Origin: Nageia nagi
Taxonomy: Eukaryota > Plantae > Pinophyta
Reading direction: 5' to 3'
Length of the DNA stretch: 64,000 bases
Assembly: GCA_050084985.1 (NCBI GenBank)
Contig: JBITNC010000001.1
Coordinates: forward strand, 86,862,001-86,926,000
The notes under the pieces were generated by a model. It ran no database searches and had not been told where the DNA came from. It saw only the letters and a program-made list of their open reading frames with translations. Shown in pieces: positions 1 to 64,000 of the stretch. Each line of letters begins with the position of its first letter. Within the stretch, counting starts at the first letter, position 1. Position numbers and translations under genes: made by a program.

Positions 1-1080
1 TGGAAACAAAGGAAAAAGGTTTGTACAAGGAAAGGCTTAGAATACAAGTGTTTGCACAAGAAGGTGGTATGTCCCATGGAGTGGGAGGTATGGATCGATT
101 GAGGTTCATGGAACTTCAAAGTGAAAAGGTAATGTCAACTATTTTAGCACACAGGGAGGCCTTCCTCTTACAATGATCTTTTGTCTCGATGCACTGCTTT
201 AATTAGTGGTAATGCAATTTAGACACTATGACCAACACAATAATCAAACAATGGAACAATGATACTATATTATTGATAAAAGTGAAGATCCATATACAAC
301 AAGAGTTACAATGCAATAGTCAGAAACTCTCACCGTGATGATAGCAATGGACTTGGTTATCATGTGAGGAACACCACCACTTGCTCAACTCAACAACCAC
401 TACCACAAACTCACAAAGAGAGCCTTCTTACAACACAACTCTAACCTTCTCTTTACTTGGATAATCACAAACACAATAGAACACTTTGACACACTTATGA
501 TTCTTAAGTTATGACACTAAGACTCAAGACTCATCACACATATATAAACTTCTTCACAACTCACTCACAACTTCCAAACATCTTTCCAACTTGATTTACC
601 TTCACTTTACTCGCACTTGACTTCCACTAGACTTGTGTTTGACTTGCCTTACATGCCCATAGTACTTCTCTATTTATAGGCTAGAGAAGGTATATAGATT
701 TTTCTACAACTTGAATTTTAAAATACATTATATCTCCATCTCTAGAAATATCCAAACCACTTTTAGAAATATCCATGAGATGCAACATGGATCTTTTGCC
801 ACATAAGAAGAGGAGATAAATCTTTGTGAGAGAGACTATTGTAGTAAGGATTCCTTGTAAGAATAAAGAGGAGAGGGCAAAAGTTGTAGCATGCGTTGTA
901 TCCCTTTGTTGCTTGAATTGATTTAATCAAAAGGATTGAATATTCTTCATGGATGTAGCCCACATTGGGTGAACCCTGTTACATAGTTTTTCTTGTCTCA
1001 TGTGAATTTGTTTGTTTATTTTCTTCTGATTTTAAATTGAGTAATTGCTCAACTATATTTTTATATAGTGAATCCTAACA
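1..1080. mobile_element. LTR-like sequence (probably two fragments in opposite orientation)
   Basis: Minus-strand TATA (ctatttatagg ~671) in CA-rich sequence; ggatgtagc..gtgaacc motif ~951; ends cctaaca at 1080. Confidence 0.5.
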
Positions 1081-2555
1081 GGATCCACATGATTACTAGA
1101 CATGCATAGACTCACGAAGGAATGAATTATGACCTAGCATACATTCATCTTCAACTTGGATATGACATGTAGGGAGATCAGCTGTAGCTCAAGTATTTTG
1201 GATAGCTTTTAGCATATCTCGCATCAAAGATAATGTTGCTATGACATAGTGGCAGGCCAGTAAAATTCTACATAAGTTACAACGTTCTGACAGTCATGCT
1301 CAATTTAACTTTTCTGTACTTCTTAATGTACATTCGATTACCTCTCTCTTCAAAGACCCTGCACTAACACCATATTTTTCAGCATTCTGTTATAAACTAT
1401 TTCTCAAAACAATAACAGTAATAAGGCCACAACAAAACCTGTGACAAAAACCATACAATTTCAGAGATGCAAATTCAACTTTGCATATTTATGAGAATCA
1501 TGTACAATTAAACGTATATCCTACTATAAATTTTCTACTGTAGGAGAAATGTATTTTGGGTAATCAAATGACGGCAAGACATAACCATTGCTTCATTAAG
1601 ATGCCCGACATAACTATCCTTGAAAATCATGGTGGGATTAATTTATTCATCATACCACTCCAATAGTGGCCTCATTAGTAGCTAAAATTAAGTGCTTCAC
1701 TTTTTCATGACATTTTTTAAAATAAATTGCATTCTGAATTAGATTTACAAGCAAACTCTCAAGACCATCCCTGTCCAGCTCTTCCCATTTACCATGGCCC
1801 ACCATGAAAGTTCTTGTCTGTCTCTTCTGATGAATAAAAATAAACAAAATAACAAATCCTTTGGGGAGAAAGGTTAATGCATACTCACCTGAAGGTTTCC
1901 ATTTCATGTTAATCAAGGTTATGCCATCACACAGTCCATTGAATATGCAAATTATGGCTTTTTCTATCAGCTCCTTCACTGTTGGTTCCACCATACCAAA
2001 GTTAATTTCAACTTCTTCAGTTCTGGCAATGGCTCCATTTTCCACTTTCTCATATAATCCAAATCTCAAACCCCTTGCTATCATACCACAGCTTTCTTTA
2101 TGCGTGCCTTAACTTGGAATGATTTAATCATGTCTCTTGCCCAAGAAATCTTCAAATGCAGTAGATCCAAAAAGCCCTCATTTTGCTTTCAAATCTTTTA
2201 CTCTTTTCTCTATGTAAATTTTCCACAAGTAGCCCTACATTATGTGTTGTTCTGGACTCCACTTCTCAGGAAAGAGGCTTAGTCCAGATGCACCATCTGT
2301 TGCTGCCATAGCAGGTTCCCTCAAACCCGAGGAAAGCTAGGGAAGGCTGAATTTTTCTTAAGTCAGGCAGCAATTAGCAAAAGGTGGTTAGCATTTCAAT
2401 GTTCTAAATCATGACTTTCCTTCATTTCACAGCTTTCCTTTACTTTGTTTAGTTTTTTATAACATTAATCCATAACAAACTTAAATATATATTTATAACT
2501 TTTATTTTACCATATTTTAAAATTTTGAAAAATTAAACTAAAACATAATATATAT

Positions 2556-4156
2556 TGTAAGATCAAAATATTTCTTTCTGTGCTCGGTCTATTACGAGAT
2601 CCGAGGCCAATAATATTGCCTCTTCTGGGACTCACAATTCATTAGCTACATTCCTCTAGTATCCGGATCAGCGTTGCATGGTCCTATACTTCTGAGAGAC
2701 CTCCTTTTTATGGAGAGGCCTTCTAGCATGTGCCCAACAACTAACAAAGGACCAATGGATTACTTCATTTTTTTGAGCTTCTTCCCCTGTGGGGGTTGTA
2801 GGAGACAACGTGTTGGGGATCCACACCTTCGTCGTCGGACCAGGAAATGTATTCATGGCATCCAAGTCCCGTTAAGGATTCGATAGATCACATCCCTCTT
2901 CTCCTCTATCAACAATACCATAGTGTTGGAATGTTTTTCTTTCCACTTACAAAGATCACCTAGGTGATAACTAGGAAAGGGCATCCAACATGTGAGTGAG
3001 GTTGCGTTACTAACCTCCACTTGAAAGGACTGGTTACCCCAAGGTTTCTAGCATCAATGTCTTATACAACTATGATAGTAGCTATACTTGGAATGTTCAG
3101 TGGGAGGATAGAGGTAGCAATGGTTAACCACGTTTGTTGTGAGCACTGGAGTTGTTCTACACCAATGGAAAGTATAGACTTTTGATGGTAAAGAAAGTAA
3201 AAATAACAAAAGAAAAGCGTAAAAATGGGGATGATGGCACACAAGGGGGTAAATTCAATGACAACCCACCGATGAACTAGGGGTTGGATCACCTTTCTAT
3301 TGGATTTATTATGAAATATGACACTTATCCCACCTTGCTACAAACGACTATGTCTAAATTGTAAACAAGTAAAAGCCTATAGAAGTGTTGCGAAAGGAAC
3401 AACAAAGTGAGTAGCACATCAAACCAAATGATATAGAAGAGATTTCACCAACATTAATTCATTTTCATGCAAAAGAGTGAGTAATGTTCATCGAATAGCA
3501 ATTATACAACTTCATGAGATATTCAACCATCTTTCTAACAAGCTTACACTTGTAAGAAATGTACACAAGTCATGTAATAACTACAAGTAAACACCAAGCA
3601 CAAGTACTCAAACTCACAATCTCATTGAGTGGAGACAAGTCTTGTTTTGATTAGTTGTGCATCACATTCACATACAAGAAAAAATTAAAGTTTATACAAA
3701 TTTCACAACAGCCCTCTTTGAGCAAATGATCATCCTCCCCCTACAAATGACCTTCTTGAGGTACTTATAGTTTCTCAAAACCCTAATAAGTGTTGCCCTA
3801 AAGAAAAAATTAAAGTTTATACAAATTTCACAACAGCCCTCTTTGAGCAAATGATCATCCTCCCCCTACAAATGACCTTCTTGAGGTACTTATAGTTTCT
3901 CAAAACCCTAATAAGTGTTGCCCTAATTCAAATTAAATTACATAAAATTTATTGAAATTCACCTAATTTTAGCAAATTCTACCCTAATTCAAATGAAATT
4001 AATAAAGTAAAATGAAATGAAATGTCTTGAAATGAAGCTGAAATGAAATACCCCTTTCAACCTCATCCATCACAAGGTGAAAAATAACTAAGTCTAAAAG
4101 AAAAACCAACTCAATAGTCCCAACAAAGAATGTATGCATCGATCAAACATGTTACA
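2556..4156 (-). mobile_element. LTR-like region, boundaries uncertain
   Basis: LTR-like composition with candidate termini tgtaa/ttaca or tgttgg/ccaaca; no TSD found. Confidence 0.35.
3676..3925 (+). repeat. Perfect 125-bp tandem duplication
   Basis: aagaaaaaattaaag...gttgcccta at 3676 and 3801, identical by eye. Confidence 0.95.
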
Positions 4157-4269
4157 TAATGAATGCAATGTGTTCCTCAAATCCATTATCCATGTGATCA
4201 CCATTATTTTGCAACACATGGAGGGTGTTCTTAGCATCATTGCCAATGAAAGACCAACTGCTGCTGTAC

Positions 4270-4610
4270 CATTCTAACCAGATGCCTTATAACATCAAAT
4301 TGAATTTTGTTTCTTTGCTCCTGGGAATGCTATTCAGATACAGGTGAACAGCTAAAAAAAGTGATTTGCAATATCCATCTCAAGCGAGGAACAGTAAATA
4401 CTTTCCAAAGCAGAAACCTCTCAGTAAACAATATCCTGACTGATGCTTTCTTCTTGAATACGCCATCAAATAACATGCGAATCATCCAATAAGCTTCTTC
4501 ATCATCAAGATTTGCAATAACCATCTCCCACAGTAAAGCTTCAGCCCATCTCTCCATCGCATATGAATCTTTGATCGCTGCAGCAGTAGCTTGCCAAAAA
4601 ATTCAGCGCA
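4270..4610 (-). pseudogene. TEL2: TEL2/TELO2 (TTT complex) gene fragment
   Basis: FWQATAAAIKDSYAMERWAEALL...EAYWMIRMLF...ASVRILFTERFLLWKVFTVPRLRWILQ matches the plant TEL2 FLLWKVF..LRWILQ segment as I recall it; in-frame stops at both ends. Confidence 0.75.
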
Positions 4611-4724
4611 CAAGTTGCCTTGACTGATTCTGTTGGAATATGTACAGCTGCTGCTTCTGAATTTAAATAAAGCAAACTTGCCATAGCCATGAATCACACA
4701 TCCTCCCCACATGCAACTGACATA

Positions 4725-4980
4725 ACTGTGCAACTTGTCAAACAATTCTCCGGACTTATGTATTCCTCTATACTTTGCCTACAAGTCTCGCAAGGCAGCC
4801 ACAAACCCAACGGGGCAGAAAACTGCATTGATCATGAGTCTTGGATGTGTGCATTCCAACTGGATAAACCTTTGTCACAAATCTCCCCGGCTGTTATCAC
4901 ATTTGCATGCAAAAAAAACCCCGTCTGACTATTTTGTCCATGAATGCCTTGCACCACCCGTCCAGCAAACCCACAATGTT
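4725..4980 (-). pseudogene. Degenerate PLS-class PPR fragment
   Basis: HPRLMINAVFCPVGFVAALRDL*AKYRGIHKSGELFDKLH resembles ALVDMYAKCGSIHKARELFDKMH. Confidence 0.6.
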
Positions 4981-5224
4981 CTTTGCCATAACCATGAGCT
5001 TCATATCCTCCATCATATGGGACTCATTGTGGCAGCTAAGCGCAGATTTCAAAGGAGACATTTTTTTCCTATTATGAGAGATGGGCTATGCACCCCTTTT
5101 ATTTACTTTACGCCTGTTCAAAAAAATCAACGCTTAAAACCTCATGAAATTTTATCCATTCACGATGAAAAACATTTATATTTATTTTTGCCATTTGCAA
5201 TGTGGGTGCTCAAAAGGGTTATTA

Positions 5225-8200
5225 CTAGCAATTGCAACCAAGTGCAATGGGTACGCTGCTTTCCAAGCAAAAACATTAATAATAAATCATAGTAAATTTG
5301 ACATATTACCAAATTTTAGGTAGACTTATTCTTGTATTAAAGATATACTTTGCATCAAAATTCAAGTAAGAATAGAGAAAATTGAATGAACTAATTCATA
5401 ATGTGCAAGAAACTTTTAGACTGCTTATGGACTTACTATCTGCCGATTTCCTCCAAAAAGTATGATGTCATTACTCAAATCTAGCGGGGTCTATTGAATA
5501 TAGAGTTATGAAAAAGTCACGTCCAGGTGAAGTTTATAAGTCATTTCGGGATGTATTGTATTGAGTCTGTGTATTTGTCTAAGTCAAGTTCGAGCCCTAT
5601 TACCAGTCAAATTACTTATGTTTTGGTCTAGCATAGTTCGGGTCTTGTTTCCGGGTGTTATTATATATAGTCTATTTGTTCGTCTAAATTATACCTGGGG
5701 CCTATCTCAAGTCTAGTTAAGTTTCGGTCTTGTATAGTCGGGGGGTTATTTCCGAGCCCTGTTGTACATAATTGTCAGTTTAGGTTAAGTCATGTAGCAG
5801 GCAATGTTGTCACAAGAGTCAAGTCTGGGCCCTATTGTGAGTCAAATTACTTATGTTTTGATCTAGCGTAGTCCAAGTATTGTTTTCGGACCTCGTATAT
5901 AAATGTTAATTTATGGTTAAGTAATGTAGCGGGCGTTGTCGAAAGAGTCAAGTTAAGTAGGGCCCTTGAAAACCAAACAATGACATCATACTTTTCAGCG
6001 GAAATCAACAAACTCTAGACAGCTTCATCAGCAAGTGATCTTGATAGTTTTTCATAGTGGAAAATGTTCATAACTCTATATTCAACAAACCCCGCCAATT
6101 TTGAATGATGACATCACACTTTGTAGAGAAAATCGACAGGTAATAAGTTCCACGGATATTTAGCAACCCCCACCAAAGCATAACAATACCCGTTGAGGCA
6201 TAACAAGACCCACCAAGGACAAATAAATACCGTAAGTGGAGGTGAACACTTGGGATCACTTAATCAAAGGTGTATAACCCCCGAGACTCTGTCAACGTGT
6301 CAACTACAACTCATTTCCACATGGCAACAGTAATTGATCTATTATTAATCTTGGCTATAGATTACTGCATGTGCAGTAATGCTCGGGCTTATTAATTTCG
6401 TTTGCTTTCATGTTATTTGCTTTCTTTATTCAGTAGTTTATGTTTTTATCTCTTTCCTGTTACTTTTGACCTTTTTCATAGATAGGAACCAACCTATAAC
6501 CCAGTGATTGAGCAGAAAACCCCATGAGCCCATTGTCCCACCACTTTCTGGTCATTCAAGAACCTTGCTGTTATCAGGTGATGGAGAACTTTCCAGACCA
6601 AACCCTTTAGCGTTACATCATCTTGATCAACAATGACTTATAAACTTCACCCTAACATGGTTCATATGACTTTGTACAAACAACTCTCGCCTATTAACCA
6701 AATGGCAGTTTTGAATGACTTTCCACTGACTAAGACCCGATAATATGAACACAACCCGAAAATACCTTAAACAATACCAAGCCCTGACTAAGAATAACAT
6801 TTGAAATACATCAATATTGAACATGATAAGTATAAGCATGATATGTATATTGAATTTATTTTTGTGTCATATATTAAAAAATTTTGTTTGAAAAGTGAAA
6901 GTATATTAAGTTATGTTATTTGAAAAGGCGATATTTATTTATTGTATTAACATTTGATAATGACATTAAGCATTTTTCTTCTTTTTTGCGATGACTAACA
7001 TTTGCACTTGCTCCCATGCGTGCGTATCTGTGGAATGTGAAGGTAGGATGTATTCGTAGACAAGATAGTCCACAAACTCTTGAAATAGCTGTAAAAATAA
7101 GCCTTTGTCGATCAATGTTGCTAATATCAATTGTTGCCCTTTCAAGTGTAAGCCTTTGTGATTTGTGTATTGTCAAGGCCCAGGTCATTTTCAGTAGAAT
7201 TTGTCATCGTCGACCACAACTCAATGGGCATATAGAAACATATTTTGGGTTATTTTGATCCCAAAATGGTCCAATATAATTATGGAATTGAACTTATGTT
7301 GTGGACGTTATTTTCTAATGAATTATCATCTCCAACATTTGTTTCCATAGAATTTATTTCAAAGGATTTTGCGTTTATAGTTGTTGTATATAGAAGATTT
7401 GAAATATCTGTAGATGTTTCTGGTAACTCAGATAATGCATCTTCATTTAACTGTACTTCTTTGTAGTATGGATCAAATTTAATTTTGAATTTCAATGCCT
7501 CATGCACTTTACTTCTACAAATATTCCTGATCTTTGATATATTTCCTGTTCACTACTAATATGTCTAATCCATTTAGAGTTATGGGCAGATGAGTTGCAA
7601 TTGTAGAAATATCCTGTGGAAAACAAATAGTGTGACCATTATATTGTAGTTGGCCTCCTCTTGCATATGTAACCTAAAGGACATGACTAGTTCTTGCTAT
7701 CAGCATCTCCTCAATCTGAGTCAATTTTTGCAAACATGGAGGTTGTTTACCGGGGTCCATGTTGTTCCATTTTGAGAAGCGGTTACCATTCTTTTCTGAT
7801 TTACATCTATAAGAACTACATTTTCCATCTGTCTTGTTTTTATTCTTGGATATCATTCCTTGCACGCATAACATGTAGCCATATTTGAAAACTTGTCCAA
7901 TTTGGATCAAAATTTATTTCTAGCAATGTAATATTCTGGAGTGAAAGGTGGAGGTGAGTGGATTGGTGGAAGCATTGGAGGTGCATGTGTTAATATGGAT
8001 GTGCCTGTTTTTGTAAGATTATCAATGATTGGAAATAGTGCAGGCGAGTGAATGTGGGAAGGTAATTGAGGTGAAATTGTTGATGTGGGTATGGATGTTG
8101 ATGTTGCATCAATAACGATTTGTTGATTTTGTTGTCTTCTTGCTTTGAGATTATCTGCTCTAGCATGTTCATGTCTACACCTCATTTGATTTTCACAAGC

Positions 8201-9092
8201 TGTACTTGCTTGGATGATATGATTTTGTTGTTCTATGAAAAGGTATGTTGTATATCAATGAACAACTAATTCATCAAGTTATGTTATGTTGATTTTCAAA
8301 AGCCATTCATTAGTAATGAACATAACATTTTTTGTTGTATTTTTATTTTTTTTATGTTATCATGTGTATGTATGTAACAAGCAAGTAGTGAACAACTAAT
8401 TTATCACATATAACATAATGAAGGCAGCGGTAGAATATGGTACCATTATCACAATCAAGATAAAGTGCAAAGATTTTTCCTATTGAGAAATGCATGAAAT
8501 ATGCTCAAATCATATGTGGGTTCTAAATTCAAAACAAAAATAGTTAGACAAGTAAAATTTATTTATCATCGTAAAAACTAATTTGAGATATATTTGAAAT
8601 GTATTTCTCATGTGGCTAGATGACTTTACAAAATGGGTATTCAATGTATCGCTGAATTATGTAACTTATACATGTTGAAAAAAGAAGCAACTTTATATAT
8701 GCTTAATGCCTGTAATAGCAATGCTTTCTACTAGCTTGCCACGATATTGATCCACCTTAATGGACAAATGAAAAAGAAACTGACAGTTGACAATTTTCTC
8801 CAAGATGTGTTGTGCGCCATTTGATTCTGCTAATAAAAGTTGGAAAGTTTCAACATTGACATCCAACAAGGTTGTTGCTAGATGACTTTACAAAATGGGT
8901 ATTCAATGTATCGTTGAATTATGTAACTTATACTTGTTGAGAAAAGAAGCAACTTTATATATACTTAATGCCTGTAATAACAATGCTTTCTGTTAGTTTG
9001 CCACGATATTGATCCACCTTAATGGAAAAATGAAAAACAAATTGAAAGTTGACAATTTTCTCCAAGATGTGTTGTGCACCATTTGATTCTGC
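5225..9092 (-). mobile_element. Internally deleted second copy of the same HLE2-type element, inverted
   Basis: 9092-7290 is the reverse complement of ~12685-14536. It joins directly to the helicase C-terminus (QFHNYIGPFW...MTWALTIHKSQRLTLERATIDI...TAISRV). 6916-5378 mirrors 19700-21257, and 5410-5239 mirrors 18895-19070. Confidence 0.9.
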
Positions 9093-9559
9093 ATCCCAAT
9101 GGTAATGTTCTTCTCCGTTTTGAGCCCTTTTATTCCTTATTCAAAAAAATTTCCCTATTCGTTATACATCGTTCATCTAATTAACAGTTTGTTTAATTGC
9201 CTATGAGTACAGGTGGAGTTATTGTAAATGAGTAAGCTAGATGAATGTTATGTTGAACAATGCATTTTCAGCAGCAGTGGTGATACTATTTGGTTTTTGT
9301 AATTATAATGACATACGAAGCTAGGTGCAAAACAACGTGCAAGACAATTTAAGAAGGATAAGAACAACTAAAATTACAAATGAATTATGGTATTGTGTAG
9401 GGAATTACGCTATATTGTTAGCTCCATTTCGGTGTTGGTCTGGTTCTTCCTGATTCCTGTGGTGGACTATTCCTATGGATTTCTGTGGTCAGCTCTTCCC
9501 TTCTCGCTTGTTGTGGTCGACTCTTCCCTTCAGATGCTAAATGAGAAGTAAATAAATAT

Positions 9560-10640
9560 CAACATATTAAGTAAATAGTGAAAGGTGGAAAAAATGCAAT
9601 AAATGATATATCCGATCATTTTTGGATGCCACTACGTTGCTCAACTACAAGTATAAACGATGTGTCGGTAATGAATCCAACACATCGTAAGGATGCCAAC
9701 ACTGCTACTTTGAATCCAACAATGGAGAGAAACACAACTGCAACTCTGCAAGGACAACAGGCATCCTTCGTGGCTACCCAAAAATGTGTGATATTACTTT
9801 GTGTCGGCAGTGAATCCAACACATCGTAAGGATGCAACGAATTAAATACTGAAAGGTGGCCAAAATGCAATAAATGATATATCCGATCATTTTTGAATGT
9901 CGCTCCATTGCTCAACTACAATTACAAACGATGTGTTGGTAGTGAATCCAACACATCGTAAAGATGCCAACGTTGCTACTTTTAATCCAATAGTGGAGAG
10001 ACACATTTGCAACTCTGCAAGGACAACAAACATCCTTCGTAGTGTTAGAATGTATAATGCATTATTGTAAAAGTTATGTAATAATCTTCTATGTAAGTTC
10101 ACTAATACTTAAGGATATCATTTGATACCTTAAGTATTTAAGTGAATATGATAATGTAATTTGTCCTACACTCCATGTCATGAGCTTTCCCCTTGAGTAA
10201 AAGGATGTGCATGTCATGCTTTTGTACATTGAATAAAAGGGTGATCCAAAGAGGGATTTTGGCTTATAAATAGAAGGCTCCCTCTTTGTGATCACACACC
10301 AATTTGTGGAGTAAAATTATGCTAGTAGATAGTGTTTAGGAGTTGAGGTTAGAAAGTTTGTAAGAGTTCATATTGTGAGTAAAGTGAGATCTAGTTAGTG
10401 GATGTACTCCAAGTTGGAGGAACCACTTACATCTTGTGTTACATTGTGAGATTGCTTGTGAGTTTGTTAGTTGTGTTTGTGAGCTTTCAAAAGATCTTGG
10501 TTGTTTAGGAATTATATTGTTAGTGTTAGTTCCTTCACGTAGCTACCTAAAACTGTGTGATATTATGAGAAACACAACTGCAACTCTGCAAGGACAACGA
10601 GCATCCTTCGTGACTACCTAAAAAAGTGTGATATTTTCGA
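9560..10640. repeat. Modular direct repeats between the two Helitron copies (interrupted by the solo LTR)
   Basis: Recurrent aatccaacacatcgtaaggatgc (x3), gcaactctgcaaggacaac..catccttcgt (x3), aaatgcaataaatgatatatccgatcattttt (x2). Confidence 0.8.
10043..10537 (+). mobile_element. Solo LTR (495 bp)
   Basis: TG...CA ends, perfect 5-bp TSD CGTAG on both sides, TATA box (tataaata ~10265). The empty site matches the neighbouring repeat unit catccttcgtggctacc. Confidence 0.92.
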
Positions 10641-10815
10641 TATTGAAAGGGCCCGTCAATTCTTTAACAAGATGCATAATGCCACAATAGGTTTCATACA
10701 TACATGAAAGACTTTCTGTCAGATATTGTGGCTGTGAATGCCTTGGTTGTCATGTATGCAAAATGTGGAACGTATTGAAGGCACACAAATTGTTTGACAA
10801 GATGCATGATACAAG
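10640..10815 (+). pseudogene. PLS-class PPR gene fragments
   Basis: IERARQFFNKMHNA and SDIVAVNALVVMYAKCG / KAHKLFDKMHD. Confidence 0.75.
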
Positions 10816-11020
10816 CAATTTAATTTCCATCGAGGACAATGGTTGTCAAAGCTCTGATCAGCGATGTGAAGGGTTGATATCGTTTCAATCATGGATGGTG
10901 ATTCTGCATGTCTATCAACCGTGCGATCAAAAACTGAGCCAAAAAGGATCAAAGAGGAAATGCCTTACGGCATAATTATAATGTACAAGTCTATATCTTC
11001 CACCTTGTTTAAGGTAACCA

Positions 11021-12780
11021 ATGGTTGATTTAACTATAGATGCCATTGCAAGTATAGTTGCAAGCATGAATAGTCTTCAACCCTCTTTACAAGTACCATC
11101 TATAGAAATGATCAGCCAACAATCTTCTACAAATGTTAGGCATCAACTACAACTATCTAATGGTTCACATAGCCACCTAGCATTGCTTCCTGAGCAATAC
11201 AATGATCTTGTTTCAGAAAAAGCTTTGGACAAAGAAAGTATTGTTTGCCTACAACAATACACTTCCAAGATATTTAATAACTATACGTACATTCAACAAA
11301 ACAAACCACTACTTCAAATTGCCATTTTTTCATGTACAACTTTTGATTCGTTCATACATGTTATTTGTTTGCAGAGCTATTGTAATTGCTCGATTAAATA
11401 TACTTGCAAACAATGTCCCACTTATTGGAACTCCAATACCTCTCCTGCAAGCTACAAGTTCTCTTCCATCAAGTAGCTCCCATGACTACTTGGGTTCTTC
11501 TCAATCTTCATATGCTTCAACACAAGGACAACATTTGCAATGAAAAACACAATACAACACCTTTAGCACTAGATTCCATTAAGACATTGGCCTTATATAT
11601 GAGGGAATGGTCAATTGAAGGAACAGCAATAGAAAGTAATTCGTGAATATCATAATGCCACAGGTCACAATAAACTGTTCAAGTTCGACTTCATTGATAA
11701 AGAAGGGTCTGAGATACATATCACCTATGTCAATCAACTTGTTTTCCAATTCTATGATATTGTAAATTCAAATAATGTTTACATGATTTGCAATGGTCAA
11801 GTTAAATAAGCCAACCCAAGATATAATACTTCAATAAATCCTTTTGAAATAATGTTACAAAGCTCATCAACAATAACCCCATCCAACTGTGTTGAAAGTA
11901 CAATACCAACATACACCTAACATATCAAAAACATAGATTCGGTAGGCTCTTCATTGAATCATTCCATAGTGGATGTCATTGGCATTCTTGTAACAATTAC
12001 TGTTGCATCAACTATTTGTAAAAAAGATGGCACAAAATTAAAAAAATGCACAGCTACAATTATGGATACTTTTGGTTTTACCATTGATGTTACATTTTGA
12101 CGCCTTCATTGTGAAACCAAAGGAAAACAAATCTCAAAAATGCCTCTACAACCAAATCATCCAATCCTTCTAATCAAATCTGGGCATGTCAGTATCTGGT
12201 GTGGAAAATCTATAGAAACAATATTTTCAACCATAATCCTTATAAATCAAGATTTGCTAGAGTCTACTACAATACGAACATGGTACTCCAGTATGGGAAA
12301 TGACCAACCCATTCTTGTTTTCTCAACCAATCTCTTTTCCCCCAATGGCGTTTGCAAATCCAATTACCACTGCCACTATTCCTGAAATAATTTCTCTTGA
12401 CAAAGCCAATGTTTGCATCAAACACACTATTAAAAAACTCCATCTAGATGATTTTTACTACCTATCCTGCCCTCAATTAAATGACAACAAAAAATGTAAA
12501 AAAAAGTTGTCATATAAACCACCAATGTCCCAAATGTTCTATAGAACTTTTCGAATGTGACTTCAGCTACAAACTAAAGATGGACTTGCAGGATCATACA
12601 GATGAACTTATTAAAGTTACAGCATTTGAAGGAGCAGCAACAACCTTGTTGGGTGTCAATGCCGAAACTTTTCAACTTTTATTAGCAAAATCAAATGGTG
12701 CACAACACATATTGGAGAAAATTGTCAACTGTCAATTTCTTTTTCGTCCATCAAGGTGGATCAATATCGTGGCAAGCTAA
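11021..12780 (+). pseudogene. RPA1: RPA70/RPA1-like ssDNA-binding protein gene within the element (N domain + DBD-A/B/C)
   Basis: MVDLTIDAIA...LQLSNGSHSHLALL (RPA70N); GT-AG intron 11287-11374; LFKFDFIDKEGSEI (DBD-A); IVDVIGIL (DBD-B); FYYLSCPQ..KKCKKK..CPKC..YKLKMDLQDHT (DBD-C zinc finger). Stops and frameshifts present. Confidence 0.9.
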
Positions 12781-13158
12781 CAGAAAGCATTGTTATTACA
12801 GGCATTAAGTATATATAAAGTTGCTTCTTTTATCAACAAGTATAAGATACATAATTCAGCGATACATTGAATACCCATTTTGTAAAGTCATCTAGCAACA
12901 ACCTTGTTGGGTGTCAATGCTGAGACTTTTCAACTTTTATTAGCAGAATCAAATGGCGCACAACACATCTTGGAGAAAATTGTCAACTATCAGTTTCTTT
13001 TTCATTTGTCCATTAAAGTGGATCAATATCGTGGCAAGCTAGTAGAAAGCATTGTTATTAAAGGCATTAAGCATATATAAAGTTGCTTCTTTTTTCAACA
13101 TGTATGAGTTACATAATTCAGCGATACATTGAATACCCATTTTGTAAAGTCATCTAGC
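12637..13158 (+). repeat. ~260-bp tandem duplication of the RPA70 3' end
   Basis: gcaacaaccttgttgggtgtcaatgc at 12637 and 12895; the same duplication appears inverted at 8615-9092. Confidence 0.9.
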
Positions 13159-13486
13159 CACATGAGAAATACATTTCAAATATATCTCAAATCAGTTTTG
13201 TACATATCATTATTTATTTAAGCATAATGTTGTGTTTTACGATGATAAATAAATTTTACTTTTCTAGCTATTTTTGTTTTGAATTTAGAACCCACATATG
13301 ATTTGAGCATATTTCATGCATTTCTCAATAGGAAAATCTTTGCACTTTATCTTGATTGTGATAATGGTACCATATTCTACCGCTGCCTTCACTATGTTAT
13401 ATGTGATAAATTAGTTGTTCACTACTTGCTTTTTACATACATACACATGATAACATAAAAAAAATAAAAATACAACAAAAAATGCT

Positions 13487-16400
13487 ATGTTCATTACTAT
13501 TGAATGGCTCTTGAAAATCAACATAACAAAACTTGATGAATTAGTTGTTCATCGATATACAACATACCTTTTCATGGAACAACAAAATCATATCATCCAA
13601 GCAAGAAAAGCTTGTGAAAATCAAATGAGGTGTAGACATGAGCAAGCTAGAGCAGATAATCTCAAAGCAAGAAGATAACAAAATCAACAAATCTTTGTTG
13701 ATGCAACATCAACATCCATACCCACATCAACAATTTCACCTCAATTACCTTCCCACATTCACTCGCATCCACTATTTCCAATCATCGATAATTCTACAAC
13801 AACATGCCCATCCATATTAACACATGCACCTCCAATGCTTCCACCAATCCACTCACCTCCACCTTTCACTCCAGAATATTACAATGCCAGAAATAAATTT
13901 CAATCCAAATTGGACAAGTTTTCAAATATGGCTACATGTTATATGTGAAAGGAGTGATATCCAGGAATAAAAATAAGACAAATAGATGGAAAATGTAGTT
14001 CTTATAGATGTAAATCAGAAATGAAATGGTAACCGCTTCTCAAAATGGAACAACATGGATTCCGATAAACAACCTCCATGTTTGCAAAAATTAACTTAGA
14101 TTGAGGAGATGCTAATAGCAAGAATTAGTCCTGTCCTTCAGGTTACATATGCAAGAGGAGGCCAACTACAATATAATGGTCACACTATTTGTTTTCCTCA
14201 GGATATTTCTACAATTGCAACTTATCTGCCCAAAACTCTAAATGGATTAGACATATTAATAGTGAATAGAAAAAATATCAAAAATCAGGAATATAGTTTT
14301 TACTTTTGTAGAAGTAACGTGCATGAGGCATTGAAATTCAAAATTAAATTTGATCCTTACTACAAAGAAGTACAATTAGATGAAGATGCATTATCTAAGT
14401 TACCACAAACACCTACAGATATTTGAAATCTTCTATATACAACAACTATAAACGCAGAATCCTTTGAAATAAATTCCATGGAAGCAAATGCTGGAGATGA
14501 TGATTCATTAGAAAATAACATCCACAACACAAGTTCTTTTGTGGCAAACCTTCCACCAGCAAGGCGAGAAGTAGAAGAATTATGTTCTTTATTGCAGCTA
14601 GAAGAAGGACCTCCAACACCTACTATTGAATGGCCTCCCATTACTATATCACCCATAAATGAGTACAACACAGAAAGATTATTTACAATGGCATTTCCTG
14701 CTTTGTTTCAAAAATGCAAAGCATCATTCAAACAACAACCCATGAAAGAATTTAAGCTACATGAATATGCCTTGTACCTTCTAAAGTATCATGACAAGAG
14801 GTCTGGCCAACACCCAAGATTCCGATATTTCATCCTCAATAGAATGATGCGGCATCGAAGTCGATCAACAACATTTGTTTTCACTAAAAAAAAATATCAA
14901 TGATAATCTACCAACAACAATTCAGGATCTTCAACAAAGATTGAAAGATGTACCTAATGATAAGATTGTTGACCACTTGATGCGTTTTGGTTCAACTATT
15001 CGAGGTACAAAACCATTTTGGAACCTTCGCAAAGCAGAGCTATCAGACATGATCATTCAAATCGGATGCCCTATGCTATTCTTCACCCTCAGTGTAGTAG
15101 ATACAAAATGGGCAAACCTACACAATATCATGCCAACTTCATCACCAAGAAATCCTCAATCAGCTTTCAAATGGAGGATACAAAATATCATTTAGAACCC
15201 GCACCTTGTTGCATTGTATATGCACTATCAATTTATAGCATTTCATGAAGTACTGGAAAAGCTCCTTGATGCATAAGACTATTGGTACAGGTATATACTA
15301 TTTATCATATATTTAAATTCTCATTACATCCCTCCTTTTTCTTGGCTAATTATTAATATTATCAGGTATGAATGGCAACATAGAGGATCCACTCATATAC
15401 ATGGATTCGTCTAGTTGAAAAGAATACCAAACATTGCAAAACTAGAAAGGAATAACTTTCAATCAGTCCAAAATGCAATTAACTATTTTGATAAATATGT
15501 ATCTGCTTGAAACCACCATCCCCCTTCACCACAAAATTCAACATTTCCTAGACATGTTGTTGACAACCCTTGTCTATTGGATAAAACATCCATTATGTCA
15601 AAAAACCCTTTCAATGACTACAATGAATTAGCCAATTGTGTCCAACACCATACAAAATGCACCTTACAAACATGCCTACATAAGAAAGGATCAGCTTTTG
15701 AATGTCGATGTAAAGCCCCTTGGCCCCTGCAAGATATTTCAAGTCTTGCACTTGATGATAAAGGTCAACCTAAATACACGCCTGCTCGTAATAATGATCA
15801 TCTGAATATTCACAACCCAATTATTCTATCTATTTGGAGAGCCAACATAGACTGAAGTATGTTTTATCAATCATTGTTGTTCTCAAATACATTACAAAAT
15901 ATGCAGCCAAAGCTGAAACCAAATCCGAACCATACCATGCAATGCTTTCACGTATTTCATCAAACTATGATGCAGACAAACCAACATCAGTTGCTTTTCG
16001 TAAAATGCTTGTTGAGAACCTTGTTGACCGTGATATTTTAGCACAAGAAGCTAGCCAGTTTTTGCTAAAACTACCACTATCCTTATGTAGCAGGTCTTTT
16101 GTTACTTTAAATGTAAACCACAAATATTATCAATGTCTTCCAATCTCAATCCAATCTACACCAAGGAACAAATCCTTGATAAATACTTACATGCGACGAC
16201 CAGAGAATATGGAAAATATGTCACTCATTGAAGTAGCTCAAAAATGGACATTCAAAGAATCCAAGAAAAAAAATAGATGGAAAAAACATACTATGGAAGC
16301 AATTGTGCGAGTCTCTCCAAGATTCACAAGCATCCCTGCAAAAGATGATATTCATTTTATAAAATTTTGTCAAACTGAGCTACTACTATATCGGCCTTTT

Positions 16401-17547
16401 CGTAACATTCAAGATGACACTACAGATACAACAAACCAACTTATGGAACAATGGGAAGCATTCAAAAATAGCTACAATGCATGGCATGTACGTAGAACAA
16501 CAATGGAAACAACTAAAGAAACTAAAGAAAGCACATCCTCAGATGAAGAAATCAACTTAAAACAAAGCATCCAAAGTGAATGGCAAGCCTTGTCATCTAT
16601 ACATCCAAGGAATCCTTTGCAGATAAACGAGATAGACATGCTTGGCCAATGTGACATGGACATTAACCACAACTGGGGAGCTACTCATTTCACTCAACAA
16701 CAACAAATTATGACATCCACTTTCATAGAGTACAATCAACAAAATTTTCAGCTAGCACCCAATCCCGTTTAGAATTCTTATCATAGCATGTCACTTGAAC
16801 AGAAAAAAGCATTTGATATAATACATTCACATCTATATGCCAATCGTTATGAAGAACCTCTTAGGATGATTGTACAAGGAACTACATGAACAGGAAAGTC
16901 ACACCTAATTAAAAGAATAAAATCTATGCTCCAAACATCAGCTCCAAATGGTCAATCACCATTGCTACTTCTTGCACCGAGTGTTGCAACATTCAACATA
17001 GCAGCTTCAACAATTCGTTATGCACTTCGAATACCCATCAGAGAAATGAATGCCCTACAAGGGCAATCACTTGCAAACTTTTAGGAAAAGATGTATTTCA
17101 TTCGATACATTATTGTTGATGAAATGAGTTTCATCAGTCCGAAAATGATGGGACGAATTGATCAAAGATTGCAAGAAGCCTTCCCTGCAAATAATCAAAC
17201 ACCATTTGACGAGCAATCTATCATCCTCTTCGGTGACTTGGCACAATTACCACTAGTGAAAGATATCCCAACATATGCTTCAACTTCTTACGGAGGGGCA
17301 TTATGGCGTAGCTTCACAACCATCATAACATTGAAAACAATTTTTCGTCAAAGTGGTGACAATCCAATCCAAATTCAGTTTCGTGACCTTCCATCAAATT
17401 TGGGAAATGTAGAACCTACAATTGCATATTGGCAAACTTTGATGTCACGTACAAACTCCAACCTCGATCCTATCGAGCAATCCACTTTCTTCTCCTCCAT
17501 GTATCTTTACGCAACAAATGAAATGGTTTCACTACATAACAAACATA
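13487..17547 (+). pseudogene. Rep-helicase gene: DUF6570-like + HUH Rep + PIF1 helicase motifs I-III
   Basis: EEMLIARISPVLQV..GGQLQYNGHTICFPQD; motif 1 LFFTLSVVDTKW; motif 2 YRYEWQHRGSTHIHG after splicing a 75-bp intron (15291-15365); motif 3 YITKYAAK; Walker A QGTT*TGKS; IIVDEMS; FGDLAQLP; LKTIFRQ. Multiple stops. Confidence 0.92.
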
Positions 17548-18530
17548 TGTTAGAGTGTTAAGTACACTTAAGAGTATTTTTATTTATTTCCTAGGTTTTC
17601 TATTCTCTAGCTAGTTTGTTGTGGTGATAACCACTTCCTTGTCATTTGTGCAATTTACCTTCACGCATGGTTGGCATGTTGTTGTACATTAGTTTGTATT
17701 TGCCCTATTTATTTGGGCTCCATTCTCATTTCGTAGTGAATTCAGTTTGAGGATTTCAGCTTCTTTCTCGTTCTTGTGATGCTCTTGCATTTCCTTTTTC
17801 TAGGTGTGATTTGCTCTTCTCGCAAATCTTCACATTGTACCAGAGCTGGTTGGATTTTTGCAAGCATCCAGACTCAATGTGAAGCTCTCTCAGATCTGGT
17901 TCTTCTCTTGGGTGTCATGTGCTCTCCTCATGAGTTTGTGGATGTTGGCGTGATTGTTTTCAAGCCCCTTTGTTGGATGTAGCCCTCCTTTTGCGTGTTT
18001 TGTGGTGAGAGAGCATCGCCTCAAGTTACCGCTCCTCGTGCATTTTTTTGGTCTGGATCTGCTCCAACATTCCTCCTGCTCATGATCTACACTTGTTTTG
18101 AGGCATGAGTGGTGGCGTCTTAATCTGTAGTCCGTTGCTGGACTCCCTCCTACGAGGCATCTCTTCAACTCGTCACTTCCAGCTCGACGTCTCATCCAGA
18201 TCTAGCCCTGTGTTGTCTCTAGCTACTCAAGATCGGGGTGCTCCTCCACAATGACTAAAGATCCCTCTCAACATTGCTAGCCAACCAGCTCTCTACAAAT
18301 TTGCAATTCCATCTGCTAACATGGGAGCTCCTCTTTGCCCTCAGAAGGTGCGCTCTCTCTCAAGATTCTCTTCCCTCAGGCCGTGTTGTCTCTTGGCCTC
18401 CACATCTGTTGGGTCTGTTCCCTCTGCTCGCTCCCAACTCGACGCCCTCCAGGATCCTTTCCTCTCCTTTGCGTGGCCCCTTCTGTTTTTTGGTGGGCGG
18501 CTCTACAAAATCCTCCACCTCTGCTCAGCC
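17548..18530 (+). mobile_element. Truncated LTR retrotransposon 5' end (short LTR + PBS + leader) inserted in the helicase
   Basis: tgttagag at 17548 where helicase homology stops; ...tcaca at 17834 followed by degenerate tRNA-Met PBS ttgtaccagagc. Confidence 0.65.
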
Positions 18531-19409
18531 CTTTGCAAGTTTAAATAAAAATTTTGAAACAGCAATGGAAAGTCGAGTCTTAGTCAATGGAAAGCCATTC
18601 AAAACCGGCATTTTGTTATAAGGCAGGATTTGTTTGTACAAAGTCGTTTGAGCCATGTTGGGGTGAAGTTTATAAGTCATATGTCGAGAAGAGTCCATTC
18701 TATGAAAATCGGCAAATTGAACCCACAGAATTCTAGTGGTGACATCACATTTTTGAGTAATGATGTCAAACTTTATGGAGGAAATTAGCACTCTAAAAGT
18801 TTCAACAATACCCGCTGAGATGTAATAAGACCGCCAGAGTAAGTAAAAGCTGTAAGAGGAGGTGAACACTCGAGTCCACCTAACAAAGGGATTGTTCTTG
18901 CACATTATGAATTAGTTCATGCAATTTTCTCTATTTTTACTTGAAGTTTGATGCAAAATTTAAATTTAATACAAGAATAAGTCTACCAAAAATTTGGTAA
19001 TATGTCAAATTTACTATGATTTATTATTAATGATTTTGCCTAGAAAACAGCGTACCTATTGCACTTGGTCAAAGTCATGTAGCAGGCAATGTTATAAGAG
19101 TCCATGTAAATTGAACCCGCGAAACTCCAATGGTGGCATCACACTTCTTGGCGAGGATCAACGGGCATTAGACAGCTTTATCAGCAGGTAGTACAAACAA
19201 GCTTCAATAGACCTCGCCAGTTTTGAGTAATGAAGTCACACTTTTTGGAGGAAATTGGCGGGTAGCAAGTCCATAAGCAATCTAAAAGTTTCAACAATAC
19301 CCGTCGAGGTGTAACAAGACCCGCCAAAGTAAAGGCAGTAAGAGGAGGTGAACATCCAAGTCCACCTAATCAAGGGTGTATGACCCCCCGGACTCTGTCA
19401 ACATGTCAC

Positions 19410-19650
19410 ACGAAGATAAATTCCACTGAAAATGGCATGGGCCTTGACAATACATAAATCACAAGTGCTTACTTTTACAGCTATTTCAGGAGTTCGTGGA
19501 CTATCTTGTCTACAAACAATCCTACCTTCACATTCCACAGATAAGCACACATGGGAGCAAGTGCAAATGTTATTCATCGCAAAAAAGAAGTATGTTAAAT
19601 GTCATTATCAAATGTCAATACAATAAATAAATATTACCTTTTCAAATAAC
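19410..19650 (+). pseudogene. PIF1 helicase C-terminus of the same Rep-helicase gene
   Basis: IPLKMAWALTIHKSQ...TAISGV, with an internal deletion relative to the copy at 6916-7188. Confidence 0.85.
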
Positions 19651-21263
19651 ATTATTATATATTTTTGCTTTTCAGAAACAAATGTTTAAGTAACTTACTG
19701 TGTATATACATAACTTAATATACTTACACTTTCCAAACAAATTTTTTTATACATGACACACAAAAATAAATTCAATATTATATATCATGCTTATACTTAT
19801 CATGTTCAATATTGATGTATTGATATATTTCAAATGTTATTCTTAGTCAAGGCTTGGTATTGTTTACTGTATTTCCGGGTTGTGTTCATATTGTCGGGTC
19901 TTAGTTAGTGGAAAGTCATTCAAAACCGCCATTTTGTTATAAGGTGGGAGTTGTTTGTACAAAGTCATATGAGCTATGTTCGGGTGAAGATTATAAGTCA
20001 TTGTTGATCAGGACGATGTACCGCTAAAGGGTTTGGTCTTGCAAATTCTCCATCACCTGATAATAGCAAGGTTCTTGAATGACCAGAAAGTGGTGGGACA
20101 ATGCACTCATGGGGTTTTCTGCTCAATCTCCGGGTTATAGGTTGGTTCCTATCTATGAAAAAGGTCAAAAGTAGCAAGAAAGAAATAAAAACCTAAACTA
20201 CTGAATAAAGAAAGCAAATAACATGAAAGCAAACTAAACTAATCAGCCCGAGCATCACTGCACAGGCAGTAATCCATAGCCAAGACTAATAATAGATCAA
20301 CTACTGCTGCCATGTGGAAATGAGTTGCAATCGACACGTTGACAGAGTCTCGAGGGTTATACACCCTTGATTAAGTGGTCTTGGGTGTTCACCTCCTCTT
20401 ACAGTCTTTATTTGTCCTTGACGGGTCTTGTTATGCCTCGATGGGTATTGTTATGCTTTGGCAGGGGTTGCTGAATATCTGTGGAACTTATCACCTGCCG
20501 ATTTCTCCTAAAAAATGTGACATCATCGCTCAAAACTAGCGGGGTTTGTTGAATATAGAGTTATGAACATTTCCCACCATGAAAAACTATCAAGATCATC
20601 CGGTGATGTTGTCTGGAGTCCGTTGATTTCCACCGAAAAGTATGTCATCAACGTTGGATTTTCATGGGCCCTACTTCGCTTGGCTCTTACGACAACGCCT
20701 GCTACATTACTTAACCATAAATTAACACTTATATACAAGGCCCAGAAACAATACTTGAACTAAGCTAAACCAAAACATAAGTAATTTGACTCACAACCGA
20801 GCCTGGACTTGACTCTTGTGACAACATTGCGCGCGACATGACTTAACCTAAACTGACAATTATGTACAACAGGGCCCAAAAATAACCCCCAGACTATAAA
20901 AGACCGAAACTTAAGTAACTAGACTCGAGATAGGGCCCCAACATAATTTAGATGAACAAATAGACTATATATAATAACACTCGGAAATAAGACATGGACT
21001 ATGCTAGACCAAAACATAAGTAATTTGACTAGCAACAGGGCCCAAACTTGACTTAGACAAATACACAGACTCTATACAATATATCTCGAAATTACTTATA
21101 AACTTCACTTGGACATGGCTTTTTCATAACTCTATATTCAACAGACCCCGCCAATTTTGAGTAATGGCGTCAGACTTTTGGAGGAAATCAACGGATAGTA
21201 AGTTCACAAGCAATCTAAAAGTTTCTTCCACTTTATGAATTAGTTCATGCAATTTTTAATAAA

Positions 21264-22139
21264 TGTTAACAATCTTATCATGAGCAAGAACAACAAAAGC
21301 AAACTCAAACATGCAAGACAAGAAAACCATCATATAACGAGGTTCACTCAACATCTTGTTGAGCTACATCCCCGGAGAAACACCAACACCTATATCTTTG
21401 TATTATCACAATACAACATACGTGAAAGAACTGTACAACACAATCAACTGCAATACCCCCTCTCCAATACACTAGCATCTCTCCATCATGAGTGTTTCTC
21501 ACTCGCAACATAATCACTCTAACAGCAATGACAATATTTCTCCAAGCTCTTCACCAAGCTTCTCACGAGTTTCTCTTCACCCACAACATAATCACTCCAT
21601 TGTGATTTCAAGCAATTCCTCTCATCTTCTCACTGAAGGAATACACCACAAGAATGCCTCCATGGACATCCTTCCATAATACCATCACAGGCATTACCAC
21701 ACACTGGAATTACATCCTCCAACATTCCCCTTACACTTAGTCATTAATCAAGACATTCCTCATGTATGCCCACAAGTTGCGCCACCTACACCAGAGTGGA
21801 TCTCCTCTCCACATATCCAGGAATATGCCTTAGCTTCTCCAAACACTCACACCATACTCCTACCGTTCATAACCCAATCCATCAATTTATAACTAGTAAA
21901 GGCCCGTATACAACCAAGTCAGTATTTGATGAATTGGATCTCAGAGATTTCCATATCTGATCTTTGCAATTAATAGATCATGGTTTTTGGCATACGATTT
22001 TCAGCACACTAGATATCAACCCACAATTTATTGGCATACAAATTAAACCAACCAGTTTCATTGAATAAGGATGATCATTTGAGATCTGGATCAAATCAAA
22101 TCGGATCACCTCATTGAAAGTCAAGCTCCATACTTAACA
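21264..22139 (-). mobile_element. Solo LTR without matching TSD
   Basis: tgttaa...ttaaca termini; minus-strand ggatgtagc..gtgaacc motif also seen in other LTRs of the window; flanks ATAAA vs ACTTC. Confidence 0.7.
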
Positions 22140-23770
22140 ACTTCTTGGGTCGTCTCGAGGGTCATCTTATCAATGATGGCTCTAGTTTATCACCACAAGT
22201 ATCACCATTGTAAATCCAATCCTCTGCAGGCATAATAGGATATATCGGTGATTGGTAGGTTATCTAATAGGCAACAATTGTGTGGAAGATCTCAATGTTG
22301 TTTGCAATCGCAAAACGACGAAAAAGCAAAACACTAATGGCATGTACACAGGGATTCCAAAGAGTTGTCAATGTTGGCATGAGCATTGATGCTAGTGAAG
22401 ATCAACAATTTGCGATGTAGATTCAGAAAGGCATTCAAATAAGACATCAATCGCTAGAATAATTCAATATTGACGTGCAAATTCTTGTGATTTTTGCACT
22501 TTCCAAACTGTAGCATTAGAGAGGCCCAAGATATCGAAGAGTAGTCGCATGTCATTCATCATACCATATCATAAGCTAACGACAAATGTGCTCCATCATC
22601 AAAACGATAGGCTTCTCACGAGCTTCAAGGATCCACGAATTCAACGACTCAAAAATGTTTGAAGTGAAATGCCCAAATTGTCGACCTTGAAAATGGGCAG
22701 ATGCCCAGAATCTGGGCTCCGAGTCTTGGATCCATGCTACAGCCGCTTGAGATATTGTTGCGATATGTTCAATTTGTGTCTCAAATTCATCTACTATTGA
22801 TGCATATGTTGCATTCCGTAGATGGCCAACCATCACAAGATTTTTGACTTGCTTGCAGAAGTTCTTTGCTAAATGGCGCATGCAAAAAGCATGCTTAGCA
22901 ATAGGGAAAGCATGTTCAACCCCTTGGATGAGGCCCTTTTGATCATATGAAAGGAAGGTGTATTCTTGTTCCATAGGAGCATGCATTGCAATGGCATGTT
23001 GCCTCTTTGTCAAGAACTGTATCCAATTTGCATCATTCTCCGCTGGAACAACAACAAATGTAATTGGAAATAAGACTCCTTCTGTGTCAACAGCTATGGC
23101 AGCCATCAATGTTCCAAGGATTTTCCCTCGCAAGTGTGTGCCATCAATTCCCTATCACAAGCTGACAATGAGGAAAGCCACAAAGAGAAACATCATGTGC
23201 AATGAAGAGATGATGGAAGCAACAATTCTCATCCTCAACATCAACGACACTTCCCAGATTTGTGAGTTTGAGCTCATAATAGTACTTTCGCACCTTTGAA
23301 TATCCCAAATGACCCAATTAGCTCATTATTTACTCGCTCTTTTCCATGACATGGTTGCAGATAGGAAACGGTGATACCCTCATTTCGTCGCAAATCCTTT
23401 GTGATTTTCGTTGCATGATATGTAGGTGTATCTTGCAATCTAGCCTAAACCTTGGAAGCAACCCAATCAACATCAGATTGACGGTTGCAAAGATATTGAG
23501 TACTGATGCAAGTGTGTTTTGTATTGGTTATTTTGATGACAAACTCATTGGTGTTTGTTGGTTTGGAGGCATGAATACGCTAGGGGCATTGCAGTTCAGA
23601 GCACACAATAGTGTATCGATGTGTATCAGATTTTAAACCCCTTCATAATAATGAGCAATCATATCTTGCTTAACTGCAGTTTTCAGATCTGTGCTACATG
23701 GAAAAACTGCTCCATCAATGAATGCCATTACTATATTCTGTGCTTTGTCAAATAGTTCCATTCCATGATT
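22140..23770 (-). mobile_element. MULE/MuDR transposase pseudogene
   Basis: CP*RIHAS (MuDR domain); GTLMAAIAVDTEGVLFPITF...SYDQKGL...HAFCMRHL...TSNIFESLNS (DDE); CSC..GIPCVHAI (SWIM); ends at RRPKK. Confidence 0.9.
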
Positions 23771-24619
23771 GTTTTCTACCTTTTTTCAAATTTTGTCCTA
23801 AGTTTGTCCTGTACTCTTCTCCAATTTGCATGAATGTCATCCAATTCAGTTTACATGTCATTTAAGATGTACATTTTGTCAAATTGTTTGCAAATATAAT
23901 AGAATGCAATCAGAGATAGATTTACCATATAACTTCAGTGTTGGTACCCTTAACTAGCAATTGCCAAAGAAGAGTCCCCCAATTTTTGCTAACCACCCAA
24001 TTATTCCACTATTGAATGTGCCCAAGGTGAATGAGACGCTATCCTTGGGGAGTCCATCACCGAAAACTAAACTGTAATTTCAAAGAATGAGACGTTCCCA
24101 ATAAGACTAGTTTGGGTGGCTAACATGGAAACTCCTCTCAAAAACACACCGTGTGACTTGAAGTTGTTGAAAGAGGGTCACCTTGGTTTGTCGGATGAGG
24201 ATGGGTTAACTATTTAGTGGGTCAATGTGACCAACAGGGCATCTAACGCTATGTTATTAGATTCCATCAATTTGGTCATGTTGGCCGTTGAGGTAAATAT
24301 GCAAGTGTCTCCATTTTGTCATGGCAACAGTTGCAGATCAAAGCTCCCTCGAATATTCACCACATTGCAAGTGTCTCCATTTTGAGAGCTTTGTTATCGC
24401 CTTCATTGACCGCATTCCTCCCTAAGATACTGACAAAATCTGGAAGCAGCAATTGAATCTGAGTGTCAACATCACCCTTGCTAGTTTAGATGGGTTCTGC
24501 TTTAAGAGATCTAATTACAGTTTTTTGTTCTTGGCTGATGGTAGCGAGGATGTGGAAAAGCTTTGAATAGTTGCTTGGATAAAAATTGGCATGAAATAGA
24601 TATCCAAATTTCTATTTTA

Positions 24620-24720
24620 ATATTTATAAAAATGTGATAAGGGTATTTTGGATATTATTGAAAAAACAGAGGTATATTTGATATTACTTTAAATTTCAGG
24701 GGTATTTTAGATATTTTCCC
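24620..24720 (-). repeat. Possible MULE 5' TIR
   Basis: Minus strand starts gggaaaatatctaaaatacccc with repeated aatatc..aatacc units, typical of MULE TIRs; partner TIR not seen. Confidence 0.4.
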
Positions 24721-26057
24721 TAAATAATATGTATACTTACAAAAAAACTCAACTAACAAATTCATACTTACAATATCTATATAGACATCTCACAAAATCT
24801 ATTAATTCATTCTTGCCTTGAATCCTCCAAAGGGATTTTGGTTGGATTATCTTCCCTTATGTTCCATTCATTGTTGGATCCTATCGAGATGAGCATCCCT
24901 TGGTTGGCCAACAAGTTTGGTCCCTTATTGGCATACTTTCTCATATGGTTTATCTTCTTTAAGCTTCTCAATTCCCTCCAATATGGAACTTCATAACCTC
25001 CATGTCCTTCCAAATATCTATGAGCTCTCTAGTAGCAAGCTAAAGTCCTTCAAGCATTGAGACAACTATTTGAGAATATCCCTCTATGTATACCTCGTAA
25101 TTTTGTTGCAAATGAGATGAAGAGTCATTAAGCCTGCCAAAGCTTCTAAATTATTATTAGTACATCTTTAAATCCCTTACAAAAATGACTCTACCTTGAC
25201 AAAATTTCTTTTTGAAGCCCCATCATCATTGATTTTTGCACCCCTTCCTTAGGGCTTTCCCATTTCTACTTCCAAGTCTTGGCCCATGTTGCACCTTCCT
25301 AAACAACGTAGATCAAATTCCATCTAGAAAGGATTTCCTTATCTATATGTGAATCCTCTTTGGGCCAAGTCTAAACATCTTCACAAATAGTCTTCTTAAC
25401 TTTGCCTATGATTTCCTGAAACTCAAAAAGTTATCACCTTCGAAGATTCTGCAATTTCACTCCAGCCAATTACCAATGGTTTTAGTCTCCAAATCAGTTG
25501 GAAAACAGAAGAATTGGAAGGATGAGTCCAGCCTTTTTACAAATACCTCCAAATATTCTGCCACGAACCACTGTACACCCATATTTTTAAGGAACCAATC
25601 CCAGATTCTCCAACCCATAGGAGATTGGAGAATTAAATGACAAATTGTTTCCTCATTGCTCCAACAAACGTAACATACTCATGCTCCTCTCCATCACCTT
25701 GTTCTTATCTTAGTTGTCATGATCATATTTTTCACAGCCAACCACAAGCAGCATTATTCGGAATCCCCTCTTATCTCTTACCTGGGCAGTCAATTTTCTG
25801 AATAATAAGGTTATGAATCAATGTGTTATCTTTATTCAATATGTAATTCTCCCTCCTTTAAGGTTCTCCAAATAGTCAACTACCCTTGGGCCCCATCTAA
25901 ATATGCAAAAATATTTGCATTTGGTTTGTATTATTCTATGAGGGTATTTGGAAGGACTCATTTATTATCCCAAAAAAATTATTTCCTCACATATCCCATG
26001 ATCAAACTGGTGTATCCTATTATAAAACTTCATATAAAAGATCCTTTGTGGGGATTG

Positions 26058-29000
26058 TGTTGTGCCCGCACAACACACCCCAAAATACAAGATTTTGGGA
26101 ACCCTATTTTGCAAAGGCAGTGAGGTGCATTGCCTTGAGATTGGCTTTTGGCGACGGACAGTTCATTCTGAAGAGTGCAAACATGATATCAAGGAATGAT
26201 TCAAGAAGATCATGTGACGAAGACCCTGAAGAGTATCAAAGTATCCAGTCATCGATTTTGGAGCCAAGAAGCCAAGATTTGAGAGAGAGTATCAAAGCAC
26301 GGATTTTTGGGTCTAGAGTGAGGTCAATGGAGATGGGGTCATTTTTCAAGGTTTGAGCCTCGAAATGGCCAATATGGTAAAAACAATTCATTTTGACCAA
26401 GTTTTGAGCTCCAAAATGGCAGAAATGATGGAAAGTGTGTTTTTCAGAGTTTAAGTTCAGATTTGACCAGAAATGACCGAAAATGGATGGGAATGCCGAA
26501 AATTATTGAAAATGCCAAGTTGAGCTCGGAAATGACCGGAAATGTAGAGTTTGAGCTCGGAAATGTCATAAATGATCGAAAATACCAAGTTTAGCTCGGA
26601 AAGAACCGAAAATGTAGAGTTGGAACTCGGAAATGTTGAAAATGATCGTTTTTCAAAGTTTGAGCTCGAAAATGTCAAGAATGATCGAAAATGCACAGTT
26701 TGTGCTAGGAAATGACGAAAAATGCAAATTTGGTTGAGTTTGAGCTCGAAAATGGCAGATATGGGTTTGGAATGCAAAAGGTATGCCCTAGGGCACAGTT
26801 TGAGGGTTTTAGTGATATCAAAGACATGGTTTCAACACTTAGCTCCCAGGTATGGCAAATTATGAAAAAAATTCAAGAGATAAATGCAAATGGTGTCGAA
26901 AATCAAGTCTAAGAGTGTCATTGGAGAGATAAGGTGAATTCCAACACAAGTAAGACTTGAAATTTTCGATTTTGACCAAGTTTTGAGGCCCAAAAGGCTA
27001 CGCGCATGTTTTCATGGCAATGGAAATCCAATCAAGTGAATTTTTGCATCTAGCATGAGGAGAAAAGATAAATTTTGTCCAAAGATCAAGTTTGAGGGCT
27101 TGGGAACAAGGAAAAGGGCATTTCAAGAAAGTTTAGGTCTATAAAATTTCACTTTTGAGCAAGGGAAATGCCCCAAACACATAGGCGCAAGTTTTCAAAG
27201 TGTTATTCAACGCCTAACTCAAGGAGGAAAGTGGATTTTTGATCAAATACCAAGTTTGAAGACATCAATGGATAAAAGACCCCATTCTATGCACATTTAA
27301 ACTTGAAAATTTTCATTTTTGAGCAAGTTTGGAGGCTCAAATATCTAGGCGCAAGTTTTGGCTGTTTGAAGATCCATAGGGCTGAAAAATGGCACCTAAA
27401 TTGAGGAAAATTGACAAATTTGGTCAAAAATTCAAGTTTGAGCACTTCATTGCATGGAAAATGCCATTTAAAACACATTTAAGTCTACAAAAAACTGATT
27501 TTGAAAAAGTTTAAGCCCCTAGAAGCTCGGTGCAAGTTTTCATGCCATTGGAGGATCCACTGGAGTGAAAATTAGCGCCTAAATTGGAGAGACAAGAGCA
27601 AATTTGCTCAAAAACCAATTTGGACCCCTTCACTGCATAGACAAAGGCATTTCCATCACTTTTAAACCTTAATATTTTCAATTTTGAGCCATGGAAACCC
27701 CTCAAAATGCTTGGCACAGTTTTTCAACCCATTGAAATTCCATAGAAGTGAAAATCAACGCCTAGCATGAGAAGATTGATAATTTTTTGCTCAAAAATCG
27801 AAAATTTTGCCTTCATTACATGGAAAATGACATTCTAAGCACATTTAAACTTTGGAATTTTCAAATTTGAGCAAGTTTCAGTGCTCAAAAATCTAGGAGG
27901 CATTTTTCATTCCTATGGAAATTTTCACTTTTTTCTACCAAAAAAATCCAGACATAAAAATAGAAAATTTTACCAAAAACCCCAAATCTTTCTTAAAACC
28001 TCCTAAAAAGCTCCAAATCCTCTCAAAACTTACCAAATACCTTATAATCCTATCCTCCATCCATCCATGAGCTCAAATCCACTTTTTAAATTTTTTCCAA
28101 ATTTTGGAAACCCCCATGTTTTTCAAAACATAGACCAAAAAAACCACTTTTTCGAAAAATCCTCTTAGAAATCTTTGAAAATTTGCCAGAATGATCACAT
28201 CTTGGGAAAATCTAGATTCAAAGAAAGAAGGAGCTCAAAAGACTAACAAAAGGATCTAGAATGATGATTTGAAGCTCCAATTTTTGCCAAATTGATGCAA
28301 AACACCTCAAAATCCATGTCAAAGGGCATCAATTTTTGTAAATATTTTATTTCTAGCATATTTTAGTGGGATGAGTATTGTTCTCCCACTAAAACGACAT
28401 TTTAATCTCAATCTAGCATTCAAATTAGCATTTTAAAATTTTTTTAAGAATTATGGCAATACTCTCAAATTTGACCTAAAAAGTCTATAAATGGACCATA
28501 GGGGGTGATTTTTGAGGAGAATGTTCAAGTCCAAAAAAAGGCCAATTTTCATGAAAATTGAAAATTTTTGTAATCGAGGAGCAAATTGATGTACTTATGC
28601 ATAACTCTTTTGCAATCATAATACAAGTGGCTACATGTTGATTCAAAGTGTGTTTTCATCTATTGGAGTGGTGGATTGACCCTTTAAGAACAAATTTTGT
28701 AATTTGAATATTTTCGTGCCTTCTCTTTGAAAACTTTTGAGTTTTAGGAGAATGTGTTGCAAACTTTTCTAAAATGTTTGAATTGTCTTGAATTGTTGCT
28801 AATCCATTACACACATGTTAAATGCTTTGTACTTTGAATTGACTTTCTCTTAAGATATCTTCCTAGACCTCTTGTTCAAAACTATTCACTTTCATTCACG
28901 CTTAGTCCATTTGATTGCATCGGTCCTACTTGCAAAGTACTGACAATCAACCTTGCTTTTCGCTCATCTTTGAAATGATTGGACAATAGTCATTCTTTTC

Positions 29001-29426
29001 AAAGACTTCATTGAATTGAACAAGATTTCTTAACCGATCCGAGAGAGAAAGTTTAAACAATGCTGCATTGTGACTACCTTGTTGAAGTCTAGCCAGTATC
29101 CGACCTCATTCTCCATTTCTTTTCTTTATTTTACACACTTTTTAAAACTATAGCAACTTTCGAACTATTGCAAGATAAGACACCTCAGTCCCTATAAAAA
29201 ACATGTTAACAATTACTACCTCTACTACACCACTCAACTGATTCCCAAACAAGACCTACACAATTTAAAGCTTGTACTAACGACACGAGCTTTCCAATAG
29301 AAACCTTAGGGTATCATTCCTTACAAGAGGAGTTCAATAACGCGTTCTCACCTAAATGTTGGGTCGATTTCCCGTCTTGATTGTCTAGGCGATCGTCGAG
29401 TAAGAGGAAAGGTTTCCTTCCCAATA
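26058..29426. mobile_element. Large solo LTR (3369 bp)
   Basis: tgttg...caata (terminal CA mutated to TA); 5-bp TSD GATTG on both sides; no coding motifs recognised inside. Confidence 0.8.
26395..26760 (+). repeat. ~30-bp minisatellite inside the large LTR
   Basis: Repeated tttgagctcggaaatgaccgaaaatg-like units. Confidence 0.85.
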
Positions 29427-31859
29427 GATTGTTGATCCTAAGAATAATATCCTTTTGAGCTCCTCCAAGTATTTGCTACAGAGGATCTTAAGCCACAACC
29501 TATCCTTTTCTTCATAAAGTTTCCAAAACAGTTTGGCATTAAGCTCTATGCACATCAATAAGAGCTTCCTGATACCCTACCCCTCCTCTCTCCTTCAAAC
29601 AAACTTTTATCCCTACCCATCAAGTGGACCTTCCTTTCATTACCACTACCTCCTCATAGAAATCTTCTCTGAATTTGACCAAGCACTTGATGCACCCTTA
29701 TTGAAATCCATAAAATAGATTAAAAATATATCAAGAGACCTTGAAGGACTAGTTTTAGCAACTAGATTCATCCTCCTAAAGAACCATTTAGCCTTACAAG
29801 AGGCTAGTTTGGATTTGAACTTATAAACCAAAGTCTCCCAAAGGGCCAATCTTATTGGTACTTTAAATGAAGGCATACCTAAGATGAGTTTTGAAAGAAA
29901 CCCAAGGCAACTTTGATTCTATCCTTCATTAAATTTGACATTTAAGAAAAGAAACCTTAGATCTACCCTTGTTAATTCTCTACAATGCAACATTCTCACA
30001 GTCTTCCAAAATACTAGCATAAGCTTCGGTTTCCTAAACTCAATGGATCCCCAACATAAGGATATCATTCACAAACTGGAGGTGAGAATTCAACCTTGTT
30101 GCATCTTTCAGAAGTAGTATCCAAAGCCTTGACTATTAAAATTTAAAAATAAATAAATAAATGAGAAAAAAAAGTGATAAGAGATATCCTTGCCTTAACC
30201 CCCTAAAATAAGAGAAAAAATACAATTGGAATTCCATAGATCAGAACAGAAAAGAAAGCCCCAACTCTGTTCATCAACTATGAATTTCTTAGCAATCACC
30301 TTCAATCTACATTGCAATGTGAGAAGGGTTTATATGCATCAAGTGAAGAGTTTCTTCTTTCTTCGGGATTGAGGCCAAGAAGGTTGACTTCTCCATTTAT
30401 TTCTTTTTCCTAGATTCTTTGATAGGTCCTACCACATCATTATTACAACTGACCCAAATTTTCTGAAACAAGGCTAAAAGGAATCCATCAGGCCATAAAG
30501 GTCATTTCCTGCCATATTAAATAAGGCCTCCTTAACTTCAGCTTTTATTTTCTTCATAAGCATGCTATCATCTTCATCTAATACCAAATTCAAAATAATT
30601 TTGAGAAATAAGTCCTACTTCATCTATTTCCATGTCCTTACTTAAGCGGCAAGCCTAACACACTAGTGTAGACATTTAAAAATAGCACCTTGAAAGGTAC
30701 ATGAACACATCAAAAGAATAATAACACAAGCTAGCACAACATTATGAGCCTGCTTAATGTCAGTATTCAGTCTGTTTGATACTCCATGCATCCTTTAGCC
30801 CTCTTCACAATTTAACATAGGATATATCTAAAAACTTCAGAGGAACCCAACAGTAGAACTTTGTTGGTGGTATTCAACAATACATGAATGCCTATGTCAA
30901 ACATGCCAAAACTCCATACGAGTGACCATTCCAGAATGCTTTTTGAAGCACATTGAGAAGATTATTTTCCATGCTTATAGATCTCCTTAAGAAACTATAC
31001 AATGTTTTGATGTATCTTAACCCTCAGAAGCAGATACAATTGATCTATTAATCCCATCTTTATTTGTCCCATCAGACATGCAATAGATTTACACTAGTTC
31101 AATTCTCCTTATATAAGCATTCAGAAGACTAAACAGGTTTTAGTGCTGCAATGATAATGACAACTTTACCTCTTGAGCATACCCAATATGCTATGTGGTT
31201 GTTTTTGCCTTTATGATAGTGTGATGATCTTTTATCTCTTGGCTTGCACTTTGCTTTGTTTTGTTTTTCAGCCTTTAGCTTCTTCTTAGCACTTTTATAA
31301 ACGTTTTAGATCCTGCAAGATACTCAATTTGATATTAGTAGCAGCTTCTCTTTGAAGGACTGCCTTAATAAGGAGGATTAAACATTGATTTCAGAACTAT
31401 GGTTTTGATTATGGACTATGATAGAATTGTTACTTTCAAGACAATGATTTTGATTATAAACTGTGGTTAGACTATTTCGTTTATAGACTAAGACAGGATT
31501 TAGAATTCTCCTAACTGCACACTATAATATATATGTACTTAGGATTATGATGGGGAGATCTGAGAGGTGATTATATTACATTTTGTGACTATAAGACTTG
31601 CAGTTTTTTGTTTGGTTGACTAACTCTTAAAGATTGGTTAAGATATCATAGCAAATTTAGTCTACAATCAACTCAGCTATAGTTGAAAATGAGCTATGAA
31701 CAAGTATTTAAATAGAATCTTAAAGACATTTCGGTCTACAAGCTACAGCAGTACTTAAGTCAATACTATGTAGTGACACTGCTCTTAAGATATGCGCATA
31801 ACAGAATCTACCAAGCAACTATTGCACTCTACATTTTGTAATATATTTCATTAAAAACT

Positions 31860-32800
31860 TCTTACACCTACCTAGGGGTGCTCTTTACGGGACCCAGGTT
31901 CTCCATGAGGAGAGCATCCCCCCCTAGAGTCTGTCAAGGTTAAGCCGTCGTATCTAATATAAACAGACAATGCATTCAGCTATACTTCCAGGACATTCCA
32001 TCCAAGCTACAGCTATTTCAGACTCCAATCACCCCACAGTTCTCTATGGTATTGAGATTTGGGGACCTAGCCTAAGAGCAACGAACTAGACCACAGTAGA
32101 GATGATATTGGTCAGTACACTTTCACGCTCCATTCGAAGCAATAGGATAGTGCCTCACCCCATCATGTTTGTAGAACTTGATTGCCAGACTCTCCAGGTG
32201 AGAGCCAATGCCTTTGTAGCCATCTACCTTGGACACCTACACATATTATCTGAACTTGGTGATACTAGGTTACCTGCTAGAGCTCTAGCTTCTTCAATGG
32301 ACTTAGCCGCCTAGGGCTGTCGCCGATGTTGGTTTGCAAAGGTTACAGAATCCCTCAAAGATTTGGTTTTTCTCCTAACAAGTTACCCATGACTTTGAGA
32401 GATTCGATTGGCCCCTCAGTTAATTCCTCGACTAAGATTTGTGATATGATATATATAAAGCTTTTGTTCAGCATACTAGGATCTCACCGAATCCGCCTTT
32501 GACACCCAAGTTAGCACATTATTCTCAGCATTCCTTCATATTGTTCGCGCAATGATCTTCCCTCCTAATTACATTAGCCTACATCTCCCCCTCCGTTTGA
32601 GGATGTTTCTAGGACAATTTTGGGTTTGTTCTCATCAGATGAGGATTGAGATGGACCACCACTTAGTCCATGACCTACAAGTCTATCGCCTTTGGTGTCT
32701 AGAGATTGCTGTTGAGGACCACTTCATTTTTAAATGTTCGGCCTACTGCTAGATCAGAGATCGTTACCATTTCCTTTTCAAAGGAGAATGCTTGGACCAC
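31860..32800 (+). mobile_element. 5'-truncated RTE-type LINE fragment (ORF2 C-terminus)
   Basis: YTYLGVLFTG, QCIQLYFQDIPSK, PTVLYGIEIWG, EDHFIFKCSAY; paralogous to 35145-36010. Confidence 0.8.
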
Positions 32801-32829
32801 TCTTGATGACACTTTAGTTCTTTGATTAT

Positions 32830-35800
32830 GATCTTTAGATGATGATCTTATGAGACTTCAAATCGATGAGCTTCGTAAAGCTCATGCTTCAATCATGGCC
32901 GCAAGGAAAGAAAACAAATGGGCAATGATTCGAAATGCTCAAGCAAGGATAAATGATTTTGCCCCTTCATGGTGGACACGCCCATGGCTATCCAAATGAA
33001 GGTGCCCTCAAGTCTCAATAAACAATGACAAGATCAATCTTGCTTGTAGGAATTGTAATGGTGCAGTGTGGTCTTCTCTAGGTACCTTCCAGTATGTAAT
33101 ATCATCACGGGACCTTATCTTTCTTACTAAGATTCATGAGAGCCTTGATCAGGCACTCTCCACCATCATAGGCTACCATTGGCTTTCATCTTTCAAAGAA
33201 GAGACAAGAAGATCAGGAGGGGTCCATGGGTCTAGGGGTATTGTCTAATCTCGAGATTGCTTTCAATCTCATATCTCACTACTATCAACTAATACCCGCT
33301 CACAATACTTCTCATCGGCTTCATCATCCTTTGTTATACATACAGATGGTGACCAATACATAGACCTCTAAAGGTGTATCTCCCATTATTCCTATATGGG
33401 GGATGTCATCCTCTTAGGTGATTTCAATGCCTGAATTGGGAAATGTCAAACACCTATACATGAGCTTTAGGATGATGAGCTTTGTATCTAAAAGTAGGAT
33501 CTTGGCGATTCCAGTTTGCAAAGAACTTTTACAGGTAGGAATGTTCTTGTTATAGCATATGGAAGGCATCTTCTTCATCTAAGTGAATCACATGGACTTT
33601 GTATTCTTAATGGCCTTCCTTGCTTTTCAAATTCCAAGATTTACATGTTTCCCTTAAAATGGAGGTGCGAGTGTAGTTGACTACATCCTTGTCAACCTAC
33701 ATTTGATTCCCCACATTCATGATCTTGGCCTCTCCAACCACCTTCTCCTTCCAAATCATGCTACCCAACTCTCTTTGATTCTTGCCAATAGAACTAGTAT
33801 ACCCTCCCCACCCTCCAATGTTAATACCAAATATGAGCTCTTATACCATACACTTGGGGAGGCACCCCTTGAATCCTTCTCTCATAAGATTTATCATTCT
33901 CGATCATCCTTCTAGATCAGGTTGGTATGATGAAGAGTGTAACTCTATGCACCAAATACTCCGCTTTTCTTTAGCCCATGACCCTTCCTTTGTTTTGTCC
34001 ATGTAGAGAGATTAGTGTTGTCTTCTTAGATGGAAGAAACTTCAATTTCTTACCTTCATTCATTGTGCACCCATTGACTCTCTTCACCACTCCCCCAAGA
34101 TATTTTGGCATACCTTTCTTCCTAGGAAACCTCCACCTTCAAACATTGACCCCCATTCTTGAGTCTTTTATGCCAATTCTCTTTATGATACTCCAAATCA
34201 ACAAACTTCATCCATCCCCTCTGCCCCCTTTCCTACCAATTATTTTGTATAGGGGACCTTTAAAGAGCCCTTCGAAAACTTGGCACAATTAAGGCAGCTA
34301 ATTGCGAAGGCATGTAGGCTAAGTTACTCAAATATGATGGTGAGTCACATGCCTCTCCCATTGTTGACCTATTCAATGAGGTCGTTTGTTCGAGGTTTCC
34401 TCCTCCTTGGTCACAATACACCATTCACCCCATTCACAAAGAAGAGGATTGTTCTGATCCGAACAAATTATAGGACAATCATGATTGGGCACACCTTTAC
34501 CAAGCTTTATGCCACAGTATTGGACATGATGTTGTCAAATCATTTGGAGCATGGTGACCAGAGGGCCTGAGGGAAGGCTGGATTCAAGAGAGATTTTCAT
34601 ATTGTTGACCATATATCATCAAGGAGGCCCACCAAAGATTCTCTAAGGTTTTTTTGATTTGTGGATTTCAAGAAGGCCTTTGATACTATTCCACAACACC
34701 CACTTTTTCAAAAGCTACATACTATTGGCATCTTTGATACATTTTTTACTGCCATCATGAGGCTCTATGAGACGATTGTTACCTGGATTCGAACTATTGA
34801 TGCCCTTTCTTGCAGTATCAATAATACTATTGTTGTTAAACAAGGGTTCCCTCTTTCACCTACTCTTTTTGGCACATGTATAGATGACCTTGAGAATTTC
34901 CATCGAATACACAAATGATAGTAGTTGGTTACATCATATTCAAATTGCAAATGGCGTGGTCCTCTTATTCCACTCTCTTAAGGGCCTTTAGAGATAGGTG
35001 GATGCACTTGCTCGTGTCTATGACCATAAACAGATTTTAGTCAACCTCAATAAGACTAAGGTCATGATCTTTTAAAACCTCTATAGCTACTCTCTCTAGA
35101 TTCCATTTTTGCTATAAAGGTGAGCCAATGGAGATCATCATTGCTTACACTGATTTAGGGGTTCAATTCTCTGGACCATCTTTCAGCTTAAAACTAGCAT
35201 TACAATCACATCTTTGCAAGGGTATGACTCAATCTCCATCCTAGAACGTCAATGCTTCCAAATTCACTTTCAAGATATCCCTTCAAAAAAATGCATCTTT
35301 GATACACTAGTTAAATCCATAGTTCTCTATAGATCAAAGGTTCAAAGCCCCAACTCTAGACCTATTGAGTTATCAACCCACTATGTTTCAATACATATCC
35401 ATCACAAATGAACAATCCCATAATGCATTGTTTAGAGCGAGTTTATTGCATAGTCGCTCTGTTTTGAGAGTGAATTCAAGCTCACATCCTTCCCTCACAA
35501 ACTCAGACAGTTCAATGATTTTGCCTCAAGCCACGAGAGGTACCCATTTCTTGCTTTGTGCTCTTCAGAGAGGCTTGCATCATTAGGTTTTATTGGACGC
35601 AGGCAATGTTTTTTCGAGACCAATTTGTTTTTACAGTCCATGGGCATCTCCATTGATCGACCCCCATCATTCAAATCTTTGTTGGCCACCCCTCTTCACC
35701 TTTGCCCCTTAAAGGCAGAGATCCATAAATATATTAGAGAGGATATCTACCATCGTTAAATCTATCTTGAACATTTCCTACATATTATTGATAGTATCAT

Positions 35801-36262
35801 TGTCCAACCCACCTATCTTCAACACCAATGGACTCATGGCCTAAGGATTCCCCTCGGCCAACTGCAAGTTCGTTCCCATCAACTTACTAATCACATATTC
35901 CTCAACTTGCTAGGATTTGTTGTCTTTTCTCTCTACAAGAGGTAGAGAATGAGCACTTGATATTTCGATGCCCCAAATACTACGAGATTTGGGGATGATA
36001 TCACTGCTTGTACAAGGAGTTTGAAAGCTCCCTATCCACTTTCTTCCATTACCCCGACCAAAGATGCTCAGCCCTCTTCTTACAAGAGGTCATTATCTTT
36101 AGCCGTAAAGCCCTACAACGATCCGCAAAGATCCCTCAAACCATCAAATTGGTCAATTTCTTTTTCCAGCCCATTTCTAATCCCATAGGCAAGAAACGCC
36201 CCTCAGACATAATCGTTCAAGCAAGAAATGCCCGTTTATGCTCTCCTCCTTTCAGCCATTAA
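32830..36262 (+). mobile_element. Degenerate RTE/RTE-X-type LINE (ORF1 tail + EN-RT ORF2)
   Basis: DDLMRLQ..ARKENKWAMIR; DLIFLTKIHE; LLGDFNA; SVVDYIL; NYRTIMIG; VDFKKAFDTI; VKQGFPLSPTLFG; EHLIFRCPKY. Confidence 0.85.
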
Positions 36263-39200
36263 TTATAAGATCATTATTTCTAGTGAATCTACTCCACTAA
36301 GAAAAGGGAATCAAGCTCTTTAGATGGAGATTCTTTGTGGCCTTCTTTCAAGTCAAGTTCTAATAATGCCTTATTAGTGCAAGATATTCTCTACTGCATA
36401 TTCCCAAAATCAATATATTCCATGCTTTCGATTTAGATTTAACATGTATGAGTTGCTAAGCTAGGATGAACATGCTAGATCCTCGACTATCAATTCCCCA
36501 CCAATCTTCTAAATTTTCTTCTAGATATATTTCAAGTCTCCAATTCATCTCAAAAGCGGAAAGAAAATATTCATTTTGAGGTAGATTTAAGAAATAAATC
36601 AATTGGTCAATGTTATAATCCAAAGCCATTTTAAAAACACGCATCACAGTTTGTGTCTATAAGCCATTTTGGGACAATGGAAAATATGTCCAGTCTGCCT
36701 TTGACATTGTCTTCTTTTATATGGTTATTCGATGAGAAAACCCTATTGGAGATGTGGGCATCCAATATATCCATGTCACAAACTAGTTGTTCCAATTCTA
36801 ACCTTAAGATTTATCCTCATGCCTATCACTTTGCTTCGTTGTGGACAAAAGAGTAGCATTAAAATCATCCCCCTACAATGATTTGAGCCTCTTGTGGAAG
36901 CCTATACCTAGTAGCTCTTAGCCCTTCCCCAATATCCTTCATTGGTCCCTATCTTATGGACTATCTACATTGATAAGCAAACCCTTCAAGTTATCCCTAG
37001 TATTGTTTAACATTAAAATCTACCACTTCCCATTTGATTAAACTCCTCTAATATGAATATTCTCGAGTTCCATAAGATTTTAACCCTCCTGAAGCCCCCC
37101 CGAGTCCTCCCATAAGAAGTTATCTCTTCTAAACAATCTATATTGAATTTCAATTGCTTTCCTTCTAAATGTTTAGTTTCCTTGATCATCAATATATTTG
37201 CATTCCAATCTTTTAAATGGTGGGATAACAACCTTTGATTGTTAGGGGCATTTAGTCCCATAGCATTCCATAAAACTATGTTCATTTATGGGAGGATTTG
37301 CAAGTAGGTTTAACCTCACTACCATTGAGCCAACAACCTAATTGCTAGCCTAAATTCTGACCTACTTTGTGCTCTACATCCTACTTCACCTTAGATAACA
37401 AAATTATGATCAAGTAAAAGATCCTACCATCACAACTTCCTTACCAAAATTCACCAAAGCTTCCATAGTTGCTGCCCCGCTTGATTCTTACTTGCCACGA
37501 TCTAAGTGGGGACTCTAAACCTCAAAATATTTCATCTTCAACTCGACTCTTGGATGTTTCTTTTCCTCAATGAACTCCTCTACTACACCTAAATCCTCTT
37601 CACCCTTTGGCCAAGACTGCATCCACAAGGCTCTTCTCCTTCCCATGCTCAAAATCAATCATAGCCTCCTCCACCTCTACTAAATCCAAAAGATACTACA
37701 CAAGTTATTGGAGAATCTCAATATTCTACCTAACTTGGACATCTTCAAACTCAACTTGTTCATCTTCCTATTTTTAGACAAAACCTTTATGAAATCATCC
37801 TTATAAGTTTGGAATGAAAAGAGCTTAAAATTTGAAGCCTTTTCACCACATTCATGGTAGAGATTGCATTTGAAAGGAAGCCTCTCATAATCTAGTTATT
37901 CATCCCATTTGAAAGAACGATTGAAGTGGGCAATGGCCTATTCACATTGATCTTTACAAATCCAAACATAAGTGCGGAGAGCCACATCCTTAGAGGGATA
38001 TTCAATCTTGATAAAGTTGCCCAAGAAACAACCTATTTCCTTTAAAAGATAAGGAACCCATAACTCCATAGGGCAACTATACAGCCTTATCCAAACTGGA
38101 TGGCAATCAATTTTCTTAATAAGTGATTAAGCCCAAGGACCAGGGTTTTACAAATAGCATCAAATCGCCTATCCACCATGATCCTTCCCATCCTATCACT
38201 TAGAAGCAAAAAAATATCTTAAAAAAATAAGGCAAAAAGCATAAGGAAACCTCATCATTAGCATCCCAATCCAGGTTTTTAGAGTCCTTCAATCAGCCAA
38301 GTCCCTAAAAAATTGAATATCAACACATGATCCCTAATGTACAATGTCCTCCCTCATAGCTTCACACCACACAGTTTGAGAGTTGGTCTATCCTTAAGGG
38401 TTTAATGAATCTTATGTTTCTTGAATGGTCTAAGGTTTAAAGCCTAAAGCCTTTAGCACCTTCTAGAAGGGCATCTTTGAAAGAGAGATGATTTTGCTTG
38501 CTCTATCGTGATCCACCCTTGACCTGGATTTCACTTCCATCTAGATCTCTACTTCTTGCTTAAACTCTATCAGATCCAATTGATCTCCTGCTGCTCGCAC
38601 ATGATGTAAAATTATTAGTTGATGTCCTCATATTGATGCCTGTTCTCCATTGATTTTGAAGAAATATTTGTGATCTTTAAATAATTAAGTACCTTGCTAG
38701 CCCTAAACTCCTAAATGACACAATTAGACCATCAAAGAGCCACCTATCAGTTAAGTAAATATTGGTCATCTTATCGTCAGTGGCCAATAGTAGTCAAACT
38801 ACAAGTCTAATGACAAGGATAAGCCTACTTTTATGATGCTTCTGTAAATTGTTTGTTTAAAATTTAAATCCTAACACTTCATATTTCATTTTTATATTAT
38901 TTGTAATGAGACACTTTTACGCTTAATATAACTTTTAAATAAAATCTAGTTTGAAAATAAGTATAGGATATAAAGTGCATGCATTTTGAAAGAAAACGCC
39001 CAACATGAATTATTTTGAGTGGTACTTCAAAGATTGTAAACGAGACAAAGGAGGATATGTGCTGATGTAGCATAATAACAGCAATCAGTGACATTAAGGA
39101 CAGAACAACAACATTCAATACAGCAGAAAGAGATTGTTGTTTTGAACAAATACAGAAGAATAATTGCTGATGAGGAATTGCAGAAGCTTCTGTATCATAT

Positions 39201-39293
39201 TGCCAAACAAAATTTTCATGGTTTCCTGGAAAATCAGGAAATTTTGAATCATATCTTCCACATTCGCTGTACAAGGCAACACGGTGCACAACA

Positions 39294-40010
39294 TGTATAG
39301 AAGGGAAGAAGTTCAGTGCAACACAAAGTTTGGAACACAAAGTTGTTCCTAAGGGCTTGTGCAAAGGGACCAATGTTGCTAGGACGCTTATATTAATTCA
39401 TTTGGATATATTTTATTATTTTTATAAGGTGACCTTATGGACTTTAAGTTGTGGGCCCAACTCGACAAAGAATCATAATAGTTTATTATAAAAAGAGGTG
39501 AGGGGTGCTCATTTGGGTTATGTTATGTTATTATTTTGAGATCTTGTGATCTTGGTGAGAAGATTGATCCTTCAACCGCTCTTTTGCAGTATTGGGCTGC
39601 TCCCTCTCTTCAGAAGGTAGCCAATCTGGTAGAGAAGGCTTGTCCTTGCTATTTGGTTGGAATTCAGGGGCTGATCCCTTCAACATTGAGAGGCATATCC
39701 ATTCAAAGTTTGCCATTGGGGTTTCAGAGCTGGTATTCAGATTTCAGTTTCAGGATTCGGTGTTTGTGTGGCAGTTTTAGTGTAGTTTCCAGCATTACTC
39801 AGGGCAGCCATACATTAGAGGAGTTCATCCTATTTTTGGGATGCTTATTTAGGGTTTTGTTGTCATTTTCATGCCATAATAGGGATGTCCAGCCCTAGGA
39901 GGCTTGCAATTACAGATATGATTTTGTTTACATATATCAGAATTTTTATTGAAGAAAAATATATTATTTGCAGCTAGGGTTTGGAAAATTTAATTTCGGA
40001 TATTTCAAAC
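39294..40010 (+). mobile_element. Possible solo LTR
   Basis: TATA (tataaaaagagg ~39487) followed by a U5-like region ending in tttca; no TSD confirmed. Confidence 0.35.
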
Positions 40011-41424
40011 AGTCAAGCATTTCAATGGAGGAATGGCAAAAGAACATAGATTGATTTGTTACGTTATTATTTGTGATTCTTAATTAAGATGTTTACTTAG
40101 ACCTAAAACAATCCCATTGTATATTAATGGTAGGCCAAAGGTAGAATACACTTAAGGCTGGCTTAGGTGCACCACAAGGTGGCACTTGAACTATTGGTCT
40201 TGGTCCCAAAAGGTACGCTTAGACCAATATGAATATGAAAAAGTAAAATATTTCAGCAACTTCTCATCCTAGCTAGGCACTAAAATTGAACTGTTAACGA
40301 GGAAAAAGTAAATAGTCAAATAGATCAACTCCACAAAAATGACATGGAAAACTGTTTGAATAGCTTTGCCTCCACAACCTCAAATCAATCATCAATGTGA
40401 AGTAGCTAAAAACAAGGGCTTAAAAGTGAAAGTCTTTTCCAGTAATTTTGAGATTTCGCAGGTCTAAGGGAAGCATGGTCAAGGAGAGGTGCTGTAGACA
40501 ATCCAAGAGAATAAAGACAGTAGATCGCACTCCAAAGTGAGTCCTATATTTTATTCTAATAATAGAGGGATGACTTAAAGTGATGATGTTAATTTTCTAG
40601 TTTCCCACAGTGACCTTCCTAACGAAAGTCTAAAGAGGCTTTCTGAATGTTAGATTTGATGCTTTGCCTATATTTGTTTACTATTCTGATGTTCCTTAGA
40701 TTAGAGACTCTTGATTCGCTGCAATAGAGAGAAAAAAAATCTTACTTTTCCATGGTTCAATAGTTTATATATAGAATTCACATGTCTGGGCAATCAATTG
40801 TTGATAAAATATGTTTAGAGAGTAATTTCAGTCAAAGGCAGTCTAATTTCAGATCAAGCTGATGAGATTTCAAATAACTCTGTAAGGAAGCAACTACAGA
40901 ACTGCCATACGACAGAGGGAAGTTGCTGAGTCAATGACCAATTGTTGACTCAAATGAATCCTAAAGATAAAAGGAAATTTCCAATACACTAATGTGTGTC
41001 TTAAAGATATTCCCAATTCCTGGCCTGGAATACATATCAACAAACCACAACCATTAGCAGAAAATCCATCTCCAAAAAAACGCATTATAAAATTGTTTAG
41101 AATTAATCAACCTCCAGTGTAAAGTAATCATACAAACAACTACAAAAATCTTTCTGATACAATGACCTCTCAATATACAGCAAAGAACATAGCACTGCAA
41201 TATATCTATGCATGCATTGCATCCATGCAATGACTACCAAGCAAATGTTAAAACCATAGGAATACACCCATAATGATTACATCGTACCATTTGCTCCTAA
41301 TGTTTTTCGATATCCAGAAATGTGTCATGCAGGCCAATCCAATCTAATGACCTGGGTTTAAAAAAATAACATGGTTGGAAATTGAAATGTAAGTCAACAT
41401 ATAAGCAAGGGTCAATTCTCAAAC

Positions 41425-41486
41425 CTTTATCACATTTGCTAGAGAAAAATCTACTCCTCGAAGATCAGCATCAGAAAGATCAGCTC
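41425..41486 (-). CDS. TL15: TL15 exon 5
   Basis: tcag| (G)ADLSDADLRGVDFSLANVIK |gttt; 62 nt, restores phase 0 after exon 4. Confidence 0.93.
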
Positions 41487-42379
41487 CTGATACATTAAAC
41501 AAAAAACAAGATGAAAAGAAATTAATAAATACTGGTAACAGATTCAAGAAATGAATTGTGTGCAACGTAAGTTAAGAGAATAAGGAAGTCAAAATTGGAA
41601 ATTAATGAAACATTAAAAATGGGCACATGTAACAAATATTAAAATAACATTTAAAGTAATCCAGATTCCATGTTATGAAAGATGCTAGAATATGGCTTAA
41701 CAGAAGCATTGGATTTTAGGCATGATCTATTGAGCTCTTGTCACGATCTCTCACATAGTTTCAAAAATTTTCCATTTAAACATGTACTCGTGTTTAAACA
41801 CATTTTTTCCAACTTGCCATGTTGTCTCGTACTTTACAAGTTTTTGCTTTCTATGGTATTTTTGGCGTTCTTTTACCGTTTTTCCTATCATTTTGCCTTT
41901 TTTTTTTAATTTAACTCGAAGCCATTTTTTCCCGTACACATTTTTTCAAACACTGATCTCTCAACCCAATCCAGCACACTAAATTTCAACCGCTTGGTTA
42001 GTTATACATATGTGGACAGAAATCAAAGTTGATGCAGAAGCACTTACCACTCTTAGGCAATCTTGCATCACCAAAAAATTGTGTTGTCCGTTCTGTTGTG
42101 ACTAGCACAACAAGCCCCAAAATCTTGCGAATTTGGGGACCCATAGCAACTTGTCCACACAATGTCATGACCATGTCATGCCTGTCTTAAAGCTTCAAGC
42201 ACCTGGTTATCATGCCTATCATCCCGAACTTGAGTATTACAATTCACCCAGTCTTAGCCCTGTTTGACAAAGCCCAAAATTTACAAAAAAAAGACTAAGT
42301 TTGGAAGCAAGAAGTTGAGCCTAGGCAAAGTTAGAGGACCCAGCTCAAGTCTAAGCTTGAGTTGGACAAAGAGCAACCT

Positions 42380-42760
42380 CCAGCATGCCCAACGCATGTC
42401 TCCAAAAGACAAGATTTTGTCTTTCTACGACATGCCCCCAAGCCCTAGAGCCACCCTAGTCGAGATGAAGTGCAAACAAAGTAAACAAAGGCATTTTGAG
42501 GCCAAGCACATGCCTCCAAAAGATAAGTTTTTGTCTTCTTCCGAGGTGTGCTTGACCGAGAAGAGGAGCAAATCTAAGTGACCCAACAAATGGTTCAAAA
42601 AGACAAGTTTTTTGTATTTCTATGGCATGGACCAGATCAACAAGCCACCTGAGGCAAGGTTGAGATTGAACAAGTAAAACTGGAGCACTCTAGGGCCGAG
42701 TGCACCTCTCAAAAGGACAAGATTTTGTCTTTATGCGGCATGCACCTAGGGAAGAAGGCC
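42380..42760. repeat. Four degenerate repeats with palindromic core AAGACAAG.TTTTGTCTT
   Basis: Copies near 42403, 42517, 42597 and 42710; probably an LTR remnant in TL15 intron 4. Confidence 0.7.
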
Positions 42761-45080
42761 ATCCAAGTTGAACTCAAGGCGAAATTTAGCTAAGGCCTGA
42801 ACTAAATATATTTATGCATGGATCTTATGTTCTTCTCAAGGGTTGTTTATGGTAATGGTTTATACTTTTTAAAATGAAATAAATCCACTAGAAGAGAAAA
42901 ACATTATTAGGGTTTTAATTATTGAGTAAATTTTACCCTAATCTTGTGATTAAATCTTAAGGGAAAAAATATTATTTTTGTATGGTTTGAGACAAAATTT
43001 AATATTTTAAAATTTAAAAAAAATATCTGGTTTTTCAAGGTGTTTCAAAACATAGGAGAAAAATAGAAAAGATGGTTTGCTTTCTTTTCTTGTGTGCATA
43101 GAGACGCATTTTACGGAAATGGTTATTTTGATCCAAATCCTACCCTTCAGCTACATTCCATCTCACTTATGCAAAAAGATGGATAACAACTCAACCCCTC
43201 ATGGACATTGGAGAAACAAAGATGAAGACTTGAGATTTATATTTTTATTTATTGGAAAGAAGTATAATTCCAATTATACAAATGTAATTTGAATATTCAA
43301 TGTTATAAATGTACATGGTTGGTAGATGCCCATGAACATATGTAGGATTTTAGTGTTGAATTTCATGAATATTGATGTTATGAAAATGGAATTTTTTATG
43401 CTAATAATGGAAATTGTACTTTATTGTAAAAGTGATGGAATTATATTTAGTTCATGCAATGAAAAATGAATGCACATGATTAAATCTCCCTTTCCTATAA
43501 GCATCAAGCTTGGGCAAATAGTTGAGGTTGAGAAGAGATAATTTTAAAATGAACTTTAAGAGATAGTTTAATATATCTATGGGAAAATGATTTATTGAAA
43601 TCATTTTGGGGTTTGATTTTTGTTGGGTTGGATAAACCTTAGAAATTCAAGTTGAAACCTAGCAAAAAAAACAATGAAGTATGAACATGAAATTCATCTT
43701 GAGAGCATGATTGTCAAGACAAGTTATGCCACGATAATCGAGAAAATTCTCTCACTACGTTGGAATGGACCTTGAAGATTAATTTGTCATGATAAGAGGA
43801 ACGTTTGAGATGCGAGATATGCATATGATACCAATAATGAAAAGTGGTATTCGTCAAGAAGAGTTATAGACTCACGAATGACATACTTGGAACCGTTGTC
43901 TACATCAACACATTTGTAATCTTAAATCCCAAGGGGTTCACAAGTAGCTTCTAACGGATTCATAGATGATGTAATACTTAATTGGTACTGAGGGAAGAAA
44001 ATTGGTTCTCATCGCTCGAGAAAACATGGGTTGGATGTTAAAGTAGTATTTTGTCTTAAGTGTTTAAGATGGGATGTTACACATGACCATCATCCAAACC
44101 ATTATTTTTGTTCTTCTTCTTTTCTTCTTCTTCTCTTTATCATCGTTTTCATCATTATCATCGCCATCCCCCATCTCTTGCAGCCAATTTTCCTTTTTAC
44201 CAGCCCCTATGAGTTTGATATTCATTTGTCTATGGGAACTTGAAGCCCTTCAAGACTCTATAGTGATGCTAAGGGCTACTTGTCTTGACAGGCTCCATGC
44301 TACTTGACTAATGACCTATATTGTAACTTGCATCACCTATTCATTTATCACAAACATGTTTGCTTCTTCATAAAAAGGTAAAACTGTTGCTCTTCTTGAA
44401 GGCTCAACTAAATTTCCCCTTCTTTAGTTTCAATAGAAACAACAATGAGAGGTTCTTCGCCTTCGGTATCCATGAAAATATCCCCTTTCTTCTTCATTCT
44501 TCTTGACCAAAGGAGTACATTGTCACATCCATTCCACCAATTCTTCACTCATGAATGTTATTAAAATTTCTCTCTCTAGAGTTACACTTAGATAAAATAG
44601 GCTTTCAACTGGTTACAAATAGACTCTTGGTTTCAGCAAAAACAGCTGCAATAGGATTCCGTACAGTAACAGTATCTTCGCTTCAACAAGCAGATCAGAA
44701 GGAAAACACAACAGAATTTATTTTTTAGGTCTGTAAATCTGTCTTAAGCCCTCTGAGAACAGACTCTCTGGCACAACACAATTCTGCAACTCTAGTTAGG
44801 ATTTGATTTTTCCCCTGCCTCTCACCATGGGACTCGGAAGTCAGGGAGAATCCCCAAGAAATAATACATGTGTCTACCAAAAACTTGCTGACAGACAAAG
44901 AAGGATGTTTCCCACAGTTTCCTCATGTACAATCAGCCACCAACTAATTATGTCTCCCGTGTTCAGATCTATCTCCTGCCTCCAGTCTTCATCTATATCT
45001 GAAATCTTCTTCACCTCTGGTGTCTAACATCTTCACTGCCTTCTGTTTTTATCTGTGCAAATCTGTCTTTTTACTACACA

Positions 45081-45093
45081 GGCTCTGATACCA
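45081..45093 (-). promoter_or_regulatory. tRNA-Met primer-binding site of a retrotransposon remnant
   Basis: Minus strand reads ...catca t TGGTATCAGAGCC. Confidence 0.75.
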
Positions 45094-45839
45094 ATGATGG
45101 TAGAGGGGATACTGCTGCAAAATGTTTCTATTGCTTTGAAATTTACATGCGAGTTACATAACTGTAAATTGATAACTACTCAACGAACTGATAAATGTTT
45201 ACCTACCTAAGTAGCCCAACCACATTACTGTGTCGACATTACATCATTTAATATTATTTCTATTTGTTGGAATGAATTGATTGTGCTTGCTACTTTTCTT
45301 TCAAGCCCCACGTTCCATTGATTCTATAAAAAAGAGAACCATGTCCTTTGCTGACCTTTCTCGCCTTCTTGTTAAGGGTAAACAATTTCAAACTGTTACT
45401 CCTAGATTGCCAATAACTTAAGTAGATATTTGTAGGTTTGCTATTCGCAAAAGAAAATCTTCCCTCTGAAGTGAAAGAAAATTCAATTTTAATAATAAAT
45501 GCAAAGATACGACTTCTCTAAACTGCAGGCTATATCAAGACTTTATGTCAGAGATGTAGAGATAAAGCTTCCCCACACTACAAGCTATATCAAGACTTCT
45601 CATATCCTGATTATGAGCTCTTCGATTTCATTTGCAAATTGGGTTCCCATTTTCCCATATGTTTGAACTATTTCTCTGCCTCTTAAACAATGCATTTATG
45701 ATAAAAAGACACGAAACAGTCAAATGTCCATCATCAACAATCCTCACACCCATGTATGTAGAAGCACCGACATAGCATAAATGCAAACAATGGCCATGAT
45801 AATCCAACCAAAAAAGTATACATTGGTCCAATAAAATAC

Positions 45840-45912
45840 CTGTTAGATCTGCATCAAAAAAGCTAGCCCCTAGCAATTTTGCACCCTTGAATTTGGCTTG
45901 CCGCAGGATTGA
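45840..45912 (-). CDS. TL15: TL15 exon 4
   Basis: tgcag| SILRQAKFKGAKLLGASFFDADLT-G |gtat; 73 nt, ends in phase 1; pentapeptide repeats. Confidence 0.95.
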
Positions 45913-46066
45913 CTGCATAAAAAGAACGTAAGAAAATCAGCATTTTTATTTATTGCAAGCCAAATCTGCTCGGACTAAATTAAATCACATATTGCTCCAA
46001 AGTGTGTAAACCCATAAGTCTAAATCGATACTCAAAAGTATACTCAAACTTCAACTTTACGCATAC

Positions 46067-46162
46067 TGCTTTGAAGTCTTGCTTAATCATAGTCTTCCCA
46101 CTAAAATCCTTTCCCGATAGGTCTGCCCCTCGAGTGACCTCTGCACCATAAGGTCCACCTCC
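46067..46162 (-). CDS. TL15: TL15 exon 3
   Basis: aag| GGGPYGAEVTRGADLSGKDFSGKTMIKQDFKA |gtatgc; 96 nt; matches the mature N-terminus of At2g44920-type TL15. Confidence 0.95.
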
Positions 46163-46404
46163 CTTGCTTCAACAATTCACTCGTCAGTATGGACAAGTTA
46201 GGGAGTCTGGAAATGCAGATATGTTTCCTTTCTTAAATCAGAAAGAACGAATCACAAGACTTTAACCCAATTTTTGACTCAAGAAAAGAAATGCACTTAG
46301 TCAATCAATCACAACTGCTCAAAGCATTGAAAAATAAAATACTAAAAAGAGTTAAGAATACCCACAATCAATGAATAAAAAATAGATAGACAATGTCTTA
46401 TGGC

Positions 46405-46738
46405 TACAAATGGGTTTCTAGGCCTACCCATTAATGTTTTCTGTGTTTTGGGAACACGTAAGCCCCAGGGCTAATTCGTTAATCAACTTTATCAGGACAC
46501 TTGACCTCATAGCTTCGTTGTGGAGAAATTCTTCAGCAGAGGGCGCGGATAGGTTAACTGAATGAACCGTTTACAAATGGATTTCTAAACCTACCCATTG
46601 AAGTTTCCTATGTTTTGGGAGCAGATAAGGCCCAGGGCTAATTCGCTAACCAACTTTATCAGGACACCTGAATTCATAGCTTGGTTGCAGAGAAATTCTC
46701 CAGCAGAGGGTGCATATGTTAACTACCTGAACCATTTA
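46405..46738. repeat. Diverged 167-bp tandem duplication in TL15 intron 2
   Basis: tacaaatgg.tttcta..cctacccatt at 46405 and 46572; cccagggctaattcg and caactttatcaggacac conserved. Confidence 0.9.
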
Positions 46739-46911
46739 CCACTAATTGAGGTGAATTGCGTGTTTGTATTTACCAAGCCCACCGGCCCTTGCAGCAAGCT
46801 TTAAAATAGCCAATTAGGAAGACAGGCCTGGTCTTAGCTTGAAATTTCACAACTCCATATAGGTAAAACTACTGCGAAAGCTCAAATGGGTAAAAAACAT
46901 GACAAGCATAC

Positions 46912-47037
46912 CTTGAATGCCAATGCAGGGTCCACAAAGCAGAGGGCCGCAGCCACAACTACAGCAAGGCTTGAACGACCCACAAATTCCACTATTCCAC
47001 TGCTCCATTGACTACAGCCGTCTGCATTATAAAATAT
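46912..47037 (-). CDS. TL15: TL15 exon 2 (lumen signal peptide)
   Basis: ggcag| IFYNADG...SLAVVVAAALCFVDPALAFK |gtatgc; 126 nt, phase 0; hydrophobic stretch and A-x-A cleavage site. Acceptor chosen because it keeps the frame. Confidence 0.85.
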
Positions 47038-47123
47038 CTGCCAATGCCCAAAATATTGTTAAACTAGAAGAGTGTCACAACAGAGATTTTTGACAAAAAG
47101 AGAGAGCAACTCCTCCTCATTAC

Positions 47124-47261
47124 CTTGTGATGTGTAGTTGAAGTTGGTGTGAAGATTGATTTGGAATAAGTGGTTTTGGAGAGCAAACAATTTGGTTTTG
47201 GGGATAGGTGGGAAGGAGGAGAAGCAGTGCAACGCACAAATACAGCAACACCAGTAGCCAT
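47124..47261 (-). CDS. TL15: TL15 thylakoid lumenal 15 kDa pentapeptide-repeat protein, exon 1 (transit peptide)
   Basis: ATG at 47261; 46 codons MATGVAVFVRCTASPP...THHK, Ser/Thr-rich; GT donor (AAG|gtaatg); in phase with exon 2. Confidence 0.8.
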
Positions 47262-50200
47262 GCCTAATCCCTAATGCCCTCCTACCACTGCTACTTGGAC
47301 ATATATCCACTCATACGTGGGATTTGGCAGTAAGTAGATAGGGGTCATATCATCAGTGTGACTGGATAAACTTGACACCCCGGCAAAAGATTTGGGAAGG
47401 TTCTTGGACTATAATTTTAGGTCTATGAAGGGTACAAACATTACTTTTCACCAACATTTTTGGGAGTAAGCATCTATGATGAATATTGACTTCTGTTAAT
47501 ACCTTGAACATACAATGAAATTAAGCAAATAGCATATAACATTCACGGATTCAAATGGTAAAGTGAGCAATTGTAAATATTTGTATTTTACCTAAGAAAT
47601 GTGTCAAAAATTTAGATGAGGATGTTAAAATAAAATATTTAAGAATAAGGAGTGATGTAATTTAATATATTGAAAAGTGTATTTTTACTTATAAGGTTTG
47701 ATAAGTAATGAATTGATTATTAGATTTTGAAAGACATTAAAATACGAAAAAAGTAATGTTTAAAATTAAAAAAGAAGAAATTTAGGTTTAATTGAATTTT
47801 TTTTATGAGAAATCATCTTTTGTAAGAAATTTTCTTAGGTTAAGTTGTTACGATTCAGAGGTATTTATACCGTCAAATTTATTAGAGGTATCATCCCTGC
47901 CTTATCTACATCTACCATCATCTAACAGGATTTGCAATTATATTTGCTTGTTAGAGGGGATGAGATTTGAATTTAGATCCCCACATTTTAATGAAGAGTT
48001 TTAATTACCCTACCCACCAACTCATCCAAAAATTCATGTAATTAAACTCTTGTTTTACCATGAAAATGCATAAAATGAAGATTCAATGGCCATTTTAACC
48101 ATACAGTATATTTTTACAAATACATGAAGACATATCAAGGTAATAAAAATGTATTGTATATGATTGTATTTCTTGTAGTACTATGCTCTTGTATATTTTA
48201 TAATTCTAACAATTTGGTTTTCTATATAAAAAGTATGAGTAGTCCTTGATACGATAATTTATTGATAGTAACATTGAAGAGTATGACATGATAATTTTTG
48301 CAATTTGTTATAGAAGCAATGTTCTTCATTGATTAGAGGTAATTTTTTTTAAATAATTCATTTGTTTATTTTTGTTTTGTCAAGCTCGTATATTCCAACT
48401 TGTATGAGTACAGTAAAATAAAATTATTAAATTATAAAAAAAATTAAGTTTTGAACTAATAATAAAATATTGTATGTTATGTATTCATAAATATGTGACA
48501 ATATTTTATATATATGATATGGAGGATGATGGAGATCTTTTTGCATAGAATGGATTAACTAAGACTCCTAACAAGTGGCATGGAAAGAAGAGCTTATATG
48601 TTATGGGGATGTCCATAAAATAGTTGCTTAGATCTTCAATGAATGCTTATGTTAGAAATAATAATACATTAGGAGAATAAATAAATGTTAAGTATTTAGA
48701 ATACTTAAGTTAGCACTAATTAATATATTAAGAGTAGTTAAATATTTATTTAGTAAATAACTAAAGTGGGAACCCTAACTCTCATTCATCCAATGTGTTT
48801 ACGCTATATTTTCATTTATGCAAATCATTATGTTTGATCGCTCAATTTTGATATGGTATCAAAACGGGTTTGATGAGAAGTTTTTCTTACTACCATAAGC
48901 TTGAGAAAAAATAGTATTACCTTAAAGATCCTTTTTTTCTTTCTATGAATCTACCATTAAGATGATTGGAGAAATAAAACTAAGGAGAAGAAGTATAGAC
49001 GCTTAAAAATAAATTCTTATTTATTAAATTATTCATTTTTATAGTATCAATGGATATTATTGTAAAAAAGGTTAAAATACATCCAATGCAATGTAATTAA
49101 TGTAAAAGGACCACTAAATGATGTAAGTGGTGTAAAATACCAAGAATAGCACCACAAGCTATGAAATATATGAAGATCTCAAGAAAAGAAAATATCAAAA
49201 TGCTACTATAAAAGAATATCAAAAGGAAAGGACTATTTATCGGATAATCGAATATCAGATAGGTTGACACATGCACATAATATTAGCTAAACAATAATAG
49301 TATTTTGTAACACCACATATTTGAGGATCTATTGTCTACTCTTCATTATGCTTTATGTTCTTTAATTTTGATATTTAATACAACATCTTTCATAGTGTTG
49401 AAATCATGTGTAAGCTTAGATCATCAAGTCCACATTGTGGTTTTGAGATCCGCACTAGCCATATTTGAGCAAAGAGTTTTATCTGCGACCTAAGGATATA
49501 AATATGATGAAAGGTAGTATTTTGTTATTTACGAATATAGATATATTATTATATATGCTTCAGTCATTACATTGTAGAGAAATAGTGCTTTGTTATATTG
49601 TATTACTATTATTTTTTGTGAACCCATTGTTTCAAGCAATCTTGCCCTCCTGGCTAAGATCTTGCATAATTCTATAATAGATTATACTTCGTCGATGTTA
49701 TGATCTACCTATTTATAAGGCTTTGACATCATGAGTATGGATGAGAATTAATTCAAACAAGTGATCCAATTATTGACACAAGCTCTTCAAAATAATAACA
49801 ATTGAAATACATCATAAGCTTCTACAAGTAATAATCAGCCTTCATTTGATTGTTGCCCTAGCTACAAAAGTATCAAAAATTGAGAACGATCAGATATCTC
49901 AACAAATGCAAGAAGACTATGATGGTATTTTCATTTCATGTTAATGTTATGTTGTTAGATAATATTTTGACAATTTCATGGGTGTGCTAAACAACATTCA
50001 CTCCTTTATTAATAACTGTTAGAATTATAATGTTGTTTAGGACATTGTGTAATTAATATGCTTAGCATATTAATAATCACCTAAATTTGGTTATTAGGTG
50101 ATAATGAGGTTCATGCATGGTGGGTGGAATAATATTCTCCACCAAACTTAAAATAATATTGTTAGGTGGAATAGTGTCTCCACTAACAATTAAATGTAAT

Positions 50201-51387
50201 TCTATATTATAACTTAGGGTTAACTAACCTATTATGGTTAGGTTAGTTAACTACCTAAGGTTAGTTTTAAATCCTATAAAAAGAGCTCATTTTGTAAAGA
50301 TTGGTAAGAAGATGAAAATAGGAAGTTGTTAATATAGATTTTAGTTAGTAAGGTCTTAAGCATGCAAGCTATGCTTCATGCTAAGGAGAGTCATGGTTGA
50401 GATTCATATGAATGTATGTTGTTTGAGAGTATAGTAAAAAGGAAACCTAAAGTGGAATGCTCCATGTGATGGAGGAACCACTATGCATCTTTTGTTACTA
50501 TGTGAGAATGCTTCTTGAGTTCTTAGTTTATAATGATTAATTGTTATATTTGATGAAGGTCTTACAAGTGTTCTTGGGTTATGGAATCCTTCAATTTCAT
50601 CAAATGGTATCAAATCCACCTTGTGGGATCTCTTCCAAACTTCAACTTGGAAATTTGAGGTAACTCACCTCAAATTAAGGTATATCTATACTCTTATCTT
50701 GTTTCAAGTTTTATTTGAAACTTAAATATTTAATCCATTTCAATTACTAATTATGAAGTTGAATTGAGATATTTCTACTAACATGTTGTATTTTGAGGTT
50801 ATTGAGCTCCAATTTACCTTAATTACATGTTAGTAGAATGATTATTTTTACCTATCTCTAATACTTGAGAGTTACAAGGGTCTCTCCTAACATATTGGCT
50901 ACATTAATTTTGCCAATTTCTTCATTAATTTATCCATGCACTAATATTGTTCTATTTTACAAACAATTTAGATACACTAGTTTTATCTAAATTTATCTTA
51001 CAATATTGTCTAAGGTTGTATTGTTTACACCTTACAATTGCATATCTTGTAGCAATATTAGATATCTAACATTTTGATAGTTCCATTGCATAATATTGAT
51101 CTAATTTTTAAGGTTAGAATTGTAACCTTCAATGTGATTAAATGATTTTTGCTATATTCTTTGCTTAACCATATTATAGCAATATGATTTGCAATTTACT
51201 TAACAATATTGCATTTTGTGCTTACTAAAGCCAACAACAAAACTATCAAAACAAAAAAAAAACAACACAAAGGGGGTCCATATTGCGTGTAGCACTTCCT
51301 GGCTTGACCCCTATGCTGGTGCTCCCCAACCACCCCTCTGATGGCACTTCCTTCCATCTATGTCATCCGCCATGCACAACACCATCA

Positions 51388-51870
51388 ATCCAACCATCTT
51401 TGCATTTAAGAAGCAACAAGTAACTACAATGTTTGCTTGACTTGCAAACTCTAGAAGGCACTCATTACCACCTTTTGCATCGATGAGGCCATCATTAATG
51501 GATATTTTATCCATACTCTCCATTTCAAAAGTGGTTATTTCATCTAATTTGTTTGAATTAGTAGCATACTTTGATCCTTAGTTTATTCTAATGGCAAGAA
51601 TTTTAACATTGAAGGGTCTCAAATGAACTACAATGTCCTTTCCAATATTTCCATATCCAAGAATCAAAACCATTTTTTCGTAAAGTGTTTCTCTAGTAGG
51701 CTCTCTTAAACTTCTTTCTTTAAAAGCTTTATCCATGCCTTTTTAATCTCGAAGAAAACCAAGAATCAAATATATAACATGTTCTACACATGGCAGTGAA
51801 TTTCCAATACCATTGCTAGAAATCCTTGCCACTTTCATTCCAAACTTTGTGGTAGCATCAATATCTACGA
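51388..51870 (-). pseudogene. Intronless D-isomer 2-hydroxyacid dehydrogenase fragment (At1g72190-like)
   Basis: VDIDATTKFGMKVARISSNGIGNSLPCVEHVIYLILG...ETLYEKMVLILGYGNIGKDI...KGGNECLLEFASQANIVVTCC; Rossmann GxGxxG motif; in-frame stops. Confidence 0.88.
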
Positions 51871-54800
51871 CATATGATAATCGATCATTATTTTCTCCAA
51901 AATCTACCTGGCTATTTAGTTGGCATTAGTAGGAGTTGCGCTTAAGGCCACCAATGCATACAACATTGCCATGCGATCCTCTTCTCTCCTTCAAAACCTA
52001 CCTTCTTGAATTTGAACTTATGGCCTCTAAAATAAGGAAAACCTTAGATCGATTTAGAATTCAATTTTTTGAGCGTGAATAGATCTTAAAGCATAAAGAA
52101 TTTAGAGAAACCCTTACTTTTTGGGATGGAAAGATCGAAGGGGGAACTCATTTATGATCATTGATGCTTCCCTTCTTTCCTCTTTCACTGCGAGCTTGCT
52201 CTTATTTCCCCGCCATGAAAGACTTTCCACCAACTCCTCCACTGGCGTTGCTCTCAGCAACAAACTTAATCCCACTCTGTTCATATGCCATTCCTTCATT
52301 AAACATACCAACTATGTTCAAACACCTGCTCCACATTCAACCTAGGGTAGGTAACACATTGAATCTTATCCTACACTCTTACGATCATGAAGTTGGTGAG
52401 AATTACCTCTCATTTCAACTTGGTCATTGTGTTATTGATTGCCTTCATATAATTGATGAGTCGATGAATTTAATGCCTTTATTGCATTAAACTATTACAA
52501 GCTATTATTTGGCATGCTCATGTTAATATTTCATATATGAGCCTAAGTTTTTTTTCCCACCTTCTTAATGCACTCAATCTTGTATTAACATCTTATTTTT
52601 AAGTAAAAGGGGGACAAGCTTATGAGTATTTTACTTAATTTTTATATCCTCCTAACAATTTGCATGTCTTTAATTTTGTGATAAAATCTTTATGTCAAAG
52701 TATGGAATGCCCATTACTTTGAATTTCTTAGATCACTTAATTTTTTTTAAAAGAAATGCTTAGCACTTAATTTTTTAAGCTAATAATGCATACATAGAAT
52801 TTAATTTTTAAGTTGAAGTAATGCATGATTATTACTTAAGTTACGATGCCTTTTTTATGCAAGTTATGAGAATAATGCATTTGTTTTAATGCTTTAAGCT
52901 TAATTTTAAGGACTTAAGCTTTTAATTAATGCTTAGAACTTAGTTTTTAAGATGCATGAATGCATGTTGAGTATTTATTATTATGCAAAGTACATAATGG
53001 ACTTGTGCAAAAATGTGTATATTTTAAAATTAAGTATTTTGTGCACTAGCATTATTATGTTTTATGTGCATCATTATTTAAGATGATTTTAAATTGAAAT
53101 TATTGTATTTGAGGTTTATTTTTCTTTATCTTGAGAATTTGAAAATTTATCCAATAAATGATTTGGTGCAAAATAGAAGCAAAAATAATATTTAGTAATT
53201 CTGCAAAGTTCCACTCACATGCCCAAGTGGATAGCCAAACTAAGTAGAATCTTCGGTATGATCAAGAGAGTTGGAGTTAGAACTCATAGGATCTTTGATA
53301 GGCAAACTAGGTATATTGAATAAAGCAGCATGAGTGATCAGGGCGAAATGACACTTGATGTTAAAAAATAGGTAGTACACCCATTAATCCCATTCTCAAG
53401 TTAGTCATGAAACATAAGTGATCTCCTAATGAAGATCTCGTCACCATACTATAAACATAATTGTATAGGGCGATAGTACTCATGAGGATGCAACATGGTA
53501 GGACCTGCATAGTGCAAAAAATGAAAGATAAAAGGTGTCCACTAATAGTAAAGGATGATCTTCCATGTCTAGTTCAGATGATACACAAGTGTGATTATGA
53601 GGCGTAACTGCTTAGCATCCTCCAAATGATCGATAACGTAGATGGTCGATCGAAGGTGAATTTGATGATCTTATATGTGAACCAAGTTTTACTGTAAAGC
53701 AGTCTGTAGCATAGTGCAAGCACGTATGACTCAACATTGAATACATCAATAAAGAACTTCTTGGGGAAGATCAACACGAAGACCTTCAAAAATGGTCATA
53801 TCCATGATGAATGACAAGTGAGTCAAATCTCTCTTAAGGTTTTTTACATAAGTGAATGTAATGGTGATCAAATAGAATGAAATGAACTTATAGAATTACA
53901 AATTAACTAGATCATTGATTATAAATAGGAATATCAAAATGGATCAACCATGCAAGCATAATAACTAATGTGATTATATACTTTATTAAAATGCTAAAAA
54001 AGATTTCCATTGATAAACCCAAGTGGATGGCACTTCTAGCTTGATTAATGTTAGTCTGATGAATGGTCATCGGAATTCGAAGAATTAGCATCATATTTAG
54101 ATATGCTAGAATCAAATGCGTCCAATCTTAAAATATAATAATGTAAAAGAGGCAAAAAGTGATAAGAAACAAAAAATTGATGACATAAAATATGATGTTC
54201 ACCTCACTAAGCAATGCAAAAAGAGTACGTGGATGACCATTGTAGCCTATGCTGACGAACTACCCATGCTATAGTGAATGGTTCAAAATACTCCTATGGA
54301 TGTAGGAAAGGCGATTCGATGTAACATATGAATTGCAAAAGATAACAATTAAATAAGGTATAAACCATTATACGCCATATTCAATCAAGTCGATTGAGCA
54401 AATGAAATAATCAATGAACATGATCCTCATGATTGAGATGAAAAATCATGCAAATACCATAATAATCATCTAAGTACAATTTAAGAAATACTAGTCGCTA
54501 TTGTAATAAAACTTCAGAAGTGATCAAAACATAATTTTCTAAAGCTGCATGAATGCTATGATACACTATGTTATCATGCAGATCACTCAGTATGACATGA
54601 AATTGAGAAACATCCATGCAAGATAACTAATAATACAAGATTTTAAATTAAATCATAAATGTAAAGCATCGAATGATAAACGAGGATCATTTGTAGCTAT
54701 TTATAATACATATGATTTGATATATTCAAACTATAATAATCATGATAATTGGAGAAAAGGATTCATTGGACAACAAATTTGCAACAATAAAATATCTCAC

Positions 54801-54899
54801 CTACCACTTATTTAATTGATTGATATCATACACATCATATCATGTTAAGATGGTAATAATGATAGTACCACTAAGCCGCGTAATGATTAAGTAATCATT

Positions 54900-55535
54900 A
54901 TGTTATTTTTCTCTCTTATCTTGACTATTAAATTATATAGTTTAATCATGAGCGATAGATGGATTGTCATGACTACCATAGAGAATTTTACACACATAAA
55001 AAGTTCTTTCCTGAGTTTTGATAAGGAAACAAACAAATGGGCAAACTTAGATAATGCCTATCTTCATCACGAACTGGTTGTAATAAAGGTCAAGATGGAG
55101 ATAATGGCCCATCGTTATGATATGCTACAAAAAAAAATTGTATATGTACAGTATTACCATGAACTCTTGGCTAAGCATAGTAAACTACTAGTTGAGAAAA
55201 ATATGTTGCAATTACAAGAAAAAGATAATGAGATACAAATTAGGCATGATACCAATAATAACCATTATAGAATGCAACGATTAAAAGAAAAGTGGAAGAG
55301 AAGAACCTTCCAGTATAAGGATATCCTTCAACATTTTGGTATTCACATTCCAAAGAAAATAGCATCTAAAACTTATGTGGGTCCTACAAAAGTTGAACCA
55401 CAATCTCAATCACAACAATCAACTACTCTGGTATGGAATGGACTTTCCTACATAAAACCCATGCATCCTTTATTCACCAAGCCCTTTTTTGAAGTAGGTT
55501 TGGTGAAATATCCCTCCAGGGGGAGTATTGGTTGA
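54900..55535 (+). CDS. Unknown ORF (211 aa, helical/coiled-coil-like) in the LTR element internal region
   Basis: Open in copy 1; homologous but disrupted at ~61222-61860 in copy 2. Confidence 0.45.
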   Translation: MLFFSLILTIKLYSLIMSDRWIVMTTIENFTHIKSSFLSFDKETNKWANLDNAYLHHELVVIKVKMEIMAHRYDMLQKKIVYVQYYHELLAKHSKLLVEKNMLQLQEKDNEIQIRHDTNNNHYRMQRLKEKWKRRTFQYKDILQHFGIHIPKKIASKTYVGPTKVEPQSQSQQSTTLVWNGLSYIKPMHPLFTKPFFEVGLVKYPSRGSIG

Positions 55536-55844
55536 ATTCTTATTGAATCCTTTATTCATTATTATAATATGTATGCGGACTTTCCCAAATCCAAGCCCCT
55601 TCTTTCCACAAGCAAGTTCTTGATGCAACAACTACAGCTCTATTCATCTATTTTTTTAATTCCATGTTGGGAAGGTGGATCCATTTTGATGGACTATGTT
55701 ACATTGCTAAATCCAAGCATCTTTCATTGATGGCTTTTGTTACATGCATTTTTTGTTAACTTTATGCTATATAGTGTTGATTTTGTTATACACCTTCATG
55801 GTAAGTTTGCTCTACATGAGGAACTTATTGTACAACTTGGCGTA

Positions 55845-56044
55845 TCTTGCACTATTCAGTTATCCATATATGAAGAACTCTTATGTGTCATTTGGCACTA
55901 TTTAGTTATCCATATATGAGGAACTCTTATGTCATTTGGCATTGTTCAGTTATCCATATGTGAGGAACTTTTATGTGCATGCTTTAGTTTGATCTAGCAC
56001 TGTTCAGTTCTCCATGTGTGAGGAACTCTTATGTGTTTTTTGGC
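55845..56044 (+). repeat. Minisatellite gcactattcagttatccatatgtgaggaactcttatgtg (copy 1)
   Basis: About 4 units, cut by the LTR at 56045. Confidence 0.85.
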
Positions 56045-58384
56045 TGTTAGAATTATAATGTTATTTAAAGCATTATGTAATTAATATGATTAATAATCAC
56101 CTAAATTTGGTTATTAGATGATAATGAAGTTCATGCATGGTGGATGGAATAGTATTCTCCACACAACTTAAAATAATAATTGTTAGGTGGAATAGTGTCT
56201 CCACTAACAATTTAATGTAATTCTATATTGTAACTTAGAGTTAACTAACCTATTATGGTTAAGTTAGTTAACTACCTAAGGTTAGTTTTGATTTCTATAA
56301 AAGGAGCTCATTTTGTGAATATTTGTAAGAGAAGAAGATGAAGATGAGAAGTTGTTAGTATAGATCTTAGTTAGTAAGATCTTAAGCATGCAAGCTATGC
56401 TTCATGGTAAAGAGAGTCATAGTTGAGATCTATGAGAGTGTACATTGTTTGAGAGTATAGTGAAAAGGAGACCTAAAGTGGAGTACTCCATGTGATGAAG
56501 GAACCACTATACATATTGTGTTACTATGTGAGAATGCTTCTTGTGTTCTTAGTTTTTAGAATGGTTGTTTGCTAGTTTGATGGAGTTCATACAAGAGTTC
56601 TTGAGTTATGGAATCCTTCATTTCCATCAAATGGTATCACAGCTTCCTTGTGGGATCTCTTTCAAACTTCAACTTGGAAATTTAAGGTAACTCACCTCAA
56701 ATTAAGGTATATATAAATTCTTATCTTATTTTATTTTTTTCCTTGAAAATATAGCTACCATATTATTTGTATGGTTAGATTAAAATCTTTGGTAGATCTA
56801 AGTTAAAGGTTTGAGTTCAACCTTAATTATACCATTATTTTTTAAATTTAAAACATTATATATGTTCTTATTTTGATAGATCTTGATAATAAGGATCTAT
56901 ACTAATGATAAAACATTTATTTATGTTAGATTAATGGTGCTAATATCTAACATTTTATGATAATTATCATAATAGAAGTATAAATTTGCAATAATATGTA
57001 TAAAATTTATTTGATTTGGAACTTTCATATTTTCATATGTGCCCATCTTGAGTTATTATGAGAACTAATTTAAAAATAAGTATAAGATTTTTTATAAGTC
57101 GTAAAGTTTCCTTCTCAATATGATGTCCTTTTCCTAATCACCCATTCAATCTACGCATTTGGCTATTTTTTTTACTATCCCAAGTTTATTATTAATCAAA
57201 AGTTTATTATCAATAAAAAATTAAACATCGCATCTTGTGCACCACCATAGACTCTTATGCTAGTGCTCCCCAGCCACCCCTCTAGCGGTGCTTCCTTTTC
57301 CCTTTCTATTGAGAACTTGCATTTATTTCCCTATCCATCTCCCCATGTCTAGTTTGAACTGGTGTTTGAATATGCCCTAACACCAGTAGGCGATTCCAAA
57401 AATAAAAAAAGGGGGATGAACACACATAATTATTTATAGTTGATTTCACCCTTGGCCCTTTTCTCTGACTATGCATGCTCTCTGTATTGTATTTGGCATC
57501 TATTGCCATCCTCTCCTCTCATTGCACTGCAGCTATGGAGATAGCCATGGAAAAAGTTTTTTGTTACAAGCCTCAACGGATGACCATGGCGATCTCTGCA
57601 CCATTATCATTTGCAAGCCATATAACATAAGCATCTGTGCATCAATTTTATTGAGTGGTTTGAAATGTCATCCATTCCTATTGCTATCCATTCCTTTGTG
57701 GCTGATGCACACATAGTACTTCACGTTGAATATCTTAGCAGCAAATACAGAGTGAGAAATTATGTCCTTTTCATAGTTAATTCTCTTAGCCATGGTGAAG
57801 ATGGAGCATTTCAAGCCTACTATTCTTCAAACTCGATCTATTTTGTGTGCTTTCACATGAGACCTTCGTGTCTTCCTTAACAATGACCATGGCATCCCCA
57901 TTTTGCTTACCCTCTAAAATGCAACACTGCCTCTCCTTTTAAGCTTCCTTCATTTATTCTTTCATCATTAAGATCGGGGGGGAGGGTGGATTGGGCCAAA
58001 CATGCTCATTCAATGCTTGGATTAACACTTCTAATGCAAATTTATGTAGCGTGTCTTCGCTTCCATGAGTTGTAGCTTATCAAATGCATCAAGTTGGATC
58101 AATCATCCTTGATGTTGGTCATGAACCACTATGTGCAATACCTTATTGATCTTAACATGGGGCACAGGGTAATGAATGACTATGATCGAACTCACCCACC
58201 TCTTCCCTACACCTTTCAATAGGTAAATTACAAAAAAAAAAATTGATCCTACAATTCCTTCTTCATCATCTGCGACCTCTCTATTGCTTGCATGCTTGCT
58301 CCTGATTAGGGCATATGTTTTCTTATCCCTGCATCGATTCACCGTTGAAGATTATTCTCCTCTTAGAGCATTGAAATATTCCAT

Positions 58385-58498
58385 AGTAGATCATTTTTTC
58401 CACATGGTGCCCACGATGGGTGGGTGATTTGTTTTTGACTTAGTAGATCATTTTTTCCACACAGTGCCCACGATGGGTGGGTGATTTATTTTTGACTT
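58385..58498 (+). repeat. ~56-bp tandem duplication
   Basis: tagtagatcattttttccaca..gtgcccacgatgggtgggtgattt.tttttgact twice. Confidence 0.9.
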
Positions 58499-61400
58499 TG
58501 GACATTCATTATTTTAATGCAAATATTCCCATCAACACTAAACAAAAAAATCAACACTAGTTGGTGGTGGATGGTAAGTCTTTTTTTGTATTTTCCATAA
58601 ACGTAGAGTGGGTGGTATTTATTTTTAAAATAATTTTTTTATTGGGTATTCTCTAAAGGATCTTGCCTTACATTTTTTATTATGGACAATATTTTGCACT
58701 TTAGTGGATTCCATTTTAATCCTAATTAATGAGTGTAATTTTTAATCCCACTTTCTAATTTTTAATTGCATGTGGCATTTTCTTGCACCTATGCATTTTT
58801 TTTGAACGATGCAAGTAGCCTTAATATAACTTATTTACCTTTACATCGATGTTATTATTACCATCATATTTATGCATTTTTGTTTAGTCATGCACATTTT
58901 ATTATATCATTTTTTCTAACGATAAAAAAAGGGGAAGGATGCATTCAATCTTCCCTCTTGTATTAAAATCTTATTTTTTAAGTAAAATAGGGGGAAAGAC
59001 TTATATGTATTTTACTTAATTTTTATATCCTCATCCCAATTTGTATGTCTATTTTTTAAGTGTTTATCTTTATGTTAAAGTATGGAATGCCCATTACTTT
59101 GTTAGATCACTTAATTTTTTTTAAGACATGCTTAGAATTTAATGTTTAAGTTGAAATAATGTATGATTATTACTTAAGTTATGATGCTTTTTTTATGCAA
59201 GTGATGAGAATAATGCATTTGTTTTAATGCTTAAAGCTAAATTTTAAGGACTTAAGCTTTTAAATTAATGCTTAGCACTTAGTTTTTAAGATGCATGAAT
59301 GCATATTGAGTGTTTATCCTTATGCAAAGCATGGAATGGACTTATGCAAAAATGTAAATACTTCAAAATTAAGTATTTTTTGCATTATATTTTGAAGCAT
59401 TTTGTGCATTAGCATTATTATGATTTATATGCATCATTATTTATAATATCCTTAAATTAAAATTATTGTATTTGAAGTTTATCTTGAGAACTTAAAAATT
59501 TATCTAATAAATAATTTAATTCAAGATAAAAATAAAAATAATATTTAGTACTTTTGTAAAGTTCCACTCACATGCCCAAGTGGATAGCCAAACTATGTAG
59601 AATCATTGGCATGATCGGGAGAGTTGGAGTTAGAACTCTCAGGTTCTATGATAGGTAAACTAGGCATATTGAATAACGTAGCATGAGTGATAAAAAAAAA
59701 AATCTAATATTGAAAAATGGGTAATACACCTATTGATCCCCTTCTCACATTAGTCATGAAACATAAGTGGACTTCCAATGAAGATCTCATCACCATACTA
59801 TAAACACAATGGTATAGGGGTGATAGTACTCATGAGGATGCAACATTATAGGACCTACATAGTGCAAAAAATGGAAGATAAAAAGTGTTCATGAATAATA
59901 AAGGATAATCTTCCATGTCCAATTCAGATGACAGACAAGTGTGAGTATGAGATGTAACTGCTCGACATCCTCTAAATGATGGATAAAGCAGATGGCCTAT
60001 CGATGAAGATTTTGATAACCTTGTATGCGAATCAAATTTTATCACACAGTAATTTACAATGCAGTGTAAGCACATTGTAAGACTCGACCTTAAATATGTC
60101 GATAAAGAACTTCTTGGAGAAGATCAACATAAAGACTTTAAAAAAAGGTGATATCTATGATGAATGATAAGTGAGTCAACTCTCTCTGAGGGTTTCATAC
60201 ATAAATGAAAATAATGGTGATCAACTAGAATACAATGAATTTATAAAATTACAACTAACTAGATCATTGATCATAAATAGAAACATCAAAATAGATCAAC
60301 CATGGAAGCATAATAACCAATGTGATCATGTAATTTATTTTATTAAAATGTTATAAAAGATTTCCACTGATAAGCCTAAGTGGGTGGTGCTTCCAGCTCG
60401 ATTAATGCTAGTCTAGTAAATGGTCATCAGAATCCAAAGAATTAACATCATCTTCAAATATGCTAGAATCAGATGTGTTCAATCTTAAAAGATATTGATG
60501 TGGAAGATGTGGAAAGTGATAAGAAAAAAAAATCAATGACATAAAATATGATGTCCACCTTGCTAAGCAACATGACAAGAGTATGTGGATGACCATTATA
60601 GCCTATGCTGATGAACTGCCCATACTATAATGAGTGGTTCGAAATACTTCTTTGGATCTAGGAAAGGTGATCCAATGTAGTGTACGAATTGTAATAAGTA
60701 GCGATTGAATGGGGTATAAACCATTATACATCATGTCTAATCAGTTTGATTGAGCAAATGAAATAATCGATGAACATGATCCTCATGATTGAGATGAAAA
60801 ATCATGCAAATACTATAATAATCATCTAGGTACAATTGAAAAATCACTAATCATTGTTGTAATAAAATCTTAGATGCAATCAAAGTGCAATTTTTTTAAA
60901 ATTGCATAAACACTATGATGCACTATGTTATCTTGAAGATCACTTGGTAGGATATGAAATTGAGACACATCTATGATAGATAATAGCTCAAATCATAAAT
61001 GCAAACCATTAAATGATAAGTGAGGGTCATTTATGATTATTTATGATGCACATGATTTGATATAATCAAACTATAATAATTATGACAACTAAAAAAAAGA
61101 TTTACGATAATAAAATATCTCATCTACCATTAATTTAATTGATTGATGTCATACACATCATGTCATGTTAAGATGGTAATAATGACAATACCACTAATCT
61201 GCGTAATGACTAAGTAATCATTGTGCTATTTTTCTCTTCTCTTGACTATTAAATTGGATAGTTTAATCATGAGTGATAGGTTGATCATCATGACTTTCAC
61301 AAAGAATTTTATTGCACACATGGAAATTTCTTCTTTGAGTTCTAACATAAAAATAAACATATGGGTAGACTAAGAGAATGCCTACTTTCACCATGAACTG

Positions 61401-62167
61401 GTTGCCACAAAAGTCGAGATGGAGATAATGGTCCATTATTATGATATGCTACAACAAGAGAAAGTTGTATGTATATAGTATTACTATGAACTCTTGGTTG
61501 AACATAATAAACTACTAGTAAAAAAAATATGTGGTAATTACAAGCCAAAGAGATTGAGATACAACTTAGGTGCGATGCAAGCAATAGCCATTATGGAATG
61601 CGATAATTAAAAGAAAAATGGAAGCAAAGGGCCTCCTAATATAAGGATATCCTTTGACACTTTGGTATTCACATTCCAAAGGAAATAGCATCTCAACCTT
61701 CTATGGATCCTACCAAAGTTGACCCATAATCTCAATCACAACAATTAGCCGCTCTAGTATGGAATGGACATTCCTACACCAAACCCACATGTCCTTTATT
61801 CACCAAACCCCTTTCTGAAGTAGGGTTAATGAAATATCCCTCCAGGAGGAGTATTGGTTGAATTCTTATTAAAATTTTAATTCGTTATTGTATATGTATA
61901 CAAACTTTCCCAAATCCAAGCCCTTTATTTCGAAAAGCAAATTCTTGATAAAATAATTACAACTTTGTTCATCTATTTTTTTTATGTTAAGAAGGTGGAT
62001 CCATTTTGTTGGATTATGTTACATTACTAAATCCAAGTTTTTTTTTGTTGATGACTTTTATTACATGCATCTTTTGTTGACTTTATGTTGTATAATGTTG
62101 ATTTTGTTGTACACCTTCATGATAAGTTCGCTCTGCATGAGGAACTTGCTGTATAACTTGACCAATC

Positions 62168-62575
62168 TTGCACTATTCAGTTATCCATATGTGAAGAACT
62201 CTTATGTGTCATTTGGCATTGTTCAATTATCCATATATGAGAAACTCATATGTGCATGCTTTATTTTGATCTAGCACTATTCAATTATTCATATGTGAGG
62301 AACTCTCATGTGTCGTTTATTACTATTTAGTTATCCATATGTGAGGAACTCGTATGTGCATGCTTTATTTTGATCTAGCACTGTTCAGTTATCTATATGT
62401 GAGAAACTCTTACGCATCATTTGGCACTGTTCAATTATCCATATGTGAGGAACTTGTATGTGCATGCTTTATTTTGATCTAGCACTATTCTGTTATCCAT
62501 GTGTGAGGAACTCTTCTGTGTCTTTTGACACTATTCAATTATCCATATATGAGAAATTCGTATATGCATGCTCTC
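62168..62575 (+). repeat. Same minisatellite, about 8 units alternating short and long (copy 2)
   Basis: Units alternate ...gtgtcatttg and ...gtgcatgctttattttgatcta. Confidence 0.88.
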
Positions 62576-62964
62576 TTTATCATGATCATCAACACATATT
62601 TTATATACATCATATGACTATAAGTATTGATTTGGCATCCTTTGTGATGACTTATAGTGCATCCTCAACTCCACATATTTTTTGCTGACTATAAGTATTG
62701 GCTTGGTATCCTTTGTGATGACTTGTATTGTAACATAAATCCAAGTATCTTTTGATGACTATAAGTATTGATTTAGCATCTCCATGATGGATTATAGTGC
62801 ACTAATGGCCATCCTCTTTTCTACTTCCATGATGATGGAGATAGATCCATGATGATGGATTATTTACATATTGTTGATGAAATTTGATTAATTCATGCTA
62901 CCAATTTAATTATTTCAATCTTAATTAGTAACATGGTTAAGATGGACTTCTAATTATAAAATCT

Positions 62965-63135
62965 TAGCTCACTCTTGGTAAAATCAAGTATATTTATTAT
63001 GTTATCTTGACTCACTCTTGGTAAAGTCCAATTTATTTATTGTGGCATCTTAACTCACTCTTGGTAAAGTTAAGTTTATTTGTTGTGGCATCTTGACTCA
63101 CTCTTGGTAAAGTCAAGTTTATTTATTATGGTACT
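62965..63135 (+). repeat. ~43-bp tandem repeat x4 upstream of the PPT
   Basis: ctcactcttggtaaagtcaagtttatttattgtggcatcttga units. Confidence 0.88.
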
Positions 63136-64000
63136 TAAGATGGCATTTTATGCCTTATGATCTTTATTTTACCTTTCAATATTGCTATCCATATTGGTCA
63201 AGTTGGCCTTTCTTCTTAGCATGATTCATGTCACATTATCACATATGTATTTATTTGATGAATTTATCATCAAGGTGGAGAAAATGTTCGGTTGGTTGTA
63301 TTGTTGTGATGACACCTCTCATATAAAACACATATGATAGTAAGAAACAAATACGAAAGATAGAATGATAAATAACAAAGATAAATAAAAGTATCATTTT
63401 TTTAATGCATATCAATTGGTTGATAGTGCACATATCTTGATATATGCGCATGTGATATTTTTAGATATCATAGTTGATGATTTATGTCATCTTTATTGTG
63501 CATTTATGGTTTTTTAACATATTTATATATTTTATTATGATCATTGTATGGATAGTATGATTCAATTCATGTTGATATGAATGTATAATGCTTATAACTG
63601 ATCTTGTTATAAATTGATTGTAGTTTGCAAATTTTCTTTAAGAGATTGCAAGTTACTTATGATAACAGCTGTGAGACTTCTTGGCTTTTGGCATTTGGAT
63701 CTTCAACCTTTTATCCTTTATATAAAGTCTCAAAAAGTCTCTTTTCTTTTAAAATTGTAAAGCTTTATTTGGTTATATGTACACTTTGTAGCATGAGTAG
63801 AATCTCTTTGTAAAATTATTATTTTTCTAATCATTTTCAAAATAACATTAAAGGGGAGTGTTAGAATCATAATGTTATTTAGGGCATTATGTAATTAATA
63901 ATAATCACTTAAATTTGGTTATTAGATGATAATGAGGTTCATGCATGGTGGGTGGAATAGTATTCTCCACCTAATTTAAAATAATAATTGTTAAATGGAA

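Follow-up and report, generated by a model that had tools for sequence, protein, structure and literature searches.

The window, a 64,000-nucleotide stretch of the Nageia nagi genome, very probably contains a pair of decayed copies from a single Helitron-like rolling-circle transposon family; copy A is in all likelihood full-length yet broken, and copy B an inverted deletion derivative. On the forward strand, broken frames match the domains of RPA70 (11021-13162) and then those of a RepHel protein (about 13.6-19.7 kb) in Pfam, and both genes of copy A are pseudogenes. Stop-to-stop frames of the + strand were each scanned on their own against Pfam. In the searches and trees, too, the broken frames entered one by one, and no joined, repaired or consensus frame was used. 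An earlier reading of the letters without database searches (the sequence-only reading) had noted HLE2-type Rep motifs and a DUF6570 domain, with RPA70 upstream on the same strand. These features are real, and the Pfam scan which that reading proposed recovered DUF6570, Helitron_like_N and PIF1 (Table 1).

Table 1. Features of copies A and B in the window, with positions, strand and the evidence for each.
Feature	Position	Strand	Evidence
RPA70-like pseudogene (copy A)	11021-13162	+	Pfam on separate frames; same domain order in conifer loci
Rep-A_N (N domain)	11018-11473	+	Pfam 3.6e-11
DBD-A	11633-11806	+	weak Pfam match DUF223, 0.037
DBD-B, REPA_OB_2	11921-12382	+	Pfam 1.9e-7 at 11921-12097, continued in 12101-12382
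DBD-C, Rep_fac-A_C	12261-12777	+	Pfam 1.9e-10 at 12481-12777
Duplicated Rep_fac-A_C copy	12886-13077	+	Pfam
262-bp tandem duplication	12636-12900 / 12894-13162	+	self-comparison
RepHel N-terminal part, upstream of DUF6570	13454-14099	+	similarity to L017
DUF6570	14100-14423	+	Pfam PF20209, 1e-14
Rep (HUH) domain, two frames	14427-15411	+	Helitron_like_N; co-linear with gymnosperm proteins
Helitron_like_N	14848-15192; 15277-15411	+	Pfam 6e-9; 8.7e-4
Rep motif 1, FFTLSVVDTKW	15079-15111	+	translation
HxH motif (HIH), EWQHRGSTHIHG	15370-15405	+	translation
Cysteine-rich segment, two-tyrosine motif and Rep-helicase linker	15511-16769	+	phmmer, alignment, tree
Catalytic two-tyrosine motif KYITKYAAK	15885-15911	+	translation
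PIF1-type helicase, N-terminal half	16773-17558	+	Pfam PIF1 1e-6 (17085-17558); alignment
1.85-kb rearranged or inserted block	17560-19409	+	self-BLAST; alignment with copy B; helicase alignment gap
Helicase C-terminal remnant, TIHKSQ motif at 19447-19464	19410-19687	+	tblastn to conifer loci
3' non-coding region common to copies A and B	19688-21256	+	self-comparison
Copy B, inverted, 5'-truncated, internally deleted	5225-9092	-	92% and 85% identity to copy A
Candidate 3' terminus of copy B, ATTGCA-CTTGGT-TGCAAT-TGCTAG, then T	5225-5247	-	alignment

The RPA70 pseudogene has the make-up expected of RPA70, which is an N domain and three OB folds (DBD-A, DBD-B and DBD-C, the last with a zinc motif); its DBD-A match is weak. 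The gene had been called complete, which holds for its four domains but not for its reading frame, as it carries in-frame stops, two frame changes and the 262-bp tandem duplication. Compared with host RPA70, the window DBD-A is 46% identical (1e-15), and DBD-A in a related copy matches tRNA_anti-codon in Pfam (1.5e-7).

Pfam matches, motifs and co-linearity show a Rep HUH nuclease (HxH and two tyrosines) and a PIF1-type helicase laid out as one RepHel protein, the layout of a Helitron-like element, and all window RepHel pieces align co-linearly with intact Ginkgo and Cryptomeria RepHel proteins. Upstream of DUF6570, the frame 13679-13945 matches positions 4514-4642 of the conifer contig L017 (39.5%, 6e-5), and the window DUF6570 is 60% identical to the Cryptomeria proteins P0176 and P0177. 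By eye, an 'NARNKF' stretch (13883-13900) resembles the N-terminus of P0177, the window frame lying outside that alignment. The Rep motifs are FTCNP and RGLPHAH in canonical plant Helitrons (HLE1), whereas the window element has FTLS and RGSTHIH.

The frame of this RepHel is changed at least four times, and stop codons lie within the Walker A box of the helicase (16887-16889) and at 16770 and 17082. The 1.85-kb block, in which no Pfam match was found, stands in place of ~105 helicase codons (about 0.3 kb); it contains fragments resembling the family's own 3' region, including a terminal segment (18895-19069) that stops 14 nt before CTAG. No 3' terminus is recognisable in copy A, where similarity to copy B ends at 21256, and comparison with pine-like 5' ends did not locate its 5' end. 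Because both genes carry stops and frameshifts, copy A is incapable of the steps of transposition; it is dead and without functional consequence of its own.

A phmmer search with the frame 15798-16769 against 1.84 billion representatives returned 599 matches (best 2e-54), the best being from Taxus, Cryptomeria and Ginkgo and the next being arthropod DUF6570-RepHel proteins. The best 150 of these matches and the members of our tree are all DUF6570-type relatives, the tree having no HLE1 references. Among 24 long relatives, DUF6570 was detected in 15 and Helitron_like_N in 19; DUF6570 was also present in nearly all of a further set of matches, and every N-complete close relative has it. Against PDB structures, a single protein and a profile both matched PIF1 helicases only. 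The tree places the window as sister to the conifer contigs L017 and L025, within a gymnosperm clade (Ginkgo, Cryptomeria, Taxus and pine-like contigs) with 100/100 support. Judged by DUF6570, an HLE2-specific marker according to HELIANO (Li et al. 2024, PMC11417382), by its nearest relatives and by common Rep motifs, rather than by a tree holding both HLE1 and HLE2, the RepHel most probably belongs to the HLE2 (Helitron2) branch, in a clade whose members here are all from gymnosperms. This agrees with the HLE2-type call of the sequence-only reading, since all nearest full-length relatives have DUF6570 and the same Rep motifs. The label Helentron fails in the strict sense, as the Exo_endo_phos (AP endonuclease) domain is absent by Pfam from all window frames and from the 24 long relatives; furthermore, Cryptomeria P0168 terminates shortly past the helicase. 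The suggestion of a little-described plant lineage is true only in part, for HELIANO had already reported HLE2 in 13 land-plant species (6 classes), the DUF6570 marker, and an HLE2 subgroup a with RPA upstream of RepHel (PMC11417382). The kind is published, and the window element adds another member.

Copy B extends from the RPA C-terminal domain through DUF6570 and, past its internal deletion, continues with the helicase C-terminus and the 3' region. We rejected a breakpoint near 19410 common to both copies, as the junction alignment shows ~90 nt of helicase in B that are missing from A. The two lie head-to-head, 1.9 kb apart, and both have the 262-bp duplication, which contigs of related copies skip (joints near 12643-13123). 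They could have arisen when a single insertion underwent a local inverted (foldback) duplication whose arms then decayed separately, a reading compatible with our main explanation that we consider possible but the less probable course. However, A and B have diverged by 8-15%, the extra helicase sequence is found in B, copy B has a separate terminus and flank, and the arms are asymmetric about any centre.

For the family represented by these two decayed copies, copy B and boundaries defined by alignment in pine-like contigs indicate a 3' end that probably consists of a 6- to ~70-bp hairpin, 1-2 nt, CTAG and then T, with a 5' end in a pine-like relative that would begin with TT after A. Across 290 kb on both strands, the 12-mer TGCAAWTGMTAG was found at two sites only, the end of copy B and the 3' boundary that alignment defines in the pine-like contig L007. 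The copy B hairpin is short and not significant alone (z = -0.58). L007 and L013 diverge directly past TTTGCA-loop-TGCAAA-TGCTAG/TT (the slash marks the junction), and the end of L010 is a 148-nt palindrome, ...AAAGCTAG/TT (z = -12.4), so that T directly follows CTAG in four of four cases (copy B, L007, L013 and L010). The 5' end reads A/TTCATTC in L012 and L023. Each pine-like boundary is defined by two copies only. The junctions are A/TT...CTAG/T in pine-like family 2 and CTAG/T in copy B; the ends of pine-like family 1 do not obviously fit the hairpin-CTAG pattern. No empty site was found.

In L013, the sole pine-like element tested, there were no terminal inverted repeats, the longest inverted match being 11 nt with 1 mismatch and equalled in 38 of 200 shuffles; the short (12-16 nt) terminal inverted repeats that are a trait of HLE2 are thus missing from L013. 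Among the end traits of canonical Helitrons, the 3' hairpin and CTAG/T are present, and L012 and L023 start with TT instead of TC. In appearance the ends are close to canonical Helitrons or to the Phytophthora proto-Helentron and unlike HLE2. Earlier two-copy 3' boundaries in pine-like contigs were rejected when a more sensitive BLAST showed that homology resumes past indels. Also rejected was the 10-mer GCCTTACGGC at 10962 as a terminal inverted repeat or stem-loop, being in direct, not inverted, orientation and having no other support. The same 10-mer recurs ~35 nt before the 3' end in L007 and L013.

Terminal inverted repeats and T/T targets are normal for HLE2 elements, the junctions of pine-like family 1 are readable as T/T, the first pine-like boundaries proved premature, and HELIANO re-interpreted the proto-Helentron ends as terminal inverted repeats with a 5' stem-loop (PMC11417382). 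The true termini might accordingly be of this HLE2 type, with the hairpin-CTAG sites internal or due to chance, but we regard this as improbable: two independent pine-like insertions lose homology exactly after TGCTAG, the L007 12-mer also marks the end of copy B, which comes from another genome, the L010 palindrome ends in CTAG, the T after CTAG is constant and L013 is without inverted repeats. With hairpin-CTAG ends preferred, the family resembles canonical Helitrons at its 3' end, and RPA is known in plant Helitrons (PMC4067079); even so, it is very hard to credit that this is an ordinary HLE1 plant Helitron with its usual RPA and over-read HLE2-like motifs, given the strength of the DUF6570 match, the presence of this reportedly HLE2-specific domain in every N-complete close relative, an RPA that lies upstream as in HLE2 rather than downstream as in HLE1, and a pine-like 5' end of TT in place of TC.

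The window family resembles HLE2 subgroup a, as HELIANO describes it (PMC11417382), in several respects: DUF6570 precedes Rep, a single protein combines Rep with PIF1, RPA is upstream on the same strand and land plants are among the hosts. The gymnosperm family differs in that terminal inverted repeats are absent from the one pine-like element tested, and in its hairpin and CTAG ends with an apparent A/T target, the HLE2 target being T/T. The proto-Helentron of Phytophthora infestans (Thomas et al. 2014, PMC4067079) likewise has an HLE2-type RepHel without endonuclease, a 5' TT, a 3' CTAG and insertion between A and T, and was reported without target-site duplication. The family matches this layout in lacking the endonuclease, in 5' A/TT (two pine-like copies) and in CTAG/T, a likeness of layout; the proto-Helentron differs in its oomycete host and in carrying SET and other genes, not RPA70. 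With canonical plant Helitrons the family has in common a rolling-circle RepHel, an RPA70-derived gene, and a 3' hairpin followed by CTRR with T after the end, whereas HLE1 elements lack DUF6570, begin with TC and usually have RPA downstream of RepHel (PMC11417382). Animal Helentrons with RPA, such as the mite Helentron-Mo-1A (PMC4067079), also combine an HLE2 RepHel with a separate RPA gene, but they possess subterminal inverted repeats and an AP endonuclease at the C-terminus, and their targets are T/T. The mite RPA consists of DBD-A and DBD-B only, whereas the gymnosperm element RPA has four domains and appears plant-derived.

The linked RPA70 module proposed by the sequence-only reading was upheld, together with its suggested check in other gymnosperms: the four-domain RPA70 is stable on the same strand in copy B and in 13 external conifer metagenome loci, where RPA70 pieces lie upstream of RepHel in the same order. 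RepHel follows RPA70 about 0.5-1.3 kb downstream across the family. In L046 all four RPA70 domains were detected by Pfam (1.5e-7 to 8e-32); L046 shares 86% identity with the Pinus taeda model PITA_12080 (591 aa, 16 members), and the human RPA70 structure 8rk2 was matched at 8.8e-38. The region 11000-16999, spanning RPA, spacer and RepHel, has thousands of contigs 80-99% alike in three sequencing runs from two studies. That RPA70 is a host gene or pseudogene merely adjoining the transposon is already contradicted and scarcely conceivable, for although among named sequences it is nearest to the RPA70 genes of host plants (36-42% identity) and the window N, A and B pieces are about equally similar to host RPA70 and pine-like element RPA, the order, strand and spacing recur in the 13 loci, which represent several diverged subfamilies, and in copy B, all three runs show the RPA stretch to be just as repetitive as RepHel, and the element RPAs form one clade.

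The element RPAs form this clade (SH-aLRT 99) within land-plant RPA70s (SH-aLRT 100), although the tree includes fragments and long branches and the single clade may in part reflect long-branch attraction. Because it is nested among plant host RPA70s, the clade points to a single capture of RPA70 from a plant host gene. RPA70 has been kept linked to RepHel across diverged subfamilies, which argues that a single-strand-binding protein is useful to the transposon. In intact relatives, the Rep tyrosines would make a nick at the 5' end and become covalently joined to it, the PIF1 helicase would unwind 5'->3' as far as the hairpin-CTAG terminator, the element-encoded RPA70 would coat the displaced single strand, and a circle or strand would then be inserted between A and T.

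The thousands of matching contigs in three runs suggest that this HLE2 branch is old and abundant in gymnosperms, and intact-looking proteins of the lineage exist in Cryptomeria and Pinus taeda. We lean, by a modest degree, towards an old, abundant, gymnosperm-wide lineage (Ginkgo, Cupressaceae, Taxaceae, Pinaceae-like contigs and the window genome) that would combine an HLE2-clade RepHel, Helitron1-style termini without inverted repeats (A/TT ... hairpin-CTAG/T, with hairpins ranging in size from 6 bp up to 148-nt palindromes) and a four-domain RPA70, captured once from a plant host and retaining its protein-interaction N domain. If true, plants would have their own equivalent of the proto-Helentron, a layout so far reported from Phytophthora only and not found by HELIANO in 404 genomes (PMC11417382). 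End architecture would then be decoupled from transposase clade in Helitron evolution, and tools that assume inverted repeats around HLE2 transposases would mis-delimit gymnosperm elements. Apparently canonical-type ends on an HLE2 enzyme are also relevant to how the two Helitron groups are related.

The forward strand between 11.0 and 19.7 kb carries a chain of stop-to-stop frames without a long ORF, in which an RPA70 pseudogene is followed by a pseudogene for RepHel, the Rep nuclease and PIF1 helicase protein (copy A). Frames were each searched separately, with none joined or repaired, and the domains and motifs recovered are listed below. They include both Rep motifs quoted by the sequence-only reading and, upstream of Rep, the DUF6570-like domain it had noticed. 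Its complete RPA70 on the same strand was borne out as to the four domains, DBD-A weakly, however the gene is not intact, and part of DBD-C is repeated by a 262-bp tandem duplication. RepHel has at least four frame changes and several in-frame stops, one within the Walker A box (MIVQGTT*TGKS, 16887–16889), and a 1.85-kb block (17560–19409), holding pieces of the family's own 3′ region, stands in place of ~105 helicase codons, hence the RepHel gene of copy A is dead.

Domains and motifs of copy A
Feature	Position	Strand	Basis
Rep-A_N	11018–11473	+	Pfam, 3.6e-11
DBD-A, weak	11633–11806	+	Pfam scan of frames
REPA_OB_2	11921–12097 and 12101–12382	+	Pfam scan of frames
Rep_fac-A_C	12481–12777	+	Pfam scan of frames
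DUF6570	14100–14423	+	Pfam, 1e-14
Helitron_like_N	14848–15192 and 15277–15411	+	Pfam
Motif FFTLSVVDTKW	15079–15111	+	Translation of copy A
Motif EWQHRGSTHIHG	15370–15405	+	Translation of copy A
Catalytic two-tyrosine motif KYITKYAAK	15885–15911	+	Translation of copy A
PIF1	17085–17558	+	Pfam

A phmmer search with the 324-aa frame at 15798–16769 against 1.84 billion representatives returned 599 matches, the top named ones from Taxus chinensis, Cryptomeria japonica and Ginkgo biloba, followed by proteins from mite and thrips that combine DUF6570, Helitron_like_N and PIF1. With the Ginkgo protein as query, many Ginkgo and Cryptomeria proteins of 1300–1440 aa with the same three domains were found, fungal and animal DUF6570-RepHel proteins ranking lower (~29% identity). 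Every RepHel piece of the window aligned co-linearly with the gymnosperm proteins, and the motifs YEWQHRGSxHxHG and KYxxKYAxKxE also occur in mite, thrips and Rhizophagus proteins. DUF6570, reported to be specific to the HLE2 (Helitron2/Helentron) clade (HELIANO, PMC11417382), was detected in 15 of 24 long matches and Helitron_like_N in 19, and none of the 24 had an Exo_endo_phos endonuclease. When the linker region was analysed by maximum likelihood among DUF6570-type relatives, the window fell within a gymnosperm clade of 15 rows (100/100), with two conifer contigs as its sisters (100/100). Judged by DUF6570 and its relatives, the element is assigned to the HLE2 type with its own RPA70, so the proposed Helitron2/Helentron identity stands in that respect but not as a Helentron, given the missing endonuclease.

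Eight aligned gymnosperm proteins were used to scan metagenome contigs, and the window's separate pieces served as tblastn queries against the resulting loci. In 13 loci, spanning at least three diverged subfamilies, RPA pieces lie upstream of DUF6570 on the same strand in N-A-B-C order, at a distance of ~1.1–1.3 kb, confirming that RPA70 is linked in other copies. In one locus (L046), four of four RPA domains are above Pfam thresholds. Its RPA matches PITA_12080, a Pinus taeda gene model of 591 aa with four domains and 16 member sequences, at 86% identity, hence the contigs are pine-like DNA. The RPA gene is deleted in some copies (L012, L013 and L007); relative to L046 and L026, ~2.4 kb equivalent to L046 7151–9532 is gone and the 5′ leader joins straight to the spacer before RepHel. 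L006 is a further rearranged pine-like copy of the family, in which an inverted Rep-region piece adjoins the RPA C-terminal domain (1–860 and 850–3725).

Host plant RPA70 genes are 36–42% identical to the pine-like element RPA, and ant and fungal RPA70s from the same searches are more distant (27–29%). A quick tree united all element RPAs in one clade (SH-aLRT 99) nested within the land-plant RPA70 radiation (SH-aLRT 100); its members are the window's three pieces, entered separately, L017, L025 and L008, the models from Pinus taeda and a single protein from Cryptomeria. The tree is provisional because of fragments and long branches; with the conserved gene position, it points provisionally to a single capture of RPA from a plant host, which fits the comment in HELIANO that RPA was gained separately by HLE1, the canonical Helitrons, and by HLE2 (PMC11417382).

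An inverted relative, copy B (5225–9092, minus strand), matches copy A 12685–14536 at 92% and 19452–21256 at 85% identity. It is 5′-truncated within the RPA C-terminal domain and lacks most of RepHel. Both copies share the 262-bp duplication. B retains ~90 nt of helicase absent from A, thus the two were rearranged independently. Between them, 9569–10040 and 10560–10900 hold a 271-bp tandem repeat and pentatricopeptide-like frames (...MYAKCG...LFDKM...) without a match in a Pfam search, which could be host sequence or cargo captured in the element's 5′ leader. An ORF with MULE transposase and Transposase_mut (22576–23133, minus strand, 2.4e-11) lies ~1.3 kb past 21256, and a Mutator-like insertion may have removed the 3′ end of copy A. 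Elsewhere in the window, 50017–64000 contains two direct repeats of ~6.0–6.4 kb, 82–92% alike, and, near 62.2–63.2 kb, 104-bp and 43-bp tandem arrays.

Contigs from three public runs of two studies covered all 200-nt bins of 11000–16999, including RPA and spacer, with thousands of pieces 80–99% alike. The dominant differences were C>T and G>A, 2–6 times commoner than other changes, a bias we infer to reflect decay of methylated repeats. Many contigs part from the window just after 11300, 14222 and 15408, suggesting indels or subfamily breakpoints.

Element ends were read from pine-like family 2, L010 and copy B; family 1 gave no settled boundary and copy A's own ends were not located. The family 2 loci L007 and L013, independent insertions, are alike through TTTGCA-ACATTAGG-TGCAAA-TGCTAG and diverge thereafter, TT being next in both. 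Copy B runs beyond its 21256-equivalent, where homology with A breaks, to ATTGCA-CTTGGT-TGCAAT-TGCTAG, then T; its hairpin, taken alone, is not significant. In 290 kb, both strands, the 12-mer TGCAAWTGMTAG occurs only at the L007/L013 boundary and the end of copy B. Another 12-mer, ATGCCTTACGGC, lies at window 10960–10971, 50 nt before the RPA start, with no second site in the window (0 expected), and also at L013 7420–7431 and L007 6534–6545, ~35 nt short of the family 2 3′ terminus. In L010, a 148-nt near-perfect palindrome (6108–6256, CTAGCTTTGATATA... to ...TATATCAAAGCTAG, then TT; z = −12.4), ~0.5 kb past the helicase, is a giant foldback terminus. On the 5′ side, likeness between L012 and L023 starts at TTCATTCTAAACT, and each has an A immediately before it. 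Terminal inverted repeats are absent from the L013 element beyond chance level, and no empty site was found for the candidate boundaries. These ends, each boundary being drawn from two copies, match the layout of canonical Helitrons or the Phytophthora infestans proto-Helentron (5′ TT, 3′ CTAG, A|T; PMC4067079) but not the HLE2 layout of inverted repeats and T|T.

HLE2 elements are known from 13 land-plant species in six classes, with RPA upstream of RepHel and limited to subgroup a (HELIANO 2024, PMC11417382), and an earlier study had described Helentrons with RPA genes (PMC4067079). The architecture of an HLE2 RepHel with upstream RPA is therefore already published; the element is not of a previously unknown kind, and its description as little-described holds only in part. 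We found no open paper naming gymnosperms for the HLE2 branch, and the 404 HELIANO genomes yielded no proto-Helentron-like sequences (PMC11417382). The chances are roughly even that the family represents a plant lineage of proto-Helentron type with a plant-derived RPA70.
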